Of a DNA stretch of 64,000 bases, positions 1 to 64,000 are shown in pieces. This stretch comes from Candidatus Wildermuthbacteria bacterium (GTDB lineage Bacteria > Patescibacteriota > Minisyncoccia > Minisyncoccales > UBA10102): assembly GCA_016181405.1 (NCBI GenBank), contig JACOZJ010000005.1, forward strand, positions 25,309 to 89,308. Reading direction: 5' to 3'. The position numbers and the translations under genes were made by a program. The notes beneath the pieces were generated by a model. It saw only the letters and a program-made list of their open reading frames with translations, was not told the origin of the DNA and ran no database searches. Positions within the stretch are counted from its first letter, which is position 1, and every line of letters begins with the position of its first letter.

Positions 1-64
1 AAATTGACAAAGAGGGTAAAAGAGCGTAATTCTAAAGCAGCAATTTGGTATCCTGAGGTGAGCA

Positions 65-958
65 ATGGTTGGCAGTAGCATCTGGACAATATGGGCTCGT
101 GCTTGCTGGCGTTGCGGTGGGGATTTACATGACGGCGAAGCTATCGGCAACTACTACTTCATTTCCTGCGTTCAGTGCGGGCATGAGCTTACCCCGTACG
201 AAATGGCAGAATTCCTCCGTAGGGTGAGACAACTTTCAGCCCATTCAAACAATAATGGGGTATCAAGAGAAGGAGAAGTTAGGGCCAGGGCAGGTCCGGT
301 TCCTCTCCGAGAAAACAGTAAATATCAGGAGGGTAAGATGCCTCGGTTAATTTCACAAGAGCAGAAGGATAGGGTTTTGCACCTACGATTTGAAAAGGAG
401 GTGGAGAATGTTGCTGAGATTGTCCGCCAGGTGGGCATCAGTCGATCGACGGTCGACAAAATAATCCGGGGGGAGGAAAAGAAGCGGGAAAAGCAACCCG
501 CAAGAGCACAAACTTTGGTTCCGGGTGTTGCGGCGCCTGAAGTCGCGACAACGGATTTGAAGAACCCGAAGCCCGAAGCAGTGACCGCGCCGCCGGCAGC
601 GATTCAAGTTCCGGCGCTGGAAGTTCCGCCGCCGAAAGACGGCGCAAACAGGCAAGGCGAAGATAGGATGTACGCCGTGGTGCGGGCCGGGTTCTCCGCC
701 CTCGGGAAGGATCCGAAATCCCGCCGCCAAGGCCTCAAACTTCTCATCAGTGAGGCAGACAAGTTAGGTGTAACGCTTGAGCGGCAGCGCGGTGTGATAT
801 CGCAGCTGCAAGAGAAGAGCCGCGGGATTGAAGAACAGCTGGAAGAAGCGACGAGGAGGGATCAGGAACTCGCAGAGGCCTGCCGTATCCTCATGACGGC
901 AATGCGCGCTCTCCTCGCCCAAGAGATCGAAGCTATGCGCTCGAGCAATAGCGCATAG
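65..958 (+). CDS. hypothetical protein with N-terminal zinc ribbon, HTH-like segment, Pro/Ala-rich linker and C-terminal coiled coil
   Basis: 297-aa ORF. CWRCGG...CVQCGH is a CxxC..CxxC pattern and VAEIVRQVGISRSTVDKIIRG looks like an HTH. GAGGTG lies just upstream of the ATG. Visibly GC-rich compared with 1.0-6.6 kb. Confidence 0.6.
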   Translation: MVGSSIWTIWARACWRCGGDLHDGEAIGNYYFISCVQCGHELTPYEMAEFLRRVRQLSAHSNNNGVSREGEVRARAGPVPLRENSKYQEGKMPRLISQEQKDRVLHLRFEKEVENVAEIVRQVGISRSTVDKIIRGEEKKREKQPARAQTLVPGVAAPEVATTDLKNPKPEAVTAPPAAIQVPALEVPPPKDGANRQGEDRMYAVVRAGFSALGKDPKSRRQGLKLLISEADKLGVTLERQRGVISQLQEKSRGIEEQLEEATRRDQELAEACRILMTAMRALLAQEIEAMRSSNSA

Positions 959-968
959 CATATACGCC

Positions 969-997
969 AGCCCGACCTTAAAGGCCGGGTCTTTTTT
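969..997 (+). terminator. rho-independent terminator-like hairpin
   Basis: Imperfect GC stem (CCCGACC / GGCCGGG), 5-nt loop, then a T7 run directly after the stop at 958. Confidence 0.5.
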
Positions 998-1005
998 TGG
1001 TATAA
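997..1005 (+). promoter_or_regulatory. extended -10 element (TGgTATAAT) placed for a leaderless start
   Basis: TGGTATAAT ends 7 nt before the ATG at 1013, and no SD fits in the gap. Confidence 0.4.
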
Positions 1006-1012
1006 TAAGATT

Positions 1013-2161
1013 ATGTATAGGGGTGTTGCGACATTTACGTTGGATACGGGGCGCTGCCCGCCATGGCTGTTTGAACGCATGGTGAAGTTAGGCCGCGAGA
1101 TGACGCGCGTACTCGTCGAGGAATATGGTCCAGATGAGTATATTAAACGCATTGCAGATCCAGTGTGGTTTCAGTCATTGGGCACGGTGCTTGCGTTTGA
1201 CTGGAACGCGTCTGGGTTAACAACGATTTTGACCGCGGCGCTCAAAGAGGGTATTCGTGGGCAGGAGCGTGAATTGGGTATCTTTATTGCCGGCGGCAAA
1301 GGAAAAACTTCCCGCAAAACCCCCGATCAGATCCATGAATGGGGAGAACGATTAAGTTTGGCGCCTTCGCATGTGAATAATCTCGAATACAACTCGCGCA
1401 TGGCAGCAAAGGTAGATTCATCTTTGGTTCAAGATGGCTATCAGTTGTATCACCATAGTTTCTTTTTCTCGCGAAATGGCGCTTGGGCGGTAGTCCAGCA
1501 GGGAATGAACCAAAACAACCAGACAGCTCGGCGGTACCATTGGTTTTCCGAGAGCGCAAAAGATTTGGTATGCGAACCGCATTCAGGAATTTCCTCACAA
1601 GTATTTGGCAAGCGCGTCATGAACTTGGTTTCGAAAGACAGCGCGAAAACCCGAGCTCTTTCCACGGAAATGGTACAAGGGAGCTATGATACTCTTTTGA
1701 AAGACATTCAACTTTTGCGGAAACACTACACCCCTGTATCGAGAGTAGTATTATTCAGAAAGGGCGCAGACACGCTTACGCTTGCTGCTCTCGACGGAGT
1801 GGAATTTAAGCACCATTCCGTGGAGCTCGAGGATTTTTCCAAAAGCAAGTATTTAGAGAAGATTCTGTCAAAGGTTTCCTATGAACAGCCAGACACATAC
1901 GAGAAATTAGTGGCAACAGAAGGCGTTGGCCCAAAAACCATTCGCGCCTTATCCTTGGTGGCGGAGATTATTTATGGAGCTTCGCCTTCGTATGAAGACC
2001 CCGCGCGCTATAGCTTTGCGCATGGAGGAAAGGACGCCACGCCGTATCCCGTGGACAGGGCAACATACGACCAAACGATTTCGGTGCTGCAAAATGCCGT
2101 CCGCCGCACCCGACTTGCGCCACCCGAAAAAGATAAGATATTACGGAGATTATATGGTTGA
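1013..2161 (+). CDS. DUF763 family protein
   Basis: 382 aa. The N-terminus ...CPPWLFERMVKLGREMTRVLVEEYGPDEY... matches my recollection of the conserved DUF763 N-terminal motif. Ends with TGA. Confidence 0.7.
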   Translation: MYRGVATFTLDTGRCPPWLFERMVKLGREMTRVLVEEYGPDEYIKRIADPVWFQSLGTVLAFDWNASGLTTILTAALKEGIRGQERELGIFIAGGKGKTSRKTPDQIHEWGERLSLAPSHVNNLEYNSRMAAKVDSSLVQDGYQLYHHSFFFSRNGAWAVVQQGMNQNNQTARRYHWFSESAKDLVCEPHSGISSQVFGKRVMNLVSKDSAKTRALSTEMVQGSYDTLLKDIQLLRKHYTPVSRVVLFRKGADTLTLAALDGVEFKHHSVELEDFSKSKYLEKILSKVSYEQPDTYEKLVATEGVGPKTIRALSLVAEIIYGASPSYEDPARYSFAHGGKDATPYPVDRATYDQTISVLQNAVRRTRLAPPEKDKILRRLYG

Positions 2162-2199
2162 CATACTTAATAATCCAATTTCCAAAACGTTTCCCTTTG

Positions 2200-2325
2200 C
2201 TCGATCGCTTTCGTTTTCCTTGCGCTTTACCCCTCCTTCGGAGTGGACCCTCGCGGCTGCGGAGAAACGAAAACGATCTCGCTTCGGGGCATTCGTATAT
2301 TCGTATTAATTCGTAATTCGTAGAG
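2200..2325 (+). repeat. intergenic hairpin repeat, copy 1 (diverged), with a 3' extension of four ATTCGTA heptamers
   Basis: The core at 2200-2281 is alignable to 27378-27457 and 40062-40141. Arms GATCGCTTTCGTTTTCC / GGAGAAACGAAAACGATC with an apical CTCC-TTC-GGAG hairpin. ATTCGTA occurs at 2291, 2299, 2309 and 2316. The element ends 3 nt before the ATG at 2329. Confidence 0.8.
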
Positions 2326-2328
2326 GAT

Positions 2329-2748
2329 ATGAAACTTATTTTACAAGACAAAAGCAAATATGTATTGAGAGCCGATGTGGGAGAAGAGGTCATCGAGAGT
2401 CTGGCAAAGTTTTGCAGGCAGGAAAATATCGATGCTGCAAAGTTTTTCGCCATTGGGGCGGCAAAAGAGCTGAAGCTTGGATGGTATGATGTGGATGCGA
2501 AAGAATACACGTGGAAGGAATTTTCAGAAAAACTCGAAATAGTCAGCCTTCTTGGCAATGTTTCCTGGAAAGAGAATGAGATTATCGTGCACGCGCACGG
2601 CAGTTTCTCAAACCAACAAATGCAGCTTGTGGGCGGACATGTGGCACGACTTCTCGTGGGCGGCGCCTGCGAGATTGTTCTGGAAAAACTCGAAGGCCGC
2701 ATCGAGAAAGTGTATGATGAAGAAACCGGCCTTTACCTTATGCAATAA
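2329..2748 (+). CDS. PPC (DUF296) domain protein, PD1-like DNA-binding fold
   Basis: 139 aa. The pattern EIVSLLGNVS...IIVHAHGSF...GGHV and the length are typical of DUF296/PPC proteins. Confidence 0.6.
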   Translation: MKLILQDKSKYVLRADVGEEVIESLAKFCRQENIDAAKFFAIGAAKELKLGWYDVDAKEYTWKEFSEKLEIVSLLGNVSWKENEIIVHAHGSFSNQQMQLVGGHVARLLVGGACEIVLEKLEGRIEKVYDEETGLYLMQ

Positions 2749-2753
2749 ATAAT

Positions 2754-3413
2754 ATGAAGATTTATTTTCAAATTTCAATAAACAAAGTTATCCGAACCCT
2801 TATTACGAGCGACCTTGCGCTGTCTGCGGGGTGGGGATTCCTTGCTCCTATTTTCGCTGTGTTTATTATTAACCAAATCGAGGGCGGGGATGTAAGCGTG
2901 GTGGGGTTTGCCGTGGGCCTCTACTGGATTGTAAAGTCAATTGTCCAGCCCTTTCTCGCGCATTATCTCGACCGGAATCATGGCGAGATTGATGATTTTT
3001 ATTTTCTTGTCGCGGGATTATTTGTCGCAGGCTTGGTACCATTAGGATATCTTTTTATCACTCAGCCGTGGCAGCTCTATCTTTTGGAATTTATTCACGC
3101 GATCGCTCTGGCGTGCGCCGTCCCAACATGGGCGGGAATTTTTACCCGCCATATCGACAAGGGGCAAGAGGCCTTTGAATGGAGTATCGAAAGCACTGCG
3201 TTGGGGTTTGGCGCTGGCATTGCGGGAATGCTCGGGGGTGTTCTTGCAGAAACAGTTGGGTTTGAAGCGATATTCATTCTGGTAAGCGTATTCTCTATGT
3301 TTGCTGTTGTTATTCTTTTTCCTGTCCGGCATTTGATTATGCCGAGGGGGAAAGGTTTGGTACGGCCTGCGATGAGAAAGCCTCCGTTTTCAGAAGAAAC
3401 CAGCGCTTTTTAG
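2754..3413 (+). CDS. 6-TM membrane protein, MFS-like half transporter
   Basis: 219 aa with about 6 hydrophobic helices. Its loops resemble the second half of MFS permeases. No full 12-TM unit is present. Confidence 0.45.
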   Translation: MKIYFQISINKVIRTLITSDLALSAGWGFLAPIFAVFIINQIEGGDVSVVGFAVGLYWIVKSIVQPFLAHYLDRNHGEIDDFYFLVAGLFVAGLVPLGYLFITQPWQLYLLEFIHAIALACAVPTWAGIFTRHIDKGQEAFEWSIESTALGFGAGIAGMLGGVLAETVGFEAIFILVSVFSMFAVVILFPVRHLIMPRGKGLVRPAMRKPPFSEETSAF

Positions 3414-3426
3414 GCAATTCGCCACC

Positions 3427-3828
3427 ATGGAAGAAATTATCATTCGCACAACAAAAGACCGCGAGATTATTGATATTACCCAGGAGATTCAGAAACTCGT
3501 GAAAGCGAAAGCGATTCGAAATGGAATATGCAATCTTTTTATTCTTCACACCACGGCCGCTTTGACGACTGCAGATTTGGATTTTGGCACCGAACAGGAT
3601 TTCCTCGACGCGTTTGAGGCTTTAATTCCCAAGCTGCACTATCGCCATCCGCACAATCCAGCCCACGTGAAAGACCATATTATGGCCACAATTTTGGGGC
3701 CGTCTCTTACGCTGCCTATTGAGGAAGGCGAGCTTCTTGTCGGCGCGTGGCAGAGGATTATTTTGGTGGAGCTTGGCGGCCCAAGAGAGCGCAACGTTGT
3801 GGTTTCATTCTCAAACGTGATAGAGTAA
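3427..3828 (+). CDS. YjbQ/UPF0047 family protein (secondary thiamine-phosphate synthase-like)
   Basis: 133 aa. ...DITQEIQ...GICNLFILHTTAALTTADLD...HIMATILGPSLTLPIEEGELLVGAWQRIILVEL... is the characteristic UPF0047 pattern. Confidence 0.8.
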   Translation: MEEIIIRTTKDREIIDITQEIQKLVKAKAIRNGICNLFILHTTAALTTADLDFGTEQDFLDAFEALIPKLHYRHPHNPAHVKDHIMATILGPSLTLPIEEGELLVGAWQRIILVELGGPRERNVVVSFSNVIE

Positions 3829-3835
3829 GAATGTT

Positions 3836-4612
3836 ATGAGTAAATATTACAATGGGAAAAGAGGCGCAAGAGGTCTCTTTAATCCCGATTCAAAAGAGCC
3901 TTTTACTTTGAGCCGGACCAAATTAGACCTTTTTATAAACTGCCCGCGCTGTTTTTATATTGACCAGCGATTGGGAGTTGGCCAGCCGCCTGGGTATCCA
4001 TTTAGCTTAAACTCCGCGGTCGATGCGCTTTTGAAAAAAGAGTTCGATATTCATCGCGCAAATCACTCTTCGCATCCGCTTATGGAGGCATACGGGATAG
4101 ACGCGGTGCCTTTTGAGCACGAACGCATGGAAGAATGGCGCGATTCGCTTCGGCGGGGAGTGAAGTTTTTGCACGAGCCGACAAATTTCATTCTGCGCGG
4201 AGGCATAGATGATGTTTGGGTAAATCCAAAAGGCGAGCTTCACGTCGTGGATTATAAAGCCACTTCCAAGAACGGCGAAGTGGGGATAGATGCTGAATGG
4301 CAGGGCGGATACAAGCGGCAGATAGAGGTGTATCAATGGCTTTTCCGAAAAAATGGATTTGAAGTTTCCAATATTGGATATTTTGTTTACGCGAACGGGC
4401 GCACCGATGCCGCGGCCTTCGACAAAAAGCTTGAGTTTGATATAAAAATTATCCCTTATGAGGGCAACGACTCCTGGGTAGAGGATGCTTTGGTGAAAGC
4501 TCGCAAAACATTGGAGTCTGACGCTCTGCCCGAGGCGAATATGGAGTGCGATTATTGCTTGTACCGAAAATCGGTGCAGGATGCCCTCGGCCCTTTCCAA
4601 AAGAAAGAGTGA
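3836..4612 (+). CDS. PD-(D/E)XK nuclease family protein (RecB/Cas4-like fold)
   Basis: 258 aa. Contains GGIDDVWV...HVVDYKATSK (a D..D/ExK core), QIEVYQWLF, and a C-terminal Cys pair CDYCLY. Confidence 0.65.
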   Translation: MSKYYNGKRGARGLFNPDSKEPFTLSRTKLDLFINCPRCFYIDQRLGVGQPPGYPFSLNSAVDALLKKEFDIHRANHSSHPLMEAYGIDAVPFEHERMEEWRDSLRRGVKFLHEPTNFILRGGIDDVWVNPKGELHVVDYKATSKNGEVGIDAEWQGGYKRQIEVYQWLFRKNGFEVSNIGYFVYANGRTDAAAFDKKLEFDIKIIPYEGNDSWVEDALVKARKTLESDALPEANMECDYCLYRKSVQDALGPFQKKE

Positions 4613-4640
4613 TAAGTATGGAATAAGTGAGGTTTATAGG

Positions 4641-4668
4641 TTGACACCATATGGTATCTGCCTATAAT
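4641..4668 (+). promoter_or_regulatory. consensus sigma-70 promoter (TTGACA-16-TATAAT)
   Basis: TTGACA at 4641-4646 and TATAAT at 4663-4668. The ATG at 4676 lies 7 nt after the -10, which implies a leaderless transcript. Confidence 0.55.
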
Positions 4669-4675
4669 GAAATAT

Positions 4676-4900
4676 ATGGATCAAGAGAAAGGAGTTACAA
4701 TAGACGATTTGGCTCGGATGGTGCAAAAAGGATTTGAAGAGACTGCAAAGACAAGCGAAGTACGTGTGGAGTTTGACGAAGTTAAGGAGCGGCTCGATCG
4801 CATCGAGAATATTCTGCTTGCAGAGAATCGCCGAAGAATCGAAAAACTTGAAGATCAAATGCGCGAGGTTCGCGATGCACTGGCAATGAACAATAAATAG
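4676..4900 (+). CDS. small coiled-coil protein (paralog of 35157-35279)
   Basis: The ORF track starts at 4667, inside the -10 box, so the ATG at 4676 (MDQEKG...) is more plausible. It shares RRRIEKLEDQ and near-identical DNA with the mini-gene at 35157. Confidence 0.5.
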   Translation: MDQEKGVTIDDLARMVQKGFEETAKTSEVRVEFDEVKERLDRIENILLAENRRRIEKLEDQMREVRDALAMNNK

Positions 4901-4925
4901 AATTTTCCCCTCGTAAACACGATAG

Positions 4926-4950
4926 CTGCGCAAATGCGCAGTTTTGTTTT
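4926..4950 (+). terminator. rho-independent terminator
   Basis: CTGCGCA-AA-TGCGCAG stem-loop followed by TTTTGTTTT. Confidence 0.6.
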
Positions 4951-4976
4951 ACAGAAATATAATGTACATTGGGATT

Positions 4977-5873
4977 ATGAAGCAGGTGAGCTTTACGCAG
5001 TTGATGACGTATGTGCGATGCCCGGAGCACTATTTGTTTCGTTATGTGTTGGGAATCCGCCGCCAGCCGCGCAAGGTTTTCAAACATGGTTTTGCTATGC
5101 ACGAAACCTTGCAATATCACTTTGAGCAAAAGAAAGCAGACGGAAAGGGGATAGCGCTGGCTGAAGCAAAAGAGTTTTTTGTGGACTCTTTCGGAAGCGC
5201 GCTGGAGGATTATAAGCAGGAACTCGAAGAGGCGCGCCCGTATCTCACGCGGGAATATCTTTCAAAAGAAAAACACGTAAACGTAGGCGATATGATCGAC
5301 ACGGGATTGAAGGGACTCGAAGTATATTTTCGGCATTTGAATCCGTATATCGATCCGGATTTGGTGGAAGAGCCTTTCGCTTTTTCGGTGCGGCCGGGCC
5401 TTGAGGTGGTGGGCCGTATGGATCTTACCGATAAAAAAGACGTGATTCATGAGTTAAAGACAACAAGAGTTACGCCCAATCATCAGGATATTCGAACAGA
5501 CGCTCAAATTTCGATTTACCAAATCGGGTATAAAGAAGTTACTGGGCGCGCGCCAAAGGGTTTAAGCAAGGATTATATCGTGCTTTCAAAAAACAATTCA
5601 AAGATAGTTCGCTTTCGTGTGGTCCGGCCTTTTATCGATAAGAAAACAGTGTTGCGCAGCATAGAAACAATTATGGACGCCGTGCAAAAGAACATTTTTT
5701 TCTGTTTGCATCCCGCAGAATCCTGGATATGTTCCAAGGAATGGTGCGCGTATTACAAGCTTCACCAAGAAATCAAAAAACTTGGTTTCCAGGCGTTTAT
5801 GGAAAAATACGCCCCTCGCTACCACTCACGCCGGCAATCAAGTACGCTGGACACAAAAGGCAAAAATGCGTAG
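4977..5873 (+). CDS. PD-(D/E)XK nuclease family protein (second copy)
   Basis: The ORF is open from 4944. MKQVSFTQLMTYVRCPEHYLF looks like the family N-terminus. Also GRMDLTD...VIHELKTT (D..ExK), QISIYQIGY and C-terminal CSKEWCAYY. The start is uncertain. Confidence 0.6.
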   Translation: MKQVSFTQLMTYVRCPEHYLFRYVLGIRRQPRKVFKHGFAMHETLQYHFEQKKADGKGIALAEAKEFFVDSFGSALEDYKQELEEARPYLTREYLSKEKHVNVGDMIDTGLKGLEVYFRHLNPYIDPDLVEEPFAFSVRPGLEVVGRMDLTDKKDVIHELKTTRVTPNHQDIRTDAQISIYQIGYKEVTGRAPKGLSKDYIVLSKNNSKIVRFRVVRPFIDKKTVLRSIETIMDAVQKNIFFCLHPAESWICSKEWCAYYKLHQEIKKLGFQAFMEKYAPRYHSRRQSSTLDTKGKNA

Positions 5874-6606
5874 AATGGCAAAACGTATGCATGAATCTCA
5901 ATTTACGGTTATTGCGGTGGGCGGATCGCTCATTGTGCCGCATTTAACGGATACCGACGGCATTGATGTGCCGTTTTTAAAGGCATTTCGCAGGCTTTTG
6001 GTGCGAGAAATGAAGAGAAACAGGCAGTTTATCATTGTTCCTGGCGGTGGAAAGACATGCCGCGTGTACCAAAAAGCAGGGAGGCAGATTGTGAAAATGA
6101 GCAACAACGATTTGGACTGGATTGGTATTCACTCCACGCGGCTCAACGCGCAATTGCTCCGCACCATTTTCGGAAAAGAAGCGCATCCGGTGGTAATCGA
6201 TCACGATCCATCGGCCAAAGAAGTGGCCCAATTAAAACGCACCAAAAAGAAACTTTTTATTGCTTCCGGCTGGAAGCCGGGCTGGTCTACCGACTATATC
6301 GCGATGCGCCTGGCGCAGAAGTTTGGAGCCAAGGAAATGATGGATGCAGGCGACATAGATTTTGTGTACGATAAAGACCCTAAAAAATTCGAAGACGCAA
6401 AGCCGTTAGAAAAACTTTCGTGGAAAGAATACCGCAAGCTGATTCCTTCAAAATGGACGCCGGGGCTTGCCTCGCCCATTGATCCTATTGCCGCCCGGCT
6501 CGCGGAAAAAGCGCGCATTCAGGCAAAAATCATCAAAGGCACGAATCTGGAGAATATGAAAAAGGCAATCGAAGGGAAAGAGTTTGTGGGCACGGTAATA
6601 AGCTAA
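5866..6606 (+). CDS. pyrH: amino-acid-kinase fold protein, archaeal-type UMP kinase-like
   Basis: FTVIAVGGSLIV...FIIVPGGGKTCR...ASGWKPGWSTDYIA... matches the uridylate kinase family pattern. The start is ambiguous (5866, 5875 or 5887) and overlaps the previous gene. Confidence 0.65.
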   Translation: MRRMAKRMHESQFTVIAVGGSLIVPHLTDTDGIDVPFLKAFRRLLVREMKRNRQFIIVPGGGKTCRVYQKAGRQIVKMSNNDLDWIGIHSTRLNAQLLRTIFGKEAHPVVIDHDPSAKEVAQLKRTKKKLFIASGWKPGWSTDYIAMRLAQKFGAKEMMDAGDIDFVYDKDPKKFEDAKPLEKLSWKEYRKLIPSKWTPGLASPIDPIAARLAEKARIQAKIIKGTNLENMKKAIEGKEFVGTVIS

Positions 6607-6714
6607 ACCCTAACCATAAGCATAAAAACTTGCGCCTTTTGCCCTTGCGATATCCCTTCCCCATCTTTCGAAGAGTGGTGTTGCACTTGTAAGTTGAATC
6701 CAGGATACGTTACG

Positions 6715-6743
6715 TTGACAAAGTTAATATATTGTTTTATCAT
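6715..6743 (+). promoter_or_regulatory. sigma-70-type promoter (TTGACA-17-TATCAT)
   Basis: Lies upstream of the GC-rich island operon. An SD (GAGGAGG) at 6778-6784 precedes the ATG at 6791. Confidence 0.45.
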
Positions 6744-6790
6744 TCGGATGATGCTTGGAACCTTAATAACTTAAAACGAGGAGGCTTTTG

Positions 6791-8251
6791 ATGGAACGGA
6801 TAATCGAAATCCGTGAGCACGGCATTGTTGTCGTGAATATAGGCTTTGGCGAGCGTTCCGTCGAAGCCCGAAATCTTCTTGCGCAGATTGCGCATCTGGT
6901 CAGTTACGAAGACCCGTCGAGTAAGCAAATCATCTTCCGCATTGATGCTAAGTCTATCCGGCAAGCAGCCGAGTGGGGTGTTGATCGAAGAGTGATGCTT
7001 AGGAAGCTTAGAAATCTCTCAGGGCAGTTGCCCTCGCGACTCGTCGTAGATCAAGTCCATTGGCAGGTATGGCGGAGGGCGAAAGTCGGACAGGAGCCGG
7101 GCAAGTACAGTAGCCGGCTTTCTCGCCGACCGAACTTCTGGGGTCCTTTACGAATTGCTCAATCATTTTGGGTACTGAAGGCGTTCGGAAAACCTCTTAA
7201 TCCAATGAGCCTGCCGAACACGCTTCAAGCTGCTCTCTACAAAAACGGTGGTTGGTCTTTTCTCGTTGCCTATGCGGGGTTTGACCCCGAGCGTGAGGCT
7301 ATGGTAGCTGTGGAGCGCATCAGCTGGAGCGAGTCAGTGATAATAGCCAAGATGCGGGAGCTCAAAGAACAAGGCTCGCCCGTTCACGTAAGTTGGCTAC
7401 AACATCATGGCTACCTTACGCTCTACAACGCAATAAGGCGTTTCTTTGGTTCGTGGGCGGCAGCAGTTCGTGCTGCTGGTCTTGATCCTGAAAAAGAGTG
7501 GAGAGGAGCCCCACAACGTCTCTCGCGCGACGAAGTGGTAGGAAAGATGTTGGAGCGGAGGGCACAGGAAGAAAGCATTCGGCCCAAAGCCGTCCGGCTT
7601 TCTGACTATAACCTCTATGTTTCTGCACTCCTGCATTTTCGGACATGGCCAGAGCTCCTCTTTGCTATAGGAGTGGATCCGCAGGAGACGCTCTTTGCGT
7701 CGCACTCAAGAGAAGACATTGTTGCTGCCGTACAGAGACTCAAGGCAGGAGGGGAACCGATTAACAGTCGGTATCTCCGAGATGTCTATCCGAAGCTTGC
7801 GCACAGCATCCCTCATTACTTTGACTCGTGGGAGGAACTGGTGCGAGAAGCAGGGTTTGACCCTCAAGAGGAGCGACGACGCAGGAAGTGGACCAGAGAA
7901 GCCGTGATTGAAGATCTGCAGGTTCTCAAGAGGCGCGGGGAACCGATAAACTCGGGCTATCTGCAGAGATATTATGTCCCAATCGCAAGCGCCATTCAGA
8001 AGTACTACAATGGGTGGGAAAACGCAGTACGGGCGGCAGGGTTTGATCCTGAGCGGGAACGTTCTGTCGTTCGATGGAGCAAAGAGGTGATCATCGCAAA
8101 GATCAAGGCACTTTATCGGCGCGGAGAACCTGTGCACCATACCTATGTGCAGAAACATGATCGAGCCCTCGAGGGAGCGGTCCTCCGTTACTTCGACTCT
8201 TGGGATGAGATGCTCGCTGCGAGTGGACTCCAAAACAAAGGAGGTAATTGA
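6791..8251 (+). CDS. protein with about 6 tandem homing-endonuclease-associated repeats (HNH_repeat-like)
   Basis: A repeating unit of about 55-60 aa: W[ST]xExVIxxxxxLxxxGEPxxxxYLxxx...YFxSWxxAVRAAGFDPExE. No HNH catalytic domain was seen. Confidence 0.6.
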   Translation: MERIIEIREHGIVVVNIGFGERSVEARNLLAQIAHLVSYEDPSSKQIIFRIDAKSIRQAAEWGVDRRVMLRKLRNLSGQLPSRLVVDQVHWQVWRRAKVGQEPGKYSSRLSRRPNFWGPLRIAQSFWVLKAFGKPLNPMSLPNTLQAALYKNGGWSFLVAYAGFDPEREAMVAVERISWSESVIIAKMRELKEQGSPVHVSWLQHHGYLTLYNAIRRFFGSWAAAVRAAGLDPEKEWRGAPQRLSRDEVVGKMLERRAQEESIRPKAVRLSDYNLYVSALLHFRTWPELLFAIGVDPQETLFASHSREDIVAAVQRLKAGGEPINSRYLRDVYPKLAHSIPHYFDSWEELVREAGFDPQEERRRRKWTREAVIEDLQVLKRRGEPINSGYLQRYYVPIASAIQKYYNGWENAVRAAGFDPERERSVVRWSKEVIIAKIKALYRRGEPVHHTYVQKHDRALEGAVLRYFDSWDEMLAASGLQNKGGN

Positions 8252-9198
8252 TGCTGGAGATAGGGAAGATCGCCATTCAAGGTGAACTGAAGATGGTTCC
8301 AGTGGATGACCTCGTCGAGGATGTGCCCGTTGACGGTATCCATGTGGAAAACCTCCGGAAGACTCTCATCACTGATGGGCAGATCAGCCCCTTAGTGGTT
8401 TGGCTGGAACACCATCTGGTCATCGATGGTTTCCATCGTCTTCGTGCCATGAAACTGGCAGGCATCACCGAAGCTCTCTGTCTTCTCTACAGTTGCAGCG
8501 AAGAAACATTTTGGCATCTCCGCATCTTGAATGCGAGAATGCATCGCTCTGTAAGCTTTGCTCGCATTGTAGAATGGGTTCAGAAGAGTTTCCTTATCAC
8601 CCAGTGGGCAGACCGCATGGGGGCAGAGGAAGCGTTTCGCATGGGCCGGCGCGGGGCCGCTCCGAGCGTGGCCTTGACACCAGAAGAGCGCGAGGCACTC
8701 ACCGCATGGGTTCGACAAAAGGCTGCCCAATGGAATCTTGCGCCAGAGCGCGTGAGCGATATGCTGAAAATTAGGAGGTATACTTCGCTCCCGCTCCTGC
8801 GAGAAGTTCGAGATCAATCTACGCCTGGGGCTGTCACGGAGCAAAAGCTTCGCGCCGTAGTAACACGGGTCCGAGAGCCGATGCTCCAGAGCGCCTTGGT
8901 AGAAAAGATTAAGGCAGAACGTCTTTCCCTTCGGGAAGTGGAAGAACTTTCAGCCAAGATCGCAGAGGCAAAGACCGAGGAAGAGAAAGCTCGTCTCTTG
9001 AATGTGGAGGTGGAACGGACGAGACGAGGCTACGTAAATCAGTACAAGGAGGGAAGCATTGAGCACCTTCGCATGCAGGTAGTGGCAAATGCCGCAGAGC
9101 AGATCGCTAACTACCTTCCAAACCTCTCTCCCTCGCCGCTACTCGACGTACAGTTACGGCGGGCACAAGAGGCAATCAACCAGTACTTTGCCAAGTAA
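8251..9198 (+). CDS. ParB-like nuclease domain (ParB N-terminal/sulfiredoxin fold) protein
   Basis: The N-terminus ...ISPLVVWLEHHLVIDGFHRLRAMKLAG... matches the ParBc motif. The start overlaps the upstream stop (TGATG) and follows AAGGAGG. The C-terminus is helical and charged. Confidence 0.6.
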   Translation: MLEIGKIAIQGELKMVPVDDLVEDVPVDGIHVENLRKTLITDGQISPLVVWLEHHLVIDGFHRLRAMKLAGITEALCLLYSCSEETFWHLRILNARMHRSVSFARIVEWVQKSFLITQWADRMGAEEAFRMGRRGAAPSVALTPEEREALTAWVRQKAAQWNLAPERVSDMLKIRRYTSLPLLREVRDQSTPGAVTEQKLRAVVTRVREPMLQSALVEKIKAERLSLREVEELSAKIAEAKTEEEKARLLNVEVERTRRGYVNQYKEGSIEHLRMQVVANAAEQIANYLPNLSPSPLLDVQLRRAQEAINQYFAK

Positions 9199-9225
9199 CG
9201 TGTGGAAGGGATGTGAATGTCCCCG

Positions 9226-9261
9226 GGCGGCACAGAAGTTTTCTGTGCCGCCTTCTTTGTT
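9226..9261 (+). terminator. rho-independent terminator
   Basis: Perfect 12-bp stem GGCGGCACAGAA / TTCTGTGCCGCC, 3-nt loop, then a T-rich tail. Confidence 0.75.
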
Positions 9262-9262
9262 C

Positions 9263-9290
9263 TTGACAACGAAAAAAGAATCAGTATAAT
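9263..9290 (+). promoter_or_regulatory. consensus sigma-70 promoter (TTGACA-16-TATAAT) for rnc
   Basis: TTGACA at 9263-9268 and TATAAT at 9285-9290. An SD (AAGGAG) lies before the ATG at 9332. Confidence 0.55.
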
Positions 9291-9331
9291 GATACAAGTC
9301 TGAACCTTGACATCCAAGAAGGAGTGAAGGA

Positions 9332-10033
9332 ATGGCCGAGTTGAATGAGTTAGAGCAGAGAATTGGGGTTTCTTTCGAAAGGAAAGAACTCCTCCAGCAA
9401 GCACTGACACATCGTTCATACCTCAATGAAGATAGAAGATGGTCAGTTGGTCACAACGAACGACTAGAATTTCTCGGCGACACGGTAGTTGACATGCTGG
9501 TGGCCCACTATCTCTTCCAACACTTTCCAGAAAAGACTGAGGGAATGCTCTCGAGAGCAAAGAGTAACATCGTCAGCAACATAAACCTGGGAAGGGTTGG
9601 GAAGAAGCTTGGCTTACTGGATCATCTCAAGATAGCCCGAGGTACGCGGGCAGAGCCTCGGAATGCGTTGCACCATATCGCATCCTCAACCTATGAAGCT
9701 CTTATCGGGGCTGTGTATCTGGACCGAGGGGTTGAGGCTGCTCGGGGGGTAGTCGAGTCGACACTCTTTGGTACCGAATTGGACGATACCGTAGACCAGC
9801 AGGATCCCAAGGGTCTGCTCCAGCAGCTTACTCAAGCTCAGTGGGGCGTTGCTCCCACATATATTACTATGAAGCTATCAGGAGCTGAACATCGTCCCCG
9901 TTTTGTTGCGCGGGCGTACTTGAAAGGATCTCTTATCGGAGCGGGTGGAGGAACTTCAGAGAAACAGGCAACGGCTGCTGCCGCCCAGGAAGCACTCACC
10001 AATAGAGGTTGGGAACAAAAACTCAGGAGGTAA
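9332..10033 (+). CDS. rnc: ribonuclease III
   Basis: Contains ALTHRSY, the NERLEFLGDTVVDMLVAHYLF catalytic signature, and a C-terminal dsRBD (DPKGLLQQL...GGGTSEKQATAAAAQEAL). Confidence 0.9.
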   Translation: MAELNELEQRIGVSFERKELLQQALTHRSYLNEDRRWSVGHNERLEFLGDTVVDMLVAHYLFQHFPEKTEGMLSRAKSNIVSNINLGRVGKKLGLLDHLKIARGTRAEPRNALHHIASSTYEALIGAVYLDRGVEAARGVVESTLFGTELDDTVDQQDPKGLLQQLTQAQWGVAPTYITMKLSGAEHRPRFVARAYLKGSLIGAGGGTSEKQATAAAAQEALTNRGWEQKLRR

Positions 10034-10036
10034 ATA

Positions 10037-11311
10037 ATGCCAGAATACGAAGATTACCGCGCGCTTTTCCCGGAAAGTGAATATCCAGGACTCAAGGCGC
10101 CAGAGCTCGTTCATGCGGTGATCAGTCGAAAGTTTGGCTGGGCCTTACGGCAAGGGGTTCCTGATGAGGAACTCTTTCAGGAAGGTGTCATTGCCCTTCT
10201 GAACGCGCCGAATTATCCTTCGTTTCCTGCGCCGGAGCGACGAGTCCTCTCCCACTACTGGATGGCTGTGGAGTGGGGGCTTCTTCGCTATCTCCACCAT
10301 GGCGAAGGGAAGGAAGCAGCGTATCGGTACCATGAAATCCCGTTCAGCGAAGCTATTGCAATGATTCTGCCAGAAGGCATCGAGGCCGATGAGCAGGAAG
10401 ACTACCTGGCTTCTCTGGGCGAGCCTCTGTCGGATAGTTGGCGTGAGCCGGAATCCGAGCTAGAGCTCACGGAGCTTATTGATGAGATTATGCGTGTAGC
10501 AAGAACCCATGCCGATACACTCCGATGGGCAAGGGGAAACGAAGGCCAGAAGAAGCTCCGAAAAACCCTTTCCTGGCTAGCCACTGGTTACAACTATACC
10601 GAGGTAGCAGATAAGATCTGGGGAGTAAGCCGGGAACGTGTGCGGCAGTACTTTGGTCAGCTCCGTGCATACCTTGTGGCCGACACATGGTTTATGCTGA
10701 AGTACGGAGAAGAAGTACGGGACAGGCGAGGTACCCCGCGCGCTCGCCGAGATTCCCGGGCAATACTCGAACAAGAAGGTCAGACGGCTGCGCGGATCTC
10801 TCCGCCGAGAGAGAAACGCCGGACTCTCCGTCCTCGAATTCTGATGCCTGCAGCAGAAGAACTGCTTGCTGGCATTGAACGTTCAACGGTTCCCGAGATG
10901 GCTGCGGCCTACGGTATCGATGCCCAGACAATGCGCAACTGGCTTCGGGCAATCGGCGCAGGCCGCGTGTGCCAAAAGTGCGGGGAGACATTCACTGGAC
11001 CTCGCGCAACCACGCGGTACACTGGACATATGGCCTCTCACAGATTTCGGGAACGGCATCCCCAGCGTGCTACTTCCTCAACTACAAGGGAGCAACGGAT
11101 AGCGCCACTCTCAGAGGCAGAACCGATCTGGGAAGTTGCGCTTCAGGCCTTCGAAGGCGAACGTCTGTTGTTGCTTCTGGAGCGAGAAGGAGCTAATGGT
11201 GACAAAGTACTTTTGAGGAGCGTTAAACAGAGAATGGTGCTCCTCGAAGAACGCGAGCACTTCTTGATAAAGGAGGTGTTGGAAAGGGTTGGCGCTCTTC
11301 AGCCAGCTTAG
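10037..11311 (+). CDS. sigma-70-like protein with C-terminal HTH/zinc-ribbon extension
   Basis: LFQEGVIALLNA is region-2-like and YTEVADKIWGVSRERVRQYFGQLRAYL is a region-4-like HTH. Later segments are AAAYGIDAQTMRNWL (second HTH) and CQKCGETF...HMASH. Highly diverged. Confidence 0.45.
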   Translation: MPEYEDYRALFPESEYPGLKAPELVHAVISRKFGWALRQGVPDEELFQEGVIALLNAPNYPSFPAPERRVLSHYWMAVEWGLLRYLHHGEGKEAAYRYHEIPFSEAIAMILPEGIEADEQEDYLASLGEPLSDSWREPESELELTELIDEIMRVARTHADTLRWARGNEGQKKLRKTLSWLATGYNYTEVADKIWGVSRERVRQYFGQLRAYLVADTWFMLKYGEEVRDRRGTPRARRDSRAILEQEGQTAARISPPREKRRTLRPRILMPAAEELLAGIERSTVPEMAAAYGIDAQTMRNWLRAIGAGRVCQKCGETFTGPRATTRYTGHMASHRFRERHPQRATSSTTREQRIAPLSEAEPIWEVALQAFEGERLLLLLEREGANGDKVLLRSVKQRMVLLEEREHFLIKEVLERVGALQPA

Positions 11312-11332
11312 TGCAAGCAACGTACCAATAAG

Positions 11333-11366
11333 GGCCGAGATGGTAACATCTCGGCCTCCTTCTTTT
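11333..11366 (+). terminator. rho-independent terminator
   Basis: GGCCGAGATG-GTAA-CATCTCGGCC followed by TCCTTCTTTT. Confidence 0.7.
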
Positions 11367-11528
11367 ATACATTCCAAAATTTGGCCAGGAGTGGCTTTTG
11401 CACTACGCGCAAGCGCACCCGTGGGGTTGGATTCGCGATACGTTTCTGCCGTTTATCATCCGGCGATAATGCTTCTCATGTTGTAAGAAGCCCTGAAAAT
11501 GGCTAGTAAGGCCGCCGGAAGGGCTTTT

Positions 11529-11567
11529 TGCTTGGCTGTGCTGGGACAGTCCCAGCACAGCCAAGCA
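11529..11567. repeat. perfect 18-bp-arm palindrome at the junction of the two accessory islands
   Basis: TGCTTGGCTGTGCTGGGA-cag-TCCCAGCACAGCCAAGCA, read directly from the sequence. Confidence 0.85.
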
Positions 11568-11696
11568 CAGTTCTTTACTTTACCCTGAGTTTCTCGAAGG
11601 GTGGAAAAATAAGGGGAAAAGTTGTATGGTGAAGTAATTTATGGATCTCTCAGAAAACGAAAAGCACGATGAAAAGATTATGCCAAGGAAATCGTT

Positions 11697-12380
11697 ATGA
11701 ACGAGATTATTTACATCCTCACAAACGAAGCAATGCCCGGATATGTCAAAATCGGGAAAACAGCTAATTCAGTCGAGCAGCGCATACTTGAATTGTCGCG
11801 CTCATCTGCCGTACCGATGCCTTTTGAATGTTACTACGCGGCAAGGGTCAAAGATATGGGCCAAGTAGAAAAGGCATTCCACGACGCCTTCGGCGACTAC
11901 CGAATAAATCCGAGAAGAGAATTTTTTAATGTGGCTCCCGAAAAAGTAGTTGCCATTCTCAAGCTACTCGCATTAGAAGAAGTTACCCCCGGTAGAAATG
12001 TAGGTATTGAGACAAAAGAGGATGCAATTGCTATCGAGAGGGCAAGAAAGAAACGGTCAGCTTTCAATTTTAAAATGGTAGATATCCCAGCCGGAGCGGA
12101 ACTTAAATTTATCCGCGACGAAAAGATCATATGTGTGGTAGCTCCAGACCAGAAACACGTTGTATTCAATGGTCAAGAGATGTCCTCCTCCGAAGCGGCC
12201 GCATTGGCGTTAGGCAGTAAGTGGTGGCCTCAAGGTCCCGGCTACTGGACTTATAATGGGGAAACTTTGGATGATCGTCGTTTGCGCATGGAAGAAGGTG
12301 ATGAACCCACTCCGGAAGAAATAGAAGCGGCCGGAGATGCTTGGATGCAACAGCAAGCTGATATAGAAAGAGGAAAATAA
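11697..12380 (+). CDS. T5orf172 (MUG113)/GIY-YIG-like domain protein with DUF4357-like C-terminus
   Basis: IYILTNEAMPGYVKIGKTANSVEQRILEL...PFECYYA...VEKAFHDAF...REFF matches the T5orf172 pattern. The C-terminus ...SSSEAAALALG...W... resembles DUF4357. Confidence 0.65.
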   Translation: MNEIIYILTNEAMPGYVKIGKTANSVEQRILELSRSSAVPMPFECYYAARVKDMGQVEKAFHDAFGDYRINPRREFFNVAPEKVVAILKLLALEEVTPGRNVGIETKEDAIAIERARKKRSAFNFKMVDIPAGAELKFIRDEKIICVVAPDQKHVVFNGQEMSSSEAAALALGSKWWPQGPGYWTYNGETLDDRRLRMEEGDEPTPEEIEAAGDAWMQQQADIERGK

Positions 12381-12384
12381 TTTT

Positions 12385-12783
12385 ATGGCAATTTTTGAAG
12401 AACTAAAGTCTATTGGAAAGGTACTTCAGGAAGCTGGCAAGATTGAGCAATATCAGCAGATTTTAGGTTTGCAACAGCAGGTTTTGGATATGCAGAAGAA
12501 AATAGATGATCTAGAGACAGAGAAAAAAGAATTGGGGAGCAAGCTTCAACTTCAAAATAGTTTAGTCTATGAAAATAATGCATATTGGATAAAACAAGAA
12601 AATAAAAAAGATGGACCCTTCTGTTCTCGTTGTTGGGACGTGGAGAAGAATGCAGTGAGAATAAAACAGGGAGTCAACAACCCCTCTTTTCACACATGTC
12701 CAGAATGCGAGACACAAGTTCAGACGGATCCTGGTTTTCGCCCTATGTTTACAAGTAGAAAACCACCAATGTCATACCTATAA
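12385..12783 (+). CDS. coiled-coil protein with C-terminal CxxC...CxxC zinc ribbon
   Basis: 132 aa. The N-terminal half has a heptad-like pattern. The C-terminus has CSRCW...CPEC. It starts 4 nt after the upstream stop. Confidence 0.5.
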   Translation: MAIFEELKSIGKVLQEAGKIEQYQQILGLQQQVLDMQKKIDDLETEKKELGSKLQLQNSLVYENNAYWIKQENKKDGPFCSRCWDVEKNAVRIKQGVNNPSFHTCPECETQVQTDPGFRPMFTSRKPPMSYL

Positions 12784-12788
12784 ATTTT

Positions 12789-14492
12789 ATGGCAACAATA
12801 AATTTTAAGGGAAAAGAAATTGTACGAAATCATCACCTCACGATTCCATATCATGAGCTTGTTCCGGATGCGAAAAAGGGGTTATCAAAGAAGCCGTCGC
12901 TCAATGATAACCTCATTATCCACGGCGATAATTTGCTCGCGCTCAAAGCCCTTTTGCCGACTTATGCCGGAAAAGTGAAGCTCAAAGCCCTTTTGCCGAC
13001 TTATGCCGGAAAAGTGAAGTGCATTTACATTGACCCGCCATATAACACCGGCAATGAAAAATGGGCGTATAACGACAATGTTAATTCGCCGATGATGAAG
13101 GAGTGGCTTGGCAAAGTGGTGGACAAAGACGACCTCACCCGCCATGACAAATGACTTTGTATGATGATGCCGCGGTTAAAACTTCTGCGCGAACTTTTAC
13201 GTGATGATGGTGTGATTTTTGTATCAATAAACGACATTGAGCAACACCACTTGCGGTCGTTAATGGACGAAGTTTTCAATGATGGATTCGTTTCTTCAAT
13301 TGTGCGCCAAACCATTAAAGGAGGCACTGGCCCCTCTGACTCAATAAGACTGACACACGATTACATTCTTGTTTATGCAAAAGATAAAGATGTTGCAGAT
13401 CTTTCTGGATTGACGGCAGAAGCTATTGAATTAAATCAGAGGGATGAAAAAGGACTGTATGCAAAGGGAAGAGAACTAAACAAGTGGGGTGCAGGTTCAA
13501 GGAGAGAAGATTCTCCCTCAATGTGGTTTCCGATTCCGGGTCCAAAAAACGAAGAAGTGTATCCGATTCGAAATGATGGCTCGGAAGGTAGGTGGAGGTG
13601 GGGCAAGAAAAGAATGCTCGAAGCTGTTAAGAACAAAGAGGTGATATACGAGAAGCGGAAAGACGGTACGTACATTGTCTATGAGAAAGTCAGAAGTAAT
13701 GATGGACGAAGTAAGTCGTACCAAAGTTTATTTTTGGATAAGTATACCAATGCGTTAGGAACTGAAGAAATAAAGTCAATTTTTGACGGGAAAGCTATTT
13801 TTGATTATCCAAAGCCAACGGAATTAGTAAAAACTCTCTGTAGAATAGCTAGTGTAGGTGAAGGCGATATTGTTTTAGATTCTTTCGCTGGATCAGGTAC
13901 TACAGCACAAGCGGTCTTATCCTTTATTAAGGAGGAGGAAATAAATATTAAATTTATTCTAGTCCAGTTATCAGAAAAAATTGAGGAGGGTAAACCGGCT
14001 TATAAACTTGGATTTCGCGAAGTCGTTGATATCGCAGCCGAGCGAGTGCGACGGGCGATCAAAGGCATGAAAGGCGCAAAAGACGAGAATTTACGAAAAG
14101 GTTTAGGCGGGTCATTCAGTTACTATAAACTTGGCAAGCCGATTGATACTGAAAGGATTTTGAAAGGAAAGGATTTGCCGACATTCGCCGAGATGGCGCG
14201 CTATATTTTCTATACCGCCACCGGCGAAGAATTTAACGAAAAGAAAGTAAACGAAAAAACCGGCTTGATTGGCGTGAGCAAGGAATATCAAATATATCTG
14301 CTCTACAAGCCGGATATGGAATATCTAAAATCCACTGCGCTGACTTTGGAGCGTGCCGAAACCCTTGGCAAATTTACTGGGAAAAAGCGGCTTGTATTCG
14401 CTCCGGCGAAATATCTGGACCAAGAACATCTCCTGCGTTACCACATTGATTTTGCGCAATTGCCCTTTGAGATATATCAAAAAGCGAAATAA
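12789..14492 (+). pseudogene. mod: Type III R-M DNA methyltransferase (Mod), interrupted by an in-frame TGA
   Basis: GDNLLALKALLPTYAGKVKCIYIDPPYNTGNE (motif IV DPPY), then RHDK-TGA-LCMMMPRLKLLRELLRDDGVIFVSIND. The downstream ORF is in the same frame, and FAGSGTTAQA (motif I) is also present. The TGA at 13152-13154 sits where this family has Trp. Confidence 0.8.
12942..13019 (+). repeat. perfect 39-nt tandem duplication inside mod
   Basis: CTCAAAGCCCTTTTGCCGACTTATGCCGGAAAAGTGAAG occurs twice in tandem and duplicates LKALLPTYAGKVK in frame. Confidence 0.95.
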
Positions 14493-14496
14493 TAAC

Positions 14497-15087
14497 ATGA
14501 AAATTTTAATAAATTTTTACGCAAATGTTTCCGAAGGGTCAGTTAATGACTTGATCAAGTTTATTACCATACAACTTGCACAACAAAATCCTCAAAAACC
14601 TATTGACGAGTTGGTAATACAGATATCCAGTTCTGGTGGATCTTCTGACCACGGATTACTTGCATATAATTTTCTTAAGCAAATAAGCATTCCCAAAACA
14701 ACTATTGGTATGGGGAATGTTGATAGCGCAGCGATTATGATTTTTGCCGCAGGAGATAAAAGATTGGCTATGCCAAGCTGTAGATTCGTTTTACACGAGG
14801 CGATAGCTACTTTAGGTGGTCAATTTAGCCCATCAAAACTTAGTGAGATGGCACGTCTAATTCAAAGAATCACTGATGACTATTCAGAAGTAGTCTCAAA
14901 AGTAACAGGGGAAGAGAAAGCAAGTATATCCGAGGAAGTACGCAAGGGTTCCGTTATGTCTTCTTCAGAAGCCTTGGAGTTAAAATTAGTAACCGAGGTA
15001 CTTGATGGTCCCTATCTCAAAGAAATGAAAGATTTGCAAATACTTTTGATTAATAACCCCAAACAAAATCCTAATCAACAGCCATAG
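14497..15087 (+). CDS. ClpP-fold (S14/SDH-like) serine protease homolog
   Basis: 196 aa from the ATG at 14497; the track ORF starts further upstream inside mod. ISSSGGSSDHGLLAYNFL and GMGNVDSAAIMIFAAG align with ClpP INSPGG... and GQAASMGAFLL (Ser). RFVLHEA aligns with ClpP RVMIHQP (His). Confidence 0.65.
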   Translation: MKILINFYANVSEGSVNDLIKFITIQLAQQNPQKPIDELVIQISSSGGSSDHGLLAYNFLKQISIPKTTIGMGNVDSAAIMIFAAGDKRLAMPSCRFVLHEAIATLGGQFSPSKLSEMARLIQRITDDYSEVVSKVTGEEKASISEEVRKGSVMSSSEALELKLVTEVLDGPYLKEMKDLQILLINNPKQNPNQQP

Positions 15088-15116
15088 TTACCACAAAGGA
15101 AGGCTGAGATCTAGCT

Positions 15117-17683
15117 ATGGAATTAAAAGATTTTCAAAAAACATCGCTTGAACGGATTAAAAAATATCTTGAACTTGTCCACAAAGAGCAAGATGGTGGG
15201 AATATAAACTATGCAAGCATTGCTGCATGGGACAGTTTGAAATCAAGTTTTAACTTAGCCAATGCTTATCAAAAACGAGAAAACGGTCTAAGTAAAGATG
15301 TGCCGAATTTTGTCTTGAAGATACCAACCGGCGGCGGAAAAACATTTTTGGCCGTCAAAACACTTGATGTTATCAACGAAGTTTTTCGCAAAAAGCGAAC
15401 GGGACTTGTTTTGTGGGTAGTGCCGACAACATCAATTTATCGGCAGACCGTGCGCGCCCTGAAGGATAGAAACCATCCCTATCGCCAACATCTTGATATG
15501 GTAAGCGGCGGAAAGACTTTGATTCTGGAAAAATATCAAGGCAAAATTGACCGCTTTACCCCGCTTGATGTGGAAGAAAATTTGGTGGTGTATGTGCTTA
15601 TGTTGCAATCGGCGGCGCGCAATGAGCTGTTGCAAAAGGACTTGCGCATTTTTGCCGATAGCGGAGGATTTACGGAATTTTTCCCGCCGGAAGATCGGCT
15701 TGACCAGCACGAAAAATTGATGGAAAAATATCCAAATTTGGAAACATTCAATGAAGCCGGCGGTATTTGGAAAAGGCAGATAAAAACATCGCTTGGCAAT
15801 TCCTTGCGATTACTTAGCCCCGTGGTGATTTTGGATGAAAGCCAAAAGGCATATTCCGCAAACGCGCAAAGAACTATTTTCGGATTTAATCCATCGGTTG
15901 TTATTGAACTTTCCGCAACTCCATCGGAGGGAAGTAATGTCTTGGTGAATATTACCGGAAGGCAGGTGAACGATGAGGAAATGATCAAGCTTGACCTTCA
16001 TGTTACGCGCAAAGGAAGTTTGGCATGGAAAGATACTTTGTGGGCAAGCGTGAAAAAACGAGAGGAATTGGAAAAAGAAGCCGTCAAGAACGAACAAAAT
16101 ACCGGAATGTATATTCGGCCGATTTGTCTGGTGCGCACGGAGCGGGTTGGCAGAGAACAGCAGGGGCGGGGTTTTATCCACTCTAACGACGTGCGAAATG
16201 AATTGATTAACGGTGGAATACCGGCTGAATATATCGCTATAAAAACGAGTGAAGAAGATGAGCTTAAAGAAATAGACGACATTGGCGGATTGATGTCGAG
16301 AGATTGTCCGGTGCGCTACATCATTACCAAACAAGCGTTGCAGGAGGGTTGGGATTGCGCGTTTGCCTATGTGCTTGCCGTGCTTGATAAAACGCACTCA
16401 AAAACCGCATTAACGCAACTTGTCGGACGAATACTGCGCCAGCCATACGCGAAAAAGACCGGCGTAACATTACTCAATGAGAGTTACGTTTATGCTTTTC
16501 GAGAAGAGGCAAGCGATCTACTGGAAGGGATAAGGAAAGCGTTTGAGGGCGAAGGACTTGGTGATTTGCGCACGCACATCTCGGCTGATGAGGGGTTAGA
16601 CGGGTACAAAAAGGATTTTGAGCTAAAAGAGTACACGGTTCGCAAACGATTTGAAAAAGTGGCTGAACAAATAATTCTTCCGTTTTTTTCTATCAATGAT
16701 CGCGGCAAATGGCGCAAGGTAAGTTATGAAATGGATATTTTAAGAAGGATAGATTGGGACGCCATCAAGTTAGACGCTGTTTATTCCATGTCTTTGACTG
16801 GGCGGGCAGTTCGCGATGACGAGTATGTCGCCCAACTATCCGATGATGTGCGCGAGGTAATAAAAGGGAAAAGGGTGGCACAAAAAGAATCCGGCGGAAT
16901 TGTCATTGATAGCATTTTCATGGCCCAACAATTAGGCGATGTCGTTCCAAATCCGTGGCAGGCATTTCGTTTTGCCGAGATGATTCTATCGGAAATGACA
17001 ACACGCCATAGGATTGAGCTTGTGAGCGAAAACTTCTCTTTTATTATTGAAGAAGCTAAGCGTATCATTTCTGAACAGAGAGACGCATTGGCAGAAAACT
17101 TCTTTAGTGAATTGCTTGGTCAAGGCAAAATTCGCTTTATGGTGGTGAGTAGAGATATTGGATTCAGGTTACCTAAAAAGATCAGTGTGCCGGCAAACAC
17201 AGAGTACTTGCGCCGTCCCGACGGAAGTCCGATGCAAATGAGTTTGTTTGAGTTTGTAGCGAAGGATATGTTCAATGAGGAACTGGAAAAACCGGTAGCG
17301 TATTTTTTGGATGACCAAAGTCGGTTATTTTTTTGGTATCGCAACGAAGTAAAACACGATAACGATTATGGTATTCAGGCATGGAAGAAAGGAAAGATAT
17401 ATCCGGATTTCATTTTCACTGTGACGGATGAAAAAACAAGGATAAGGTGAATAAGGTTTATATTGTAGAGACGAAGGGCGATCAACTGGTTGGAAACCTC
17501 GATACAAAATACAAGGAGTCGGTGTTTGATGTATGTAATCGCTATGCAAAGAAAATGCCGACAGACGCGCTAGATTTGGCCATGAAAGAACGTGAAATTG
17601 AATATGAGGTTATTTATGGAAGGGACTGGGAAAAGAAGTTGAGTGAGTTATTTGCGGAGAAAAATGAGCAGCGCGCTAGATAA
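15117..17683 (+). pseudogene. res: Type III restriction enzyme Res subunit (SF2 helicase + PD-(D/E)XK nuclease), frameshifted
   Basis: PTGGGKT (motif I), ILDESQ (motif II) and QALQEGWDC / GRILRQP (late motifs). The nuclease motif is split: YPDFIF ends ORF1 (15117-17450) and VYIVETKG opens ORF2 (17447-17683) in another frame. An A6 run lies at 17431-17436. Confidence 0.8.
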
Positions 17684-17685
17684 TA

Positions 17686-17880
17686 TTGGCACAAAGCGAT
17701 GTTTTTGAGGCCAGGAAAATTGTCCTTAATTTCACGCCGATTGAGACGCAAAAGGAAATTGTTGAAAAACTGAACGCGGCGCAGGAATACAAAAAAGGCC
17801 TGTTGGAACAAAAAGCAAAACTCCAGGAACTCTTTGACGGCGTTTTATATCGTTCAATGACCGGAGAATTCGATCAATAA
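17686..17880 (+). pseudogene. remnant of a Type I specificity subunit (HsdS) C-terminal conserved region
   Basis: Only 64 aa. ...IETQKEIVEKLNAAQEYKKGLLEQKAKLQELFDGVLYRSMTGEF resembles the HsdS conserved helical spacer/tail. No TRD is present. Confidence 0.5.
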
Positions 17881-18090
17881 AAACCATGCTCGATCCTTTA
17901 CCGATACTTAATAGTTTCTTCTCAGCTCTTTATCAGGGAATCCTAAAGGGGCTTGAGATACTTTTTAGTTTTTTGATCGATAAAATTTTTTAAGAATAAA
18001 ACTCTATGATACAGACGGCGATGGTTACGATAGGAGTTGTGCTGGTGGCGGGGAGTCGCCGACAAGGCGACTTTTTGGTAAAGTAGGCCT

Positions 18091-19104
18091 ATGCAAGATC
18101 AAGATAAAAAGATATACGGCGTATTCGAGGGTGGGGGAGTGAAAGGCACGGGATTGGTAGGCGCCGTGGAAGTAACAGAGCAACAGGGGTATGAATTCCG
18201 CAATGTGGCGGGGACTTCAGCGGGCGCCATTGTGGCTTCGTTCGTGGCCGCGGGCTACAGTTCTGCTGAAATGAAAGAAATTATGTTTGCTTTGGACTAC
18301 CGGCGTTTTCAGGACGGCGGTTTTTTGAACAATATTCCCTTGTTGGGTAAACCTTTGAGCTTGTTGCTGCATAAAGGAATATATAAGGGTGACTATTTTG
18401 AGCGTTGGATACGCGATTTATTATTGCGAAAGAATATCCGTACGTTTGGGGATTTGGTGCTTCCGGAAGCGGAAATTGCTCCCCGATGGCGTTACCGCCT
18501 GCAGGTGGTTGCCTCTGATATTAGCAGAGGCAAACTTATTGTTTTGCCATGGGACGCGCTCGATTATGGCATAGCGCCAGATGAGCTTGATGTGGCGCGG
18601 GCAGTCAGGATGAGCATGAGCATTCCATATTTTTACAATCCCGTGGTCATGAAAGATACGCAACAGCACCCTGCTTATTTGGTGGATGGGGGAGTCTTAA
18701 GCAACTATCCGGTTCGGCTGTTTGATCCCGAAAGCGACAACACCACGCCCGTATGGCCAACATTCGGATATAAATTGGTGGAGCCAGACGAGGGGAAGCC
18801 CCGAGTCATTCGAGGCCCAATCAGCCTCTTGACCGCGCTATTCTCAACCATGATGGAAGCGCACGACGCGCGGTATATTAAAGACGCGAACTTTATGCGC
18901 ACCATACCCATTGAAACGCTCGGTATTCAAACCACGCAGTTTGATATGACGACGCAGCAAAAACAAGATTTGTACGACAGCGGGAAAAAAGCCGCCACGG
19001 AATTTTTCGCCACCTGGAGTTTTGAAGAATACGTTCAAAAAAATCTGAAAGAAGAACACCGAAGCAAAAAAGTGTGGAGAAAAGAAGCGGCATTTGAGGT
19101 TTGA
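18091..19104 (+). CDS. patatin-like phospholipase
   Basis: Contains GVFEGGGVKG (oxyanion GGGxxG), AGTSAGA (GxSxG nucleophile) and VDGGVLSNYP (DGG catalytic Asp). Confidence 0.9.
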   Translation: MQDQDKKIYGVFEGGGVKGTGLVGAVEVTEQQGYEFRNVAGTSAGAIVASFVAAGYSSAEMKEIMFALDYRRFQDGGFLNNIPLLGKPLSLLLHKGIYKGDYFERWIRDLLLRKNIRTFGDLVLPEAEIAPRWRYRLQVVASDISRGKLIVLPWDALDYGIAPDELDVARAVRMSMSIPYFYNPVVMKDTQQHPAYLVDGGVLSNYPVRLFDPESDNTTPVWPTFGYKLVEPDEGKPRVIRGPISLLTALFSTMMEAHDARYIKDANFMRTIPIETLGIQTTQFDMTTQQKQDLYDSGKKAATEFFATWSFEEYVQKNLKEEHRSKKVWRKEAAFEV

Positions 19105-19135
19105 CTCGCTGGGTGTCTAGGTGTACACTGGAGAC
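19101..19135 (+). promoter_or_regulatory. promoter (TTGACT-17-TACACT) overlapped by an imperfect palindrome (GTCTagGTGTACACtggAGAC), a likely TA operator
   Basis: The palindrome centre GTGTACAC is perfect. The ATG at 19138 follows almost immediately. Confidence 0.4.
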
Positions 19136-19137
19136 GT

Positions 19138-19353
19138 ATGGCTACCTCAATTTCAACAAAAACAAGCTCGGTGAAACAGCTTCAAAGAGAAGTAGAGCTG
19201 CTCCGCTCTTTTGTGATCGGCCAAACAGGAAGGGATCCAGAGGGTGAATACAGGCCAGAGTTTGTAAAAAAAATACTCAAGGCGGCACAGGAACCTCCCG
19301 CGTATGAGTTTACAGATGCCGATTCTTTTTTGAAACATATCCGCGGCAAATAG
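19138..19353 (+). CDS. putative antitoxin of the downstream RelE/ParE-family toxin
   Basis: 71 aa, 6 nt upstream of the toxin gene in the classical antitoxin-toxin order. I did not recognise the family. Confidence 0.45.
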   Translation: MATSISTKTSSVKQLQREVELLRSFVIGQTGRDPEGEYRPEFVKKILKAAQEPPAYEFTDADSFLKHIRGK

Positions 19354-19359
19354 TGAGCT

Positions 19360-19623
19360 ATGGTAAGAGTGTACTACAGCGGCCGCTTCAGGAAGAGCGT
19401 GAAACGCTTGAATGAAAAACAGCAAGCCCAGTTAGCACGGCTTGTTGTTTTGTTGAAAGAGAATCCGTTTGACTCGTTGCTCCATACGAAGTCCCTATCG
19501 GGGCGGCTTGCCGGCATTTATTCGTTTCGCATTACTAGAGAATATCGGGTGCTTTTCAGGTTTTTGTCTCCCGATGAAATTCTCCTTATCGACGTGGGAG
19601 GCCGAAAAGATATTTACCGGTAA
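19360..19623 (+). CDS. type II toxin, RelE/ParE (plasmid stabilisation) superfamily
   Basis: 87 aa. ...FRKSVKRL...LKENPF...[38 protein letters not shown] is the typical pattern. Confidence 0.75.
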
Positions 19624-19640
19624 TTATATATATACCAATT

Positions 19641-19715
19641 ATGTCTTTATCCGTCGGAATTGTTGGGTTGCCGAATGTGGGGAAATCCACGCTGTTTCAG
19701 GCGCTTACGAAAAAG
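19641..19715 (+). pseudogene. ychF: 5' fragment of ychF (Obg-like ATPase) carrying the P-loop
   Basis: [25 protein letters not shown] is the YchF N-terminus with the G1 motif. Homology is then lost and the frame stops at 19772. Confidence 0.8.
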
Positions 19716-19768
19716 AAGAGGAGAAGCTTGACCTTAAATATATTTTTGAGTACAATGCGAGTAAGTAT

Positions 19769-19993
19769 ATGAAAGAGATTGCTCCGCAAGTTACAACCGA
19801 CGAAAAAACGCAATTTGGCAAACCCGTGATTGCCGGCACAAGAGTGCCGGTAGAGGTTGTTATTGGCCATATCGCCACGGGAGACGCCATTGAAACAGTG
19901 ATGAAAGAATACGGACTGACCCGAGAACAGGTTTTGGCTGCTTTGAAATATGCCGCAAAACTTGTTGGCGAAGAAATGCTCATAGCCAAATAA
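19769..19993 (+). CDS. DUF433 domain protein (putative antitoxin)
   Basis: 74 aa. [47 protein letters not shown] matches the DUF433 pattern. It overlaps the next gene by 1 nt (TAATG). Confidence 0.7.
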
Positions 19994-20358
19994 TGCTTTT
20001 TCTTATTGATGAAAACACCACATCTTCAATAAGGACTTTATTTGAAGAAAAGGGATTCGCGGCAGAATGTGTGAAAGATATACACGAACTTCGCGGCCAA
20101 CCCGACGAAGTCGTTTTTGATTACGCAGTCGCCAAGCAAGCCGTTATTGTTACAAAAGATCTCGGATTCGCCAATCCGATTAGATTCCCATTATCTCAAC
20201 TGATCGGTTTGGTTGTTTTACGATTTCCAAATGAAATTTCGGTGACTATCCTGTATAAAGAAGTTGAAAGGCTGATTGAAGGAATGGAGGAACAAGACTT
20301 CCGTAAGCGAATAATTGTAATTGAGCCGGGCAGTGTCCGTTCACGCCGTCTCCCATAA
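19993..20358 (+). CDS. DUF5615 (PIN-like/Mut7-C-like) protein (putative toxin)
   Basis: 121 aa. [22 protein letters not shown]...DEVVFDYAVAKQAVIVTKDLGFAN is typical of DUF5615 partners of DUF433. Confidence 0.65.
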   Translation: MLFLIDENTTSSIRTLFEEKGFAAECVKDIHELRGQPDEVVFDYAVAKQAVIVTKDLGFANPIRFPLSQLIGLVVLRFPNEISVTILYKEVERLIEGMEEQDFRKRIIVIEPGSVRSRRLP

Positions 20359-20368
20359 CACATATCAA

Positions 20369-21330
20369 ATGTCTGCACTATCCGTCGGAATTGTGGGGAA
20401 GTTCCCGATGAGCGGCTGCAAAAGCTTGCTGATTTTTTCCAGTCCAAGAAAGTCATCCCCACGATTATTGAGTTTGTGGATATCGCGGGCCTGGTGCGCG
20501 GGGCAAACAAGGGCGAAGGTTTGGGCAATCAGTTTTTGGCGAACATACGCGAGGTGGACGCCATTGTGCAGGTGGTACGCTGTTTTGAAAACGCGAATAT
20601 ATCGCATGTGGATGAAACGATAGATCCTTTGCGCGATATGGAAACGGTCCAGACAGAATTGATTCTGAAAGATTTAGAAACTCTGCAAAAACGACTGGCA
20701 AGCGTTGAGAAAGAAGCGCGGGCGCAAAACAAAGAGGCAACGGCGCGGCAAACCGTGTTGCAAGGGCTTCTGCGGAGCATGAATCAGGGGGTTCCGGCGT
20801 TTCAGTTCGTAAAAGAAAATCCCGACAGCGCAGAAACAATACACGAATTGTTTCTTCTTTCCGCGAAGCCAACCCTTTATTTATTGAACGCCGATACGGA
20901 AAAAGAGGCGGCTGGAGCGATTTCATACGCAAAAAAGCTCGGAGCGCCCTACGCGGTAATGAATATTAAAGAAGAAGAGGAGAAAGTGGGGCTTTCGCCA
21001 GAGGAGCTTCGCGAATTGGATTTGTCTGCGCCGCGACTCCCCGAACTCATCACAAAAGCATATGAAGCGCTTGGCTTGATTACATTTTTTACCACCGGAC
21101 CCGATGAAACTCGAGCGTGGACCGTGCGATGCGGCGCCAAAGCGCCGGATGCCGGCGGCGCGATACACAGCGACTTTAAAGAGAAGTTTATCCGGGCGGC
21201 CGTGATTCAATGGGATACATTGCTTAAGGCCGGCGGCACGGCAGAGGCCATGGCGCAAGGGCTTATTCGTACGGAAGGCAAAGAATACGTTGTGAAAGAT
21301 GGAGATGTCATAGAGATCAAGCATGGATAA
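20369..21330 (+). pseudogene. ychF: ychF body lacking the P-loop, with a frameshifted duplicated start
   Basis: ATGTCTGCACTATCCGTCGGAATTGTGGGG repeats the 19641 start. The YchF-homologous frame (EVPDERLQKLADFFQ...IIEFVDIAGLVRGANKGEGLGNQFL...C-terminal TGS-like GKEYVVKDGDVIEIKH) differs from that ATG frame, and about 35 residues including GLPNVGKST are absent. Confidence 0.8.
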
Positions 21331-21342
21331 AAATACCGCCTC

Positions 21343-21936
21343 TCATGTATTGAGGGGCGATTTAGCTCTCACGCCTGTTGCCTTAGCAAGTAGGATAGAG
21401 AGAGCTCGAAAGGCCAAGAAGCCGAGAAGATAGACGAGAAGCGGCACCGCAAGGAATGCTCCTGTTTCTAGTAACAGGAGGCGAGTGCTTGGGTCATCCC
21501 TGCGAAACAGAAATCCTGAAATTGGTAGGAAGGTGTAGGGGATGAGGGTTGCGTTTTCGAGCGCGGTAAGGCAGAAGTAGAAGGTGATGGAAGGCAGGGA
21601 TATGATGGCAACTCTATGGATAATAGTCTTTGCTACTCGTGGTGTTGTTCGATACAAGAGCGGGATCCCAACGGCAAAGATGCAAACGATTTCAGCGCTA
21701 AAAATAAGCAAAGACCCCCCTAGAAATGTAAACTTGGAGAAAATGAGCTGAACGACGACGTTCGCTTCACATTTCAGTACATCTCCCTCGCAGTCGGTCA
21801 GGAAAAGGAAATAATATGTGCTTGCGAAATCCGCGAGCACTGAAAGCGAGAATATGCTGAAGACAAACACGAATGTCCATTTCGCACCAAAGGGATCAAT
21901 CACCCAGCCCTGGAGATTGTTAATGATCTGCTTCAT
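21343..21936 (-). CDS. polytopic membrane protein, unknown function
   Basis: 197 aa with about 5-6 hydrophobic helices. This is the only convincing minus-strand gene. GGAGGAG lies upstream of its ATG. Confidence 0.5.
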   Translation of the reverse strand: MKQIINNLQGWVIDPFGAKWTFVFVFSIFSLSVLADFASTYYFLFLTDCEGDVLKCEANVVVQLIFSKFTFLGGSLLIFSAEIVCIFAVGIPLLYRTTPRVAKTIIHRVAIISLPSITFYFCLTALENATLIPYTFLPISGFLFRRDDPSTRLLLLETGAFLAVPLLVYLLGFLAFRALSILLAKATGVRAKSPLNT

Positions 21937-21983
21937 GTTCTCCTCCTTGGAAAGGTTATATCATATTTCGCTATTTTGTCTAT

Positions 21984-23174
21984 ATGAAGTTTTTTGAAAT
22001 TAAAAAACAAAGTAAAAAATCCAAAGCACGCGTGGGAATTATCCATACGGCGCATGGAGATATTCATACGCCTGCATTCGTGCCCGTGGCCACAAAGGGG
22101 ACTTTAAAAACTATCCCACCGCGCGAGTTTCAAGAAATAGGCGTCCAAGTGGCTTTCGTGAATACGTTTCATTTGGTTTCGCATCCAGGAGCAAACGTGA
22201 TACAGAAGTTTGGCGGCATTCACGCATATGCTAAACTTGGCATTCCTTTAATGTCAGACTCTGCGGGGTTCCAGGTGTTTTCATTGGGTGGGCGGAAACC
22301 CTTCGACTCCGCTCAGGGTGATTCGCAAAAGCGAATCAAAACCCATGAGGGCGAAGAAGTGCCGGTCAAAAAAATTTCAGAGGAAGGCGTGCTTTTCCGA
22401 GCGCCGCGCGACGGAAAAGAAATACTCTTTACTCCAGAACTCTCTATAAAATACCAGCAGCAGATTGGAGCCGATTTGATTATGGCGTTTGATGAATGTA
22501 TTTACCATGGCGCCGATTACGAATATACAAAACAAGCTACAGAGCGTACGCACCGATGGCTTGAGCGGTGCATAAAAGCCAAAGGAAGTCCTTCGACTCT
22601 CCCTCGACAAGCTCGGGATCGCTCAGGATTGCAGCAATTCCTCTACGGAATTGTGCAAGGAGGCGTGTTTAAGGATTTGCGGGAAGAGTCCGCGAAATTT
22701 ATAGGGGAGCAAAAAGTAGATGGCGTTGCAATAGGCGGAGTAGCGGTTGGAGAAACGAAGAAAGAAATACGCGAGCAATTACGCTGGGTTGCTCCCTATC
22801 TTCCTGAAGACAAACCGGTGCATTTGCTTGGTATTGGGCAGAGCGATGATATTCTCGACGCAGTGCGGTATGGTGTGGATACCTTTGATTGCGTAGAGCC
22901 CACGCGTCTGGCCCGCAATGGTGTTGTCTATACAAAACGAGGCCGCACTTTTGGCCGCATTGATTTGAACCGGAGGACATATCTTGCGAATAAGAATCCC
23001 ATACAAAAAAACTGCGGGTGTTACGCCTGCAGAAATTTCTCGTTGTCGTTCATTCACCATCTCTTCAAGGAACGAGAGCTCCTCGGCCACTATTTAGCCA
23101 CGTGGCATAATTTGTATTCCTTTGCCGAGTTTTTTCGCAATCTCCGAGAACAAATTGCCGCGGGGAAAATTTAA
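21984..23174 (+). CDS. tgt: tRNA-guanine transglycosylase (queuine tRNA-ribosyltransferase)
   Basis: Contains HTPAFVPVATKGTLK, NTFHL, SDSAGFQVFSLG, MAFDEC, GIVQGG, LLGIG and the C-terminal Zn motif CGCYAC...H. It carries two GC-rich in-frame insertions. Confidence 0.9.
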   Translation: MKFFEIKKQSKKSKARVGIIHTAHGDIHTPAFVPVATKGTLKTIPPREFQEIGVQVAFVNTFHLVSHPGANVIQKFGGIHAYAKLGIPLMSDSAGFQVFSLGGRKPFDSAQGDSQKRIKTHEGEEVPVKKISEEGVLFRAPRDGKEILFTPELSIKYQQQIGADLIMAFDECIYHGADYEYTKQATERTHRWLERCIKAKGSPSTLPRQARDRSGLQQFLYGIVQGGVFKDLREESAKFIGEQKVDGVAIGGVAVGETKKEIREQLRWVAPYLPEDKPVHLLGIGQSDDILDAVRYGVDTFDCVEPTRLARNGVVYTKRGRTFGRIDLNRRTYLANKNPIQKNCGCYACRNFSLSFIHHLFKERELLGHYLATWHNLYSFAEFFRNLREQIAAGKI

Positions 23175-23421
23175 TTGCCGAGTTTGTGAAGCGGGCTGTT
23201 CGGGCTGACCGGAGCGCCAAAAAACTGCCGTACATTGAGCCCGTCTTCTCCCAAAGATGGTACCGAAAAGTCAAAACTCTTCCAAATGTCACCTCCTTCG
23301 TAGATGCCTACGAGAGCAGTAATTATGAGAAGGGGAATGAGTATGAGATGCATAGAATAATAAAATAATACGGGAAAGCCTGGTGTTTGTCAACTACAAA
23401 GTTTTCAACTAAGATAGCGTA

Positions 23422-24165
23422 ATGATTGTAAAACCGATTAAAACTCGCAAGGTAAGGCCTGGGGAAGACAATAATCTCTATGCGCTCTTGGACGACTATC
23501 TGCCGAGATTGCGCGAAGGGTCGATAGTGGCAATTACTTCCAAGGTTGTTGCCATTTGCGAGGGTAGGTTTGCTGGCATAGGAAAGATATCCAAAAACAA
23601 ACTTATAGAGCAAGAGTCAGAGTACTTTTTGCCGCGCGGCAAAAATGGATTTTATCTTACTATTAAGTATAATCTTCTCATCCCTTCGGCAGGCATCGAC
23701 GAGTCGAATGGAAACGGCTATTACATCCTTTGGCCCGGAGATCCGCAGAGAACCGCGAACAAGGTGCGAAAATATCTGGCAAAGAAATTCAACCTGAAAA
23801 GGGTTGGCGTGATTATTACCGACAGCAAAACAAATCCATTGCGGTGGGGGGTAACCGGAGTTTCTATTACGCACAGCGGGTTTGCGCCTATGAATAATTA
23901 TATTGGGACAAAAGATATTTTTGGAAGGGAGTTAAAGTATACCAAAACAAATATTATGGACGCTTTAGGCACGGCCGCGGTATTGATTATGGGCGAAGGC
24001 AAAGAGCAGACGCCCCTTGCCGTTATTGAGGACATTCCGTTTGTAAAGTTTCAGCAGCGTAACCCCACGCAAAAAGAATTGCGAGAGGTTCGCATCACCA
24101 TGATGCAGGATGATTTGTACCGGAAGCTTCTCACTCGCGTAAAGTGGCGCAAAGGCGGGAGTTAA
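23422..24165 (+). CDS. CofE/FbiB-like gamma-glutamyl ligase family protein
   Basis: 247 aa. The pattern ...GSIVAITSKVVAICEGR...SAGIDESN...GVIITDS...G...GFAP is typical of the F420-0:gamma-glutamyl ligase fold. Confidence 0.55.
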   Translation: MIVKPIKTRKVRPGEDNNLYALLDDYLPRLREGSIVAITSKVVAICEGRFAGIGKISKNKLIEQESEYFLPRGKNGFYLTIKYNLLIPSAGIDESNGNGYYILWPGDPQRTANKVRKYLAKKFNLKRVGVIITDSKTNPLRWGVTGVSITHSGFAPMNNYIGTKDIFGRELKYTKTNIMDALGTAAVLIMGEGKEQTPLAVIEDIPFVKFQQRNPTQKELREVRITMMQDDLYRKLLTRVKWRKGGS

Positions 24166-24192
24166 AGCGCTTTTCTGGGGATAACAATCTTC

Positions 24193-24221
24193 TTGACGCG
24201 ATTATCTCGTAAGGGGATAAT
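24193..24221 (+). promoter_or_regulatory. sigma-70-type promoter (TTGACG-17-GATAAT)
   Basis: Read directly. It lies about 115 nt upstream of the ATG at 24339. Confidence 0.4.
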
Positions 24222-24338
24222 ATAGAATATAAGATATAAGAGAACTTCTACTGGCGGGATATTTCAACAATGTTGCCAGCAAGAAGTTTTTTGTTATTTT
24301 AAAGGTCGAAAACATAAGCAATGTAACAAAAAAACAAC

Positions 24339-25715
24339 ATGAAAAAATTTTTTTCTGTTCTAGTATTAGTGGGCCTCGCTGTTTCTGGCGTGGCTGTTGG
24401 GCAAGTTGAGCCACCCTTGGTTGAAGAAGAGCTTGCTGTGGGAGGGGCCATGGAAGTGGAAAAGGTAGTGACTACGCCAGAGATTCCGCCAGATCCCGAA
24501 ATCTGTTTTTTGGCAGATACCACTGGGAGTATGGGTCCTGCGATTGTTAATGTACAGGCAAACGCGGTAGCCGTGATGAATAGCATTCAAGGATCCCAGC
24601 CAACTGCCGAGTTCTGCGTAGGTCAGTATAAGGACTTTGGAGATGTTTTTGTCTTTAATCTCGATCAGGCAATGACAGGGAATACGACAACTGTGCAAAC
24701 GGCAATCAATAGTTGGTCTGCTTCTGGGGGAGGAGATACGCCAGAAGCACAATTGACCGCCTTGCATGAATTAGCGACTAATCCCGCGGTTGGATACGAT
24801 GGTCCCAATCGAATTATTGTTTGGTTCGGAGATGCTTCTGGACATGATCCAAGCGGCGTGAATACGCAAGCTTCGGTGATTGCCGATCTCACGACAGCCC
24901 CTGGTATTAAGGTAATCGCAATACCGGTGAATAGCGGATTTGGCGACGGATTAGATGCTACTGGCCAAGCTACTGCAATTACAGGAGCTACCGGTGGAGT
25001 ATTGCTGCCAGATGCTACTCCTGAGCAGCTGTCTCAAGCAATCTTGGATGGCCTTGCGCAGCTGACGACCGATGTATGGTGGGAAATTGATCCTGCTACA
25101 TGCGACGCAGGCCTGAATGTTACGCTTGACCCTGCGGTACACTTGGGCGTTCCAGGTGGGACACCAGTGAACTTTACCGAGACAATCGCAGTGGACAATG
25201 ATCCAGCCCTTGAAGGGACAACACTGCAGTGTGTTGTGACATTTATCGCAAACCACTATCCAGAGGAAGGAGCTCCAATCGGAAGAGAATTGATTCGGAT
25301 TACGGTGCCAGATACGACACCGCCTACGGCTCAATGCGTGGAGACGGTAAATCCACACGGGCAAACCGTGCCAAAAGCGCCTGCCAAGGGCGGACAAGGG
25401 CAGAATCAAGATGGGTACTATGAACTGCTTGCAAGAGATCTTCTCGATCCCAATCCTGCAGTATGGCTAAAAGATACGGGTAGTGGAACACTCTTTGGTC
25501 CATTTGCTTCGGGCATAAAGGTTAAGTACGTGGAAGCAAATGGTGCCACTCCAAGCCAGACTCCGATGGGCGGCAATAACGGCAACGGAAACGGACAGGC
25601 TACTTCAGTTGATTGGCAGATTAAGGGAACCGGAGACGCCGCGGTATATGCGGTTGACGCTGCGGGGAATACATCCGCAGAAGAAAGTTGTCTTGTTCCT
25701 CCTCCGCCAAAGTAA
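24339..25715 (+). CDS. secreted von Willebrand factor A (vWA) domain protein
   Basis: Signal peptide MKKFFSVLVLVGLAVSGVAVG, a MIDAS-like FLADTTGSMG, and a C-terminal beta-rich region. Confidence 0.6.
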   Translation: MKKFFSVLVLVGLAVSGVAVGQVEPPLVEEELAVGGAMEVEKVVTTPEIPPDPEICFLADTTGSMGPAIVNVQANAVAVMNSIQGSQPTAEFCVGQYKDFGDVFVFNLDQAMTGNTTTVQTAINSWSASGGGDTPEAQLTALHELATNPAVGYDGPNRIIVWFGDASGHDPSGVNTQASVIADLTTAPGIKVIAIPVNSGFGDGLDATGQATAITGATGGVLLPDATPEQLSQAILDGLAQLTTDVWWEIDPATCDAGLNVTLDPAVHLGVPGGTPVNFTETIAVDNDPALEGTTLQCVVTFIANHYPEEGAPIGRELIRITVPDTTPPTAQCVETVNPHGQTVPKAPAKGGQGQNQDGYYELLARDLLDPNPAVWLKDTGSGTLFGPFASGIKVKYVEANGATPSQTPMGGNNGNGNGQATSVDWQIKGTGDAAVYAVDAAGNTSAEESCLVPPPPK

Positions 25716-25739
25716 TCTGAAATGCTGATATGAGCAAAA

Positions 25740-25766
25740 CGAGCAGATTCAACGTCTGCTCGTTTT
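25740..25766. terminator. bidirectional-looking rho-independent terminator
   Basis: AAAA-CGAGCAGA-ttcaacg-TCTGCTCG-TTTT. Confidence 0.7.
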
Positions 25767-25787
25767 GTGTTAAACTGGGGGATTCTT

Positions 25788-26213
25788 ATGAAACGAGTCA
25801 TTATTTTCGGTATTTTTGATGGTGTACATGACGGGCATCGAGATTTGTTCCGCCAAGCCCGTGAGTTAGGCGACGAACTCGTGGTTATCGTTGGGCGCGA
25901 CGAAATCGCAGAAAAACTTAAAGGTAAAAAGCCCAAATACGCAGAAGATGAACGCATTAGGCTGGTACAGCGTGAGCCGCTCGTGGATAACGCCATACTC
26001 GGGGATAGGGAACTTTCAGCATACACAATGCTAGAACAGTGCAATCCTGATGTGGTGTGTTTAGGGTATGACCAAGATGAACTCGAAGAGGACTTACGGC
26101 GCTGGCTGGCCCTTCGACTTGCTCAGGGTAAACAGGACAAAAGCATACAAATTTATCGGGCCAAGCCCTATCGAGAAAGTACTTTTCACAGCTCGCTCAT
26201 ACAGGGGAGTTGA
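25788..26213 (+). CDS. cytidylyltransferase-like nucleotidyltransferase (RibL/TagD-type, HxGH)
   Basis: MKRVIIFGIFDGVHDGHRDLFRQAR...LVVIVGRDE. It carries an in-frame GC-rich mini-insert (LALRLAQGK). Confidence 0.65.
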   Translation: MKRVIIFGIFDGVHDGHRDLFRQARELGDELVVIVGRDEIAEKLKGKKPKYAEDERIRLVQREPLVDNAILGDRELSAYTMLEQCNPDVVCLGYDQDELEEDLRRWLALRLAQGKQDKSIQIYRAKPYRESTFHSSLIQGS

Positions 26214-26263
26214 ATTTTGGATGTATTTACAAAAAGGCAGTTTTGCTGTAAAATGGGAGCGTT

Positions 26264-27109
26264 ATGGATAGTATTCATATTAGTTTGCAGGCAGAAACGC
26301 TAGGGTATTTATTCGGGTTGCCAATAACAAATAGTTTGGTGCTCTCTTTAGTGACCGCTTTTTCCCTTGTGGGAGGCGGTTTTTTGGTGGCAAAAAGGCT
26401 AAAGTGGGTACCGGGTAAAGCACAAGGCATGGTGGAGCTTATTATAGGCGGGCTTTTAGATTTTATGGCGCAGGTGGTGGGCGATCGAAAGCAGGCGCTC
26501 ACGTTTTTTCCTTTAGTAGCTACAATTTTTTTATTTATTCTGTTCAATAATTGGATTGGTGTGTTGCCCGGTATCGGATCGTTTGGATTTTATACAGTAG
26601 CAGAGGCGACCGAAGAAGAGATTAAAATTGGCGAGGAAGTCGGATTGATACCTGAAGAAGAAGCAGTGCAACTCGAAAAAGAGCTCAAACATGAAGAAAA
26701 GGAGTTCGTGCCTTTTTTCCGTTCGGCTAATGCAGACCTGAACACCACTTTTGCCTTGGCAATCATTGCCGTGTTTGCGGTTCAGCTGTACGCCATTCAA
26801 AAGCTTGGATTTTTCGCACAGGTAGGCAAATATATCGACTTTAAACATGGTCCTATCCATTTTTTTGTGGGGCTGCTGGAGATTGTGGGTGAGTTTGCAA
26901 GGATAGTTTCGTTCTCTTTCCGTTTATTCGGCAATATATTCGCAGGAGAAGTGCTCTTAGTTATCATTATGACACTGGTGCCGGTTGTGATACCCTTGCC
27001 TTTCATTTTCCTTGAATTTTTTGTAGGATTCATTCAGGCGCTGGTATTCGCGATGTTGACGCTGGTATTTTTGAAAGTTGCCACCATGAAGGTGGAGCCC
27101 GAACATTAA
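26264..27109 (+). CDS. atpB: F0F1 ATP synthase subunit a
   Basis: Contains SFSFRLFGNIFAGEVLL (the essential Arg motif) and multiple TM helices. It sits first in the atp operon and has an acidic loop insertion. Confidence 0.9.
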   Translation: MDSIHISLQAETLGYLFGLPITNSLVLSLVTAFSLVGGGFLVAKRLKWVPGKAQGMVELIIGGLLDFMAQVVGDRKQALTFFPLVATIFLFILFNNWIGVLPGIGSFGFYTVAEATEEEIKIGEEVGLIPEEEAVQLEKELKHEEKEFVPFFRSANADLNTTFALAIIAVFAVQLYAIQKLGFFAQVGKYIDFKHGPIHFFVGLLEIVGEFARIVSFSFRLFGNIFAGEVLLVIIMTLVPVVIPLPFIFLEFFVGFIQALVFAMLTLVFLKVATMKVEPEH

Positions 27110-27144
27110 AAGGTCAGTCGGAAACAATAATAATCATTAATTAA

Positions 27145-27375
<231 letters not shown>

Positions 27376-27377
27376 TA

Positions 27378-27457
27378 CTCGATCTCTTTCGTTTTCCTCG
27401 CGCTTAACCCCTCTGCGGAGTGGACCCTCGCGTCTCGGAAAGACGAAAGAGATCTCG
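27378..27457 (+). repeat. intergenic hairpin repeat, copy 2 (atpE-atpF spacer)
   Basis: 80 nt, identical by eye to 40062-40141. Arms GATCTCTTTCGTTTTCC / GGAAAGACGAAAGAGATC enclose a CGCG...CGCG stem and a CTC-TGCG-GAG apex. Confidence 0.9.
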
Positions 27458-27462
27458 TCAAC

Positions 27463-27978
27463 ATGCAAGAGTTATTCAGCAATTTAGGCATAGATGGAAG
27501 GCTCCTACTCGCGCAGGCAGTGAATTTTCTGTTGGTGTTGTGGTTGCTGAATAAATTCGTGTTTAAAAAAGTTCTTTCGCATCTGGAAGAAAGGCGTAAT
27601 AAGATTGAACAGGGGCTTGAATTGACGGAGCGGGCGAACCGCGAGATAGAGCGGATTGATGAGGCACGGCATCGGGAGCTTGAAAAAGCCCGGGCGGAGG
27701 CAGAGACCATACTCGCAGATGCAAGGAGTTCTGCCGCCGCCAAAGAAAAAGCGGCTTTAACAGTAGTGCGGGCAGAAGCAGAAAAAATGCTTTTAAAGGC
27801 GAAAGAGGAAGCAGGAAGAGAAAAGGGTGATGCAGTTCGAGGGGCGAAAAACGAGATTCAAAAACTTGCGGTGCTGATGGCAGAAAGGGTGCTTTCGCGC
27901 AGTGTTACAAAAGAAGATCAAGATCGCGCTGCGAAAGAGGTAGTTGAGTATTTAGAGAAGAACTATGCCGCAAGATAA
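27463..27978 (+). CDS. atpF: F0F1 ATP synthase subunit b
   Basis: One N-terminal TM helix followed by a long charged helix, in the expected operon position. Confidence 0.85.
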   Translation: MQELFSNLGIDGRLLLAQAVNFLLVLWLLNKFVFKKVLSHLEERRNKIEQGLELTERANREIERIDEARHRELEKARAEAETILADARSSAAAKEKAALTVVRAEAEKMLLKAKEEAGREKGDAVRGAKNEIQKLAVLMAERVLSRSVTKEDQDRAAKEVVEYLEKNYAAR

Positions 27979-28387
27979 AGCAAAAACCTACGCCAAAGTT
28001 TTGGTAGAAACGCTTGAGGATGCATCGGAATCGGAAGCAAAGAAAAAAGTGCAGAGATTCAAGCTTATGCTGCAGAAGCGTGGCGATGCAAAGTATGCCA
28101 GTGAGATTTTGCGGGAGTTCGCAAAAGCTTGGAAGGAGCGAAAGGGTCCCATTGCCACAGTGGTTTCAGCAGAATCTTTGGCTCCGGCAGTACGGAAAGA
28201 AATGGAGCAATCGCTCGCAAAGTCCGCCATAGGCGGATCCGCCTCGGGCGGAAAAAAGTATGTGGTGGAAGAAAAAGTTGATAAAAGCGTAATCGGCGGC
28301 ATAGCAGTATTGTTGGGGAATAACTTTCTGATTGACGGGACGATTCGCGGGAAACTCAAGCGGATTAGCGCGTTGCTCAACAAGTAA
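27965..28387 (+). CDS. atpH: F0F1 ATP synthase subunit delta (OSCP), short form
   Basis: The C-terminus ...VDKSVIGGIAVLLGNNFLIDGTIRGKLKRI is the OSCP signature. It overlaps the atpF end. Confidence 0.8.
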   Translation: MPQDKAKTYAKVLVETLEDASESEAKKKVQRFKLMLQKRGDAKYASEILREFAKAWKERKGPIATVVSAESLAPAVRKEMEQSLAKSAIGGSASGGKKYVVEEKVDKSVIGGIAVLLGNNFLIDGTIRGKLKRISALLNK

Positions 28388-28393
28388 ATTGAT

Positions 28394-29911
28394 ATGGCGA
28401 AAGATTTTTTATTTGACATATTAAAAAAGGAATTAGAGGGGACAAAACTCGGCCCCACGGGTGAAGAGATAGGGAAAGTGATCCTCGTGGGCGATGGGGT
28501 TGTTCAGATTGAAGGTTTGCCTCACGCAATGTTCTCTGAAATGGTGGAGATTGGTGACGCCGCGGTTCCTGCGATGATATTAAACTTAGAAGAATATGTG
28601 GTGGGAGCAGTCGTGCTGGGCGAAGATATCAAAATAAAAGAAGGTGATCTCGTAAAAAGAACCGGAAAGGTGTTGTCGGTTCAGGTTGGAGAGAGTTTGC
28701 TGGGTCGTGTGGTAAACCCGCTCGGCGTACCCATAGACGGCAAGGGAAGTTTGGGTGCGAAAAAGGAAACGCTCCCCATTGAGCGGCCAGCCCCCTCGGT
28801 GATGGATCGTCAGGGCGTAAATACGCCATTGGCAACCGGCATTAAAGTTATTGATGCCACGATTCCCATTGGCCGAGGCCAGCGCGAGCTTATCATTGGT
28901 GACAGGCAAATCGGGAAAACCGCTTTAATTCAAGACACCATTCTGAACCAATTGAATGAGCCCGAAGAGCACAGGCCTATTTGTATTTATGTCGCAATCG
29001 GGCAAAAAGCTTCCAAAGTGGCGCAGTTCGTGCAGGAATTAGAAGAGCGAGGAGCGATGGAATATACTATTGTGGTGAGCGCAAACGCATCCGATCCTGC
29101 TTCTCTGTGGTATATTGCTCCATACGCGGGATGCTCCATGGGTGAGTATTTCCGCGACAAAGGGAAAGATGTGCTTATCATATACGACGATCTCTCCAAG
29201 CACGCGTGGGCTTGGCGCCAGATTGCTTTGCTGTTGCGCCGGCCGCCGGGGCGCGAGGCATATCCGGGTGATGTGTTTTATTTGCATTCCCGCCTTTTGG
29301 AGCGCGCTTCACGCTTGTCCGACGAAAAAGGCGGAGGTTCTTTAACCGCGCTTCCTATTATTGAAACGCAGTTGGGCGACGTGTCTGCCTATATTCCCAC
29401 AAACGTTATTTCTATTACCGATGGGCAAATTTATCTGGAGTCTGATTTATTCTCAAAGGGCCAAAGGCCTGCGGTAAACATTGGGCTCTCGGTTTCTCGT
29501 GTAGGTTCTGCCGCGCAAACTAAAGCTACGAAAAAAGTGGCTTCGCAGTTGAAGCTCAACTTGGCGCAATTTCAGGAATTGGCCGCGTTCGCGCAATTCG
29601 CGCAGGATTTGGATAAGGCCACCAAGGCAAAGATTGATCGCGGCCAGCATTTGATGGAAGTGTTAAAACAAGGGCAGTTTGAACCAATGCCTATGGAAGA
29701 GCAGGTGGCGGTGCTGTTCGCGGCAATCGAAGGATATGTAGATGCTGTACAGCTCGAGAAAGTTCGCGATTTTGAAAAGAAGCTGGTGCAATACTTAAAA
29801 GACCACAACGCAAAGGTTTTAAAAACCATCCGCGAATCCCGCGACCTTGCTGACGACACCAAGGCAGACTTAAAGAAAGCAGTAGAAACTTTTGCTTCAA
29901 CTTATAAATGA
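28394..29911 (+). CDS. atpA: F0F1 ATP synthase subunit alpha
   Basis: Contains GDRQIGKT (P-loop), YDDLSKHA and [21 protein letters not shown]. Confidence 0.95.
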
Positions 29912-30273
29912 GCTGGAAACATATTGCAATTGGAATAGGGTTATGGTTGGTGGCAATAGCGATTCTATCCTACTCGGTTTTCTGGATATTTGGAAATCTG
30001 TATAGTCCTGATGGTCCTGGGTGTTTCGATATTGTGATTCAGGGAGAAGAATTATCTCGAGTAGAGGCGGAAAATCTTCTCCGAACCGGGAGGGTGAGGG
30101 AGGTTGCGTTTAATAGCGAAGCACAGAATCGTTTTCCAGTTACGGTGTTTACAGAAAAAGAGCGACAAAGTTGTACAGAGATCTGGTATACTTATGAATC
30201 TATAGAAGGTTTTCGTTCGTTGCTTCAAGAATGTGGGGATATTTGTAGAGATATAATGATTAGCGAAGATTAG
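29908..30273 (+). CDS. hypothetical membrane-anchored protein inserted between atpA and atpG
   Basis: 121 aa with one N-terminal TM helix ([23 protein letters not shown]) and a soluble domain with 4 Cys. ATGA overlap with the atpA stop, and its TAG is 1 nt before the atpG ATG. Confidence 0.6.
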
Positions 30274-30274
30274 C

Positions 30275-32582
<2,308 letters not shown>

Positions 32583-32702
32583 CCGAAAGTATCACGTTTC
32601 AATGTTCAAGGTCCAAGCAAGTTTCAAGTTAGAAAATCTTAAGGTTTAGAGTTTAGGGTTTGCTTGAGCATTGGAATTTGAGATTTGAAGCTTTAAGAAA
32701 AC

Positions 32703-32948
32703 ATGGTTTTTCCTCTAAGGGTTTTCGCAATTGATCGGGAAATATTTGTAGGCGATGCAGAGTCTATAACTGTTCCAACTCCAACGGGGCAGATTCAGAT
32801 TTTGGCGGACCATACGCCTTTAGTTTCTATACTCAAAGAAGGCGAAGTTATTATTGAGGCCGCCGACGGCGCCACTTCAAAACTTCCCATTTCCGGCGGC
32901 ACCATAGAAGTCACCGACAAAGAGGTCGTCGCCCTCGTGAATTTCTAA
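32703..32948 (+). CDS. atpC: F0F1 ATP synthase subunit epsilon, N-terminal beta-sandwich only
   Basis: 81 aa. The pattern ...TVPTPTGQIQILADHTPLVSIL..GEV...GGTIEV... is epsilon-like. No C-terminal helical hairpin is encoded before the stop. Confidence 0.7.
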   Translation: MVFPLRVFAIDREIFVGDAESITVPTPTGQIQILADHTPLVSILKEGEVIIEAADGATSKLPISGGTIEVTDKEVVALVNF

Positions 32949-32952
32949 ACTC

Positions 32953-33402
32953 GTGATAATGAGAGCTGAAGAATCCGATTGTGCTATAACTTTTTTGCGC
33001 AATAAGGGAGAAAATCTCGAGAATTGGCGAATCGTTGGACATCCCGAAGATAGCATTATCGACGTTGAGCTTAAGGAGTTATCGCAAAACTATTCTATCC
33101 ATGCACAGGTTAGAGTGTTGAATGATGAATTTCATGCAAATGAGGGACGATTTGGGTCCTCTGCAGGAGGTGGGACACCGGAAACGCTAGCTGAATTGAT
33201 TTTCAATGCGACTGAAGAGAAAAGTAAGCAGTACGGAGTTAATAGCACAAAGGATATTGTCTTGCTGCTATATTCACCTTTAGACGTATTGGATATTTTT
33301 ATTGATAAGATTAAGAAAAATCTGGAGATGAAGAATCTTGATGCTTTCCAGCAAATATGGGTAGTGTGTCCAGCTTACTGTAAGAATGTACAGATTAAAT
33401 AA
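32953..33402 (+). CDS. hypothetical protein
   Basis: 149 aa, 4 nt after atpC. Contains a possible D..ExK-like motif (IIDVELK). I did not recognise the family. Confidence 0.4.
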   Translation: MIMRAEESDCAITFLRNKGENLENWRIVGHPEDSIIDVELKELSQNYSIHAQVRVLNDEFHANEGRFGSSAGGGTPETLAELIFNATEEKSKQYGVNSTKDIVLLLYSPLDVLDIFIDKIKKNLEMKNLDAFQQIWVVCPAYCKNVQIK

Positions 33403-33497
33403 AACAAAACCACGAAACCATAGAAGAAGATAAGGAGTAGGAAAGCAGGTCGCCTCCGACAGCTGACGGATGGGCGATTTTTTGCTAGAATAACAAG

Positions 33498-34361
33498 ATG
33501 ACTCTCATAGCTACAATCGGCGGAGTTTTCGCGTTAGTGTTTTGGGGATTGGGTGATTACTCTACGGGAAAAAGCGGGCAGAAGGAAGATCGCCCCATTA
33601 CCGCTTTGATCGTGCAATTGGTGCCCACCGTTTTATTATTGCCGTTTCTTTTGCTGTATGGCATTTCAATCAATTTTGATACATCGCTTCTGATTGTATT
33701 TGGGGGCGCCGCGTTTTTAATTATTGCATATATTTCGTTTGTAAAAGCTATGTCTATTGGGCCTTTTGGCGTTGCGGCGCCGATTGCAAATAGCTACGCG
33801 TTAGTTACACTCCTTATAGGATTTACCATTTTTAATCTTCAGCTTTCTTTTATGCAGGGTTTGGCGCTTTTTATTATTATCGCTGGAGTTATTATACTTT
33901 CGTTTGATCGCGCAAGTCTCAATTACAGGAATCTGCGCGGCTCTACCGTTTTCTATGCAATAATCACGATGATATGCTGGGGGGTCGGATTCGCGTTTCT
34001 CGATGTTGTTGTCGATAAATTTACTTGGTACCAACTTGTGTTCCTGTTTTCTTTGTTCACGACGATATTATCTTTTCTTTACTATATTTGGGTACGCAGA
34101 GCTCTTCCGAGCTTGCAGAATTTGAAGTATAAAAACGCAAAATACGCGTGGCACGCCGGTTTGCTGCTTACGATGGGAACCGTTGGGTTTTTTGCCGCAA
34201 GTGAATACGCTGGCAGTGTTGTCATACCAGCGGTTATTGCTTCAGCGGCGCCCCTCGTAACGTCGTTTGTGGCATATGTTCGCGACGGCGAAAAGCTTTC
34301 GTTATACAAAAGGATTGGTGCTGTTATTGTGATCATAGGGCTTATGCTTTTGAATATGTAG
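33498..34361 (+). CDS. EamA/DMT-superfamily transporter
   Basis: 287 aa with about 10 TM helices arranged as two EamA-like halves. Confidence 0.65.
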   Translation: MTLIATIGGVFALVFWGLGDYSTGKSGQKEDRPITALIVQLVPTVLLLPFLLLYGISINFDTSLLIVFGGAAFLIIAYISFVKAMSIGPFGVAAPIANSYALVTLLIGFTIFNLQLSFMQGLALFIIIAGVIILSFDRASLNYRNLRGSTVFYAIITMICWGVGFAFLDVVVDKFTWYQLVFLFSLFTTILSFLYYIWVRRALPSLQNLKYKNAKYAWHAGLLLTMGTVGFFAASEYAGSVVIPAVIASAAPLVTSFVAYVRDGEKLSLYKRIGAVIVIIGLMLLNM

Positions 34362-34442
34362 CGAAGCCTCTACTCCCCGCGTGAATTTTTAAAATAATGG
34401 AGGAAAGGTAAAAGTTGAAAAATCAAGGGTTTTTGTTGGCGT

Positions 34443-35096
34443 ATGAGTATGGACAAAGCGTTTCTTTTTGACATGGACGGGGTACTGATAGACACCGAGC
34501 GGGAATGGGCTGCTAGCCAGGCTAGCCTAGAAAATATCTTTGGAAAAGACATTGTTGGGAAAATGGGTGATATGGTTGGGCTTACCATTAAAACCGAGTA
34601 CGAAAAAGCGGTTGGCATGGGTTTTGCTTTAAGCTACGAAGAATACGTAAAACGGTATGATCAAGAAGCTGTCCGCGTTTTTGAAAAAGCACGAGTTACA
34701 GAAGGCGTAAACGAGCTAGGCGAGAAACTTTTGGAATTAGACTTTAAGCTTGCGATAGTTTCTTCTTCAAGGCGCGCGTGGATTAACTTTTTGTTACCAA
34801 AGCTTTCTTTTGGCGATAAGTTCGACCAAATTATTTCGCTAGATGATTATCCAGAACTTAAGCCAAAGCCGGCTCCCGATGGCTATTTGGAAGCACTCAA
34901 GAGTTTACGCATAGATCCAAAACGCTCCATTATTTTAGAAGATTCAAATCGCGGTATTCAATCGGCCAAAGCTGCGGGTGCTTACGTAGTAGGCTTTAAG
35001 GGGAATCTGGGGGAAGATTATAGGCAAGAGGGGGCAGATGTTTATGCCAATACTATGGCGGAAGTCGCTACTATAGTAGAATCTCTAAGATTATAA
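34443..35096 (+). CDS. HAD-superfamily hydrolase (beta-phosphoglucomutase-like subfamily IA)
   Basis: Contains FLFDMDGVLIDTE (motif I DxDGV), IVSSS (motif II) and ILEDSNRGIQSAKAAG (motifs III/IV). Confidence 0.8.
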   Translation: MSMDKAFLFDMDGVLIDTEREWAASQASLENIFGKDIVGKMGDMVGLTIKTEYEKAVGMGFALSYEEYVKRYDQEAVRVFEKARVTEGVNELGEKLLELDFKLAIVSSSRRAWINFLLPKLSFGDKFDQIISLDDYPELKPKPAPDGYLEALKSLRIDPKRSIILEDSNRGIQSAKAAGAYVVGFKGNLGEDYRQEGADVYANTMAEVATIVESLRL

Positions 35097-35122
35097 CCGA
35101 CGGAGAAGGCAGAATAGTAGAT

Positions 35123-35150
35123 TTGACACCGGCAGTCGAAAACCTATAAT
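35123..35150 (+). promoter_or_regulatory. consensus sigma-70 promoter (TTGACA-16-TATAAT), leaderless geometry
   Basis: TTGACACC...CCTATAAT is nearly the same box arrangement as at 4641. The ATG at 35157 lies 6 nt after the -10. Confidence 0.55.
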
Positions 35151-35156
35151 TGAATT

Positions 35157-35279
35157 ATGGAGAACAGCCACGAAGTTACAAACGAAGAATTTACTCGTGT
35201 ATTTGAGGAATATCGCAGAAGAATCGAAAAACTTGAAGATCAAGTGAAGGAATTGCGAGACACTCTCGCTATGAAATAG
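35157..35279 (+). CDS. 40-aa coiled-coil mini-protein (paralog of 4676-4900)
   Basis: MENSHEVTNEEFTRVFEEYRRRIEKLEDQVKELRDTLAMK. Absent from the ORF track because it is under 60 aa. It shares AGAAGAATCGAAAAACTTGAAGATCAA with 4830-4860. Confidence 0.5.
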   Translation: MENSHEVTNEEFTRVFEEYRRRIEKLEDQVKELRDTLAMK

Positions 35280-35286
35280 CAAAAAT

Positions 35287-35505
35287 ATGGAGGCATTTAT
35301 TAGTACATCGATAGGCATGGTACTTCTTTTCGCGCTCGTCTTGTGGATGTTGTGGTGGAAGGGAGTCGCGCTTTGGAGAGCCGCTCATCGAGAAGAGAAG
35401 AAATGGTTTGTCGCGCTGCTTATCTTCAATACACTCTCGGTTCTTGAGATTCTGTATGTTTTTGTCTTTAGCAAGCAAAAGGAAAACAAAGAACCGCAAA
35501 AATAA
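35287..35505 (+). CDS. DUF5652 family small membrane protein
   Basis: 72 aa. WWKGVALWRAAHREEKKWFVALLIFNTLSVLEILYVF matches my recollection of DUF5652. Confidence 0.6.
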   Translation: MEAFISTSIGMVLLFALVLWMLWWKGVALWRAAHREEKKWFVALLIFNTLSVLEILYVFVFSKQKENKEPQK

Positions 35506-35506
35506 T

Positions 35507-35914
35507 ATGTCAGGACAACACGTTTGCAAGGCGCTTGCGGTTCATTGTATTGATTTTCGTATTCAACGGTTTTTGAATGAGTATCTCGATAAAAAATTTC
35601 CTGCCGCGTATGACCGCGTTGCTGTTCCCGGGGGCGTAAAATATCTCGTTGACGGTGGAGAGGCGGGAAATTATGAGCTTGAAGAATGCATGGTGTCGTA
35701 TAAACTGCATCATCCCGAAGTGTTTGTACTTATTCAGCATGAGGACTGCGGGGCATACGGCGGAAGCAAGGCATTAGGCGATTTTGCGACGGAAAAAGTA
35801 TTTCAGGAAGATCAGCTCAGAAAAGCTGAACAACTGGTTCAGAAACATTTCCCCGGCATAACTGTGAAGAAACTTCTTGTTCGGCTTTCTGGCGCATTGA
35901 TCCCTACGGTATAA
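35507..35914 (+). CDS. beta-carbonic-anhydrase-like protein (CxDxR / HxxC zinc-site motifs)
   Basis: 135 aa from the ATG at 35507. VHCIDFRIQ (CxDxR) and IQHEDCGAYG (HxxC). Shorter than canonical beta-CAs. Confidence 0.45.
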   Translation: MSGQHVCKALAVHCIDFRIQRFLNEYLDKKFPAAYDRVAVPGGVKYLVDGGEAGNYELEECMVSYKLHHPEVFVLIQHEDCGAYGGSKALGDFATEKVFQEDQLRKAEQLVQKHFPGITVKKLLVRLSGALIPTV

Positions 35915-35936
35915 TTGGTGTATAATAAGTGGTGAT

Positions 35937-36095
35937 ATGGCAAATGTTATTATTTACACGACTCCCACGTGTGTTTACTGCAGAGCCGCAAAGGAGTTTT
36001 TCACGGATCATAAAGTGCAGTACGAAGAAAAAGATGTTGCAAGAGATGAGCAGGCTCGAAATCGAATCGAAGCTCTCGGAGCTTCTAGGGGTTAA
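35937..36095 (+). pseudogene. truncated glutaredoxin/NrdH-like gene (52 codons), copy 1
   Basis: MANVIIYTTPTCVYCRAAKEFFTDHKVQYEEKDVARDEQARN, then RIEALGASRG-stop. The CxxC half of the thioredoxin fold is present, but the segment that normally follows with the cis-Pro and beta3-beta4 is missing. Confidence 0.6.
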
Positions 36096-36116
36096 GAAAT
36101 AGCATTCTCCACCGTA

Positions 36117-36878
36117 ATGCTCAATACCGCAATTCAGGCGGCGCAAGAAGGCGGGGAGGTGCTCAAAAAGCACTTCCAGACTGCTTTGGCGCGCCGACTA
36201 AAAGAAGATTCAACGATTGTTACGGAAGCGGACGAAGAAACCGAGAAGAAAATTGTTCAGATCATACAAGCAAAATATCCAGAACACAACTTTCTTGGCG
36301 AGGAGGGAGGGGAGCTGGAAAGAGGATCTGAATACAGCTGGGTGATCGATCCTCTCGATGGCACCAGAAATTTTGTAAACGGCATCCCTATCTTTGCTAT
36401 CTCTATTGCTTTAGTGAGGGGCAACGAGCATATTGCTTCAGTAGTGTATAATCCTCTCACAGAAGAGTTATTTTCTGCAGAAAAAGGCAAAGGGAGCTAT
36501 TGTAACGGGCATAAATTTACGGTTTCCCGGCAAGAAGCATCGTCCGGTTTAATTACGATTGGCACGAATTCCGCGAAGCAAAGCAAAGAAATTGCCGCAA
36601 AGATTTTTTCCCACGCGCTTCGTTACGTTAGCGCGGTGCGCTACTTGGGTTCTACGGTTCTCGAGCTGGCATATTTGGCACGGGGCGGAACCGAGGGGTT
36701 TTTGAGCCTCGGGACAAAAAAATGGGACTACGCAGCCGGCACCTTATTGGTATTGGAGGCAGGCGGGCACATTACCGATTTTGAAGGGAATCCGTGGGAT
36801 TTAAGCAAAGACTACTTTGTCGCCTCCAACGGAGTAATTCATCCACAGCTTTTAGAATTAGTTAAAAGCATTGGATAG
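36117..36878 (+). CDS. suhB: inositol monophosphatase family protein
   Basis: Contains FLGEEGG, WVIDPLDGTRNF and WDYAAG, the IMPase signature motifs. Confidence 0.85.
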   Translation: MLNTAIQAAQEGGEVLKKHFQTALARRLKEDSTIVTEADEETEKKIVQIIQAKYPEHNFLGEEGGELERGSEYSWVIDPLDGTRNFVNGIPIFAISIALVRGNEHIASVVYNPLTEELFSAEKGKGSYCNGHKFTVSRQEASSGLITIGTNSAKQSKEIAAKIFSHALRYVSAVRYLGSTVLELAYLARGGTEGFLSLGTKKWDYAAGTLLVLEAGGHITDFEGNPWDLSKDYFVASNGVIHPQLLELVKSIG

Positions 36879-36890
36879 GGAAGATAGCTC

Positions 36891-36944
36891 TTGACAAGGG
36901 GATGTGGTGGGAGTTATACTTTAAATACTTGTACAACTATTTAA
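36891..36944 (+). promoter_or_regulatory. promoter (TTGACA-18-TATACT) followed by a 24-bp near-perfect palindrome, a likely ArsR/SmtB operator
   Basis: TTAAATACTTGTACAACTATTTAA at 36921-36944 has 22 of 24 symmetric positions. It lies between the -10 and the ATG at 36952. Confidence 0.5.
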
Positions 36945-36951
36945 TTATAGA

Positions 36952-37266
36952 ATGCTTACATCCAGAGAAATAGAAACTGTGCGGAAGAGCTCGCTGGAGG
37001 ATATGGAGGAGCGCTTGCCTTTTATGTTTCAAGCCCTCGGCGACCCTACGAGATTGAATATTATCCGTTTGCTCACCCGCCACAAAGACTTGTGTGTAAC
37101 AGATATTGCTCATATCCTCAATATCTCTGTCCCTGCGGTTTCTTATCAATTACGAATGCTTGAAGTAGTAGGGCTTGTGAAAAGAGAGCGTATGGGTAAA
37201 ATGATCTGCTATGGGTTGAAAAAAGAAGATGCTCTAATACAGCGCATTTTAAAAGTCGTTCAATAA
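36952..37266 (+). CDS. ArsR/SmtB family transcriptional regulator
   Basis: 104 aa. FQALGDPTRLNIIRLL...LCVTDIAHILNISVPAVSYQLRMLEVVGLV is the family wHTH. Confidence 0.85.
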   Translation: MLTSREIETVRKSSLEDMEERLPFMFQALGDPTRLNIIRLLTRHKDLCVTDIAHILNISVPAVSYQLRMLEVVGLVKRERMGKMICYGLKKEDALIQRILKVVQ

Positions 37267-37289
37267 TAAGGTCTACAATATTTAAAATT

Positions 37290-37457
37290 ATGCCAAACGT
37301 AACCATCTACACCACCCCCACGTGTGTTTACTGCAGAGCCGCAAAGGAGTTTTTCACGGATCATAAAGTGCAGTACGAAGAAAAAGATGTTGCAAGAGAT
37401 GAGCAGGCTCGAAATGAGCGAAATAAACCAAGAAAGGTCGCGCCTCCGTATATATAA
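37290..37457 (+). pseudogene. truncated glutaredoxin/NrdH-like gene (55 codons), copy 2
   Basis: MPNVTIYTTPTCVYCRAAKEFFTDHKVQYEEKDVARDEQARN, then ERNKPRKVAPPYI-stop. About 100 nt are identical to copy 1 (about 37317-37415 versus 35964-36062). Confidence 0.6.
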
Positions 37458-37478
37458 ATGTTTTGTTTGAGAAAACAT

Positions 37479-37559
37479 ATGGATACTCCAACAACTTGTT
37501 CTATGTGCGGGCATAAGCATGGAGAGGACGGTAAATGTGAATGTGGGTGTGGAGGATAA
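37479..37559 (+). CDS. 26-aa Cys/His-rich mini-ORF (possible metal-binding peptide)
   Basis: MDTPTTCSMCGHKHGEDGKCECGCGG has 6 Cys and 2 His in 26 residues and sits downstream of arsR. Not in the ORF track (under 60 aa). Coding status is unproven. Confidence 0.3.
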   Translation: MDTPTTCSMCGHKHGEDGKCECGCGG

Positions 37560-37563
37560 GCGT

Positions 37564-37719
37564 ATGGTGAAGGCGAATACCCAAGGTGAATACGTATGCG
37601 AGCAATGCGGCTTTCGGTACGAAACCGAAAGCCGCGCCCGCCAGTGTGAGAATTGGTGTAGAGAACATAAAAGCTGCAATCTTGAGATTATAGCGCACGG
37701 GAAACCACCCGAAGAGTGA
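37564..37719 (+). CDS. small zinc-ribbon-like protein
   Basis: MVKANTQGEYVCEQCGFRYETESRARQCENWCREHKSCN... has CxxC plus a CxxxC/H pattern. Its stop overlaps the ccdA GTG (GTGA). Confidence 0.45.
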   Translation: MVKANTQGEYVCEQCGFRYETESRARQCENWCREHKSCNLEIIAHGKPPEE

Positions 37720-38546
37720 GCGTTAGTATGGAACCAATCAGCTTTGCCTTTATTTTCTCTGCTTTTGTTGCTGGTATTGTCACGTTTTTTGCGCCGTGCA
37801 CTATGCCTTTGGTGCCGGGGTATTTAAGTTTTATTAGTGGAGCTTCGGTCGCGGAGCTGCAGAATCCAAAAAGGGCGACGCGGGCGCGCGCAAAAATATT
37901 TTTCAATGGCGTTTTGTACGTTATCGGCTTTAGTGCTGTTTTTATTTTATTTGGAAGCTTGTTTGGTCTCGGCGGCTCGATATTTTTCCCGTATCGAACG
38001 CTATTGATAAAGCTAGGCGGAATTTTTGTCGTGCTATTCGGGATAGTGTTGCTCATCCCGGCGGTTACTGGAGTTACAAACGGGAAAATAAATTTCCTTA
38101 GGATTTCTTTTTTGCGCTTTCTTGCAGCAGAACGCCAAGTACGGGCTGCCAATAAATTTATACCCGGAAAACCCATAAGCTCACTTTTGTTTGGCGGTGC
38201 TTTCGCGTTGGGGTGGAGCCCCTGCGTGGGGCCAATATTAGGAGTGATTCTTACTTTGGCTGCTTCTTCTGCCACGGTGGGACAAGGTGCGTTTTTACTG
38301 TTTGTATTTTCATTGGGGCTTGCTACTCCATTTTTACTTACGGCGCTTGCGATTGGTTGGGCTTCCACTTATTTTGGGAAAATCGCGCGATACCTCAACT
38401 GGATTTCTCTTTTTGGTGGAGGATTTTTGGTCTTATTGGGAATAATGATGGTAACGAACAACTTTCTTTTTTGGATTGCCTGGATTTACGGTTTTTTTGA
38501 CTTTTTCGGCATCAATTACGAAGGGGTCTTGCTTGATTTGCTTTAA
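37716..38546 (+). CDS. ccdA: cytochrome c biogenesis CcdA/DsbD-family thiol-disulfide transporter
   Basis: FFAPCTMPLVPGYLSFI and a second SPCVGPILG motif, with about 6-7 TM helices. The start is GTG at 37716 or ATG at 37728. Confidence 0.85.
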   Translation: MSVSMEPISFAFIFSAFVAGIVTFFAPCTMPLVPGYLSFISGASVAELQNPKRATRARAKIFFNGVLYVIGFSAVFILFGSLFGLGGSIFFPYRTLLIKLGGIFVVLFGIVLLIPAVTGVTNGKINFLRISFLRFLAAERQVRAANKFIPGKPISSLLFGGAFALGWSPCVGPILGVILTLAASSATVGQGAFLLFVFSLGLATPFLLTALAIGWASTYFGKIARYLNWISLFGGGFLVLLGIMMVTNNFLFWIAWIYGFFDFFGINYEGVLLDLL

Positions 38547-38563
38547 AAAGGGAAAATAGGAAA

Positions 38564-39994
38564 ATGGAAGAAAAACAGGATAAGCAGAATCTCCTGCCTA
38601 CGATTTTCGTGATTTTGGGAGCGACCGGGGATTTAATGCGGCGTAAGCTTGCGCCGGGTTTGTTCCATTTGTATGAACAGGGGCAGCTGCCCCCCTTATT
38701 CCAAGTGATTGGATTCTCACGCGATGAGTTGGCCACTGACAGCTTCCAGGAGATGGTTGCTGGCATAGTGGCGCAAAGAGTACCTGGAGCTGATTTGGAC
38801 GCAATAGGGCGTTTTAAGAAATTTTTTGTGTACCAGCAAGGGCTTTTTGAAGAGAATGAAGGGTATCAAAGCATGGCATCATTCCTTGGCCAGAAAGATG
38901 GGGAATGGATGGTATGCGCCAACAAGCTTTTTTATGTTGCGGCCTCTCCGCAGTATTATGAAACTATTTTCCGCAAGTTAGCCTCTTCTGGCTTAACAAA
39001 GCCGTGCAGTCCTGAAGAGGGGTGGACGCGCGTTATCGTGGAAAAGCCGTTCGGGAAAGATTTGGAAACCGCCAAGGAGCTGGATGGGCTTCTGGGAAAA
39101 CTCTTCAAAGAGGAGCAGATTTACCGGATTGACCATTATTTGGGCAAGGAAACCGTGCAGAATATCTTGGCGTTTCGTTTTTCAAACTATTTTTTGGATC
39201 CCGCGTGGGATAATCGTGGTATTGAGCGCATTCACATAGCTCTCATGGAGCAAGAAACCGTTGGAGAGCGGGGCGGATTTTATGAAGGCATTGGCGCGCT
39301 ACGTGATGTGGGGCAAAACCATGTGCTTCAGCTTCTGGCTTTGTTTTGCATGGAAAATCCAGGGACATTTGGCGCTGCCGAGGTGCGAAAAGCGCGGGCC
39401 GAGATTTTACGCGCCCTGAAAATATGGAAAGGAAGCAATATAGAGAAGATGACTGTGCGCGGCCAGTACGAAGGGTATCGGCAGGAAAAAGGCGTTGACG
39501 CAAATTCTTTAACCGAAACCTATTTCCGCATAGAAACGTATGTGGATAATAAAAGATGGAAGGGAGTGCCAATTATCCTGGAAAGTGGAAAGGCGATGCC
39601 GGAAGATCGCGTGGAGGTAACTGTTACATTTCGACATCCCACTCCGTGCTTGTGCCCCCCAGGAAAACATTACCAAAATACCCTCCGCTATCATGTAGAG
39701 CCAAAAGAGGGAATTCACATTTCTTTTTTGGTGAAAAAGCCGGGGCCTGCCATGGTGTTGGAGGAGAAGGATTTTATCTTTGACTATAAAGAAGCGTTTG
39801 GAGCAGAGCAGGTGGCAGATGCGTATGAACGGCTTTTGTTGAGCGTAATTCGCGGTGACCAGACGCTTTTTGTGAGCACCGAGGAAATTATGGCAGAATG
39901 GGAGTTTGTTGACCCTATTTTGCGCGCGTGGCAGAATACTGCAAGCCCGCTGGAGATATATAAAAAAGGCTCAACACCTGAAGGAAAACTATGA
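38564..39994 (+). CDS. zwf: glucose-6-phosphate dehydrogenase
   Basis: Contains LGATGDLMRRKLAPGLF, RIDHYLGKE and EKPFG. Confidence 0.95.
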   Translation: MEEKQDKQNLLPTIFVILGATGDLMRRKLAPGLFHLYEQGQLPPLFQVIGFSRDELATDSFQEMVAGIVAQRVPGADLDAIGRFKKFFVYQQGLFEENEGYQSMASFLGQKDGEWMVCANKLFYVAASPQYYETIFRKLASSGLTKPCSPEEGWTRVIVEKPFGKDLETAKELDGLLGKLFKEEQIYRIDHYLGKETVQNILAFRFSNYFLDPAWDNRGIERIHIALMEQETVGERGGFYEGIGALRDVGQNHVLQLLALFCMENPGTFGAAEVRKARAEILRALKIWKGSNIEKMTVRGQYEGYRQEKGVDANSLTETYFRIETYVDNKRWKGVPIILESGKAMPEDRVEVTVTFRHPTPCLCPPGKHYQNTLRYHVEPKEGIHISFLVKKPGPAMVLEEKDFIFDYKEAFGAEQVADAYERLLLSVIRGDQTLFVSTEEIMAEWEFVDPILRAWQNTASPLEIYKKGSTPEGKL

Positions 39995-40061
39995 TTAATA
40001 AGCTCGAGCATATGCTTTTCTCGACACGTTCGGCATCAGTTTTCAAAACACCGCCCCCTCG

Positions 40062-40178
40062 CTCGATCTCTTTCGTTTTCCTCGCGCTTAACCCCTCTGC
40101 GGAGTGGACCCTCGCGTCTCGGAAAGACGAAAGAGATCTCGCTTCAGCGGATTCGCATCAATTCGTAATGCGTAGGAG
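40062..40178 (+). repeat. intergenic hairpin repeat, copy 3 (zwf-gnd spacer), with a degenerate ATTCGTA-type extension
   Basis: 40062-40141 is identical by eye to 27378-27457. The tail GATTCGCATCAATTCGTAATGCGTAGGAG ends 3 nt before the gnd ATG. Confidence 0.9.
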
Positions 40179-40181
40179 AAT

Positions 40182-41063
40182 ATGAGAAAAGAAATTGGTT
40201 ACATTGGTTTGGGTAAGATGGGAAGCGCCATGGTTGCCCGGCTGGAGAAAAAAGGTTGGCGCGTAGCAACATATGACGTGAACGGCCAGGGCACAGCAGA
40301 AAGCATTAAACAGCTCGTTGCGGGGCTTGGAAAACCGCGCGTTATCTGGATGATGGTTCCCGCTGGCGATCCGGTTGATCGGGCGCTGTTTCAGGATAAT
40401 GGTCTTGTTGTCCTGCTGGAGAAAGGCGATATTGTGCTAGACGGAGGAAATTCATTTTACGAAGATTCCATGAGGCGATCAGAGAAACTTCAAAGGATAG
40501 GTGTGTCGTTTATGGATGTAGGGGTTTCAGGAGGGCCTGCAACAGTACAGGAGGGGAAGCTAGCACTTATGATTGGAGGAGACAAGAGGGTGTTTGAAAA
40601 ACTCAAGCCTTTGTTTGGAGATCTTACGAGAAAGGAAAGTTTTGGGTATATGGGTGAATCGGGCGCCGGGCATTTCGTGAAAATGGTGCACAATGGAATT
40701 GAATACGGCGTGATGCAGTCGCTTGCGGAAGGGTTTGCTCTTCTCAAGCAATCGCCCTTCGGGCTAGACGTCCAGGAAGTGGCCCGTGTGTACAATCATG
40801 GCAGTGTTATTGAATCGCGGCTGACTGGCTGGCTTGAGCAAGGGTTGAAGAAATACGGGCAGGAACTTAAAGAGGCTTCTGGAGCGGTGGCGCATACAGG
40901 GGAGGGTGAGTGGACTGTGAAGACCGCAAGAAAATTGCAGGTCTTTACGCCGGTTATTAAGGCCGCATTGGATTTTCGCCTGCAGTCTGCGAAACAGCCG
41001 AGCTACACTGGGAAAATTTTAATGATGTTGCGGAATCAATTCGGTGGTCACAGTATCAAATAG
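40182..41063 (+). CDS. gnd: 6-phosphogluconate dehydrogenase, short (about 300-aa) decarboxylating form
   Basis: IGYIGLGKMGSAM (Rossmann), GGNSFY, VSGG and GAGHFVKMVHNGIEYG. Confidence 0.85.
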   Translation: MRKEIGYIGLGKMGSAMVARLEKKGWRVATYDVNGQGTAESIKQLVAGLGKPRVIWMMVPAGDPVDRALFQDNGLVVLLEKGDIVLDGGNSFYEDSMRRSEKLQRIGVSFMDVGVSGGPATVQEGKLALMIGGDKRVFEKLKPLFGDLTRKESFGYMGESGAGHFVKMVHNGIEYGVMQSLAEGFALLKQSPFGLDVQEVARVYNHGSVIESRLTGWLEQGLKKYGQELKEASGAVAHTGEGEWTVKTARKLQVFTPVIKAALDFRLQSAKQPSYTGKILMMLRNQFGGHSIK

Positions 41064-41071
41064 AACACGGT

Positions 41072-41788
41072 ATGAAAGTTTCAAAAAGCGCCAGCAGGGA
41101 AGCTGCAATGAGAAAAGCGATTACGCGGTTAAACAAATGCTTGCGAAGCGCCACAAGAAAACAAGTTCTTCTTATGCTGTCTGGCGGCTCTTCGCTTGAA
41201 CTGGCCGCGGGCATAGACATGCGGCATATCGGTAAACACATTACCATTGCGGCTCTCGACGAGCGATATAGCCGAGATCCCGCTGTGAATAATTTTTCCC
41301 AGATTACCGAAACTGAATTTTGCAAAAAGGCAGAGCGGAAAGGAGTGGATTATATCGATACAAGAATCAATCGCCGTATAAGTTTGTATGGGTTGGCAGG
41401 AAAATTTGAGCGGGGTCTCAAGAGCTGGAAAAAGAAACATCCTGCCGGTCGCGTTATCATTACGCAGGGCATTGGAGAAGACGGACATACCGCTGGCATC
41501 CTGCCGTATCCTGAAAATCCCAAAAGGTTCGCGCAACTTTTCGAGAGACCGAGCCGGTGGGCAGTGGGTTACAACGCGACAAAAGGGAAAAATAAATATC
41601 TGCGCCGTGTTACGGTAACGTTTCCTTTTTTATGGGAACAGGTAGATTGTGCTGTGGTGTATGCTACCGGATCCAAAAAGAGAAAGGCATTGCGCCGGGT
41701 TTTCGCAGAGAAAGGAAATCTTGCAAAAACTCCTGCTCGCGTGATACGACAAATGAAGAACGTTTTTCTTTTCACTGATATTTCTTAG
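41072..41788 (+). CDS. pgl: 6-phosphogluconolactonase
   Basis: LMLSGGSS and GIGEDGHTAGILP motifs of the SugarP_isomerase/Pgl family, in a PPP context. Confidence 0.75.
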   Translation: MKVSKSASREAAMRKAITRLNKCLRSATRKQVLLMLSGGSSLELAAGIDMRHIGKHITIAALDERYSRDPAVNNFSQITETEFCKKAERKGVDYIDTRINRRISLYGLAGKFERGLKSWKKKHPAGRVIITQGIGEDGHTAGILPYPENPKRFAQLFERPSRWAVGYNATKGKNKYLRRVTVTFPFLWEQVDCAVVYATGSKKRKALRRVFAEKGNLAKTPARVIRQMKNVFLFTDIS

Positions 41789-41801
41789 AGCATTTATTTT
41801 T

Positions 41802-42647
41802 ATGAAACCAGAGAATTTGAGAACAAAAATATTTTTGGACAGTGGGGATCCGGCAGAAACAAAAGAAGTAATGGCGTTTCTCGGATTTCTCGATGGGCAA
41901 ACAACGAATCCCTCCCTCATAGCGAAAAATCCCGAAACCGCGGGAAAAAAGTTCACCAGGGAGGAGCTCCTCGGGTTCTACCGTAAAGTCGTGCAGGAAG
42001 TATCGCGAGTTATTCCCGAGGGTTCCGTATCCATTGAGGTGTATGCGGATAAGAATACGAACGCCGAAGAAATGCTTAGACAAGGGAAAGAAATGTTCGC
42101 TTGGATTCCAAACGCCCATATTAAATATCCGACAACCAGGGAGGGGCTGAAGGCGGCTCAACAAAGTGTCAAAGAAGGTATGCGCGTGAACATGACGCTT
42201 GTTTTTTCCCAACAACAGGCAGCGGCCGTGTATGCCGCTACGCGCGGCGCAAAAAGGGGTGACGTGTTCCTTTCTCCCTTTATCGGCCGGCTCGACGATC
42301 GGGGAGAGAACGGTATGAATTTGATTGAGAATATCTTAAAGATGTACCAAAAAGGTGATGGCCATGTGGAAGTTTTAACTGCGTCTGTGCGGAATCTCCA
42401 CCATCTGCTCGCGGCAGTTCAATTGGGTTCGGATATTCTTACAAGCCCCCTCAAAGTTCTGCGAGAGTGGGGGGAAGCAGGCTTGCCGGTGTATGAGGAT
42501 TTTTATAAGCCAGAAGCACTTACGCCTATTCTTTACGAAGAATTGAACTTGGAACAAGATTGGACCGCGTTTGACATTTCACATGAGCTGACCGACTCTG
42601 GGGTAGATAGATTCGCCGCGGACTGGAACAAATTGCTCGGCCGATAA
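41802..42647 (+). CDS. tal: transaldolase / fructose-6-phosphate aldolase family protein
   Basis: IFLDSGDPAE...DGQTTNPSLIAKNP and KYPTT..GL.A. Confidence 0.8.
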   Translation: MKPENLRTKIFLDSGDPAETKEVMAFLGFLDGQTTNPSLIAKNPETAGKKFTREELLGFYRKVVQEVSRVIPEGSVSIEVYADKNTNAEEMLRQGKEMFAWIPNAHIKYPTTREGLKAAQQSVKEGMRVNMTLVFSQQQAAAVYAATRGAKRGDVFLSPFIGRLDDRGENGMNLIENILKMYQKGDGHVEVLTASVRNLHHLLAAVQLGSDILTSPLKVLREWGEAGLPVYEDFYKPEALTPILYEELNLEQDWTAFDISHELTDSGVDRFAADWNKLLGR

Positions 42648-42681
42648 AATTGTGTGAGAAATTTCATTGGCCGTGTTTTTT

Positions 42682-44595
42682 ATGCCCAAGTATAAACCTA
42701 TTCGAGACTACGCGATTATTGGAAACCGCAGGTCTGCCGCTTTGGTGGCGAAAGACGGAACAATAGACTGGACGCCAGCCCCTTTTTTGGATTCCCCGTC
42801 TGTATTTGCCGCGCTCTTAGATTACACGAAAGGAGGATTTTGGGCTATCCAGCCGATTGGAAAGTTTGAATCCATTCAGGAATATATGCCGGAAACTAAT
42901 ATTCTTGTTACACGATTTACAACAAAACAAGGTGTGATGGAGCTTATAGATTGCTTGCCTATTAAAAACGGAAATGGAAACGGAAGCCCGCTTGGCACTT
43001 TCCAAATCGAGAATAGCATAAAGTCTGTTCCATTAGAGAAAGACGAAATTTTTGAAATTCAGAGGAAAGTCGTATGCAAGGAAGGGCAGTGTGACATTAA
43101 AATTTTCTTCCAGCCGCGGTTTGACTACGCGCGGGGGACAACAAAGCTTTCCCTTGTAGACGGCGGGGTAATAGCTGAAAAGGGAGATTTGAAGGGGATA
43201 CTTATATCCAACGCAACATATGAGATTCAAGAGGTGGATGCCGATATCGAAACTCAACAGCGCGCCGTCGCATATGTATCTTTTGCAAAAGGTCAGCAGC
43301 ACTACCTTACGTTTCGGTACAATACTACTGAAATCGCGAGCCAAGAAGATGCGTATTATGAACACACGTTGCAGGAAACGAAGCAGTTTTGGGAAGAGTG
43401 GGTGCGCAGGTGCGATCTGGAGACTTGCCCCATTGAGTATCCGTGGCACGAGGCGGTCATACGTTCATCGCTCGTGCTCAAAATTTTATTTTTTGAGCCT
43501 CCGGGCTCGATTGCGGCTGCGGCTACCACTTCCTTGCCTGAAGAAATAGGAGGAGAAAGAAACTGGGATTATCGATTCAGCTGGGTTCGCGATTCTGCTT
43601 TTACTCTTCAGGCGCTCTTTTGGTTAGGATACATAAAAGAGGCGGATGAATATATCAGATGGCTTATTGGCGAATGTCGTGAGGCCGAAGATGGGCCGGA
43701 AAATCTCCAGATTATGTATGGATTGCGCGGGCAAAAAAATCTTACAGAGCAGATTCTTGGCCACTTCGACGGCTATATGGGGTCAAAGCCGATTCGAGTG
43801 GGGAACGCTGCTTTTTCTCAAAAGCAGTGGGACGTCTATGGGGGAATTCTTAACATGGTATGGCGATTGCATCGCATGCGCAAGGATTACAAGGTTAGCC
43901 CGAAAACATGGGTGATGCTTCGGGCATTCGCAAACTATGTAGTAAAGATATGGCGCGAACCAGATGAAGGACTTTGGGAGGTGCGAGGAGGGAAAAGGCA
44001 TTTTGTGCACTCTAAGGTTATGTGTTGGGTGGCTCTTGACCGCATCTTGAAGCTCGGACGGGCATACGGCTTTGAGGAAGAAAACGAAGTGTGGGAAAGG
44101 GAGCGCGATGCGATACGCAAAGAAATTATGGGAAAGGGATGGTCCGCAAAACAGAATTCTTTTGTACAGAGCTTTGGTTCAGAAGATCTCGATGCTTCTT
44201 CGCTTTTAATGCCAGTGCTCGGATTCATAGATGGGAGGGATCCAAAAATGATTTCCACTATCCGCGCCATTGAAAATACCTTGGCGGCAAATGATGGTTT
44301 GCTTTATCGCTACAAGTCTGCAGATGGACTTGCAGGAGGAGAGGGAGCATTTTTTCTCTGTTCCTTTTGGCTTGTGGATGCGCTTGTGTTTGCAGGGGAA
44401 AGAGAGAGCGCCCAACAGATTTTCGAGACGCTGCTTTCCTATCGCAATCACGTCGGCCTCCTTTCAGAAGAGATCGCCCCTGAAACAAAAGACTTTCTCG
44501 GCAATTTCCCTCAGGCCTACGCCCATATTGGTCTTATCAACAGCGCGTTTTATCTCTCTTTTGACGAAGAAACCTTGAAGAAAATTATCTCATAA
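42682..44595 (+). CDS. glycoside hydrolase family 15 (glucoamylase/glucodextranase-like)
   Basis: YKPIRDYAIIGNRRSAALV N-domain start and NWDYRFSWVRDSAF catalytic-domain motif. C-terminus LSEEI....LGNFPQAYAHIGLI. The track ORF begins at a TTG at 42667. Confidence 0.85.
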   Translation: MPKYKPIRDYAIIGNRRSAALVAKDGTIDWTPAPFLDSPSVFAALLDYTKGGFWAIQPIGKFESIQEYMPETNILVTRFTTKQGVMELIDCLPIKNGNGNGSPLGTFQIENSIKSVPLEKDEIFEIQRKVVCKEGQCDIKIFFQPRFDYARGTTKLSLVDGGVIAEKGDLKGILISNATYEIQEVDADIETQQRAVAYVSFAKGQQHYLTFRYNTTEIASQEDAYYEHTLQETKQFWEEWVRRCDLETCPIEYPWHEAVIRSSLVLKILFFEPPGSIAAAATTSLPEEIGGERNWDYRFSWVRDSAFTLQALFWLGYIKEADEYIRWLIGECREAEDGPENLQIMYGLRGQKNLTEQILGHFDGYMGSKPIRVGNAAFSQKQWDVYGGILNMVWRLHRMRKDYKVSPKTWVMLRAFANYVVKIWREPDEGLWEVRGGKRHFVHSKVMCWVALDRILKLGRAYGFEEENEVWERERDAIRKEIMGKGWSAKQNSFVQSFGSEDLDASSLLMPVLGFIDGRDPKMISTIRAIENTLAANDGLLYRYKSADGLAGGEGAFFLCSFWLVDALVFAGERESAQQIFETLLSYRNHVGLLSEEIAPETKDFLGNFPQAYAHIGLINSAFYLSFDEETLKKIIS

Positions 44596-44609
44596 TTTAT
44601 ACTGCGTAT

Positions 44610-45539
44610 ATGAGGTATGATCTTATCGTTGTAGGTTCGGGAGCGGCGGGGTTGGCTGCCGCGTTGTACGCGGGCAGATATAAAATGTCCACCCTTGTGG
44701 TTGCGGGGGAATTTGGCGGGGAAACAAGTACGGCGGGAAGAATTGAAAATTATCCTGGAGTGAAGGCGCTCGACGGATATGAGTTGATGAAGATAATGAA
44801 AGAGCAGGCCGTGGAGGCTGGCGCGGAAATCGCGAAAGGACGGGTAATGAGCATTGAGAAAAGCGAGAACGGATTCCGCGTGGCCACCGAAAAAGAAATG
44901 TTTGAGGGAGCAACGGTGATTCTTGCCATTGGTTCTCGAAGACGCCATCTCGACCTTCCCAATGAAAAAGAGCTTACGGGCAACGGGGTGCACTATTGCT
45001 GGACGTGCGACGGTCCTTTGTATGGCGGCAAGACCGTGGCAATGGTGGGTGGAGGTGATTCTTCGGTGAAAGGGGTAAATTTCCTGGCAGAATACGCAAA
45101 GAAAGTTTATTTAATTGTGCGGGGTCCAGAGGTGCACGCAGAGCCAATAAACGCAGAGCGCATGAAAAACCTCGGAGATAAAGTAGAGGTATTGCTCGAC
45201 CATGAGGTCAAGGAGATCGTAGGAGCGCAGAAGTTGGAAAAGCTGGTTCTTTCAAGTACAAAGCACAAAGCCGGCGAAGAATCGGACGATCTGGTAGTGG
45301 ATGGCATGTTTATTGAAATTGGTTTTGATCCAGACAGGACGTTTGCTGACCAGCTGGGACTTGAGCTCGACGAGAAAGGATACATGAAAGTGGACAATAT
45401 GATGCGCACGAAGGTGCCGGGAATTTTCGCGGCGGGCGACGCCACCACACATTTCGGCAGTTTTAAGCAGGATATTACAGCGGCGGCTACGGGGGCTGTG
45501 GCAGCTACCGCAGCATACGAGTATCTTGCGAGGAGCTAA
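44610..45539 (+). CDS. trxB: thioredoxin-disulfide reductase
   Basis: Contains DLIVVGSGAAGLAAALYAGR, the redox CWTCDG, GGGDSS and GIFAAGD. Confidence 0.9.
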   Translation: MRYDLIVVGSGAAGLAAALYAGRYKMSTLVVAGEFGGETSTAGRIENYPGVKALDGYELMKIMKEQAVEAGAEIAKGRVMSIEKSENGFRVATEKEMFEGATVILAIGSRRRHLDLPNEKELTGNGVHYCWTCDGPLYGGKTVAMVGGGDSSVKGVNFLAEYAKKVYLIVRGPEVHAEPINAERMKNLGDKVEVLLDHEVKEIVGAQKLEKLVLSSTKHKAGEESDDLVVDGMFIEIGFDPDRTFADQLGLELDEKGYMKVDNMMRTKVPGIFAAGDATTHFGSFKQDITAAATGAVAATAAYEYLARS

Positions 45540-45582
45540 GTTCATATGATAGGGTAGAGGGTATATAATACGCTAAATTTTT

Positions 45583-46275
45583 ATGGAAAACTACAAAAGT
45601 CTGTTCGTTCCTGCATCAATTCTTGGAGCGGGAGTAATCATAGCAGTTGCGGTCTTCGCTACCGGAGGCCTGAATATTCCTGCCCAGCAAGGTTTGTCCG
45701 CGCAAACAGGAGGTGACTTGCCCGAAGATAACAAGGTTGCTAGTCTAGTCCCTACCGTAAGCGCCGGAGACTATATTCGCGGTAATCCTTCAGCTCCTAT
45801 TACGATTATTGAATACTCTGACTTCCAGTGTCCGTTTTGCAGGCAGTTTCACCCATCAATAGTACAGGCGTTAGGGGAATATGGGGATCAGGTGAGGTGG
45901 GTATATAGGCATTTCCCGCTTGATCAAATTCACTCTGAAGCAAGGCCGGCGGCAGAGGCCGCAGAATGCGTGGGTGAGCAAAAGGGTTCAGAGGGTTTTT
46001 GGCAGTTCGCGGACGCGATGTTTGCAAATCAACAGCGCTTGGGTAACGCGCTCTATCGAGAAGTCGCAGAGCAAGCTGGAGTCAATATGGCTCAGTTTGA
46101 CGCATGCGTGAGCGCGCACACATACGCAAATAAAGTAGAAGCGCAACTTCAGGAAGGCGTGGGTTTTGGCATAACTGGTACGCCCGGAAGCTTCGTAAAT
46201 AATACTCCTATTCGGGGTGCGCTTCCCTATGCCAACTTAAAAGCAATCATCGATGCAGAATTAGGAAAACTATGA
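45583..46275 (+). CDS. DsbA-family thioredoxin-fold protein (membrane-anchored/secreted)
   Basis: An N-terminal TM helix, the FQCPFC active site, and GTPGSFVN (cis-Pro region). Confidence 0.8.
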   Translation: MENYKSLFVPASILGAGVIIAVAVFATGGLNIPAQQGLSAQTGGDLPEDNKVASLVPTVSAGDYIRGNPSAPITIIEYSDFQCPFCRQFHPSIVQALGEYGDQVRWVYRHFPLDQIHSEARPAAEAAECVGEQKGSEGFWQFADAMFANQQRLGNALYREVAEQAGVNMAQFDACVSAHTYANKVEAQLQEGVGFGITGTPGSFVNNTPIRGALPYANLKAIIDAELGKL

Positions 46276-46949
46276 AAAGTATTTTTCTTTGGGGTGGAGT
46301 AGGTGTCGCGATTGCGGCCGGGATTTTTCTGGTTCTTTCTTTTGCTACTCCTCCTGCTCAAGACCAACAAAACGATTTAGCCTCCCCACTTTCCCTTCCT
46401 GTTTCCGCGCGCGACAATATCAAGGGGAATCGTGATTCTTCATTGGTGTTGGTGGAGTATGGCGATTTCCAGTGCCCCGCATGCGCCGCGTATGTTTCCC
46501 TTATTAAGCAGTTGGAGCAGGAATTCGGCAGCGAAATAGCGGTTGTGTATCGTCATTTCCCTTTGCGGCAGATTCACCCGAATGCGGAACTTTCAGCGCG
46601 AGCGGCACAAGCAGCAGCTCTCCAGGGAAAGTTTTGGGAAATGCATGATGTTCTGTTCGAAAAGCAGTCTTCGTGGGCGAAAATATCCAACCCCGAGGAT
46701 ACGTTCGCAGAATACGCCGTTTCTGTGGGTTTGGACGAACAGCAATTTCGCAACGACCTGAAATCAAATGAAGTGCGCGATCGCGTACAGGAAGATTATG
46801 CGTCCGCGCTTGCAGATGGCCTAAATGGTACTCCCTCTTTTTTCTTTAGGGGGGTACGGATTTCAAACCCTCAAACGTATGAACAATTCCGCCAGCTTAT
46901 TTCCTCGGCGCTCGGAGAACATGGAAGCTCCAAGGAAGCCGCAGAGTGA
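46272..46949 (+). CDS. DsbA-family thioredoxin-fold protein, second paralog
   Basis: An N-terminal TM helix, the FQCPAC active site, and GTPSFFF. ATGA overlap with the upstream gene. Confidence 0.8.
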   Translation: MKSIFLWGGVGVAIAAGIFLVLSFATPPAQDQQNDLASPLSLPVSARDNIKGNRDSSLVLVEYGDFQCPACAAYVSLIKQLEQEFGSEIAVVYRHFPLRQIHPNAELSARAAQAAALQGKFWEMHDVLFEKQSSWAKISNPEDTFAEYAVSVGLDEQQFRNDLKSNEVRDRVQEDYASALADGLNGTPSFFFRGVRISNPQTYEQFRQLISSALGEHGSSKEAAE

Positions 46950-47400
46950 ATCGGCGCCCAAATGGCTGGTTTTTGCTATGCTGGGCTTGAGTTTCGCGGG
47001 ACTTCTCGATGCTGCTTATCTTACAGCCAAGCACTACCTCGGGTTTGAAATACCCTGTTCCATTTTGAACGGATGTGAGCAGGTCTTAAGCAGTCAATAC
47101 GCCACCGTATTTGGGATACCCGTGGCGCTGTTCGGAGCTTTTTACTACCTTGCGGTTTTGCTTTTGATTGTCGCGTTTCTTGATCGGAAAAACGCGGTAT
47201 TTCTGAAGGGGGCTGTACTTTTGCCAATAGGAGGATTTTTAGCTACGCTTTGGTTCCTGTTCGCGCAGATAGTTTTGCTGAACGCGCTTTGTTTCTACTG
47301 TTTGGTTTCTGGCTTATTGACTACATCTTTGTTTGCCCTATCAGTTTATTTCATCTGGCATGGATATTTTGAAGGGTTCCGGAGAAACGGAAACATTTGA
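46921..47400 (+). CDS. vitamin K epoxide reductase (VKOR) family protein
   Basis: Starts at the ATG at 46921 (MEAPRK...). A loop Cys pair (PCSILNGC) and a CFYC CxxC in a TM helix, with 4 TM helices. Confidence 0.8.
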   Translation: MEAPRKPQSESAPKWLVFAMLGLSFAGLLDAAYLTAKHYLGFEIPCSILNGCEQVLSSQYATVFGIPVALFGAFYYLAVLLLIVAFLDRKNAVFLKGAVLLPIGGFLATLWFLFAQIVLLNALCFYCLVSGLLTTSLFALSVYFIWHGYFEGFRRNGNI

Positions 47401-48178
47401 TCGAGATAAGTTCTGTCGTTCGCTTCGGCTCGCAGGCGCGCCCGATAGGGTGGTGCGGAAAGTGTGTGTTTTGGTTGAACAAGAGCTTCGCCCTAACGCC
47501 AGCACCGAACAAATAGAAAAGAAGACCGTGCGCTATCTCGCGAAAGAAGATTTGCTGCTCGCCGCGCGATACCGCTTGAGAAGCGCTATTATGGAGCTTG
47601 GGCCTGCCGGATTTTTCTTTGAAGAATATGTGGCAGCCATTCTGCGGGAATATGGATACAAAACTCAAGTGGGGATAATCATGAAAGGGCATTGTCTTTC
47701 CCACGAGATTGATATTCTGGCAGAAAAAGAGAATGTGCACCATATTATAGAACTTAAATATCACAATAGAAGAGGATTCAAAACCGATGTGCAGGTAGCA
47801 ATGTACTCATATGCCAGATTCTTGGACATTACGGCTGCACACAAAAAATTTGAGGCGAAAAAACACGTAGCATGGGTGGTTACGAACACCAAGTTTACCA
47901 AAAGTGCGATTACCTATGCGACTTGCATGAATATTCAACTTCTTGGCTGGCAATACCCAAAATCGGGGAGCTTAGAGCAACTTATAGAAGGGAAGTCTCT
48001 GTATCCAGTAACAGTGTTGCCATCGGCTAATAACTTTGTTAAAGAGCAGTTTGCCAAACAAAATCTTATGTTTGCTCGCGATATCCTACAGTATTCTCTT
48101 CCCGAACTGCAGAAAAAATTCGGTTTCCACCCCTCGCTCGCCAATCGCCTCCTCCAGGAAGCCTACAGGTTAGTATAG
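47360..48178 (+). CDS. ATP-cone domain fused to an Mrr-like restriction endonuclease domain
   Basis: Starts at MDILKGSGETETFDRDKF (ATP-cone-like). The nuclease core is HEIDILAEKENVHHIIELKYHN (D..ExK). Confidence 0.6.
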   Translation: MDILKGSGETETFDRDKFCRSLRLAGAPDRVVRKVCVLVEQELRPNASTEQIEKKTVRYLAKEDLLLAARYRLRSAIMELGPAGFFFEEYVAAILREYGYKTQVGIIMKGHCLSHEIDILAEKENVHHIIELKYHNRRGFKTDVQVAMYSYARFLDITAAHKKFEAKKHVAWVVTNTKFTKSAITYATCMNIQLLGWQYPKSGSLEQLIEGKSLYPVTVLPSANNFVKEQFAKQNLMFARDILQYSLPELQKKFGFHPSLANRLLQEAYRLV

Positions 48179-48221
48179 GCAAACAGTGGGATTGTCGGCG
48201 CGTTGGGTGTATACTATATAA

Positions 48222-48704
48222 ATGACTCTATACGAAAAAGGTTCTTTATTCTTGCTGCGGGTGGGGCTGGGGTTGCTGTTCTTCTACGCGGGGATTACGA
48301 AGGTGCTGGATTCCGAATGGTCGGCGGCCGGATACCTCAACAACGCAAAAACATTTCCAGCATTTTATAGCTGGTTGGCATCACCCGGGATTCTGCCTAT
48401 CACAAACTTCATAAACGAATGGGGGCTCACGTTGCTTGGCGTTTCGCTTTTGCTCGGGATATTTGTGCGCGTGAGTTCAATAGGTGGAGCGACATTAATG
48501 TTGCTTTATTATTTCCCGGCGGTTGAGATGAAAACGTTTGAATTTTTCCCGCAAATTATGGTGCCCTATATTGGCACGCATTCGGTTCTCGTTGACGAGC
48601 ATATCGTCTATGCGTTGGCGCTTGTGGTGCTTGCGGTTTTTCGTGCTGGCCGCACATGGGGCTTAGAGCCTTTCATTTCGCATAAGCCCTCATTTTTCGG
48701 ATAG
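48222..48704 (+). CDS. DoxX family membrane protein
   Basis: LLRVGLGLLFFYAGITKV is the family N-terminal helix, and there are 4 TM helices. Confidence 0.7.
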   Translation: MTLYEKGSLFLLRVGLGLLFFYAGITKVLDSEWSAAGYLNNAKTFPAFYSWLASPGILPITNFINEWGLTLLGVSLLLGIFVRVSSIGGATLMLLYYFPAVEMKTFEFFPQIMVPYIGTHSVLVDEHIVYALALVVLAVFRAGRTWGLEPFISHKPSFFG

Positions 48705-48737
48705 GACTTATACGATAGAATACAACGGAAACAAAGA

Positions 48738-48758
48738 AGCGTCTGGAGACGCTTTTTT
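48738..48758 (+). terminator. rho-independent terminator
   Basis: AGCGTCT-GG-AGACGCT followed by TTTTT. Confidence 0.7.
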
Positions 48759-48812
48759 GTTGTAGGACATAGATATGGACATTTAGAGGAATATCTGTAA
48801 AATGAGGTTTAC

Positions 48813-48896
48813 AAGTCCGGACACGGGCACTGCGTCATGCTAGGTATGAATAATACCTAGCCATTTTCCCTGATTGCAGTGCCCATGTCCGGACTT
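48813..48896. repeat. 84-nt element with 21-nt terminal inverted repeats and an internal hairpin (MITE-like or structured RNA)
   Basis: AAGTCCGGACACGGGCACTGC ... GCAGTGCCCATGTCCGGACTT match at 20 of 21 positions, and the mismatch becomes G-U if transcribed from the minus strand. The inner hairpin is CTAGGTA-N7-TACCTAG. Confidence 0.7.
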
Positions 48897-49005
48897 TATG
48901 TTTTCTCCTATTGTATCGCATTTTGCGTTTTTCTCCTTGTGGAAAACTCAAGATTTCCATAATTGAGCTGGCAGGTTAGGATAGGAGATTAATACGTTAG
49001 GACAT

Positions 49006-50529
49006 GTGATGATGAGAGCCGTACAAGAAAGCAGTGTGCAGCATTTGAAGGTAAGTCCCAACTTTGGACAGCCTCCTGACTATTTATTTCGACCGGACAT
49101 TCAAAGCTTTAGGAAAGCTTGGTTTCCGCAAACATACGCGATTTGGGAATTCTTTTCCATAAGTTTCCTCGTGAGCGCACTCGCATTCTTTTTTCTCTTT
49201 GAGTGGCCTGTCTTAGTGACTTTGTCTGGGCTTATCGCTTTTTTCTACCTGGGACACATGGTTTTTAAATTGCTGGTTGTGCAACGCTCTTTGGCAAAAC
49301 CTTTCCTTACATTTTCCAAAGAGGAAATTGTTTCGTTGTCAGACGAGGAACTTCCCCTGTACACCATTTTGATACCTTTATACCAGGAAGCGGAGGTCGT
49401 GTGGCAGATTCGGAAGGCAATGGAAGCGATTGATTATCCGAAAGCAAAGCTTGAGATACTTATTACATTGGAGCAATACGATTACGCAACGCAAGAGGCA
49501 ATAGCAAGAGCGGATTTTCCTTCCTATTTCCGTATCCTTTTGCTTCCGGATGTGCCCCCAAAAACAAAACCGAAAGCATTAAATGTAGCGCTCTTGCGGG
49601 CGAAAGGAGAATTTCTGGTTATCTATGACGCTGAAATAATTCCCGATCCCGACCAGTTAAAAAAAGCAGTGCTTGCGTTCCGGAAACACCCGGAAATTGC
49701 ATTTCTCCAAACGCGGCTTGACCACTATAATACGGACCAGAATATCCTTACAAAACTTTTCAATATCGAATTCAACTTTTACTACGATTTATTTCTTCCT
49801 GGTCTTCAAAAATTCAGATTTCCTCTTCCGCTTTCCGGACATAGCACGCATTTCAGGCGTTCTGCCATTGAGGAAGTAGGGGGGTGGGATCCTTATAACG
49901 TGGCAGAAGATTGTGATATAGGCATCGTGCTTTATCGACACGGGTATCGTTCCGAAATTCTTGATTCGGTAAGCAAAGAAGAAGCTACTACCACCCTTCC
50001 TGCTTGGATGCGCCAACGATCACGCTGGATGAAAGGTTTTTTGCAGTCCTCTATTGTGCATCTTCGGCATCCGCTTGAACTCAAAAAAGATTTAGGGGGT
50101 TGGATAAACTTTACTGCGTTTCTGTTTATTGTTCCTGGAACGGTTTTATTAAACTTTCTGAATTTATTTTACTGGCTATTGCTTGTGGGGTGGTTTGTCA
50201 CATATTCTGTGTTTATCCAAGAGCTTTTTACTGGGCCGATTCTCCCTATTTCAGTAATTTCATCTTTGGGCGGGAACGCTCTCTTTGTATACTTTAACCT
50301 CATCGGCTCTTATCGCCGGGGAAAGTATGGATTGGTAAAGTACGCACTCTTATCTCCATTCTATTGGATTTTACTTGCTGTGGCGAGCGGCAAGGCCGTA
50401 ATCCAATTGTTTACGAAGCCATATCATTGGGAAAAGACGGCCCATGGAACGCATCTTGCCCAGGTGAAATCGCAAGCAGCCAGCAAAGAGTCGAGTTTGG
50501 GAGAAATGCCAATAGAGTTTCCCGCATGA
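49006..50529 (+). CDS. family 2 glycosyltransferase, processive (cellulose/chitin/PNAG-synthase-like) with flanking TM helices
   Basis: YTILIPLYQE, VIYDAE (DxD), VAEDCD and QRSRWMKGF (QxxRW). N- and C-terminal TM helices are present. Confidence 0.8.
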   Translation: MMMRAVQESSVQHLKVSPNFGQPPDYLFRPDIQSFRKAWFPQTYAIWEFFSISFLVSALAFFFLFEWPVLVTLSGLIAFFYLGHMVFKLLVVQRSLAKPFLTFSKEEIVSLSDEELPLYTILIPLYQEAEVVWQIRKAMEAIDYPKAKLEILITLEQYDYATQEAIARADFPSYFRILLLPDVPPKTKPKALNVALLRAKGEFLVIYDAEIIPDPDQLKKAVLAFRKHPEIAFLQTRLDHYNTDQNILTKLFNIEFNFYYDLFLPGLQKFRFPLPLSGHSTHFRRSAIEEVGGWDPYNVAEDCDIGIVLYRHGYRSEILDSVSKEEATTTLPAWMRQRSRWMKGFLQSSIVHLRHPLELKKDLGGWINFTAFLFIVPGTVLLNFLNLFYWLLLVGWFVTYSVFIQELFTGPILPISVISSLGGNALFVYFNLIGSYRRGKYGLVKYALLSPFYWILLAVASGKAVIQLFTKPYHWEKTAHGTHLAQVKSQAASKESSLGEMPIEFPA

Positions 50530-52205
50530 AACAAATTCCTCGCCTTCTTTTTTGGATATCAGAGAGGGGAGAATACTTCCTTGCGGCGTTCGGCGTCGCG
50601 CTTGCGACCTGGATGGCAAATTACGTTTTCCGGCTCGATTTGACGCGGGCGCTTACGGATCAAAGCGCACATTTGAATTTTGCCCGTCTTACCATAGACA
50701 GCGCGACTCCGGGCATAAGCCAGCTTGGGTTTTGGCCTCCTCTTTTGCATATTTTGCTGGTACCTATAACCGGAATGGTTGAATCACTCTATCGAAGCGG
50801 TCTGGCTGGCTTCGTAGTCCTCCTGCCATTTTTTATATTAGGATCGATATTTCTATATAGAACCCTTTTACTGATTACGAAGCAAAAACTGCTTTCTTTG
50901 ACAGGGGCTATCACGTTTTTGACGAGTCCCTACGTACTCTACTATTCTGTAACTCCAATGATGGAAGTGTTGTTTTTAGCAAATCTTATGGGGGTTGTGT
51001 ATTTTTTTACCCGATGGTTCTATGAGCAAAAAATTCATCTTCTTATTTGGGCTGCAGCATTTGTAGTTCTTGCGACACTCTCAAGGTACGAAGGATTTAT
51101 CCTTATTCCCATTGGCGCATTTCTAGTATGGTTTTTTCTTTGGCGGCAGAAGAAGCAATCTGAAGAGATTGAAGCAGCCCTCGTTCTTTTTCTGTTTCTT
51201 GCTTCTTGGGGCGTTCTGGCGATAGGTTTGTACGGCTGGATTTATGGGGGGACACCTTTTGCTTTTATGGGTGGCTGGTGGATTCGTGATTCTGAATATT
51301 TCCCCACGCAATATAATATTTTTGCTTCACTGCGGTATGCGCTCAACGCTTCTTTTTATGTAATCGGGAAACCTCTTGTGTTGTTCTCTGTGATTGGTTT
51401 GCCGGCCTTATTTGTTCTCGCCAGAAAAAATACTGTTGCCATAGCTGTCTTACTGTTGTCGGTCAGCCCCTTTTTTATGATTGTCATAAGTTTATTCCGG
51501 GGGTATCCGCCGATTATGGTTCCCGACTTGCCGCCCTTCGGCCTCTTCTTTAACGAACGCTACGGGCTTACCTGGATCGGGTTTGCGATTGCCTTTCCCT
51601 TGGTGCTTGCTTCTTTTTTCTCCCAATATCTTTCAAGAATCTCTCCCTTTTTAGCGAGAAGCTTTACCTCTGTAGTCTGCATTGCATTTTTGTCGTTCTC
51701 CATTGCTCATTTTCACCAGAAAGTGTTTACAGAAGAATTTCGGGAAATCCGAATGAACCTCGGGGTGGATGGAACAGATCAAGATGAGCTTACACGAATA
51801 CTGTCTGTACGATACGACTACGGGAAAATCCTGATCACCAGAACCATTAACGATGGTTTGGTGAACGAATTGGGCATTCCTCTGAAAAACTTTATCTTTG
51901 AAGCTAACAATCTTTTGTATCAGCAGACTATGGAAGAGCCCTGGCTTTTTGCAAGGTGGGTAGTAATGGCCAAAGAACAGGAACCAATTTCAGAAAGGTG
52001 GGAAGATTCCGAGCTATTCCACAGGTTTTATGAGCCTGTGGCAGAGAATGAAACGCGGAAACTCTATAAGGTAAATGAAGATGCGCTCGGCAGAATGCTC
52101 GAAGAACACGGGTATAATGCAAGGGCAGTCCCATCGTTGAGAGAGGATACGAAACCATGGAATGCGCAGACAGTGTATTACGATATTCGAAATGAACATT
52201 TGTAA
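50526..52205 (+). CDS. polytopic membrane protein, GT-C-like (ArnT/PMT-type) tentative, with a C-terminal soluble domain
   Basis: Starts at the ATG at 50526, overlapping the GT2 stop (ATGA). About 12 TM helices. The family assignment rests on architecture only. Confidence 0.4.
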   Translation: MKQIPRLLFWISERGEYFLAAFGVALATWMANYVFRLDLTRALTDQSAHLNFARLTIDSATPGISQLGFWPPLLHILLVPITGMVESLYRSGLAGFVVLLPFFILGSIFLYRTLLLITKQKLLSLTGAITFLTSPYVLYYSVTPMMEVLFLANLMGVVYFFTRWFYEQKIHLLIWAAAFVVLATLSRYEGFILIPIGAFLVWFFLWRQKKQSEEIEAALVLFLFLASWGVLAIGLYGWIYGGTPFAFMGGWWIRDSEYFPTQYNIFASLRYALNASFYVIGKPLVLFSVIGLPALFVLARKNTVAIAVLLLSVSPFFMIVISLFRGYPPIMVPDLPPFGLFFNERYGLTWIGFAIAFPLVLASFFSQYLSRISPFLARSFTSVVCIAFLSFSIAHFHQKVFTEEFREIRMNLGVDGTDQDELTRILSVRYDYGKILITRTINDGLVNELGIPLKNFIFEANNLLYQQTMEEPWLFARWVVMAKEQEPISERWEDSELFHRFYEPVAENETRKLYKVNEDALGRMLEEHGYNARAVPSLREDTKPWNAQTVYYDIRNEHL

Positions 52206-52253
52206 AACAGAAAAAAGGTGGTACGGTATAAATAATCTAATTCTCACACTCGT

Positions 52254-55200
52254 ATGTTGGTAAAAATCTTCTTTCTCTCTCTATTCGTTTCAGTCGGGAT
52301 TATGATTCCTTTATTGAGCTATGCTTTACCAAGCGGGTTTCAGATTGAAACCGTCACAAGCGGATTGCAGCTTCCCACAAGCATTGCATTTGCGCCGGAT
52401 GGCCATATTTTTGTGGCGGAAAAATCAGGGGCAGTGCGCATCGTACATGATGGTGTTTTAATGGATGCTCCCTTTTTACAGCTGCAAGATGTAAATGATT
52501 ATGGGGATCACGGAATATTGGGAATCGCGCTTGACCCTGACTTCGAGAATAATGGATGGGTATATTTGAGCTATACGTATGAAAATAACCCCGCAAACTA
52601 CGAAGGCCCCAAAACAGGCCGTATCGTGCGCGTAAAGGCAGAGGGAGATATGGCAGACATGAATACGCTCGAAGTGCTCGTTGGCACCGTAGGAGGAACA
52701 CCAACAGCTCCTTCGTGTGAAGACTTTGAAGTTACGGAAGATTGCATCCCTTCAGATGACAAAAGCCATACTATGGGAGGATTGCGATTTGGTCCCGATG
52801 GCAAGCTGTATGCGACTCTTGGTGACGGCGCGAGTTTCGATTTTGTGGATCCCCGCGCCGAACGAGCACAGAATATCGACAGTTTGGCAGGAAAAATGCT
52901 GCGTTTGAATACAGATGGCACTGGCCCCTCGGATAATCCTTTCTACAACGGCGACCCTAGCGCAAATCGTTCAAAAGTTTGGAATTATGGGTATCGCAAC
53001 GCATTTCGGTTCAATTTTAATCCTTCGAACGGCGAACTGTATGTGGGGGATGTTGGCTGGTTCACATGGGAAGAGATCAATAAAAGCATCCCGGGAGGAA
53101 ACTATGGGTGGCCGTGCAGGGAAGGAGCGGTCCAGAATCCTGGGGGATATACATGTGTTGCAGAAAACTATGTGGATCCCTTGTATGCGTATGGGCACGA
53201 TGCTACTTCCGGGGCTTCGGTAACTGCTGGCGCGTTTATCTTCAACGCTGCGTATCCCGCGCAGTATCAGGGCAACTATCTTTTCGGTGATTTTACGCAG
53301 AATTGGTTAAAGCTGATGGTGCTTGATGCAGATGGGCATCATGTAGTTTCAGTAGATCCTTTCTCGGACGATGCGGGGGGACCTGTAGAGATTGTTTCAG
53401 GGCCAGACGGGCTTATCTACTATCTTTCTATTTACGCCGGAGAATTGCAAAGAATTACGTATACGACAGGAAACCGAAATCCGGAAGCGCGTGCGGCGGC
53501 AAATCCAACCGCGGGGTTGGTGCCACTTTTTGTTTCTTTCTCAAGCGTGGGATCAAATGATTTAGATGGCGACTCTTTATCCTTTTCATGGGATTTTGGC
53601 GATGGGGTTACCTCTGCCGAGGCAAACCCGACACATACGTATGAAACAAATGGAACATACGAAGCAGTCCTTTCGGTAAATGACGGCAATGGCGGAATAG
53701 GTACGAGTACGATTCAGATTGTGGTAGGAAATGAAAGGCCAACCGCGCAGATTACGAGCCCCCCAAACAATTCAACGTATCGCCCGGGGCAGATTATCCC
53801 GCTTGTAGGGCAGGGAACAGACCCGGAAGACGGCAATCTTCCGGAAAGCGCATATTTCTGGCGAATTCTGGAGCACCACACTGCGCATATTCATATTCTG
53901 CAAACCTTTACGGGCACCGCAAATCCAAGTTTTATAGCGCCAAGCGAAGAGGATGCTGATATATACGTTGAGGCTGAACTTACTGTTACAGACAGCATTG
54001 GCTTACAAGATACAACCAGCATTGATCTTCGCTTGGCGCCTCCGCCTACCGTAGAGCCCCATCATGTGCAGACTGTTTTGGATAATCCAAATCCTGTAGT
54101 TGAAGAACAGCTTTCGGCAACAACTACGATAACGAACGCCGGTACCGAGGACGCTATTTTGGTAGATCTTGAAATTTATAACGCCGCGGGGCTGAAGGTG
54201 GCCCAGCAGTTTTACGATAACGAAGTCATTCCTACCGCTACCACCAAAGATTACACGATTTCTTGGACCCCACAGGCAGCGGGGAATTATCGCATTGCCG
54301 TGGGATTGATTCATACAGGATGGCAAGGACTCTATGAATGGACAAATGAAGCGAAGCTTTTCTCGGTGGGAGAATCGAATCCGACGCCGACTCCGAACCC
54401 CAGCGGAAGCGATGCTTTGGTATTCGATGGAGTGGACGACTATGTCGATGTGGACGATTGGGATATCGAAGAGCCGAACTTTACCATTGAGGCGCGGTTT
54501 CGCGCTGACCGCGCGACAGGTACCCAACGTTTGCTTTCCAAGGCGCGGGGCGAAGGCACCGCAGATCAGTTATGGATGCTTGGCATTCGGGACAACACTT
54601 TGCAATTTGCGCTGGAAACTGGCGGCGTGGTGGATGTACTTGAAGGAGGTACGATAGCGCAAGGGGAGTGGACGCATGTTGCAGCTGTGTATAATGGGTC
54701 GGAGATGCGGTTATACCAGAATGGTTCTTTGGTGGGCTCGCTTTTAAAAACAGGAGCCATTACAGAAGATAGAACTAAAAAGGTGTGGATCGGGGATAAT
54801 CCGGATACTGGTTCTCACGCTTTTGCAGGCGTGTTAGATGTTATGCGTGTGTGGAATGTTGCGCGTTCTGACGCACAGATAGCCAGTACCCAAGGGAACA
54901 ATACTTCTTCAGAAGATCGAGCTGGCCTTATCAAGGATTGGACTTTCGACGAAGGGTTTGGGCAGGATGTACTCGACCGGTCAAACAGCGGTCACCATGG
55001 GCGTTTGGGGTCTACTCCGGGGGGCGACGAAAATGATCCTTCGTGGGAGTCGGGTGGTCCGACTGTGATGACCGGCACGTTTGCGCCTCGGCACCAAGGA
55101 ACCACCGCGCAAGACATGGTAGATCATTATAGGATATCGTCCTCCGTAGAGAATACCGGCAGTGACCCTGGCCATCTTATTGTTGATATTGAAGTATATG

Positions 55201-55835
55201 ATGGGGTGGGAGCGCAGGTGTTTCAGCGGTATTTTGACGGAGTTACGTTGCAGGTGGGAGAAACACGGAGTTTCTCGATTGCTTGGACGCCGCCAGCTTC
55301 TGGACAGTATCGTGTTGCCGTAGGACTTATCGAGTTGCGATGGGCAGGGGTGCATGAATGGGTGAATGAGGCGGCGCTTATTGATACCACCCAACAGCCG
55401 CCGCCACAGTCTACTGATATTTTCACAGATGCGTTGGCTCCCGGCTGGGCAAGCTGGTCGTGGGAAACGGATGCAACTTTTGTTTCTGCAATCGAGGTGG
55501 AGTTTGCTCATCAATGGGGAGGACTATATCTTCACCACGATGCCTTTGACACGACCGGCATGAATACCCTGAATTTTTCCATTTCCGGTGGGAGCAGCGG
55601 CGGGCAGGATCTTCAGATTTTTGCGTTCGACGAAGCAGGAAACGCTCTCGCGCAAAAACGATTGTCTTCGTATCTTCCAGAGGCATTGCAACCGAATATC
55701 TGGTATAATGTTTCTATCCCACTCGCGGATTTACAAGTCGTAAGCGGATCTATCGTAACGGGGATTTCGATTATGGGCGCGTCAGGGAATATTGAACCAA
55801 TCTTTTTCCTTGATGATATTCGTTTATCTTCCTAA
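52254..55835 (+). CDS. large secreted multidomain protein: glucose/sorbosone-dehydrogenase-like beta-propeller, PKD domain, LamG/ConA-like domain, additional Ig-like repeats
   Basis: Signal/TM N-terminus. LPSGFQIETVTSGLQLPTSIAFAPDGHIFVAEKSGAVRIV (GSDH), FSWDFGDG...HTYETNGTYEAVLSVNDG (PKD), LVFDGVDDYVDV...EWTHVAAVYNGSEMRLYQNG (LamG). An internally duplicated about 110-aa unit occurs (ITNAGTEDAILVDLEIYN... / VENTGSDPGHLIVDIEVYD...). Confidence 0.75.
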   Translation: MLVKIFFLSLFVSVGIMIPLLSYALPSGFQIETVTSGLQLPTSIAFAPDGHIFVAEKSGAVRIVHDGVLMDAPFLQLQDVNDYGDHGILGIALDPDFENNGWVYLSYTYENNPANYEGPKTGRIVRVKAEGDMADMNTLEVLVGTVGGTPTAPSCEDFEVTEDCIPSDDKSHTMGGLRFGPDGKLYATLGDGASFDFVDPRAERAQNIDSLAGKMLRLNTDGTGPSDNPFYNGDPSANRSKVWNYGYRNAFRFNFNPSNGELYVGDVGWFTWEEINKSIPGGNYGWPCREGAVQNPGGYTCVAENYVDPLYAYGHDATSGASVTAGAFIFNAAYPAQYQGNYLFGDFTQNWLKLMVLDADGHHVVSVDPFSDDAGGPVEIVSGPDGLIYYLSIYAGELQRITYTTGNRNPEARAAANPTAGLVPLFVSFSSVGSNDLDGDSLSFSWDFGDGVTSAEANPTHTYETNGTYEAVLSVNDGNGGIGTSTIQIVVGNERPTAQITSPPNNSTYRPGQIIPLVGQGTDPEDGNLPESAYFWRILEHHTAHIHILQTFTGTANPSFIAPSEEDADIYVEAELTVTDSIGLQDTTSIDLRLAPPPTVEPHHVQTVLDNPNPVVEEQLSATTTITNAGTEDAILVDLEIYNAAGLKVAQQFYDNEVIPTATTKDYTISWTPQAAGNYRIAVGLIHTGWQGLYEWTNEAKLFSVGESNPTPTPNPSGSDALVFDGVDDYVDVDDWDIEEPNFTIEARFRADRATGTQRLLSKARGEGTADQLWMLGIRDNTLQFALETGGVVDVLEGGTIAQGEWTHVAAVYNGSEMRLYQNGSLVGSLLKTGAITEDRTKKVWIGDNPDTGSHAFAGVLDVMRVWNVARSDAQIASTQGNNTSSEDRAGLIKDWTFDEGFGQDVLDRSNSGHHGRLGSTPGGDENDPSWESGGPTVMTGTFAPRHQGTTAQDMVDHYRISSSVENTGSDPGHLIVDIEVYDGVGAQVFQRYFDGVTLQVGETRSFSIAWTPPASGQYRVAVGLIELRWAGVHEWVNEAALIDTTQQPPPQSTDIFTDALAPGWASWSWETDATFVSAIEVEFAHQWGGLYLHHDAFDTTGMNTLNFSISGGSSGGQDLQIFAFDEAGNALAQKRLSSYLPEALQPNIWYNVSIPLADLQVVSGSIVTGISIMGASGNIEPIFFLDDIRLSS

Positions 55836-55838
55836 CCA

Positions 55839-56981
55839 GTGAAGTTCCCTCTTCTTTTTATAGTGCTTTTTCTCGCAGCAGGGGTTTTTGTCGTCGCCGA
55901 CCTTATGGCTTGGCATACTCTCTTCTCTGGAATTTCAGAGGAACAGAGGGAGGAAGAGATAGTTCAGGAAAATGAGGAAGAACAGCCCCAAGAGGGATAT
56001 TCTTTATTGCCAATACTCCGAGAGTTGCCCTCATTGCTCCGGAATTCCCGTGAAGGCGAGGAGGAAATTCCTGCGCCGCAACCTACGCCAGTGGCGTATA
56101 CTTGTAAAGAGATATTAACCAATTCTCCATTTTTCCGATCAGATTCTTTGCAGGCCTTTATGATAGAAGTAGCATTGCGCGCTGAAGGGAAAGAAGAGAT
56201 TGCCAACCAATTGCAAGCGATATCTTGCGTGCCGCAAGGCATATGGGTGAATGGAAAAAATCCAGGTTGGGAGGTGGAGCGCGTGAAAGAACTTGTCGAG
56301 AAGGCAAATCTCCAGGGGAAAATCCCTGTCTTTGTAGTCTACGATGGGCCCAATCATGAGGATTCAGGATGGCGCTTCGTTGAGAGCGGCAAAAACTACA
56401 GAGAGTGGATTCTTCTTTTCGGCAACGCTGTAGGGAACGCGCGGGCTTGGATTATTTTAGAACCAGACGCGTTGCCCTTAGCCTTTACCTATTCGTCTGC
56501 AGAACGTGAAAAGAGATTTCTCGAGTTAAAGAGTGCTATTCAAACTCTCAAACAAACAAGCCCATCGGCTAAAATATATCTTGATGCTGGGCACAGTCAG
56601 TGGAAGCCGCCTGAAGTAATCGCGGAATTTCTTCAGAAAGCAGGTGTTGCGCAGGCCGATGGGTTTTCACTGAATATCGCGAATCACCAGCCAGTAAACG
56701 AACAAGTTGCATATGGGAAAGCTGTTTCCCAACTACTGGGAGATGCGCACTTTGTTATCGATACTGGGCAAAGCGGCAAAAAGGTAGAGGGACAACAATG
56801 GTGTAATGCAAGAGGGCGGGCGATAGGAAATCTTCCGACTCTGGATACAAGGGATTTTCTGATTGACGCGTTTCTTTGGGTAAAACCCCCGGGTGAGTCT
56901 GATGGGACATGTAATGGTGGGCCCCCTGCCGGAAAATTTTGGCTCGATTACGCTTTACAGCTTATCGCAAACAAGTCCTAA
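55839..56981 (+). CDS. glycoside hydrolase family 6-like protein (cellulase fold), membrane-anchored
   Basis: WIILEPDALP (GH6 EPD signature), YLDAGHSQW and FLWVKPPGESDG. The first signature is modified (VVYDGPNHEDSG instead of ..RDC). GTG start and an N-terminal TM helix. Confidence 0.7.
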   Translation: MKFPLLFIVLFLAAGVFVVADLMAWHTLFSGISEEQREEEIVQENEEEQPQEGYSLLPILRELPSLLRNSREGEEEIPAPQPTPVAYTCKEILTNSPFFRSDSLQAFMIEVALRAEGKEEIANQLQAISCVPQGIWVNGKNPGWEVERVKELVEKANLQGKIPVFVVYDGPNHEDSGWRFVESGKNYREWILLFGNAVGNARAWIILEPDALPLAFTYSSAEREKRFLELKSAIQTLKQTSPSAKIYLDAGHSQWKPPEVIAEFLQKAGVAQADGFSLNIANHQPVNEQVAYGKAVSQLLGDAHFVIDTGQSGKKVEGQQWCNARGRAIGNLPTLDTRDFLIDAFLWVKPPGESDGTCNGGPPAGKFWLDYALQLIANKS

Positions 56982-57104
56982 CTGCTTTGGAATAGGAAAA
57001 GGCTGTGGAAAACTGCCTACATTGACACTACTGTTTAAGGCGGGTATTCTGAATTAATTAAGCAGAACAGTTCGGACGCCTTATCTAGAGGGGAAAACTG
57101 GATA

Positions 57105-57132
57105 GGCGATGCAAAAATGCATACGCTTTTTT
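57105..57132 (+). terminator. rho-independent terminator
   Basis: GGCGATGCA-aaaa-TGCATACGC followed by TTTTTT. Confidence 0.55.
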
Positions 57133-57298
57133 ATTTGCCCCACTACAATACCGCGGCCGAGAAAAATCCAAGCCTGAAGCTTCAAAGCTTTGAAGTGTCA
57201 AGCTTGGATTTTTTATTGACTGTCTATAGGTCAATAAGGTCCAAAAAATCGAAAGGTCGAACCAGTAACAAGTCTGTAATGTATAACATAAAAGTCCT

Positions 57299-58372
57299 AT
57301 GACATTCAAAAAAATTATCGGTTCTGTTCTTCTTCCAGTGTTCGCACTGGGATTGTACACGTTTCCACAAGGAACTTTCGCTAAGTCCGGTGGAGATGTA
57401 GAAATTACCAACAACAACTCCGCTGTCGTGACTAATTACGTGAAGGTGGAAGCGGAAACCGGCGATAATCAGGCAAATGGCGGTAATGGCGGCGACGCTG
57501 GAAACGGCGGCGACGGTGATAACGCTGGTGATGGTGGTAATGGTGGCGACGGCGCAGAGGGCGGTGATGCTGGCGATGGCGGTGACGGCGGAAATGGCGG
57601 AAACGGTGGCGACTCAAATGAAGAAGGTAATGGTGGCGATGGCGAAGATGGTGGTGACGCTGGCGATGGCGGCGACGCTGGAAACGGCGGCGACGGCGCA
57701 GAAGGCGGTGAAGGTGGAAACGGCGGCGACGGCGCGCAAGGTGGTGAGGGTGGTGCCGGCGGAATCGGCGGCATTATTGACACCGGCGACGCGACTGCCT
57801 TAGCTTTGGTTGGAAATGATGTGAATTCCAACAATACCACTGTACGCGGCTGTGGCTGCGACGATGAGGAAGATGGTGGCCATTGGGGACACCGAAGACA
57901 TCGTGGTGAGGGCGACGTAGAGGTTGTAAACAACAATTCTGGTGTTGTGGCCAATACCGTAGAGGTTGAGGCAGAAACCGGAGAAAACACCGCAGACGGC
58001 GGTGATGCCGGCGACGCTGGAAACGGTGGCGATGGCGCCCAAGGCGGTGATGCTGGAAACGGTGGCGATGGCGACGAGGGTGGTGAAGGTGGCGCAGGCG
58101 GCGATGGCGGCAACGGTGGTGAAGGTGGCGATGGATGGAATGGCGGGCAAGGCGGTGATGGTGGTGAAGGATGGAATGGCGGCAAAGGCGGTGATGGTGG
58201 TGAAGGTGGTAATGGTGCAGCAGCTGGCGACGGCGGCAACGGTGGTGACGGCGAAGCAGGCGGTGATGGCGGTGAAGGAGGAGGCGATGGTCGTATTACG
58301 ACCGGAGATGCCGACTCTACAGCTGCTGTCGTAAATGTTGTAAACCGCAACGTTACACGCGTTCGCAGATAG
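57299..58372 (+). CDS. secreted Gly/Asp/Asn-rich repeat protein built from two 'N-x-N...TG-x-N / TGDA' modules
   Basis: Signal peptide. VEITNNNSAVVTNYVKVEAETGDNQANGG, then about 100 aa of GGD/GGN/GGE, then IDTGDATALALVGNDVNSNNTTV. The same order then repeats (VEVVNNNSGVVANTVEVEAETGENTADGG ... ITTGDADSTAAVVNVVNRNVTRV). Confidence 0.7.
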   Translation: MTFKKIIGSVLLPVFALGLYTFPQGTFAKSGGDVEITNNNSAVVTNYVKVEAETGDNQANGGNGGDAGNGGDGDNAGDGGNGGDGAEGGDAGDGGDGGNGGNGGDSNEEGNGGDGEDGGDAGDGGDAGNGGDGAEGGEGGNGGDGAQGGEGGAGGIGGIIDTGDATALALVGNDVNSNNTTVRGCGCDDEEDGGHWGHRRHRGEGDVEVVNNNSGVVANTVEVEAETGENTADGGDAGDAGNGGDGAQGGDAGNGGDGDEGGEGGAGGDGGNGGEGGDGWNGGQGGDGGEGWNGGKGGDGGEGGNGAAAGDGGNGGDGEAGGDGGEGGGDGRITTGDADSTAAVVNVVNRNVTRVRR

Positions 58373-58460
58373 TTTCTCTGAAGGTTCCATCCGCCTCATC
58401 GGCGGATGGGCCTTCACGTATGCCTTTGAGGCTTTACTCAAAAGCATATGGGAAGGCATT

Positions 58461-58916
58461 ATGAAATTGTTTCACTATACATTCTTAGCGCTACTTGTAA
58501 GCTTTGTATTGGCGCCAAACGAGGCTGAAGCAACAACGGTGCAAAATGAAGTTTCGGTACGCGCCTCGACAGGAGGGAATTCGTCAGCTGGGCAGGTAGT
58601 TGAAGGAGAAGCACGAGCTTCGGTATTTATCGAGACAACTGTTGATGGGGAAGTGGTTCAGCATGTGGAAGAAGAAAAAACAGGCACGGGAGGAGAATCA
58701 GTTGAAATAAAAAAGGAGGTAGAGTACAAGAGCGATATAGCGGAAGTAGAAATAGAAACAGAGGCAAGCGTTGAAATTCAAGAACAATCTGATTCAACAA
58801 CCGTAAATCACGAGGTCGAACAGAGCCAAGAAGAACAAGAGAATAAAAAGGAAAGCCTGCTGATAGCTTCGATTGTCGGATTTTTCCGAAAAATCTTCAG
58901 CTGGTTTCTCGCATAA
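58461..58916 (+). CDS. secreted acidic protein with one half-module and a C-terminal hydrophobic tail
   Basis: Signal peptide, VQNEVSVRASTGGNSSAG, a Glu-rich centre, and the C-terminus LLIASIVGFFRKIFSWFLA. Confidence 0.55.
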   Translation: MKLFHYTFLALLVSFVLAPNEAEATTVQNEVSVRASTGGNSSAGQVVEGEARASVFIETTVDGEVVQHVEEEKTGTGGESVEIKKEVEYKSDIAEVEIETEASVEIQEQSDSTTVNHEVEQSQEEQENKKESLLIASIVGFFRKIFSWFLA

Positions 58917-58922
58917 AAAGGT

Positions 58923-61900
58923 ATGAAGAAATTAGTAAAAACAACAGTAATATGTTTTCTCTTAGTGGGATTGCAAGCGCCTGTCGTGAGTTTGCCGTTT
59001 GAGGCCTTTGCGCAGGAAAGCGATCCGCAAGTGGAACAAAAGGCAGAGGAAAAAGCGCCTGATGGGAAAGATGGCGTGAAGGGGGTGGACGGCGAAGATG
59101 GTTCAGCAGGACAGGATGGGGAGTCTGGCGACGAGGGGCAACCTACAGAACAACAGCCTGCGCAGGATGGTGAAAATGGTGAAAACGGCGATCCTGGCGA
59201 GAGCGGCGAAGCTGGTGGTGAAGAAGATGGCCAGAACGGCGGTGATGCGACTAACGGCCAGATAGGCGGTGATGGAGAAGACGGCGCAGGCGGTGCAGAG
59301 GGTGAAGATGGCCAAGATTCTCCCGCGGATCAGGAAGAATCTTCCGAAGGAGATACTGTTGTTGAAACTGGCGACGCAACCTCTGTAGGCCAAATCCAGA
59401 ATACTGGAAACACAAATGTGGTGGCTGGGAACGATCCTTTGATTGCGCAAGACGAGGAACTCCCGCCGTTGTGTTCCGATAAAACAAGAAAGGATGAGGG
59501 CAAGGAAGGAAAAGAGAGTAAGGCTGAAGAGGAGGAAGGTGGCGAGGAAGAGGTGAGGTGCATTGAAGAAGATGAAAGCGGGGGCGATACAGAAGTAGAA
59601 AATCAAAATGCCGCCACCGTAGCAAACACGGCAGATATTCAGGCAGATACCGGCGACAACGAAGCGTCGGGAAACAATGGAAGCAGTACGATTGATACGG
59701 GTGACGCCACCGCGATACTCGATGTGTTTAACTTAGTAAATACAAATATTATTGATTCAAACGGATTAATCGTTCTTCTTTCGAATCTCAAAAAACAGCT
59801 TCTCGATTTTGATTTGCGAAAATGGGCTCCATTTATGGATGGTTACAATGGAAGTTGCGGGGATGGATGCTATCGTTTTGGGGATTTGGAAATACAAACT
59901 AAAAATGATGGCAGTATTTCCAACAGCATCGTAGTACGGGCGAACACCGGCGGAAACGAGGCTTCGGGGAATGCGGGAGATGCAACCATTGAGACCGGAG
60001 ACGCGTATGCCGCAGCGAACGTCATCAACTTCGCGAATACCAATATTGTGAATTCCAATTATTTACTGTTTATTGCCAATAACTTTGGTTCTTTCATGGG
60101 GGATATCGTGTTTCCAAATTCGTCATCCTTCTTTTCATCTTTGTTCTCTGCGCCTGCTCAAGTATACGACGAAACTACAATCGAAAACACCAACAACGCA
60201 GCCATTTCAAATACCGTGGAAGTGGGGGCTGAAGCAGGCGGAAACGAAGCGAATGGCAATGGAACTTCGATTATCCAGACAGGGGATTCTTCTGCCGCGG
60301 CAAATATATTCAACCAGGCAAATGTGAATTTGTTCGGAGGGAATTCATTTGTGGCGCTTATTCGAGTAAGCGGAGACTGGTCTGGGAATGTGTTTGGATT
60401 GCCAGAGGGGATTTCTTGGTCACAAACGCCAGACGGAATTATGCTTTATTCAGACGATATGAATATTGGCGGAATGAGTTCTTTGTCGGAGCCTCCGCCC
60501 TGCGAGGAGTGCACCGAGGAATCTGAAGGTGAGAAGGCTGGAAAAGGCAGTAAGGCGGAGCACTCGGAACTCTCCGTAGAAAACACGAATAATGCTACCA
60601 TTACCAACGACATTCAAGTCTTTGCGCTTACGGGCGACAACCAAGCAAATGGCAATGGCAAGGGCTCCTCGATCCAAACGGGAAAGGCGCAGGCAGTAGC
60701 AAATGTGGTGAATATTGCCAACACCAACGTTATCGGGAAAAACTGGCTGTTTGCGATATTTAACATACTGGGGGACTTCAAGGGGAACATTAGTTTTGGG
60801 AGGCCAGACTTGTGGATTGGTTCACGCGCGGAAATTGTAAACGATCCTGCGTTACCAGGCGACGAAATTACGTATTACCTTACAATAGCAAATAACGGTG
60901 ACGCTGTGGCACGCAATGTGCAGATAAAGAGCGTTTTCGACGATTTGCTCTTTTCTGCCGGGAGCGCCGAGGGCAGCTCGACGATTCGGGAAGGCGAAGT
61001 CACGTGGGATTTGGGTACGTTGCTTCCCGGGGAAGGGCGCGAAGTTTCTTTTTCGGGGAGTGTCCGGACCGATATTCCATTTGGAATTCATCCGTTTGTG
61101 AATACGAGCAGCGTAGGAGCGACCGAAAGTGATAATAACGCAGCGGATAATACCGATATTGTTGAATTGGCGGTGTTTCATGAGGATCCAAGCTCTGGAT
61201 CGGATTCCGAAAATGGAGGATCGGGCAGCGGTGAGGAAGGCAATACGTCCGATAACGGTGGTAATGGCGGAGATACAGGAAGTAACGGTGGCAATGCCGG
61301 AGGTGGGAATGGAGTCACTGGAGGAAATTCTGCGCAATCTTCGGGCTCTTCTGCTCCTTCAGCAAGTTCTAAACAAACTCCCAACCTTTGGGTGCGGAAA
61401 AGTTTTGCGGGCGAAGGAATCGTACAAGCAGGCGATTCTGTCGATTACACCGTGGTTGTCACGAACACGAACGGCAGTTCTGCGTATGATGCAGTTTTAG
61501 TCGACACGCTGAAGGATGGAGAAGGAGATGTTGTGCATGAGGAAGTTTGGGATTTGGGAGAGATTTTTCCTGACGAGGGAATCTTCGTGACGTATACAGT
61601 GGTATTCCAAGAGCGCGCGGAATCTGGACTCTATATAAACAATGCGCGCGTGGAAGCTTCAAACGCAATTTCGAATACGGCGCAAGTTGGAATTTCCGTG
61701 GAAGGCCAAGAGGCTTCAATAATTCCTCCTCTCGCGCTTGGAGAGTCAGCTCCGCTCCTCTCCTTCATGGACGAAGATGCCAAGGTCTTGGGGACAGAAG
61801 AATCAAGTGAAGAGTCCACATCCGCCAGTACGCAGCCATTGGTTAGCGGACGTGAACGCCAGCCGTTTCTCGCCTCTCTGGCAGAGAGCGCTCGGGGATA

Positions 61901-61985
61901 TAGCGGGTGGCTCGCGGCGCTCGGGGCAGCTTCCATCCTTTTGCTTCTTCTGCTCCTTGGGAGAAAAAAGTTGGGAGGGCAATAG
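58923..61985 (+). CDS. 1020-aa surface protein: acidic Gly-rich N-terminus, at least 4 'N-x-N...TG-x-N / TGDA' modules, DUF11-like repeats, C-terminal TM anchor
   Basis: Example module: EVENQNAATVANTADIQADTGDNEASGNNGSSTIDTGDATAILDVFNLVNTNII. PGDEITYYLTIANNGDAVARNVQI and GDSVDYTVVVTNTNGSSAYDAVLVD are DUF11-like. The C-terminus is ...WLAALGAASILLLLLLLGRKKLGGQ. Confidence 0.7.
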   Translation: MKKLVKTTVICFLLVGLQAPVVSLPFEAFAQESDPQVEQKAEEKAPDGKDGVKGVDGEDGSAGQDGESGDEGQPTEQQPAQDGENGENGDPGESGEAGGEEDGQNGGDATNGQIGGDGEDGAGGAEGEDGQDSPADQEESSEGDTVVETGDATSVGQIQNTGNTNVVAGNDPLIAQDEELPPLCSDKTRKDEGKEGKESKAEEEEGGEEEVRCIEEDESGGDTEVENQNAATVANTADIQADTGDNEASGNNGSSTIDTGDATAILDVFNLVNTNIIDSNGLIVLLSNLKKQLLDFDLRKWAPFMDGYNGSCGDGCYRFGDLEIQTKNDGSISNSIVVRANTGGNEASGNAGDATIETGDAYAAANVINFANTNIVNSNYLLFIANNFGSFMGDIVFPNSSSFFSSLFSAPAQVYDETTIENTNNAAISNTVEVGAEAGGNEANGNGTSIIQTGDSSAAANIFNQANVNLFGGNSFVALIRVSGDWSGNVFGLPEGISWSQTPDGIMLYSDDMNIGGMSSLSEPPPCEECTEESEGEKAGKGSKAEHSELSVENTNNATITNDIQVFALTGDNQANGNGKGSSIQTGKAQAVANVVNIANTNVIGKNWLFAIFNILGDFKGNISFGRPDLWIGSRAEIVNDPALPGDEITYYLTIANNGDAVARNVQIKSVFDDLLFSAGSAEGSSTIREGEVTWDLGTLLPGEGREVSFSGSVRTDIPFGIHPFVNTSSVGATESDNNAADNTDIVELAVFHEDPSSGSDSENGGSGSGEEGNTSDNGGNGGDTGSNGGNAGGGNGVTGGNSAQSSGSSAPSASSKQTPNLWVRKSFAGEGIVQAGDSVDYTVVVTNTNGSSAYDAVLVDTLKDGEGDVVHEEVWDLGEIFPDEGIFVTYTVVFQERAESGLYINNARVEASNAISNTAQVGISVEGQEASIIPPLALGESAPLLSFMDEDAKVLGTEESSEESTSASTQPLVSGRERQPFLASLAESARGYSGWLAALGAASILLLLLLLGRKKLGGQ

Positions 61986-62006
61986 AGTTTGTGCTACAAT
62001 TGACGA

Positions 62007-62825
62007 ATGCTTGAAGGGATTATATTAGGAATCATTCAGGGAATCACAGAGTGGCTGCCGATAAGCTCGGAAGCGGCTGTTATACTCGTGAAAGCAAATT
62101 TCTTTGGAGGAGAAGAAACTGTAACGGAACTCATTGGATTTGCTTTGTTTTTGCATCTCGGTACATTTTTGGCAGCATCGTGGTATTTGCGCGATGACGT
62201 AATTGCTCTTATAAAACTACTGTTTCGTCCTCGGCGCATATTCCAGCAGGGAGAGATCGAACGGATGGCACGTTTTCTCTTACTCTCAACGGTTTTAAGC
62301 GCAGCAGTCGGTTACCTTGTGCTTGAAGTTATCTTGCCTTCCGTAGAGCGGGATATAATGGCTTCTACAAAGGTTATTACTGGAAGTGTTGGGATATTGC
62401 TTTTGGCAACCGCGCTTTTGCAATTTCAGGCAAAACGGAAAAAGCGCTCCGTGCAGAAAGAGGCCCCGGATTTGCAGGATCGCGATGGCGTTCTACTCGG
62501 TTTTATCCAGGGGCTTACAGTTTTGCCCGGGCTTTCGCGTTCCGGTTTAACTATTTCTGCCTTGCTTCTGCGAAACTATTCAGATACTACTGCATTGCGC
62601 ATAAGCTTTTTGATGAGTTTGCCGGCGGTGCTCGGTGCCAATATTTTTTTGTACGTAAAAGAAGGGATTGAACTGAACGCCTCCTTGATTTTTGGAGCTA
62701 TTTTTGCGTTTCTTTTTGGCATTCTTACCATTCATCTGTTGTTCCGCATTGCCCGCAACGTTAATTTCGCGTACTTTGTTTTTCTGTTTGGAATTCTTAC
62801 TATTATCTCTGTATTTTTGCAGTAA
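62007..62825 (+). CDS. uppP: undecaprenyl-diphosphate phosphatase
   Basis: GIIQGITEWLPISSEA and QGLTVLPGLSRSGLTIS are BacA/UppP motifs. Confidence 0.9.
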   Translation: MLEGIILGIIQGITEWLPISSEAAVILVKANFFGGEETVTELIGFALFLHLGTFLAASWYLRDDVIALIKLLFRPRRIFQQGEIERMARFLLLSTVLSAAVGYLVLEVILPSVERDIMASTKVITGSVGILLLATALLQFQAKRKKRSVQKEAPDLQDRDGVLLGFIQGLTVLPGLSRSGLTISALLLRNYSDTTALRISFLMSLPAVLGANIFLYVKEGIELNASLIFGAIFAFLFGILTIHLLFRIARNVNFAYFVFLFGILTIISVFLQ

Positions 62826-62893
62826 GCGTGTTGTTAATAATTTGTGGAAAACTCCACAAATTAAGCGTGAGCAGTAATTCGCTATTTTAGGTA

Positions 62894-62923
62894 TTGACAA
62901 GATATGGAAATAAAAAATATAAT
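62894..62923 (+). promoter_or_regulatory. consensus sigma-70 promoter (TTGACA-18-TATAAT) with no ORF behind it
   Basis: TTGACA at 62894-62899 and TATAAT at 62918-62923. Downstream lie about 200 nt of non-coding structured sequence. Confidence 0.45.
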
Positions 62924-63313
62924 TAAAGTGGAAGAAAGGTTTAAAAAATAAATAGTATTATATTCTTTAGTTAGAAAAAAGATGGGGGCAAGAAAGGTCG
63001 AATAAAAAAATAACGCCGTAAACTTACTATGGCAGCGAGAGATTCTCCTTAGCAGAGGGCCCGAGGGCTCAAAGCAGGCGGAGAGCCCTCGGGCCTAGAA
63101 GAAAGCCTCCACACCCCCCCAACAAGGGGGTTTGGCTTTTATAAGCAGGGTTGACAAAAGAGAGGAGGGGATGATACGATAATGATGTACTCTCGTCGAA
63201 GTATATGTAGTATTGTGCCTTCATAAAAAAGTGGCACACTGAGAACCGAAGTTGATTTTAACTTCTCAATACTAGTGGAAAACGAGAATCAGTACGGACG
63301 ATTCGAACGTGAA

Positions 63314-63451
63314 ATGTTTCCTGCGGTATGCGCCGATTGCGGCAAAGATACGCAGGTGCCGTTTAAGCCAAGCGGCGACCGTCCGGTGTATTGTAGCGAC
63401 TGCTACAGCAAGCACCGAGACAGCAGGCCACGAAGAGACTTCCGAAGATAA
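63314..63451 (+). CDS. small CxxC...CxxC zinc-finger protein (45 aa)
   Basis: MFPAVCADCGKDTQVPFKPSGDRPVYCSDCYSKHRDSRPRRDFRR is a pattern I recall as common in CPR genomes. The track ORF 63309..63545 is in a different frame. An upstream GTG at 63275 is an alternative start. Confidence 0.6.
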   Translation: MFPAVCADCGKDTQVPFKPSGDRPVYCSDCYSKHRDSRPRRDFRR

Positions 63452-63598
63452 GATAAAACATAAACTCCCCTCAATGGGGAGCTTATGCTTATATTCGAGA
63501 GGGAGTGGGGAAAAGAAGCTTGACGTACCCTCTGCTTTAATTTAAGCTAAAGTAATAGTTCAAGGTCATTCTATCAGCTTTAATTATTTATTTTTTCT

Positions 63599-63766
63599 AT
63601 GCCAACCGAAGGCTACTGCGTAAAGTGTAAGGCAAAGCGCGAGATGACGAACGAGGAAAAGACCGAGATCAAGAAGAAAGGCGGCGGCACGCGCCCTGCT
63701 ATGAAAGGAACTTGCCCTGTCTGTGGGACGGGGATGTTCAAGATCCTTCCGATGTCAGCGGCATAA
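63599..63766 (+). CDS. DUF5679-like zinc-ribbon mini-protein (55 aa)
   Basis: MPTEGYCVKCKAKREMTNEE...AMKGTCPVCGTGMFKIL. Not in the ORF track (under 60 aa). Confidence 0.6.
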   Translation: MPTEGYCVKCKAKREMTNEEKTEIKKKGGGTRPAMKGTCPVCGTGMFKILPMSAA

Positions 63767-63798
63767 ATTATATTAGGGATTTTGACCACAGCATCTCT

Positions 63799-63828
63799 GC
63801 CACGCCATATCTGGCGTGGCTTTGTGTT
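63799..63828 (+). terminator. rho-independent terminator
   Basis: GCCACGCCA-tatc-TGGCGTGGC followed by TTTGTGTT. Confidence 0.65.
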
Positions 63829-63839
63829 AGAATAATCCC

Positions 63840-64000
63840 ATGGAGAAATGGCGAGTGTACGCATTAGGGGTATTGTGTGCTTTACTATTGGCCAATTGGG
63901 CAGCTTGGGGCTATGTGGCGGCGGGGAATGGCGTGCGCGTAACATTCTTCGACGTAGGGCAAGGCGATGGCATTTTCGTTGAAACGCCACAAGGCCATCA
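63840..64000 (+). CDS. ComEC/Rec2-related metallo-beta-lactamase domain protein, 5' part (runs off the window)
   Basis: MEKWRVYALGVLCALLLANW (TM), then VRVTFFDVGQGDGIFVETPQGH, the MBL-domain start typical of ComEC-like proteins. Confidence 0.55.
   Translation, partial: MEKWRVYALGVLCALLLANWAAWGYVAAGNGVRVTFFDVGQGDGIFVETPQGH

Follow-up and report, generated by a model that had tools for sequence, protein, structure and literature searches.

The locus described here raises the question of why a gene for a ClpP-like protease should lie between the mod and res genes of a Type III restriction-modification (RM) system. It is part of a 64,000-nucleotide stretch of a Candidatus Wildermuthbacteria (CPR) contig, which we call the window, and consists of five co-directional ORFs in a low-GC island (GC of 0.40 to 0.42, versus 0.49 to 0.55 in the flanks). 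All five are present on the + strand where the initial annotation had placed them: a T5orf172 (GIY-YIG-like) gene (11697 to 12380); a gene for a coiled-coil protein with a CxxC...CxxC Zn ribbon (ZnCC; 12385 to 12783); a Type III mod pseudogene (12789 to 14492, split into 12789 to 13154 and 13161 to 14492); the gene for the ClpP-like serine peptidase, here named ClpPl (14497 to 15114, with the present open frame stopping at 15087); and a Type III res pseudogene (15117 to 17683, split into 15117 to 17450 and 17447 to 17683) for an SF2 helicase with a C-terminal PD...ExK nuclease. A perfect 19-bp terminator-like hairpin just 5' of the operon (11529 to 11567, + strand) and a second hairpin upstream (11332 to 11357) likely form the 5' boundary of the transcription unit. 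Downstream of res, a 64-amino-acid ORF (17686 to 17880, + strand) resembles the C-terminal helix of Type I HsdS (PADLOC Specificity_I, a weak match at 5.8e-4) and is probably a remnant; it has a counterpart downstream of res (7623 to 7754) in L009, the closest relative of this locus.

The assignments of the genes around ClpPl are borne out by profile matches: T5orf172 matches PF10544 (3.3e-18) and PADLOC PDC-S57 (4.6e-71), Mod matches PADLOC MTase_III (1e-73 and 1e-51), and Res matches PADLOC REase_III (9e-151) and the ResIII profile (1.6e-12). The window Res is collinear with the intact 847-amino-acid Res of L009, to which it is 93% identical. The five genes had been regarded as one unit, which is not conserved; the core that is kept consists of the M gene(s), the ClpP-like gene, and the R gene. 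Among the loci examined, the T5orf172 gene, the first of the operon and a member of a PADLOC family of single-gene defence candidates, is common only to the window and L009 (54% identity). ZnCC, which has no match in Pfam, PDB, or Foldseek searches, has more than 213 homologue clusters and recurs at the head of RM-type operons of CPR bacteria (it is the leader in L040/41, L047, and L048/49); it is a separate, widespread leader gene of such operons. In the window, clpPl occupies the middle of a low-GC Type III cassette that was acquired horizontally and has the order Zn-ribbon leader, mod, clpPl, res.

The 196-amino-acid ORF was proposed to be a ClpP-fold protease, and its match to PF00574 (E = 2e-23, 83.7 bits against a cut-off of 20.2) places it in the ClpP family, with no match to the SDH_sah profile and no significant match to Peptidase_S49 (E = 0.084); of the ClpP/S14/S49 families, it is therefore PF00574 that is matched significantly. 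When a ClpPl profile is compared with the PDB, the best matches are all ClpP, down to 9e-20. The AlphaFold2 model, including the long handle helix, has a pLDDT of 91.3, and Foldseek aligns it with ClpP at TM scores of 0.75 to 0.83. The residue matches that had been made by eye are correct: SSSGG corresponds to the oxyanion Gly motif NSPGG of ClpP, NVDSAA corresponds to QAASMG (Ser77 is ClpP Ser97), and RFVLHEA corresponds to RVMIHQP (His100 is ClpP His122). The third catalytic residue, which was not obvious in the initial annotation, is truly missing, since the position of ClpP Asp171 is occupied by Gly151. Across 33 ClpPl sequences, S77, H100, and G48 are invariant, and position 151 carries Gly in 30 sequences and Ser in the other 3. 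The ClpPl proteins form a small family of serine peptidases with the ClpP fold, and the family is strongly conserved.

Compared with ClpP (MEROPS S14, PF00574), ClpPl has the same fold with its handle helix, has its Ser nucleophile, general-base His, and oxyanion Gly at equivalent positions, and is 22 to 26% identical to solved ClpPs. In contrast, it is missing an N-terminal stretch of ~20 residues that in mature ClpP forms the axial loops and helix A; positions 1 to 21 of the PF00574 profile are unmatched, and the protein begins at strand beta-1. These elements gate the ClpP pore and are where ClpX or ClpA is engaged. ClpPl also differs in having invariant residues of its own (D51, H52, and D76) and a C terminus that is extended by ~35 residues and closes with a clade-specific [KR]x[AS]E[IV] motif, and it scores far below every NCBIfam ClpP cut-off (80.6 versus 228). 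Neither clpX nor any other AAA+ unfoldase gene adjoins ClpPl in any locus examined. The activity and oligomeric state of ClpPl are uncertain, because both the catalytic Asp and the adjacent Glu/Arg or Asp/Arg ring-ring sensor of ClpP are not conserved. A precedent for a ClpP fold without the catalytic Asp exists in triad-deficient paralogues such as Listeria monocytogenes ClpP1, and PDB 4jcr ("ClpP1 N165D mutant") is among the best ClpPl matches. ClpP1 is inactive alone and active within a ClpP1/2 heterocomplex; it differs from ClpPl in retaining its N-terminal region and in working with a second ClpP and ClpX, whereas ClpPl has no linked second ClpP gene.

Comparison with L009 located the lesions that had been reported for mod and res, which are a nonsense codon and a frameshift, respectively. 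In mod, TGA at 13152 to 13154 (+ strand) replaces the TGG (Trp, ...RHDKWLCMMMP...) of L009; recoding of this codon is unlikely, because TGA serves as a normal stop here and ends 11 of 49 long ORFs. The gene also contains an in-frame tandem duplication of 2 x 39 nt (13 codons; 12941 to 13018, + strand) that is not found in L009, and its DNA-recognition region (~13196 to 14075) has diverged from that of L009. In res, a 1-nt deletion in an A-rich stretch (~17430 to 17437, + strand) causes a -1 frameshift that divides the PD...ExK nuclease motif (YPDF / IVETKG). The list of lesions was incomplete, however, in that a premature stop in clpPl had been missed. Relative to L009, a 9-nt insertion near the 3' end of this gene (~15082 to 15093, + strand; its exact ends are ambiguous because of a CCA repeat) brings in a TAG at 15085 to 15087, so the clpPl gene is damaged as well. 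The ancestral stop is the TAG at 15112 to 15114, 2 nt ahead of the res ATG, an arrangement shared with the 97%-identical L009 locus, and the ancestral frame encodes the conserved C-terminal tail (...QRKAEI). The intergenic gaps of 4, 5, 4, and 29 nt are as originally measured, but that of 29 nt is an artefact of the insertion. The dN/dS values against L009 are 0.037 for ClpPl and 0.082 for Res, and the cassette was under strong purifying selection until recently. With disabling lesions in mod, clpPl, and res, it is probably non-functional here.

The arrangement itself is not peculiar to this contig. In a survey of ~31 informative homologous loci, the order mod, ClpP-like, res was found in ~10 other distinct loci, which makes 11 in all (the window, L009, L002, L003, L005, L011, L037, L031, L036, L039, and L040), with two unrelated Res families. 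The association is not limited to Type III systems. ClpPl lies between hsdS and hsdR of Type I systems in three loci (L008, L024, and L027) and beside Type II enzymes or lone methylases in five, namely MTase-CfrBI-ClpPl (L025), MTase-MutH-like-ClpPl (L034), lexA-EcoRII-Dcm-Vsr-ClpPl (L045), DpnI-like-ClpPl (L023), and Dam-ClpPl (L016); with Type II R/M pairs it is directly 3' of the pair. Thus, an RM gene is directly in the ClpPl operon in 19 of 31 loci, always co-directional and separated from its neighbours by -4 to +10 nt, and in the annotated gene tables every MTase or REase domain is at most three genes from ClpPl. About a third of the loci (~10/31) have no RM neighbour, and ClpPl is found there with, e.g., DnaK, Obg, a GDSL lipase, or a permease. 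lexA adjoins ClpPl in three distinct loci (L001/L010, L035, and L045/46), and L007 and L034 have a DinB-family gene close by.

In the ClpPl tree, these neighbourhood types are interleaved. The Res of the window and L009 has only helicase motif VI and the nuclease motif in common with the L003-type Res, while the ClpPl proteins of the two groups are 75 to 78% identical, which indicates that recruitment into RM operons happened repeatedly. The family is small, with ~95 clusters at 90% identity in 5.8 billion proteins and 19 clusters at 50% identity with E < 1e-30, and all homologues recovered are from CPR/Patescibacteria of several classes. No family member was found in viral and plasmid collections; in 2.9 million viral contigs, the sole match is 21% identical. 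Serine recombinases adjoin L005 and L038. Some ClpPl proteins are nearly identical between CPR classes, which suggests that the gene moved horizontally along with the islands. An outgroup relative, P0113, adjoins a ribonucleotide reductase gene. We found no description of the mod, ClpP-like, res arrangement in the searchable literature, and this protease-restriction partnership in the CPR is apparently undescribed.

The initial suggestion of protease-coupled restriction or abortive infection is a hypothesis. Our preferred but tentative reading (probability of roughly 0.3), which is drawn by analogy with ClpXP restriction alleviation, is that ClpPl exerts proteolytic control of restriction. ClpPl would be a self-contained control module that travels with mobile RM cassettes and is produced in fixed proportion to the restriction subunit. 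It could remove restriction complexes, or unfolded or stalled forms of them, when host sites are unprotected, and so curb damage to the host's own DNA; this would count when a cassette enters a naive cell or when DNA has been damaged. Given the lexA and dinB neighbourhoods, free-standing copies would belong to the DNA-damage response. Against this reading, the R partners are unrelated (HsdR, two Res families, and CfrBI-like, MutH-like, EcoRII-like, and DpnI-like enzymes), while ClpPl itself remains 46 to 97% identical. It is thus unlikely that ClpPl recognizes each R protein specifically, and some generic signal would have to be involved. In addition, a ClpP-type chamber normally requires an unfoldase to degrade folded proteins, and ClpPl has no linked one. 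The ~10 of 31 loci without an RM neighbour also count against control of restriction, and the window copy is itself shortened. Sister CPR loci carry stand-alone defence genes in this slot between M and R, namely SoFic (2e-103), Old (2e-64), PDC-S13 (9e-113), and DUF3800, and an embedded independent defence gene fits this pattern as well as coupling does.

Such an independent role, in which ClpPl would target phage products (e.g., degrade small anti-restriction proteins or peptides, or disturb capsid maturation) and the RM operon would be a favoured parking slot for co-transferred, co-expressed defence genes, is in our view unlikely. It accounts for the occupants of the sister slots, for the stand-alone candidate PDC-S57 at the start of the window operon, and for the sporadic and mobile nature of the family, and a single target for all RM types would explain a conserved ClpPl with varying partners. 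ClpPl is also distantly similar to the ClpP-related phage head-maturation proteases (PHROG 94, 1684, and others, 3e-16; NF045542, 1.4e-12), which share its fold and are likewise short ClpP-like proteins acting without an unfoldase. It differs from these proteases in that no member of its family was found in the viral contigs and no capsid genes are near it. Against an independent role, ClpPl scores far below the NF045542 cut-off (47.8 versus 120), and it has no PADLOC match and no known phage target. Several solo copies are in plainly housekeeping surroundings, and to our knowledge the linkage to RM operons (19/31) is far tighter than ordinary defence-island clustering. Another reading is that ClpPl has no defence function and is a CPR-specific SOS or proteostasis protease, once in a lexA operon, whose gene was surrounded by inserting RM cassettes or picked up by them by chance. 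In E. coli, UmuD' and the fragments of cleaved LexA are degraded by ClpXP, and ClpPl might similarly clear LexA fragments, a TLS polymerase, or damaged proteins. In L035, lexA and ClpPl are co-directional with a 16-nt gap in housekeeping surroundings, in L045 the Type II cassette sits between lexA and ClpPl, other neighbours include DnaK, Obg, YchF, and NUDIX genes, and the outgroup P0113 is next to ribonucleotide reductase. We nevertheless consider this non-defence role improbable: a housekeeping gene is not expected to come to lie again and again between mod and res or between hsdS and hsdR, its stop and start codons overlapping those of its neighbours, in Type I systems and with two unrelated Res families; the family is much too scarce and scattered to be a core CPR gene, and its near-identical members in different classes point to transfer with islands.

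It is somewhat doubtful, too, that ClpPl is a toxic protease which the co-expressed RM complex keeps latent until a phage anti-restriction factor disables the RM enzyme and frees the protease to degrade host or phage proteins indiscriminately, which would abort infection. ADEP-activated and N-terminally truncated ClpP are toxic, and ClpPl without an N-terminal gate would resemble such an opened, deregulated ClpP, with the missing Asp possibly keeping it latent until triggered. The breakage of mod, clpPl, and res together in the window is consistent with this guard role, as is the Type I order hsdM-...-hsdS-ClpPl-hsdR, which is the order of prrC in the EcoprrI locus; EcoprrI keeps PrrC latent, and a T4 inhibitor of EcoprrI activates it (PMC1484252; PMC3458546). 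In contrast, intact, strongly conserved ClpPl occurs alone beside housekeeping genes in about a third of the loci and beside an apparently split hsdR in L008, and so is not obviously toxic without an RM partner. Masking would also have to work with many unrelated RM enzymes although ClpPl hardly varies, and the lexA linkage would be unexplained. Nutrient acquisition has been put forward as a role of restriction enzymes and proteases in a recent preprint on methyltransferases of the CPR (bioRxiv 10.64898/2026.07.13.738296). That the restriction nuclease and ClpPl digest phage DNA and proteins to feed a host unable to make nucleotides or amino acids is very improbable, with nothing specific in its favour for ClpPl and with the operon-internal position, the lexA linkage, and the scarcity of ClpPl among CPR genomes left unexplained.

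The initial annotation named BrxL of BREX as the nearest analogy. BrxL resembles ClpPl in having a protease-family annotation within a methylation-based defence operon, but it is a large AAA+ protein that is neither a homologue of ClpP nor a demonstrated protease, and BREX falls outside the classical RM systems. The Lon-like C-terminal domain of BrxL resembles RadA as much as Lon, and the protein forms rings around DNA (PMC12707154). PrrC in EcoprrI and ClpXP alleviation are closer. Like PrrC in the Type Ic EcoprrI locus and the rlo ("restriction-linked ORFs") of Campylobacter Type I loci, ClpPl is the product of an extra, co-expressed non-RM gene between hsdS and hsdR. PrrC is an ABC-ATPase/tRNA nuclease, however, not a protease, without homology to ClpPl, and is limited to Type I loci, whereas ClpPl also occurs with Types II and III and alone; prrC is described as always linked to RM loci (PMC3458546). 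In E. coli, host ClpXP degrades the HsdR of Type IA and IB enzymes (EcoKI and EcoAI) and so prevents self-restriction, which ties a ClpP-family peptidase functionally to a restriction subunit and to both DNA damage and the establishment of RM systems in a new host (PMC4231737; PMC12707154). That protease is a housekeeping enzyme of the host that depends on ClpX as its unfoldase and attacks HsdR only while it translocates, whereas the ClpPl gene is within the RM operon without a linked unfoldase, and its activity on R subunits is putative. Finally, ClpXP alleviation is known only for Type IA and IB enzymes, whereas ClpPl accompanies Type I, II, and III systems.

The five open reading frames of the cassette run head to tail on the plus strand, and the gaps of 4, 5, 4, and 29 nt given in the initial annotation are borne out by the open reading frame list. 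The first gene (positions 11697 to 12380) encodes a T5orf172 protein (PF10544, 3.3e-18) that matches the PADLOC family PDC-S57 over its whole length (4.6e-71). It is followed by a gene (12385 to 12783) for a 132-amino-acid protein, here called ZnCC, in which a conserved helix at the N terminus and a long coiled coil are combined with a CxxC...CxxC zinc ribbon, and by a Type III mod gene that is split into two frames (12789 to 13154 and 13161 to 14492; PADLOC MTase_III, 1e-73 and 1e-51; PF01555). The ClpP-like gene, clpPl, has its current open frame at 14497 to 15087, and the last gene is a split Type III res (15117 to 17450 and 17447 to 17683; REase_III, 9e-151; PF04851) with an SF2 helicase and a PD...ExK nuclease. 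Pfam, PADLOC, and sequence features thus uphold the earlier family calls for T5orf172, the Zn-ribbon protein, Mod, and Res. Mod belongs to the N6/N4 methyltransferase class, although its gene is interrupted by a TGA at 13152, and Res has all its domains, although its nuclease motif is frameshifted. In Type III systems mod is normally followed directly by res in one operon, whereas here clpPl lies between them.

Two strong hairpins lie in the 385-nt gap before the operon, one GC-rich (11332 to 11357) and the other formed by perfect 19-bp inverted arms around a 1-nt loop (11529 to 11567); they could serve as terminators for the gene upstream or be an element at the island boundary. A hairpin search of the window found no comparable terminator within the five-gene block. 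The G+C content drops to 0.40 to 0.42 across the block, compared with 0.49 to 0.55 on both flanks, as expected for a horizontally acquired island. Downstream of res, the stretch from 17686 to 19623 holds a 64-amino-acid remnant resembling the C terminus of HsdS, also present in the closest relative of the cassette (locus L009), a patatin-like phospholipase (PF01734, 1e-31) with a weak match to PADLOC phospholipase effectors, and a DUF2683/ParE-YoeB-like pair. These elements and the T5orf172 gene form a compact defense island. Beyond them, the ychF GTPase gene of the window appears to be split, with residues 1 to 25 at 19641 to 19715 (92% identical to YchF of locus L023), residues 46 to 364 in a different frame at 20401 to 21321, and a DUF433/DUF5615 (PIN-like) toxin-antitoxin-type pair between the two pieces (19780 to 20358). 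In L023 the clpPl island likewise lies just upstream of ychF.

Locus L009, from a groundwater metagenome contig, has the same gene order, mod-clpPl-res, with an intact Mod of 541 amino acids, a ClpPl of 202 amino acids that is 97% identical to that of the window, and an intact Res of 847 amino acids (93% identical). Relative to L009, and on the plus strand throughout, the window mod carries a TGG-to-TGA nonsense change (13152 to 13154, in ...RHDK-W-LCMMMP...) and an in-frame 39-nt tandem duplication (12941 to 13018), clpPl carries a 9-nt insertion that creates a TAG (15085 to 15087), and res has lost 1 nt in an A-rich stretch (about 17430 to 17437). This −1 frameshift cuts the PD...ExK nuclease motif, the sole C-terminal segment conserved between Res families, into a YPDF half and an IVETKG half. 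The lesions in mod and res that had been reported earlier, with the caveat that this copy may be decaying, are borne out by the comparison with L009, but the premature stop in clpPl itself had been overlooked. The ancestral clpPl frame runs on to a TAG at 15112 to 15114 and still spells ...LPQRKAEI, so that the [KR]x[AS]E[IV] C terminus conserved in this clade is retained in the old frame. The ancestral stop lies 2 nt before the res ATG, matching L009; the odd 29-nt gap between clpPl and res is thus a consequence of the insertion. Recoding of TGA as tryptophan in mod was rejected, since 11 of 49 long open reading frames in this genome terminate normally at TGA and L009 has TGG at the corresponding position.

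Between the window and L009, dN/dS is 0.037 for clpPl (dS 0.39) and 0.082 for res, which argues that the cassette was under strong purifying selection for most of its divergence and that its decay is recent; alternatively, the lesions represent a minority or assembly variant. Whatever the role of the family, the ClpPl of the window is in all likelihood a relic that no longer functions. The middle of mod, presumed to be the DNA-recognition domain (window, 13196 to 14075; L009, 3180 to 4023), gives no alignment at the DNA level, and Mod is only 57% identical overall, whereas the cassettes are otherwise 89 to 93% identical. This indicates that closely related cassettes have swapped sequence specificity.

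We collected approximately 50 homologous or related loci by genome and metagenome scans and by exact-protein look-ups and compared them by open reading frame maps, clustering, and Pfam/PADLOC annotation; approximately 31 of these are distinct, informative clpPl loci and form the basis of the tallies. A tblastn search of the first eight homologous loci, with the window Mod and Res as queries, gave no match. Open reading frame maps and Pfam show that the mod/res or hsd genes of those eight loci belong to other families that have diverged strongly, so the empty search was a false negative caused by Mod/Res divergence. In 11 loci (the window, L009, L002, L003, L005, L011, L037, L031, L036, L039, and L040) clpPl lies between a Type III mod and res on the same strand. 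The order mod-clpPl-res is thus found in about 10 related loci, sometimes with one or two further genes in between, and is not unique to this contig. The central claim of the initial annotation, that a ClpP-like gene is conserved between mod and res, consequently holds, and the neighborhood survey that it had proposed also yielded an intact version, L009.

The association extends beyond Type III systems. Three loci (L008, L024, and L027) have the Type I order hsdM-x-hsdS-clpPl-hsdR, and five have Type II enzymes or lone methylases: methyltransferase-CfrBI-like-clpPl in L025, methyltransferase-MutH-like-clpPl in L034, lexA-EcoRII-like-Dcm-Vsr-clpPl in L045 (a Type II cassette between lexA and clpPl), DpnI-like-clpPl in L023, and Dam-like-clpPl in L016. 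In one locus (L001/L010) an Eco57I-type methylase, lexA, and an HNH gene are near clpPl, and in another (L035) clpPl directly follows lexA. In about 10 of the 31 informative loci there is no restriction-modification (RM) gene within three genes of clpPl, and the neighbors are DnaK, Obg, a GDSL lipase, a permease, and others. Methylase and endonuclease domains in the annotated gene tables are never more than three genes away from clpPl, which argues that the adjacency is not a background property of these genomes. In L008, the hsdR next to clpPl is split (276 plus 719 amino acids, 7809 to 10795), which adds a second locus where the restriction gene is damaged and the adjacent clpPl is intact; L027 has a single 1,017-amino-acid open reading frame (1779 to 4832).

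Junctions around clpPl within operons are typically −4 to +10 nt, and clpPl is co-oriented with restriction subunits of many unrelated kinds, with which it is probably cotranslated. Genomic contexts are interleaved on the ClpPl tree. The Res proteins of the window and L009 are essentially unrelated to those of L002, L003, and L005 beyond two short motifs, and the ClpPl proteins of the same loci are 75 to 78% identical. Based on the interleaved contexts, the unrelated Res proteins, and the similar ClpPl proteins, we conclude that ClpPl has been combined with different RM systems repeatedly.

ClpPl has the fold of ClpP but is not a canonical ClpP. The PF00574 profile search suggested for 14497 to 15087 gave a significant match (2e-23; 83.7 bits against a gathering score of 20.2), and a profile built from 23 family members retrieved only ClpP chains from the PDB (best, 9e-20). 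An AlphaFold2 model (pLDDT 91.3, pTM 0.87), which includes a long "handle" helix at 112 to 137, superimposes in Foldseek on ClpP of many species with TM scores of 0.75 to 0.83 at 19 to 26% identity. Both the fold and the profile match therefore place it with peptidase S14. The searches suggested against the two other families gave an insignificant match to Peptidase_S49 (E = 0.084, below the cut-off) and none to SDH_sah (PF01972), and membership in either was rejected. The ClpP motifs that had been matched by eye are confirmed by alignment: Ser77, His100, and Gly48, which align with the ClpP nucleophile Ser97, His122, and oxyanion Gly68, are invariant in 33 full-length family members. The remark that the catalytic Asp was not obvious was also correct, as the position of ClpP Asp171 is Gly151 in ClpPl (Gly in 30 of 33 sequences, Ser in 3), and the full Ser-His-Asp triad is missing. 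A catalytic set of at most a Ser-His dyad, or one with an alternative third residue, is possible. ClpPl is a conserved and probably active Ser/His peptidase of the ClpP fold.

Other features of canonical ClpP are missing as well. The chamber of canonical ClpP is a double heptamer (tetradecamer), and the Asp(Glu)/Arg sensor of ring-ring contact beside ClpP Asp171 is not conserved in ClpPl. Every homologue starts with MK[ILA]L, at ClpP strand beta-1; positions 1 to 21 of the PF00574 profile are unmatched, and about 37 residues of what we take to be the E. coli ClpP precursor sequence have no counterpart. From this start it follows that ClpPl lacks the N-terminal region that docks ClpX, ClpA, or ClpC, with the axial loops through which ClpP gates its pore and signals to ClpX or ClpA. 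Near the active site ClpPl has invariant residues of its own: D51-H52, which follows the oxyanion glycines, and D76, which precedes the serine. Its C terminus is extended by about 35 residues. The idea that the tail motif tracks RM type was rejected, as the motif instead follows ClpPl phylogeny. All NCBIfam ClpP models, among the orthologue models that include TIGR00493 and PRK00277, score far below cut-off (best, 80.6 bits against 228; TIGR00493, 55.8 against 308.6). Canonical ClpP acts together with an AAA+ unfoldase whose gene is often close by (clpP-clpX). A ClpX-like or other unfoldase gene or a canonical ClpP gene was not found by tblastn or in gene tables in the window or the approximately 50 fetched loci. 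None of the 5,027 models of PADLOC-DB 2.0 gave a defense match to ClpPl; the sole hit, to CARF_HEPN at 0.0019, was spurious and had no stretch that passed.

The family is small: clustered at 90% identity, it amounts to 95 clusters in a collection of 5.8 billion proteins, and an exhaustive HMM search gave 19 clusters at 50% identity (E < 1e-30). Members are annotated from Parcubacteria groups, WWE3, Peregrinibacteria/Peribacteria, and Saccharibacteria, among the lineages of the CPR (Patescibacteria). The exact ClpPl protein of the window is annotated from a Candidatus Wildermuthbacteria MAG, which places the window in a CPR genome. The family is absent from the viral contigs of IMG/VR, where there is a single match at 21% identity, and PLSDB contains no plasmid-borne relatives at 1e-8. 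A phage head-maturation protease was rejected as its identity (NF045542, 47.8 against a cut-off of 120, and no capsid genes in any locus), and a phage origin was rejected on the basis of the sub-cut-off head-protease scores and the single IMG/VR match.

Some neighbors of clpPl point to DNA damage. In three distinct loci (L035, 5310 to 6621; L045/L046, 522 to 3921; and L001/L010, in L010 at 3516 to 5534) clpPl is directly downstream of, or divergent from, lexA, and in two loci DinB-family polymerase genes are nearby (L007, 7468 to 8718; L034, 10190 to 11473). These neighbors suggest a link of ClpPl to the DNA-damage response. A 213-amino-acid open reading frame of L007 was considered as a further LexA and rejected because it does not cluster with verified LexA proteins; the lexA linkage thus rests on three loci. 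The intergenic regions beside lexA and clpPl contain no consistent LexA-box motif of the Cheo-box or E. coli palindrome type. One more distant relative, outside the family, adjoins a ribonucleotide reductase gene. Also in L007, a tRNA-like sequence recognized by eye (about 9460 to 9540) lies between the upstream genes and the block of clpPl and an AAA_15-AAA_21 ATPase gene, which suggests that this block entered as an island by integration at a tRNA gene.

The five-gene unit as a whole, in contrast to the core arrangement, is not conserved. T5orf172 recurs only in L009 (54% identity), where the next gene encodes a different, 209-amino-acid membrane protein, and ZnCC belongs to a large separate family of more than 213 clusters. 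ZnCC (window, 12385 to 12783; L040, 2766 to 3161; L047, 4995 to 5399; L048/L049, 5001 to 5399; L026, 2967 to 3356) is strongly conserved in the N terminus MAIFDELKS.GKVLQEAGKIEQYQQIL and a DGPFCSRCWD...CPEC ribbon, and is a recurrent first gene of RM-type operons, both Type III and SNF2-helicase/N6-methylase systems. The operons read ZnCC-mod-72aa-117aa-clpPl-res in L040/L041, ZnCC-mod-mod'-Old-res in L047, and ZnCC-SNF2 helicase-N6 methylases in L048/L049. ZnCC matches no Pfam, NCBIfam, or PADLOC family, and profile searches of the PDB and Foldseek searches with an AlphaFold2 model found only insignificant coiled-coil/Zn-ribbon matches. ZnCC may be an undescribed RM regulator, controller, or adaptor.

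The slot between modification and restriction genes is shared with other genes, various of them established or candidate single-gene defenses: SoFic in L039 (3021 to 4202; 2e-103), an Old-family nuclease in L047 (7603 to 9219; 2e-64), PDC-S13 between hsdM and hsdS in L008 (5099 to 5944; 9e-113), a DUF3800 protein in L005 (9149 to 9913), and a 424-amino-acid protein of no assigned family in L037 (6617 to 7891). In sister loci the slot also holds a family of small membrane/coiled-coil proteins. These proteins, of 98 to 121 amino acids with one transmembrane segment and a coiled coil, are encoded directly upstream of clpPl in three Type III loci (L002, 9652 to 10017; L040, 5644 to 5997; L039, 1946 to 2242) and are missing from the window; they could be a partner or adaptor of ClpPl. 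The slot in CPR Type III and Type I operons appears to be a parking place, with the operons carrying embedded defense cargo.

Our most far-reaching interpretation, to which we assign a probability of roughly 0.45, is that a ClpP-family protease that needs no unfoldase is an integral part, the fourth, of RM cassettes of the CPR, in Type I, II, and III systems alike. It would either degrade restriction complexes, giving the cassette its own means of alleviation and establishment, or be a PrrC-like guard. Of the specific roles we tentatively favor restriction alleviation in cis, by analogy with E. coli, in which host ClpXP degrades HsdR of Type IA and IB enzymes when DNA is unprotected and a cell lacking ClpXP acquires new Type I systems only with difficulty (PMC4231737; PMC12707154). 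ClpPl would act as a proteolytic brake: whenever the host DNA lacks protection, it would clear restriction complexes or forms of them that have stalled or unfolded. A mobile cassette with its own protease would be independent of the proteases of its recipient. The lexA and dinB neighborhoods would fit a DNA-damage-linked role. The evidence for alleviation of the ClpXP type is genomic linkage only, to restriction genes, lexA, and dinB. Against it stand the lack of a linked unfoldase, the missing catalytic Asp, the great diversity of the restriction partners, and a precedent limited to Type I systems. The near constancy of ClpPl beside unrelated RM partners makes specific recognition of each enzyme improbable, and ClpPl probably does not recognize them individually.

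It is doubtful that ClpPl is instead a guard that is masked by the RM system and fires when restriction is blocked. Such a role would parallel PrrC, whose gene occupies the same position in the EcoprrI locus and which is unleashed by a phage anti-restriction peptide (PMC1484252; PMC3458546). Solo, intact clpPl genes speak against an RM-masked toxin; since intact copies persist without RM, ClpPl is probably not intrinsically toxic. The use of the same slot by SoFic and Old is consistent with an autonomous defense or counter-counter-defense gene that merely occupies the slot, a role that we consider improbable. Equally improbable is an SOS or proteostasis protease hitch-hiking in RM operons, which fits poorly with the rarity of ClpPl and with its operon-internal position in unrelated systems. 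Nutrient scavenging by restriction plus protease, an idea taken from a preprint (bioRxiv 10.64898/2026.07.13.738296), is hardly credible.

Should restriction alleviation in cis be correct, ClpPl would be the first cis-encoded proteolytic controller of restriction and a portable solution to the acquisition problem across three major RM types. RM systems are the commonest bacterial defense, and to our knowledge their host-safe acquisition is understood only for Type II (C proteins) and, among Type I systems, for a few of E. coli (through host ClpXP or control by subunit assembly). If ClpPl is a guard or effector, the PrrC principle of a second-line weapon in an RM operon would reach a protease and Types II and III. 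Either role, if true, would be a protease-coupled form of restriction-modification hitherto undescribed. ClpPl would in addition be a new gate-less, Asp-less ClpP branch with a defined biological context, and it would give a handle on the defense biology of these ultra-small bacteria, in which we know of very few systems. The lead merits experiments on intact cassettes, for which L009 (Ga0326597_10022599), L003 (PFAH01000005.1), and the complete WWE3 genome CP006914.1 (about 227 to 233 kb) are suited.

RM operons with embedded extra genes are known, examples being PrrC and the rlo genes of Campylobacter. A search of the full-text literature, subscription-only papers aside, turned up no account of a ClpP-family gene that recurs inside RM operons of Types I, II, and III, in agreement with the earlier statement that no canonical Type III system is known to have a peptidase between mod and res. 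The analogy drawn earlier with the Lon-like BrxL of BREX is not established, as ClpPl is unrelated to BrxL. With ClpP, ClpPl shares the superfamily fold and profile, but without the full triad, the N-terminal gate, or the scores of curated orthologues. With PrrC it shares a position inside the RM operon, between specificity or modification genes and restriction genes (hsdS-clpPl-hsdR in L008, L024, and L027, and mod-clpPl-res), but whereas PrrC is always linked to a silencing RM locus, ClpPl is RM-free in about 10 of 31 loci. In ClpXP-dependent restriction alleviation, proteolytic control of restriction is already known.

What the first reader, a model, noticed from the sequence alone, without database searches (positions are those of the whole stretch)
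19641..21330. ychF is broken by a DUF433/DUF5615 toxin-antitoxin cassette flanked by a duplicated gene start
The segment 19641-19715 encodes [25 protein letters not shown], the YchF N-terminus with its P-loop, and homology then stops. A DUF433 gene (19769-19993) and a DUF5615 gene (19993-20358) follow. At 20369 the start is repeated as ATGTCTGCACTATCCGTCGGAATTGTGGGG, compared with ATGTCTTTATCCGTCGGAATTGTTGGG at 19641. There it joins directly, and out of frame, to ...EVPDERLQKLADFFQ.... The rest of a normal YchF continues to 21330. Neither copy is intact. The first lacks everything after G1. The second lacks about 35 residues including G1. About 19 residues (the ...ANYPFCTIxPN... region) are absent altogether. 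A TA cassette has therefore been captured at, or has targeted, the 5' end of a highly conserved GTPase-family gene and duplicated about 28 nt of it.
Basis: partly seen in the sequence, partly recalled or inferred. Interest (0 to 1): 0.6.

Follow-up and report, generated by a model that had tools for sequence, protein, structure and literature searches.

The report
TA cassette relic interrupting ychF allele
In this groundwater Wildermuthbacteria assembly, 56 bases of the conserved ATPase gene ychF are replaced by a small toxin-antitoxin cassette that carries a leftover end of a recombinase-driven mobile element, but an intact copy of the gene exists in the same population, so this is a strain variant and not a new kind of system.

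Summary
In detail: window 19641-19717 is a ychF 5' stub, 19769-20358 is a DUF433/DUF5615 (PIN-like) toxin-antitoxin pair with its own promoter, 20369-20398 is a second ychF-like start, and 20399-21330 is the rest of ychF, out of frame.

1. Independent assemblies from the same site have 100%-identical flanks and an uninterrupted 354-aa ychF. Compared with that allele, the window has 56 nt replaced by 681 nt.
2. The second start is not a duplication of the local start. The same piece follows the homologous cassette (86% nt) in another Wildermuthbacteria genome. It matches 29/30 nt the start of a ychF gene that lies directly downstream of a large serine recombinase (LSR) in a related contig.
3. 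In a large CPR-wide LSR family, about 75 of the 120 closest homologues read into a ychF 5' end. The recombinase's 3' coding region doubles as a surrogate ychF start.

The block is therefore best read as a recombinase-less relic (TA module plus attR-side remnant) that reached its present position by non-site-specific recombination. ychF is already a published LSR integration site, in pipolins. A mis-assembly cannot be excluded without reads.

The parts
19641..19717 (+). Native ychF 5' stub (nt 1-77; P-loop, aa 1-25). The ORF runs on into the insert and stops at 19772.
   Evidence: It is 100% identical to Logan contigs L096-L098 and contiguous with the upstream YoeB-like gene. It is 92% identical to the L001 ychF start, including the upstream AATT.
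19718..20398 (+). 681-nt inserted block that replaces 56 nt of ychF (nt 78-133 of the intact allele).
   Evidence: L101 joins window 19717 to 20399 through AGTAGATATTGCCAATTATCCTTTTTGCACGATTGAGCCCAATGTGGGCATCGTGA, giving an in-frame 354-aa YchF.
19718..19726 (.). 9-nt filler GAGGAGAAG of unknown origin, between the ychF stub and the cassette's -35 box.
   Evidence: It is absent from the L084 copy, where the ychF stub abuts the -35 box directly.
19728..19756 (+). Cassette promoter TTGACC-17 nt-TACAAT.
   Evidence: 10 of 12 matches to consensus. The equivalent -35/-10 boxes are conserved at the left edge of the cassette in L084, L081, L082 and L083, with unrelated DNA upstream.
19769..19993 (+). 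DUF433 (COG2442) antitoxin-type gene, 74 aa.
   Evidence: Pfam PF04255 1.5e-18. 85% aa identity to the L007/L084 copy. NCBI protein MBI2098723.
19993..20358 (+). DUF5615 PIN-like toxin-type gene, 121 aa. Its ATG overlaps the antitoxin stop codon (TAATG).
   Evidence: Pfam PF18480 1.6e-13, weak PIN_10. D6, E7, D38, E39 and D56 are invariant in 17 homologues. 90% aa identity to P0001.
20367..20398 (+). 'Second start' S: AA+ATGTCTGCACTATCCGTCGGAATTGTGGGG. Interpreted as the attR-side remnant of an LSR element, made of the last codons of the recombinase (NVCTIRRNCG in its frame), which double as a surrogate ychF start (MSALSVGIVG), plus a few bases past the inferred crossover.
   Evidence: 29/30 identical to L105:4879-4908, where it starts a complete 355-aa ychF and overlaps the LSR 3' end. 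17 nt are shared with L084:10376 after the homologous cassette.
20399..21330 (+). ychF nt 134-1065 (aa 45-354), in the -1 frame relative to the ATG at 20369. It lacks G1 and G2.
   Evidence: 100% identical to L101-L104. NCBI annotated it as a 322-aa YchF starting at ATA 20362 (P0030 = MBI2098725).
19138..19623 (+). Neighbouring, separate TA pair (DUF2683-like plus YoeB/ParE-like toxin) in the variable slot between the patatin gene and ychF. Context only, not part of the insert.
   Evidence: In L001 the slot is occupied by a different gene pair. The pair is present in Logan contigs L096-L100.

Best explanation
Shown: relative to an intact allele found in the same groundwater population, the window carries a replacement. 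ychF nt 78-133 (the segment coding KVDIANYPFCTIEPNVGIV) are replaced by a 681-nt block. The block consists of 9 nt of filler, a sigma-70-type promoter, a DUF433 antitoxin gene, a DUF5615 PIN-like toxin gene (a VapBC-type PIN-COG2442 module), and 32 nt that resemble a ychF start. The gene is dead in this haplotype: what remains is a 25-aa P-loop stub and a frame-shifted 3' part without G1 and G2.

Inferred: the 32-nt piece is a fossil of the right end (attR side) of a large-serine-recombinase integrative element. In related CPR bacteria that element sits immediately upstream of ychF, and the last conserved codons of its recombinase double, in another frame, as a surrogate ychF start codon plus 6-8 N-terminal codons. 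The crossover lies at about ychF nt 25 (the G-I-V-G codons). A decayed element that had lost everything between its TA module and the ychF start gave rise to the TA-fossil fusion now seen in both the window and L084.

Inferred: the block has no recombinase, its left end is at ychF nt 77 and not at the crossover, and target DNA is missing. It therefore reached its present configuration by illegitimate or homology-assisted recombination and/or deletion between ychF-like sequences, not by site-specific integration or transposition. The TA module probably persists because losing it would be toxic (post-segregational killing), although this was not tested. The cassette-bearing and intact alleles most likely coexist as strain variants.
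For: Intact allele: L101 equals window 22618-20399 at 100%, then 56 nt, then window 19717-19688. L102 also runs through position 20399 into the 56 nt. The reconstruction is an in-frame 354-aa YchF, 94% identical to L001. L001 has an intact ychF in the same synteny.

The second start travels with the cassette: L007/L084 has the same cassette (86% nt over 651 nt; DUF433 85% and DUF5615 90% aa) followed by ATGTCTGCACTATCCGT and then unrelated DNA, while its own ychF starts ATGAGC.

Link to the recombinase: L105 and L106 (recombinases 86% identical) and L110-L113 (69%) each have the recombinase gene running into a complete ychF of 355-365 aa whose start is extended (MSALSV, MSYSILSV, MSSTKLAI). 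By contrast, 67 of 71 ychF genes without the recombinase have exactly 5 codons before GIVG.

Family-wide pattern: at least 68 (BLAST) to about 75 (motif) of the 120 closest recombinase homologues end in a shifted-frame translation of the ychF P-loop region. About 37 share the sequence up to ...KTSxRH and then continue with a different conserved tail. At the DNA level the L114 gene encodes MSMCSLTIGIV in the shifted frame and diverges after GGCATCGT.

TA identity. The PIN-COG2442 pair was predicted as a TA system (PMC2701414) and tested as vapBC10 (PMC3834315).

Not a transposon: no terminal inverted repeats, and no transposase or recombinase hit in the window.

The cassette is autonomous: the -35 box is conserved as its left edge in five unrelated contexts.
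Against: No reads were available, so neither junction (19717/19718 or 20398/20399) is verified, and haplotype frequencies are unknown. The exact window TA proteins occur only in the NCBI MAG and in no Logan assembly, although the flanking YoeB-like protein occurs in five runs. The left end (attL) and the free form (attP) of the ychF-linked recombinase element were never observed, because the contigs end inside the element. The crossover position is therefore inferred from the divergence of protein tails plus one DNA example. The fossil is only about 30 nt, and an MSALSV-type start could in principle be a natural ychF variant. The 237-nt ychF stub in L084 is far longer than an attL arm should be. 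The present structure needs at least two events, or one double illegitimate event, and I cannot order them. Whether the TA module was cargo of the element or inserted later is not resolved.
Confidence: 0.6

Rival explanations
1. Chimeric assembly. The organism's ychF is intact, as in L101. The block, together with ychF-like flanks, belongs to another locus or to a co-occurring close strain or species, and the assembler threaded it into the ychF locus through shared k-mers in the conserved P-loop region.
For: A contiguous ychF with 100%-identical flanks exists in independent assemblies. The exact TA proteins are absent from all Logan assemblies. A related organism with a similar relic (L084) comes from the same study site. 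Logan contigs break inside the conserved 5' region, at 19694, 19698 and 19717.
Against: Both junction sequences must exist in real reads somewhere, because k-mer assemblers do not invent them. The left shared segment is only 77 nt, so large-k contigs need reads that link the YoeB-like upstream region to the cassette. The window cassette is only 86% identical to the L084 copy, so it is not that copy. L097 ends exactly at 19717 and L101 exactly 30 nt upstream of it, as expected if a second continuation exists at that point in those samples too.
Confidence: 0.22
2. The TA cassette itself targeted or was captured at the ychF 5' end, and duplicated about 28 nt of the local gene start as a target-site duplication.
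For: Two similar starts flank the cassette.
Against: The copies differ by a 3-nt indel and a mismatch. The right copy is shared with L084 and L105, where the local or native starts are different. 56 nt of target are deleted. There are no inverted repeats and no transposase. Other copies of the cassette lie after a tRNA gene, after a methyltransferase gene, or upstream of lepA, with no ychF pieces nearby.
Confidence: 0.04
3. No recombinase element is involved. The cassette once sat just upstream of an ordinary ychF that happened to start MSALSV. A fragment spanning the cassette and the first 30 nt of that ychF was imported by homology-facilitated illegitimate recombination, using ychF as the anchor.
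For: In L084 the upstream stub is identical to the native ychF for 52 nt and then diverges, as after a homologous crossover in the conserved P-loop region. The slot upstream of ychF varies between relatives. Other cassette copies show illegitimate junctions, for example the toxin truncated at aa 52 in L083.
Against: The only full ychF with the MSALSV start is the recombinase-linked one in L105. Extended N-termini are typical of recombinase-linked ychF genes, although 2 of 71 ychF genes without the recombinase, L053 and L075, also have them. This rival differs from the best explanation only in the origin of the 30-nt piece, and the recombination step is the same.
Confidence: 0.12
4. Programmed, reversible gene interruption (active-lysogeny-like switch). 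The block excises to restore ychF under some conditions, which would explain why both alleles coexist.
For: Both alleles exist with identical flanks. Recombinase-linked elements at ychF could act as switches, and a defective pneumococcal prophage next to ychF has been proposed to control its expression (PMC8637289).
Against: The window has no recombinase. The 56 nt needed to restore the gene are absent from the cassette haplotype. The flanking repeats are out of register and out of frame, so excision could not regenerate the intact allele.
Confidence: 0.02

Closest known systems
PIN-COG2442 (DUF433) VapBC-type toxin-antitoxin modules, e.g. vapBC10 (ssr2962/slr1767) of Synechocystis PCC 6803 (PMC2701414, PMC3834315)
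   Same: A DUF433 antitoxin-type gene lies first and a PIN-like toxin gene second. They form a bicistronic unit with overlapping stop and start codons and their own promoter. The acidic residues are conserved.
   Different: The toxin matches the DUF5615 branch of PIN-like domains, and its relationship to VapC10 was not measured. Toxicity, neutralisation and autoregulation were not tested. The host is a CPR bacterium.
LSR-encoding integrative elements that use ychF as integration site: pipolins of Actinomycetota (bioRxiv 10.1101/2024.05.22.595293); also the defective S. pneumoniae prophage whose int gene lies directly upstream of ychF (cited in PMC8637289)
   Same: A mobile element with its recombinase gene lies next to the ychF 5' end. 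Loci L105, L106 and L110-L113 show that arrangement.
   Different: The CPR elements carry primase/helicase-type and DUF5681 genes, and no piPolB was seen. The recombinase is only about 32% identical to anything in the annotated plasmid and phage collections. The window holds only a ~30-nt remnant and no recombinase. The cited passages do not mention the overlap of the recombinase 3' end with a surrogate ychF start.
Integrative elements that carry a replacement end for the gene they integrate into (phage 21 and e14 in E. coli icd) or whose attP lies inside the integrase gene (SSV1-type); own knowledge, not checked here
   Same: Integration keeps the target gene functional because the element supplies the displaced end. 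The recombinase reading frame is altered by integration.
   Different: Here the replaced end is the 5' end. The surrogate start is encoded in an alternative frame of the recombinase's own C-terminal codons. Neither point has been shown experimentally.
Homology-facilitated illegitimate recombination during natural transformation (de Vries and Wackernagel 2002; own knowledge)
   Same: Foreign DNA is joined at one side through a conserved homologous segment and at the other through little or no homology, with loss of recipient DNA.
   Different: No experimental system exists here. The junction microhomologies are minimal. The number and order of events are unknown.

Membership tests
VapBC-type PIN-COG2442 (DUF433) toxin-antitoxin module | Antitoxin with a COG2442/DUF433 domain | tested here: met
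   PF04255 E = 1.5e-18, full-length match 1-56 of 56
VapBC-type PIN-COG2442 (DUF433) toxin-antitoxin module | PIN-like toxin with conserved acidic active-site residues | tested here: met
   PF18480 DUF5615 1.6e-13 and weak PIN_10. D6, E7, D38, E39 and D56 are invariant in 17 homologues down to 48% identity.
VapBC-type PIN-COG2442 (DUF433) toxin-antitoxin module | Two-gene operon, antitoxin upstream, translationally coupled, with its own promoter | tested here: met
   The TAATG overlap at 19991-19995. Promoter TTGACC-17-TACAAT. The same architecture is seen in L084, L081-L083 and L088-L095.
VapBC-type PIN-COG2442 (DUF433) toxin-antitoxin module | The toxin arrests growth and the antitoxin neutralises it | not testable with these tools
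   Requires expression experiments, as were done for vapBC10 (PMC3834315).
Large-serine-recombinase integrative element (attL-element-attR) | Encodes a large serine recombinase | tested here: not met
   tblastn with the L105 and L106 recombinases finds nothing in the 64-kb window at E < 1e-5.
Large-serine-recombinase integrative element (attL-element-attR) | Conservative insertion at a defined crossover, with no loss of target DNA | tested here: not met
   56 nt of ychF are missing. The left junction is at nt 77 and the right at nt 134, whereas the inferred crossover is at nt ~25.
Large-serine-recombinase integrative element (attL-element-attR) | Element-derived arm of attR adjoining the target gene | tested here: met
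   Window 20369-20398 is 29/30 identical to the recombinase-overlapping ychF start in L105. It is a remnant only.
Transposon/IS insertion with target-site duplication | Identical short direct repeats generated from the target, terminal inverted repeats, and a transposase | tested here: not met
   The repeats differ by a 3-nt indel plus one mismatch, and the right copy is shared with other genomes. No inverted repeats were found at the block ends. No transposase is present.
YchF/Ola1 P-loop ATPase (functional gene) | The G1 P-loop, G2-G4 and the C-terminal YchF domain in one reading frame | tested here: not met
   The gene is split and frame-shifted in the window. The criterion is met by the allele reconstructed from L101, 354 aa.

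The most novel reading that the evidence does not exclude
A very large LSR family, widespread in CPR/Patescibacteria, has its attachment site inside the 3' end of its own gene, and its last conserved codons encode, in a second frame, a surrogate start and N-terminus for YchF. Integration at ychF nt ~25 would then simultaneously swap the recombinase's C-terminal ~45 residues and re-head ychF, placing it directly downstream of the recombinase gene. The recombinase-less TA-plus-attR relics seen in the window and in L084 would be decay products of such elements, and might still move between genomes using ychF-like arms.
Probability: 0.45. Interest if true: 0.6.

Novelty: new member of a known kind. 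Interest (0 to 1): 0.38.

Why it matters
The finding itself is a gene knocked out by a mobile-element relic in one strain variant of an uncultivated bacterium. It is useful mainly as a caution: NCBI annotates the broken gene as a normal 322-aa YchF that starts at ATA, and a single MAG haplotype can misrepresent gene content. The wider value is in the context. It points to ychF as a recurrent landing site for serine-recombinase elements in CPR bacteria, with an economical dual-coding arrangement that keeps the target gene intact. It also shows how an addictive TA module can outlive the element next to which it is now found. If confirmed, the recombinase family offers many natural attB/attP pairs centred on a universally conserved P-loop sequence.

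Tried and rejected
1. Target-site duplication or transposition: rejected.
2. A missing segment hidden in another frame: tblastn aligned CTIRRNCG with the CTIEPNTG motif. This is a coincidence of the shifted frame of the start copy, and the real 56 nt are absent from the window.
3. A second ychF in the window: none.
4. A donor ychF starting MSALSV among 101 close YchF homologues: none called as such. The only full example is L105, where the gene caller had hidden it.
5. Other cassette copies with ychF flanks: the metagenome scan gave three more distant copies without them, and the P0002 loci lie next to lepA.
6. attL or a native stub upstream of the recombinase elements: not found within 5.9-8.4 kb.
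7. A complete element through P0238: that recombinase is not next to ychF.
8. The free or attP form in viral contigs, plasmids or phages: three viral scans gave only distant relatives (26-28%) or no matches, and the plasmid and phage searches gave only ~32% relatives.
9. Exact look-ups of the window TA proteins and of P0030 in the contig index: not on record.
10. Recombinase remnants upstream of the two ychF outliers with long N-termini, L053 and L075: none.
11. Site-specific recombination at a pseudo-site to explain the 20398/20399 junction: considered from the sequences, but no register reproduces the observed junction.
12. The first attempt at the tail screen used the wrong frame and found nothing. 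It was corrected.
Full report
**What is in the window.**
- An ORF starting at 19641 encodes [25 protein letters not shown] and then loses YchF similarity.
- A 74-aa DUF433 gene (19769-19993; Pfam 1.5e-18) is followed by a 121-aa DUF5615 PIN-like gene (19993-20358; 1.6e-13) whose start codon overlaps the first gene's stop codon.
- At 20369 there is a second ATG followed by a near-copy of the first start.
- From 20399 to 21330 another frame encodes the rest of YchF, including its C-terminal domain (2.3e-32).
- The 20-mer repeat has zero chance expectation in shuffles.
- A promoter-like site TTGACC-17-TACAAT lies just upstream of the DUF433 gene.

**Source and relatives.** The window belongs to an NCBI Candidatus Wildermuthbacteria MAG (96.6-kb contig, proteins MBI2098722-725). 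There the downstream piece is annotated as a 322-aa YchF starting at ATA 20362. The closest genome locus, L001, has an intact 354-aa ychF in the same neighbourhood: patatin, a variable slot, ychF, a membrane protein, then tgt.

**An intact allele exists in the same population.** Exact look-ups of the flanking YoeB-like and membrane proteins returned Logan assemblies from five runs (SRR12113383, SRR12113384, SRR12113420, SRR12113422, SRR12113430) that are 100% identical to the window.
- L101 equals window 22618-20399, then 56 nt absent from the window, then window 19717-19688. L102 also runs through 20399 into those 56 nt.
- Splicing the 56 nt between 19717 and 20399 gives an in-frame 1065-nt ychF, 94% identical in protein to L001, with the ANYPFCTIEPN segment.
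- In the window, then, 56 nt are replaced by 681 nt (19718-20398).
- The exact window TA proteins occur only in the NCBI MAG, not in any Logan assembly. This probably means the MAG's source run is not among those indexed, since the Logan contigs of this organism are only 1.3-2.3 kb.
- L097 ends exactly at 19717 and L101 exactly 30 nt before it, which is what a graph branch at the left junction would produce. But L101 and L102 cross 20399 without a break. Without reads I cannot decide between strain polymorphism, which I favour, and a mis-join.

**The second start is not a local duplication.** L007, extended as L084 (GCA_016186115.1, a 395-kb Wildermuthbacteria contig from the same study), carries the same cassette at 86% nucleotide identity.
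- The L084 cassette is preceded by a 77-aa ychF stub. The stub is identical to that genome's own ychF for its first 52 nt and then diverges.
- The cassette is followed by ATGTCTGCACTATCCGT and then unrelated DNA: an IS30-like transposase, a DGR-like bAvd/RT block, and finally an intact ychF whose start is ATGAGC.
- The ATGTCTGCA-type start therefore travels with the cassette.
- More distant cassette copies (65-85%) lie after a tRNA gene, after a methyltransferase gene (with the toxin truncated), or upstream of lepA, without ychF pieces. All of them share the -35 box as their left limit. The TA module is thus a self-contained, promiscuous unit.

**Where the second start comes from.** Among close YchF homologues, a few apparently N-terminally short proteins sit on long contigs.
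- Two of them (L105, L106) lie directly downstream of a large serine recombinase, which is preceded by primase/helicase-type and DUF5681 genes.
- Inspection of the DNA shows that ychF is complete in both. The gene caller had assigned its first ~110 nt to the recombinase ORF, which runs into ychF in another frame.
- The L105 ychF starts ATGTCTGCTCTATCCGTCGGAATTGTGGGG (MSALSVGIVG), 29/30 identical to window 20369-20398.
- A 69%-identical recombinase in another lineage (L110-L113) shows the same arrangement, with the start MSSTKLAIGIVG.
- Recombinase-linked ychF genes have 6-8 codons before GIVG. Of 71 ychF genes without the recombinase, 67 have exactly 5.

**A family-wide pattern.** The recombinase family is very large (1,541 hits at E <= 1e-40, many at 60-70% identity across CPR phyla).
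- Of the 120 best homologues, 68 by BLAST and about 75 by motif end in a tail that is the ychF P-loop region read in a shifted frame. For example, NHVEFKTSYRHCRAPECREIYPVQGAHK corresponds to [26 protein letters not shown].
- About 37 share the sequence up to ...KTSxRH and then continue with a different conserved tail.
- At the DNA level, the long-tail gene in L114 encodes MSMCSLTIGIV in the shifted frame and diverges from the ychF-linked genes right after GGCATCGT.
- I infer that the attachment site lies inside the recombinase gene's 3' end, that the crossover is at about ychF nt 25, and that the recombinase's last conserved codons double as a surrogate ychF start.
- This is inference. I never saw an attL or a free attP, because the contigs end inside the element. 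A 62%-identical family member is not next to ychF.

**Reading of the window.** In the recombinase frame, window 20367-20398 reads NVCTIRRNCG, matching the L105 tail NVCSIRRNCG.
- It is best explained as the attR-side remnant of such an element, now fused about 10 nt after the TA stop codon.
- That fusion is shared by the window and L084, so it is older than either locus.
- The window block is not itself an integrated element. It has no recombinase, the native ychF sequence continues uninterrupted to nt 77, well past the inferred crossover, 56 nt of target are missing, and the remnant is joined out of frame to nt 134.
- It must have reached this state by illegitimate or homology-assisted recombination and/or deletion among ychF-like sequences. 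I could not reconstruct the steps.
- The 237-nt stub in L084 is likewise unexplained by a simple attL.

**Comparison with known systems.**
- The PIN-COG2442 (DUF433) pair was predicted as a TA system (PMC2701414). One member, vapBC10, was shown to arrest growth and to be neutralised by its partner (PMC3834315). The window pair meets the sequence and architecture criteria; function was not tested.
- ychF is already a published integration site for recombinase-encoding pipolins in Actinomycetota (bioRxiv 10.1101/2024.05.22.595293).
- A defective pneumococcal prophage with its int gene directly upstream of ychF has been proposed to control ychF expression (cited in PMC8637289).
- A full-text search found no paper combining 'Patescibacteria' and 'large serine recombinase', and the cited pipolin and pneumococcal passages do not mention the dual-coding arrangement.
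- The CPR recombinase is only about 32% identical to anything in the annotated plasmid and phage collections.

**Verdict.** The feature is a recombinase-less relic (TA module plus element end) interrupting ychF in one haplotype or assembly, while an intact allele coexists in the population. As a finding it is a new member of known kinds (TA cassette, decayed integrative element, strain-level pseudogene) and deserves modest interest. The recombinase family that surfaced along the way is the more interesting lead.

Noticed in passing
L105:3401-4993, L106:3326-5041, L110:8439-10070; proteins P0134-P0253: A very large, well-conserved LSR family (1,541 hits; 60-70% identity across CPR phyla, and also in Bradyrhizobium). 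In about 75 of the 120 closest members the ORF ends in a shifted-frame reading of the ychF P-loop region. The recombinase's last conserved codons also encode a surrogate ychF start (M-S-x-x-K-L-A-I-G). About 37 members instead carry a longer conserved tail (...TTRH...LIPFEFxIxLPPP).
   Followed up: partly
window 20362-21330: NCBI annotates the G1-less, frame-shifted downstream piece as an ordinary 322-aa 'redox-regulated ATPase YchF' (MBI2098725) starting at a non-canonical ATA codon, and not as a pseudogene.
   Followed up: yes
window 19138-19623 versus L001:705-1708: The slot between the patatin gene and ychF is variable. The window has a DUF2683-like/YoeB-ParE-like TA pair. L001 has a 243-aa ORF and an 86-aa ORF of unassigned family instead. 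L084 has purL upstream of ychF.
   Followed up: partly
L084:10393-14421: Between the TA relic and the intact ychF lie an IS30-like transposase (HTH_38 + rve), a 214-aa ORF, and a DGR-like pair (bAvd plus reverse transcriptase). The upstream 77-aa ychF stub is identical to the intact gene for exactly its first 52 nt and then diverges.
   Followed up: partly
L081:84-680, L082:476-1074, L083:800-1202, L088-L095 around 4777-5366: The DUF433/DUF5615 cassette recurs in unrelated contexts (after a tRNA gene, after a methyltransferase gene, and between a restriction-modification/helicase cluster and lepA). Its left limit is always the -35 box. In L083 the toxin is truncated at residue 52 and fused to unrelated sequence.
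   Followed up: partly
window 19712-19724 versus 20971-20983: A 13-nt purine-rich identity (AAGAAGAGGAGAA) links the left junction/filler to an internal part of ychF. It could mark an older, longer ychF fragment next to the cassette, or it could be chance.
   Followed up: no
L053:4857-4900: A ychF with an extended start (MSNASLSIGIVG, 8 codons before GIVG, like the recombinase-linked genes) but no recombinase upstream. It may be another relic of the same kind of element.
   Followed up: partly
Logan contigs L096-L098 and L101 (window 19688-19717): Contig ends fall exactly at the last base shared by the two alleles (19717) and 30 nt before it (19688). This suggests a graph branch at the left junction in runs SRR12113384 and SRR12113430, even though the cassette itself was not assembled there.
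   Followed up: partly

Follow-up and report, generated by a model that had tools for sequence, protein, structure and literature searches.

The window, a stretch of 64,000 nt from a Candidatus Wildermuthbacteria MAG (Patescibacteria/CPR), carries three adjacent genes on the forward strand, on which all features below lie. The open reading frames given in the preliminary description stand at 57299-58372 (357 aa), 58461-58916 (151 aa) and 58923-61985 (1020 aa); we refer to their products as A357, B151 and C1020 and to their relatives as the A, B and C families. A357, recognised by its ORF, its homologues and a match to an HMM built from C1020 modules, is a predicted small secreted protein with two copies of a beta "finger". 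B151 (NCBI MBI2098768.1, annotated 'hypothetical protein'), defined by its ORF, an HMM match and the B-family alignment, is a predicted small secreted protein with a single finger. C1020 (NCBI MBI2098769.1, annotated 'DUF11 domain-containing protein'), delineated by its ORF, the NCBI record and a family search, is a putative membrane-anchored fibrillar surface protein. Neighbouring genes encode further secreted carbohydrate-active or binding proteins, among them a GH6 and a GSDH-PKD-LamG protein.

From its sequence, C1020 reads as a fibrillar surface protein, with a signal peptide, an acidic tail, a four-repeat head, two DUF11/CLIPPER stalk domains and a C-terminal TM anchor. The acidic N-terminal tract (aa 45-145, ~100 aa; 59055..59357) is Gly-rich with short G-x-x runs and a net charge of -30. 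Its match to the Collagen Pfam model stays below threshold (18.9 vs 27.2 bits), and a PHROG tail-fibre match at the same place was rejected as driven by low complexity. Directly after it, the module HMM finds a second-arm half-module (aa 142-168; 59346-59426). The head (59583..60812), delimited by AF2, DCA and a repeat search, consists of four beta repeats of ~80-100 aa: R1 (aa 221-302; 59583-59828), R2 (aa 319-402; 59877-60128), R3 (aa 416-497; 60168-60413) and R4 (aa 547-630; 60561-60812). The same repeat search yielded 1,123 units across 260 C-family members. The head linkers carry Cys-x3-Cys and Cys-x2-Cys loops, of which C312 and C316 are nearly invariant, and disulfide machinery for such loops is encoded within the window.

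In fibrillar adhesins, CLIPPER/DUF11 domains are known to build the stalk (Protein Sci 2025, PMC12617251). The DUF11-like repeats noticed earlier in the large protein are borne out: domain 1 (aa 640-747; 60840..61163) matches PF01345 (E 1.1e-14, 55.1 bits; cut-off 24.6 bits), and C1020 has a TIGR01451 match as well. A low-complexity linker rich in Gly, Ser and Asn (aa 755-815; 61185..61367, from the sequence) separates it from domain 2, of DUF7507/CLIPPER_2 type (aa 820-915; 61380..61667), which scores 25.9 bits with PF24346, just below the 27-bit cut-off, and 30 bits with TIGR01451. K826, D861 and N906 of domain 2 are nearly invariant, and their spacing resembles the isopeptide triad Lys715/Asp748/Asn806 of a solved CLIPPER domain (PMC12617251). 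The C-terminus, WLAALGAASILLLLLLLG followed by RKKLGGQ, has the TM helix (aa 996-1013) and basic tail described before (61908..61982, from the sequence), with the motif PFLASLAE some 15 aa before the helix; as also described, there is no LPXTG motif, and NCBIfam sorting-signal models give no match on C1020.

That the three proteins have a module in common was confirmed with an HMM made from the four C1020 modules alone, which hits A357 in three stretches, each where it was expected (E 1.2e-7, 27.1 bits), and B151 at aa 23-45 (E 5.8e-4, 15.4 bits), the top score among 600 shuffled A/B sequences being 7.5 bits. The large protein had been credited with at least four copies and indeed holds four full ones, at aa 222-279, 321-378, 417-472 and 549-606, besides the N-terminal second-half copy. 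Its repeat unit proves longer than first described, since a conserved hydrophobic hairpin (e.g. NWLFAIFNILGDFKGNISFG) belongs to it. The module lies outside named families, as had been suspected: A357, B151 and C1020 gave no match to it in Pfam-A, NCBIfam or PHROGs, nor did the head region of 51 family members in Pfam, PDB sequence and profile searches with the module proteins found nothing, and Foldseek returned no match at E <= 0.001 in PDB or BFVD.

In A357 a signal peptide (aa 1-28) is followed by two modules with an invariant C-G-C linker between them; the C-terminus, NVVNRNVTRVRR, is conserved. The first arm of module 1 (aa 33-60, VEITNNNSAVVTNYVKVEAETGDNQAN; 57395..57478) is a 20-residue strand in AF2 (pLDDT about 70) and aligns with all A homologues; the second arm (aa 159-183, IIDTGDATALALVGNDVNSNNTTVR; 57773..57847) is supported by the A-family alignment and AF2. 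Between them lies tract 1 (aa 61-158; 57479..57772), a 98-aa Gly/Asp/Asn-rich apex insert with 54% G and a net charge of -23. The A-family alignment then places the linker (57848..57913, GCGCDDEEDGGHWGHRRHRGEG), with its Cys-Gly-Cys and a His/Arg/Trp patch; C185 and C187 are invariant among 24-25 aligned A proteins. The first arm of module 2 (aa 206-233; 57914..57997; AF2 and module HMM) is followed by tract 2 (aa 234-332; 57998..58294), a 99-aa insert rich in Gly, Asp, Glu and Asn (57% G, net charge -19), and by the second arm (aa 333-357) with the conserved C-terminus, ITTGDADSTAAVVNVVNRNVTRVRR (58295..58369; A-family alignment). The claim of two modules with the turn expanded to about 100 aa is thus correct: the turn measures 98 and 99 aa here vs 5-7 residues in C1020, and 7-11 aa in about 80% of modules (n=587). 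B151 had been assigned a half-module. The alignment of eight syntenic B-family proteins instead gives it a complete module in compact form, both of whose arms are short (aa 23-62; 58527-58646); a signal peptide precedes this module, and an acidic central part and an amphipathic helix at the C-terminus (aa 132-151; 58854-58913) come after it. Its 23 database homologues are all unnamed.

The AF2 model of the C1020 head is all-beta (pLDDT 85.5, pTM 0.85), and in each repeat a strand of 20 residues leads into a mini-hairpin that surrounds the Gly turn, after which comes a strand of 11 residues. Independently of AF2, mean-field DCA of 911 repeat units gives a continuous antiparallel ladder (i+j = 63-65) from (5,57) to (28,35), which places the Gly turn at the finger apex, and also pairs extension strands 60-69 and 72-80. 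Prediction and coevolution together thus describe the module as a long strand-turn-strand beta finger with the Gly-rich turn at its apex. The preliminary description had proposed a beta-solenoid-like fibre; the all-beta strand-turn-strand character stands, and the stacking of a solenoid is not supported, because the (i,i) couplings between repeats are just as strong when the repeats are not neighbours, which marks them as phylogenetic.

At E <= 1e-3 the head family numbers 4,065 cluster representatives, and nearly all named matches are Patescibacteria. Pfam finds DUF11 in 48, DUF7507 in 27 and PG_binding_1 in 12 of 51 C-family members, and a sequence heuristic detects a C-terminal TM helix with basic tail in 41 of 140 representatives. 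Signal peptides, a DUF11/CLIPPER stalk, the TM anchor and the peptidoglycan-binding domain of some relatives make the suggested surface location plausible. The three genes are also conserved together, at loci with unrelated flanks: the order is A-B-C in the window and in L007, L008, L010, L011 and L012, A-C in L001 and L009, A-C-B in L004, and B-C in L006 and L013. Across loci, the stop of B either overlaps the start of C or is separated from it by 3-9 nt.

The A family invariably carries Gly-rich inserts at the apex, with medians of 36 and 44 aa; among 28 homologues (105-263 aa), the 22 full-length ones examined (190-263 aa) are all built like A357. The sub-pattern GGxGGxGG...TGGxGGNGGxGGxGG is kept in all A homologues and insert 2 has a conserved Trp-rich patch, of which tract 2 holds two GWNGG remnants. 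Acidity is not conserved, Asp+Glu ranging from 0 to 28% in the family and from 21 to 23% in the A357 tracts, where Gly makes up 54-57%. AF2 assigns the tracts no secondary structure (pLDDT 37-41), a weak indication given the almost entirely gapped alignment there and the difficulty of predicting Gly-rich polyglycine-II folds; in sequence, they come closest in the PDB to a low-complexity insert from a parasite and to designed linkers of GGS type. Tract length had been described as variable. It does vary between lineages (16-57 aa in other A-family members vs about 99 aa here), but tract 2 is exactly 99 aa in a close relative (L013), an unchanged length that the preliminary description had itself named as counting against the claim. 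Rapid length variation is not supported. The two sequences align ungapped with 84.8% identity and a dN/dS of 0.09, and on this one comparison the tracts appear to be under purifying selection and not hypermutable; the low dN/dS and exact length could equally mean a defined structure instead of a floppy loop. The suggested Ca binding is not supported by sequence or model: Pfam HemolysinCabind gives no match and an RTX-type nonapeptide occurs once.

We consider that these genes form a conserved cell-envelope cassette that is widespread in Patescibacteria and restricted to them, an explanation to which, taken as a whole, we give about an even chance. C1020 would be exported by Sec and kept in the membrane by the TM helix and basic tail at its C-terminus. 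Its two Ig-like domains would form the stalk, the second with a candidate Lys-Asp-Asn triad of the isopeptide-forming kind, and the distal end would be a rigid all-beta head, in which a short hydrophobic hairpin comes after the finger of each repeat, plus the acidic Gly-rich tail. A357 and B151, encoded immediately upstream, with B tightly or translationally coupled to C, would be secreted finger-only proteins. Because of the synteny and the shared module, we infer that they attach to the C head or lengthen it, using the finger for beta-sheet complementation and giving a heteromeric tip. The finger apex seems to tolerate insertions, and in this lineage both inserts probably doubled, roughly, to strongly acidic tracts of 98-99 aa. 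As flexible, unstructured polyanionic loops, they may make the appendage tip hydrated and charged and extend its reach, so that it could touch a partner cell or surface or bind counter-ions. An adhesive function would fit.

Other explanations can be set against this one, beginning with the reality of A357 itself. Because the tract DNA is degenerate GGY-GGY-GAY (TRF periods 9-90 nt, 60-86% matches), five of six frames are open over it, as first reported (ORFs of 61-357 codons in frames +2, +0, -0, -1 and -2). Two independent contigs, L002 and L013, break in tract 1, and the protein collection that includes B151 and C1020 has no entry identical to A357. That this low-complexity DNA is an assembly error or does not code for protein, making the 357-aa ORF spurious, is nevertheless very improbable: each tract is flanked on either side by conserved module arms in one and the same frame, the architecture recurs in all 24 other full-length A-family proteins examined, the relative has a colinear tract 2 with the low dN/dS already given, and a Logan contig of independent origin matches over 6,334 nt, tract 2 included, at 100% identity. 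The tracts might also fold, as a polyglycine-II sandwich or a Ca2+-stabilised roll forming a binding surface at the finger tip. Polyglycine-II helix sandwiches occur in the snow-flea antifreeze protein, mycobacterial PGRS domains and phage gp38 adhesin tips, which the tracts presumably resemble. The GG-x periodicity, the 9-nt DNA period, stretches of as many as 18 G-x-x triplets, the purifying selection at exact length, the sub-pattern and the Trp-rich patch all speak for such a fold. We hold it unlikely in view of the AF2 result, the single nonapeptide with no HemolysinCabind or other Pfam match, the varying acidity, insert lengths of 16-99 aa across the family, and a plainly linker-like Pro/Ser/Thr-rich insert at the apex position in the first module of C-type proteins in some other lineages.

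Co-assembly, too, can be read otherwise. A357 might polymerise as a curli-like templated fibre with its fingers stacked as cross-beta layers, the C1020 head acting as nucleator or anchor in the role of CsgB, B151 as cap or adaptor, and the Gly/Asp loops decorating the filament edge. An anchored protein co-encoded with small secreted ones that share its repeat, a conserved face rich in Asn, Ala and Val with invariant Asn and Gly positions, cf. Asn-ladder solenoids, and inward residues that each couple to two opposite-arm residues (sums 63 and 65), as fits face-to-face arch packing, are all consistent with it. FapC and CsgA even top the Foldseek PDB list, though insignificantly, as E 0.96-6.3 and TM 0.05-0.06 amount to no similarity. 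With no Pfam Curlin_rpt match, an hhalign probability below 1% against CsgA repeats, no CsgG/E/F-like genes found in the window, in-register stacking undetected and a protein of only two fingers whose 200 aa of loop would crowd the filament, such a fibre seems improbable. Somewhat less doubtful, yet still unlikely, is that the three are independent, non-assembling paralogues, with the finger as a ligand-binding (e.g. glycan) unit of an anchored adhesin and of two soluble matrix or decoy proteins. Their architectures differ around the common module, the C-terminus of A and the amphipathic helix of B could be separate anchoring devices, and the GH6 and GSDH-PKD-LamG proteins are encoded nearby; but the A-B-C order and tight or overlapping B-C junctions recur in distant CPR lineages with unrelated flanks, which is typical of the subunits of one structure.

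Set beside known systems, the A357 tracts share high Gly, a 3-residue period and Asp or Asn at x with RTX nonapeptides, PE_PGRS/polyglycine-II proteins and bacterial collagen-like tracts. Unlike RTX, they lack the hydrophobic motif position; the sub-threshold Collagen match sits in the C1020 N-terminal tract and not in them; AF2 predicts neither polyglycine-II nor a roll; and they are inserted at a beta-finger tip and do not form a separate domain. With curli (CsgA/CsgB) and Fap amyloids the cassette shares co-encoded anchored and small secreted proteins and an Asn/Gly/Ala-rich strand-turn-strand repeat, without sequence, profile or significant fold match. The finger arms have 20-25 residues vs about 9 in curli, the unit of about 100 aa has an extra hairpin, and no CsgG-type secretion genes lie in the window of this presumably monoderm CPR bacterium. 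Like Pam pili, whose Ig-like pilins assemble by donor-strand exchange (bioRxiv 10.64898/2026.03.03.709456), it is a candidate CPR-restricted surface appendage found among unannotated proteins, although NCBIfam Pam models do not match A, B or C.

The closest parallel is with CLIPPER-stalk fibrillar adhesins (PF01345; PMC12617251), with which C1020 shares a signal peptide, a distal non-stalk domain, a CnaA-like Ig stalk, one stalk domain with conserved Lys/Asp/Asn, and a C-terminal anchor, here a TM helix and in relatives PG_binding_1. It differs in having only two stalk domains, no sortase-type signal, and as its head an undescribed four-repeat beta domain that lacks a Pfam, NCBIfam or PDB match, and in that two small co-encoded proteins reuse the module of this head. 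The system would thus be an undescribed variant of the fibrillar-adhesin system and a candidate for the way in which CPR cells contact their hosts.

Three adjacent open reading frames on the + strand of the window, which belongs to a Candidatus Wildermuthbacteria MAG (Parcubacteria group, Patescibacteria/CPR), encode proteins built around a common module: A357 (57299-58372), B151 (58461-58916; NCBI MBI2098768.1, "hypothetical protein") and C1020 (58923-61985; NCBI MBI2098769.1, "DUF11 domain-containing protein"). An ORF scan found them where the preliminary description had placed them, separated by 88 nt (A357 to B151) and 6 nt (B151 to C1020), and each begins with what we judge from its sequence to be a Sec-type signal peptide (MKKLVKTTVICFLLVGLQAPVVSLPFEAFA in C1020). 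The exact A357 sequence is absent from a collection of 15 billion proteins and both neighbours are present in NCBI; the A357 gene was probably not called in the deposited MAG, or was called with another start.

At least four modules had been recognised in C1020 and two in A357, and profile searches agree. An HMM built from the four C1020 modules recovers each of them at 85-94 bits, together with an N-terminal copy of the second arm (aa 142-168), and the same modules alone suffice to match A357 (E 1.2e-7) in three stretches, at the positions of the half-modules first described. B151, credited with a half-module, does contain the motif (E 5.8e-4), but the B-family alignment reveals a compact, complete module. 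The best of 600 shuffled A and B sequences reached 7.5 bits. The true repeat unit of C1020 spans ~80-100 aa and combines the module with a conserved hydrophobic hairpin. The module lies, as originally thought, outside any named family, since no Pfam-A, NCBIfam or PHROGs model covers it in the three proteins.

The four-repeat head of C1020 (aa 220-632, alignment of 61 sequences) was modelled by AlphaFold2 as an all-beta structure with a pLDDT of 85.5 and a pTM of 0.85. Each repeat runs through a 20-residue strand, TGxN, a mini-hairpin of 3+4 residues at the Gly turn, TGD, an 11-residue strand and shorter strands. With 1,123 repeat units collected from 260 family proteins, mean-field DCA on 911 of them (Meff 868) gave as top couplings a single continuous antiparallel ladder (i+j = 63-65, from (5,57) to (28,35)), and in additional ladders positions 49-57 are paired to 61-69, and 60-69 to 72-80. 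Model and ladder together therefore define the module as a long strand-turn-strand finger, with the central turn as its apex. Coupling is confined to the conserved Asn/Ala/Val face of the finger; this is compatible both with an H-bonded hairpin and with a face-to-face arch. The beta-solenoid initially suggested could not be established. A solenoid is defined by the in-register stacking of its successive repeats, and same-column couplings are as strong between non-adjacent repeats as between adjacent ones (mean diagonal 0.79 vs 0.87), so that they reflect shared ancestry rather than contact.

A database search returned 28 A-family homologues. The full-length members examined have a constant architecture, with a signal peptide, two fingers each bearing a Gly-rich apex insert, an invariant Cys-Gly-Cys between them and the C-terminus NVVNRNVTRVRR. 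An ordinary turn measures 7-11 residues in ~80% of 587 modules, a figure from a noisy regex census of which we retain only this modal length and the clear first-module inserts. Every A protein carries inserts at both fingers: in 24 other members the medians are 36 aa (16-56) for the first and 44 aa (33-57) for the second, and in A357 both measure 99 aa with identical anchors (tracts 1 and 2 themselves being 98 and 99 aa), close to the expansion of about 100 residues first reported. Because both apices always carry a shorter insert in the family, the A357 tracts represent a lineage-specific doubling. They contain 54-57% Gly and 21-23% Asp+Glu, with net charges of -23 and -19. In the homologues, Gly is high in most (24-54% of insert 1), and Asp+Glu ranges from 0 to 28% across the inserts; acidity is thus not conserved. 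Insert 2 usually includes a Trp/aromatic-basic patch (RNRGFWWFLF, HHTPWWGWGWYG and SRSWSRWYRMMF, among proteins P0121-P0143), reduced in the window (58100-58180) to two GWNGG motifs, and this patch suggests that the tip of the second finger may have a specific membrane- or glycan-contacting role. In some other lineages the apex of the first module of the large protein holds Pro/Ser/Thr-rich inserts; the apex is therefore a permissive insertion site. AlphaFold2 on A357 (24-sequence alignment) assigned the finger strands a pLDDT of 65-79 and both tracts 37-41 with no secondary structure, and the closest PDB sequences to the tracts come from a low-complexity insert of Plasmodium and from engineered linkers of the GGS type.

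The tract DNA is a degenerate 9-nt repeat (GGY GGY GAY) on which longer periods of 18-90 nt, 60-86% identical, are superimposed. This accounts for the earlier remark that five of the six frames are open there. The loop was initially viewed as length-variable and possibly Ca-binding. The variability holds across the family (16-57 aa elsewhere against ~99 aa here), but in the close relative L013, whose B protein is 80% identical, tract 2 is exactly 99 aa, ungapped and 84.8% identical, a comparison resting on this one informative relative and on tract 2, the contigs breaking in tract 1. Between the two sequences, tract 2 has a dS of 0.85 and a dN of 0.074 (dN/dS 0.09), with a dN/dS of 0.34 for the structured remainder. 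Equal length and low dN/dS therefore mark the tract as translated, under selection and constrained in length, and not as a hypermutable contingency repeat. Genome and metagenome scans for tract-length variants yielded only one relative each; the independent contigs L002 and L013 both begin within tract 1 or at its edge, and two close A relatives, P0144 and P0146, are cut off partway through the tract. The dS of tract 2 is also three times that of the flanking structured codons (0.27), with a similar dN (L013:1-594 vs window 57782-58372), for which elevated mutation, gene conversion among GGN repeats or four-fold-site saturation are possible causes. As for calcium, the RTX-type pattern GGxGxDxUx matches once in A357 and not in C1020, HemolysinCabind (PF00353) has no match at E <= 1 and acidity varies among relatives, so that Ca binding is at most a candidate property. 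The low-complexity tracts are better described as loops under constraint than as a variable device or one with demonstrable Ca binding.

C1020 has an acidic Gly-rich tract of its own, ~100 aa long (aa 45-145; 59055-59357) with a net charge of -30, which precedes the N-terminal half-module. Its G-x-x runs count 9, 6 and 7 triplets, including a perfect run of nine G-x-y triplets (GKDGVKGVDGEDGSAGQDGESGDEGQ), and aa 47-98 score 18.9 bits with the Collagen Pfam model, below the cut-off of 27.2. In A357, G-x-x runs reach 18 triplets, x and y being mostly Gly, Asp or Asn, with no Pfam match.

Behind its head, C1020 carries a DUF11 domain (aa 640-747; PF01345, 55.1 bits, cut-off 24.6), matches TIGR01451 (30 bits, cut-off 24) and ends in an 18-residue hydrophobic helix followed by RKK. 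In the 51 C-family members scanned with Pfam, DUF11/CLIPPER was found in 48, DUF7507/CLIPPER_2 in 27 and a peptidoglycan-binding domain (PG_binding_1) in 12; a sequence heuristic places a TM helix and basic tail at the C-terminus of 41 of 140 representatives, C1020 likewise. DUF11/CLIPPER is a CnaA-like stalk domain of fibrillar adhesins in which an isopeptide bond is often present (PMC12617251). The residues K826, D861 and N906 of the second stalk domain, at least 90% conserved in alignments of 101 and 51 members, have a spacing resembling that of Lys715/Asp748/Asn806 in the solved CLIPPER domain 9IFR (PMC12617251) and would be candidates for such a bond; the first domain has Arg at the expected Lys position. 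Inspection of the C-terminus confirmed the absence of an LPXTG-type motif, PEP-CTERM or similar motifs near the TM helix were equally absent, no NCBIfam sorting domain matched, and no sortase-family Pfam model matched in the ~50 window ORFs scanned. A PFLAS[LVI] motif lies ~15 aa upstream of the TM helix (aa ~980-1020; 61860-61982) and is shared by some of the TM-anchored family members (for example P0154, P0164, P0194, P0213, P0238 and P0262). It resembles the C-terminal LLIASIVGFFRKIFSWFLA of B151 (aa 132-151; 58854-58913); in C-family members with PG-binding domains, the C-terminus is instead an amphipathic FF..IF helix. No known sorting signal corresponds to the motif, which may represent a juxtamembrane helix or a processing or anchoring signal of an unrecognised type.

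The head-region profile retrieved representatives of 4,065 clusters (clustered at 50% identity) at E <= 1e-3, of which 1,817 remain at E <= 1e-30; they are typically proteins of 800-1100 aa. Named matches come from Vogel-, Woese-, Davies- and Roizmanbacteria, Saccharibacteria and unclassified Patescibacteria, and the two with other labels lie on contigs shorter than 2 kb. Proteins of the B family (23 matches) have a single compact finger, an acidic middle part and, at the C-terminus, an amphipathic helix. That the three genes are kept together was upheld: the order A-B-C is found in the window and at L007, L008, L010, L011 and L012, A-C in an uncultured Saccharibacteria MAG (L001) and in Giovannonibacteria (L009), A-C-B at L004, and B-C at L006 and L013. 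Flanking genes differ in every locus while gene order is conserved, and across loci B and C either share 4-26 nt, from C start to B stop, or are separated by 3-9 nt. A fixed order with a tight or overlapping B-C junction is what one would expect of genes for subunits of one structure. The cassette extends across distant CPR lineages, namely Wildermuth-, Giovannoni-, Vogel-, Woese-, Davies- and Roizmanbacteria and Saccharibacteria.

Two loci have further secreted or surface-type genes next to the C-type gene. At L003 (L003:1260-2384), the gene upstream of it encodes a 374-aa Pfam-less protein, not of A type, whose C-terminus is a lone finger module bearing a short Gly/Thr/Lys loop of ~15 aa, so fingers also occur as appendages of other secreted proteins. 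In the Giovannonibacteria locus (L009:8494-11248), the two genes that come after the C-type gene encode proteins of ~450 aa whose N-termini are of the camelysin/TasA type (Peptidase_M73 N-terminal match). One of the two proteins also has SpaA_2 prealbumin-like domains, and a second surface-fibre system may adjoin the cassette there.

In the window, the genes directly upstream of the cassette encode a secreted protein of 1193 aa, with a glucose/sorbosone-dehydrogenase beta-propeller and PKD, CARDB-like and LamG domains, and a glycoside hydrolase of family GH6 (52254-56981), themselves preceded by a GT2 glycosyltransferase and a PMT-like protein (49006-52205); the genes at 49006-56981 are a block of envelope and secreted functions. 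An undecaprenyl-diphosphatase gene lies downstream, and a promoter and terminator scan gave nothing beyond chance. The window also encodes a disulfide-bond set made of a CcdA/DsbD-like protein, two DsbA-like thioredoxins and VKOR (37716-38546; 45583-46275; 46272-46949; 46825-47400). Cassette proteins have nearly invariant Cys pairs (CGDGC between repeats R1 and R2 of C-type proteins, CEEC before R4, C-G-C in all A proteins), which such a full extracytoplasmic set fits. Elsewhere, a T5orf172 protein, an N6/N4 DNA methylase, a Clp-protease-like ORF and a ResIII helicase are grouped (11697-17450; 18091-19104; 24339-25715) in what looks like a restriction-modification or defence-like group, with a patatin-like phospholipase and a VWA-domain protein nearby.

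The picture that we favour, at about even odds, is that of a fibrillar surface protein with a CLIPPER stalk, C1020, with which the finger proteins A357 and B151 co-assemble, bearing charged loops. Of this picture the analysis shows the anatomy, family, synteny, fold type and tract constraint; exposure at the surface, co-assembly, adhesion and what the loops do are inferred. C1020 would be Sec-exported and held in the membrane by its C-terminal anchor, two CLIPPER-type domains and a Gly/Ser/Asn linker lifting its rigid beta head of four repeats clear of the envelope. A357 and B151, presumably co-expressed and secreted as finger-only proteins, would bind or extend this head through the common finger. 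The apices would then project Gly-rich loops, here of ~100 residues and strongly acidic, as a flexible charged distal fringe for electrostatic or cation-bridged contact, possibly adhesive, or for surface hydration.

Other readings have to be weighed against this co-assembling surface structure. The three proteins might be independent paralogues that do not assemble, and given the conserved order and tight B-C junctions we consider this fairly improbable. It is unlikely that the tracts fold as a polyglycine-II or Ca-stabilised domain. The composition and 3-residue period of the A357 tracts are compatible with a polyglycine-II sandwich (sfAFP/PGRS/gp38-type), AlphaFold2 shows no regular structure there, and no polyglycine-II-type protein was matched in PDB sequences. 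That the tracts are an artefact is scarcely credible in view of the selected, equally long copy of tract 2 in L013. At the other extreme, the cassette could encode a new surface filament class, specific to and widespread in CPR, in which A would polymerise by finger-on-finger beta stacking, B would act as cap or adaptor and C as membrane- or wall-anchored nucleator, the Gly-loop-fringed fibre attaching episymbionts to host cells; we regard this as a long shot. Such a filament would be analogous in logic to curli (anchored nucleator and secreted subunits) and unrelated in sequence and fold. A curli-like templated filament proper is likewise unlikely, and a relationship to curli was rejected on Pfam, hhalign and Foldseek evidence. 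Curlin_rpt has no match at E <= 1 in the cassette proteins, hhalign of the 911-unit module profile with CsgA repeats gave probabilities of 0.05-0.3%, the best Foldseek hits in the PDB were the meaningless matches FapC 9nqd (E 0.96, TM 0.06) and CsgA 8c50 (E 6.3, TM 0.05), and no csgG/E/F-type gene was found among the ~50 window ORFs scanned with Pfam.

Patescibacteria/CPR possibly represent a large share of bacterial diversity, and their cultivated members live attached to other microbes; to our knowledge, few of their surface structures have been identified. The cassette is a testable candidate for a CPR envelope or host-contact structure, and its carriage by Saccharibacteria makes it testable in now genetically tractable strains. 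Some 4,000 head-family cluster representatives carry no domain annotation beyond DUF11, and three families can be offered to domain databases: the ~100-aa head repeat, the two-finger A protein and the one-finger B protein. Additionally, a beta-finger apex tolerating low-complexity insertions of 10 to 100 residues under purifying selection is now documented.

Comparison with known systems separates the familiar from the new. No Pfam model covers the head region in 51 family members, sequence and profile searches of the module against the PDB returned low-complexity noise only, and Foldseek of the head against the PDB and BFVD gave nothing at E <= 0.001; in Pfam, NCBIfam, PDB and Foldseek searches the head of C1020 thus had no homologue of known function. 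The CPR Pam pilus is a recently described Ig-like donor-strand system (bioRxiv 10.64898/2026.03.03.709456), and its PamA/B/C/D/R NCBIfam models do not match A357, B151 or C1020 at E <= 1. A phage tail-fibre match (PHROG 8745 to C1020, E 2.9e-10), driven by the acidic Gly-rich N-terminus, was rejected as low-complexity, given that tblastn of the module region against 50,697 phage records found nothing. The literature searched on CPR/Saccharibacteria, DUF11 and fibrillar adhesins held no earlier description of the family. By its signal peptide, DUF11 domain and C-terminal envelope anchor, C1020 resembles a fibrillar adhesin with a CLIPPER stalk, which is an already known kind of protein; beyond what is described in Pfam, NCBIfam, the PDB or the searched literature are its head repeat, the two accessory families, the fixed three-gene arrangement and the insertion-bearing finger apex.
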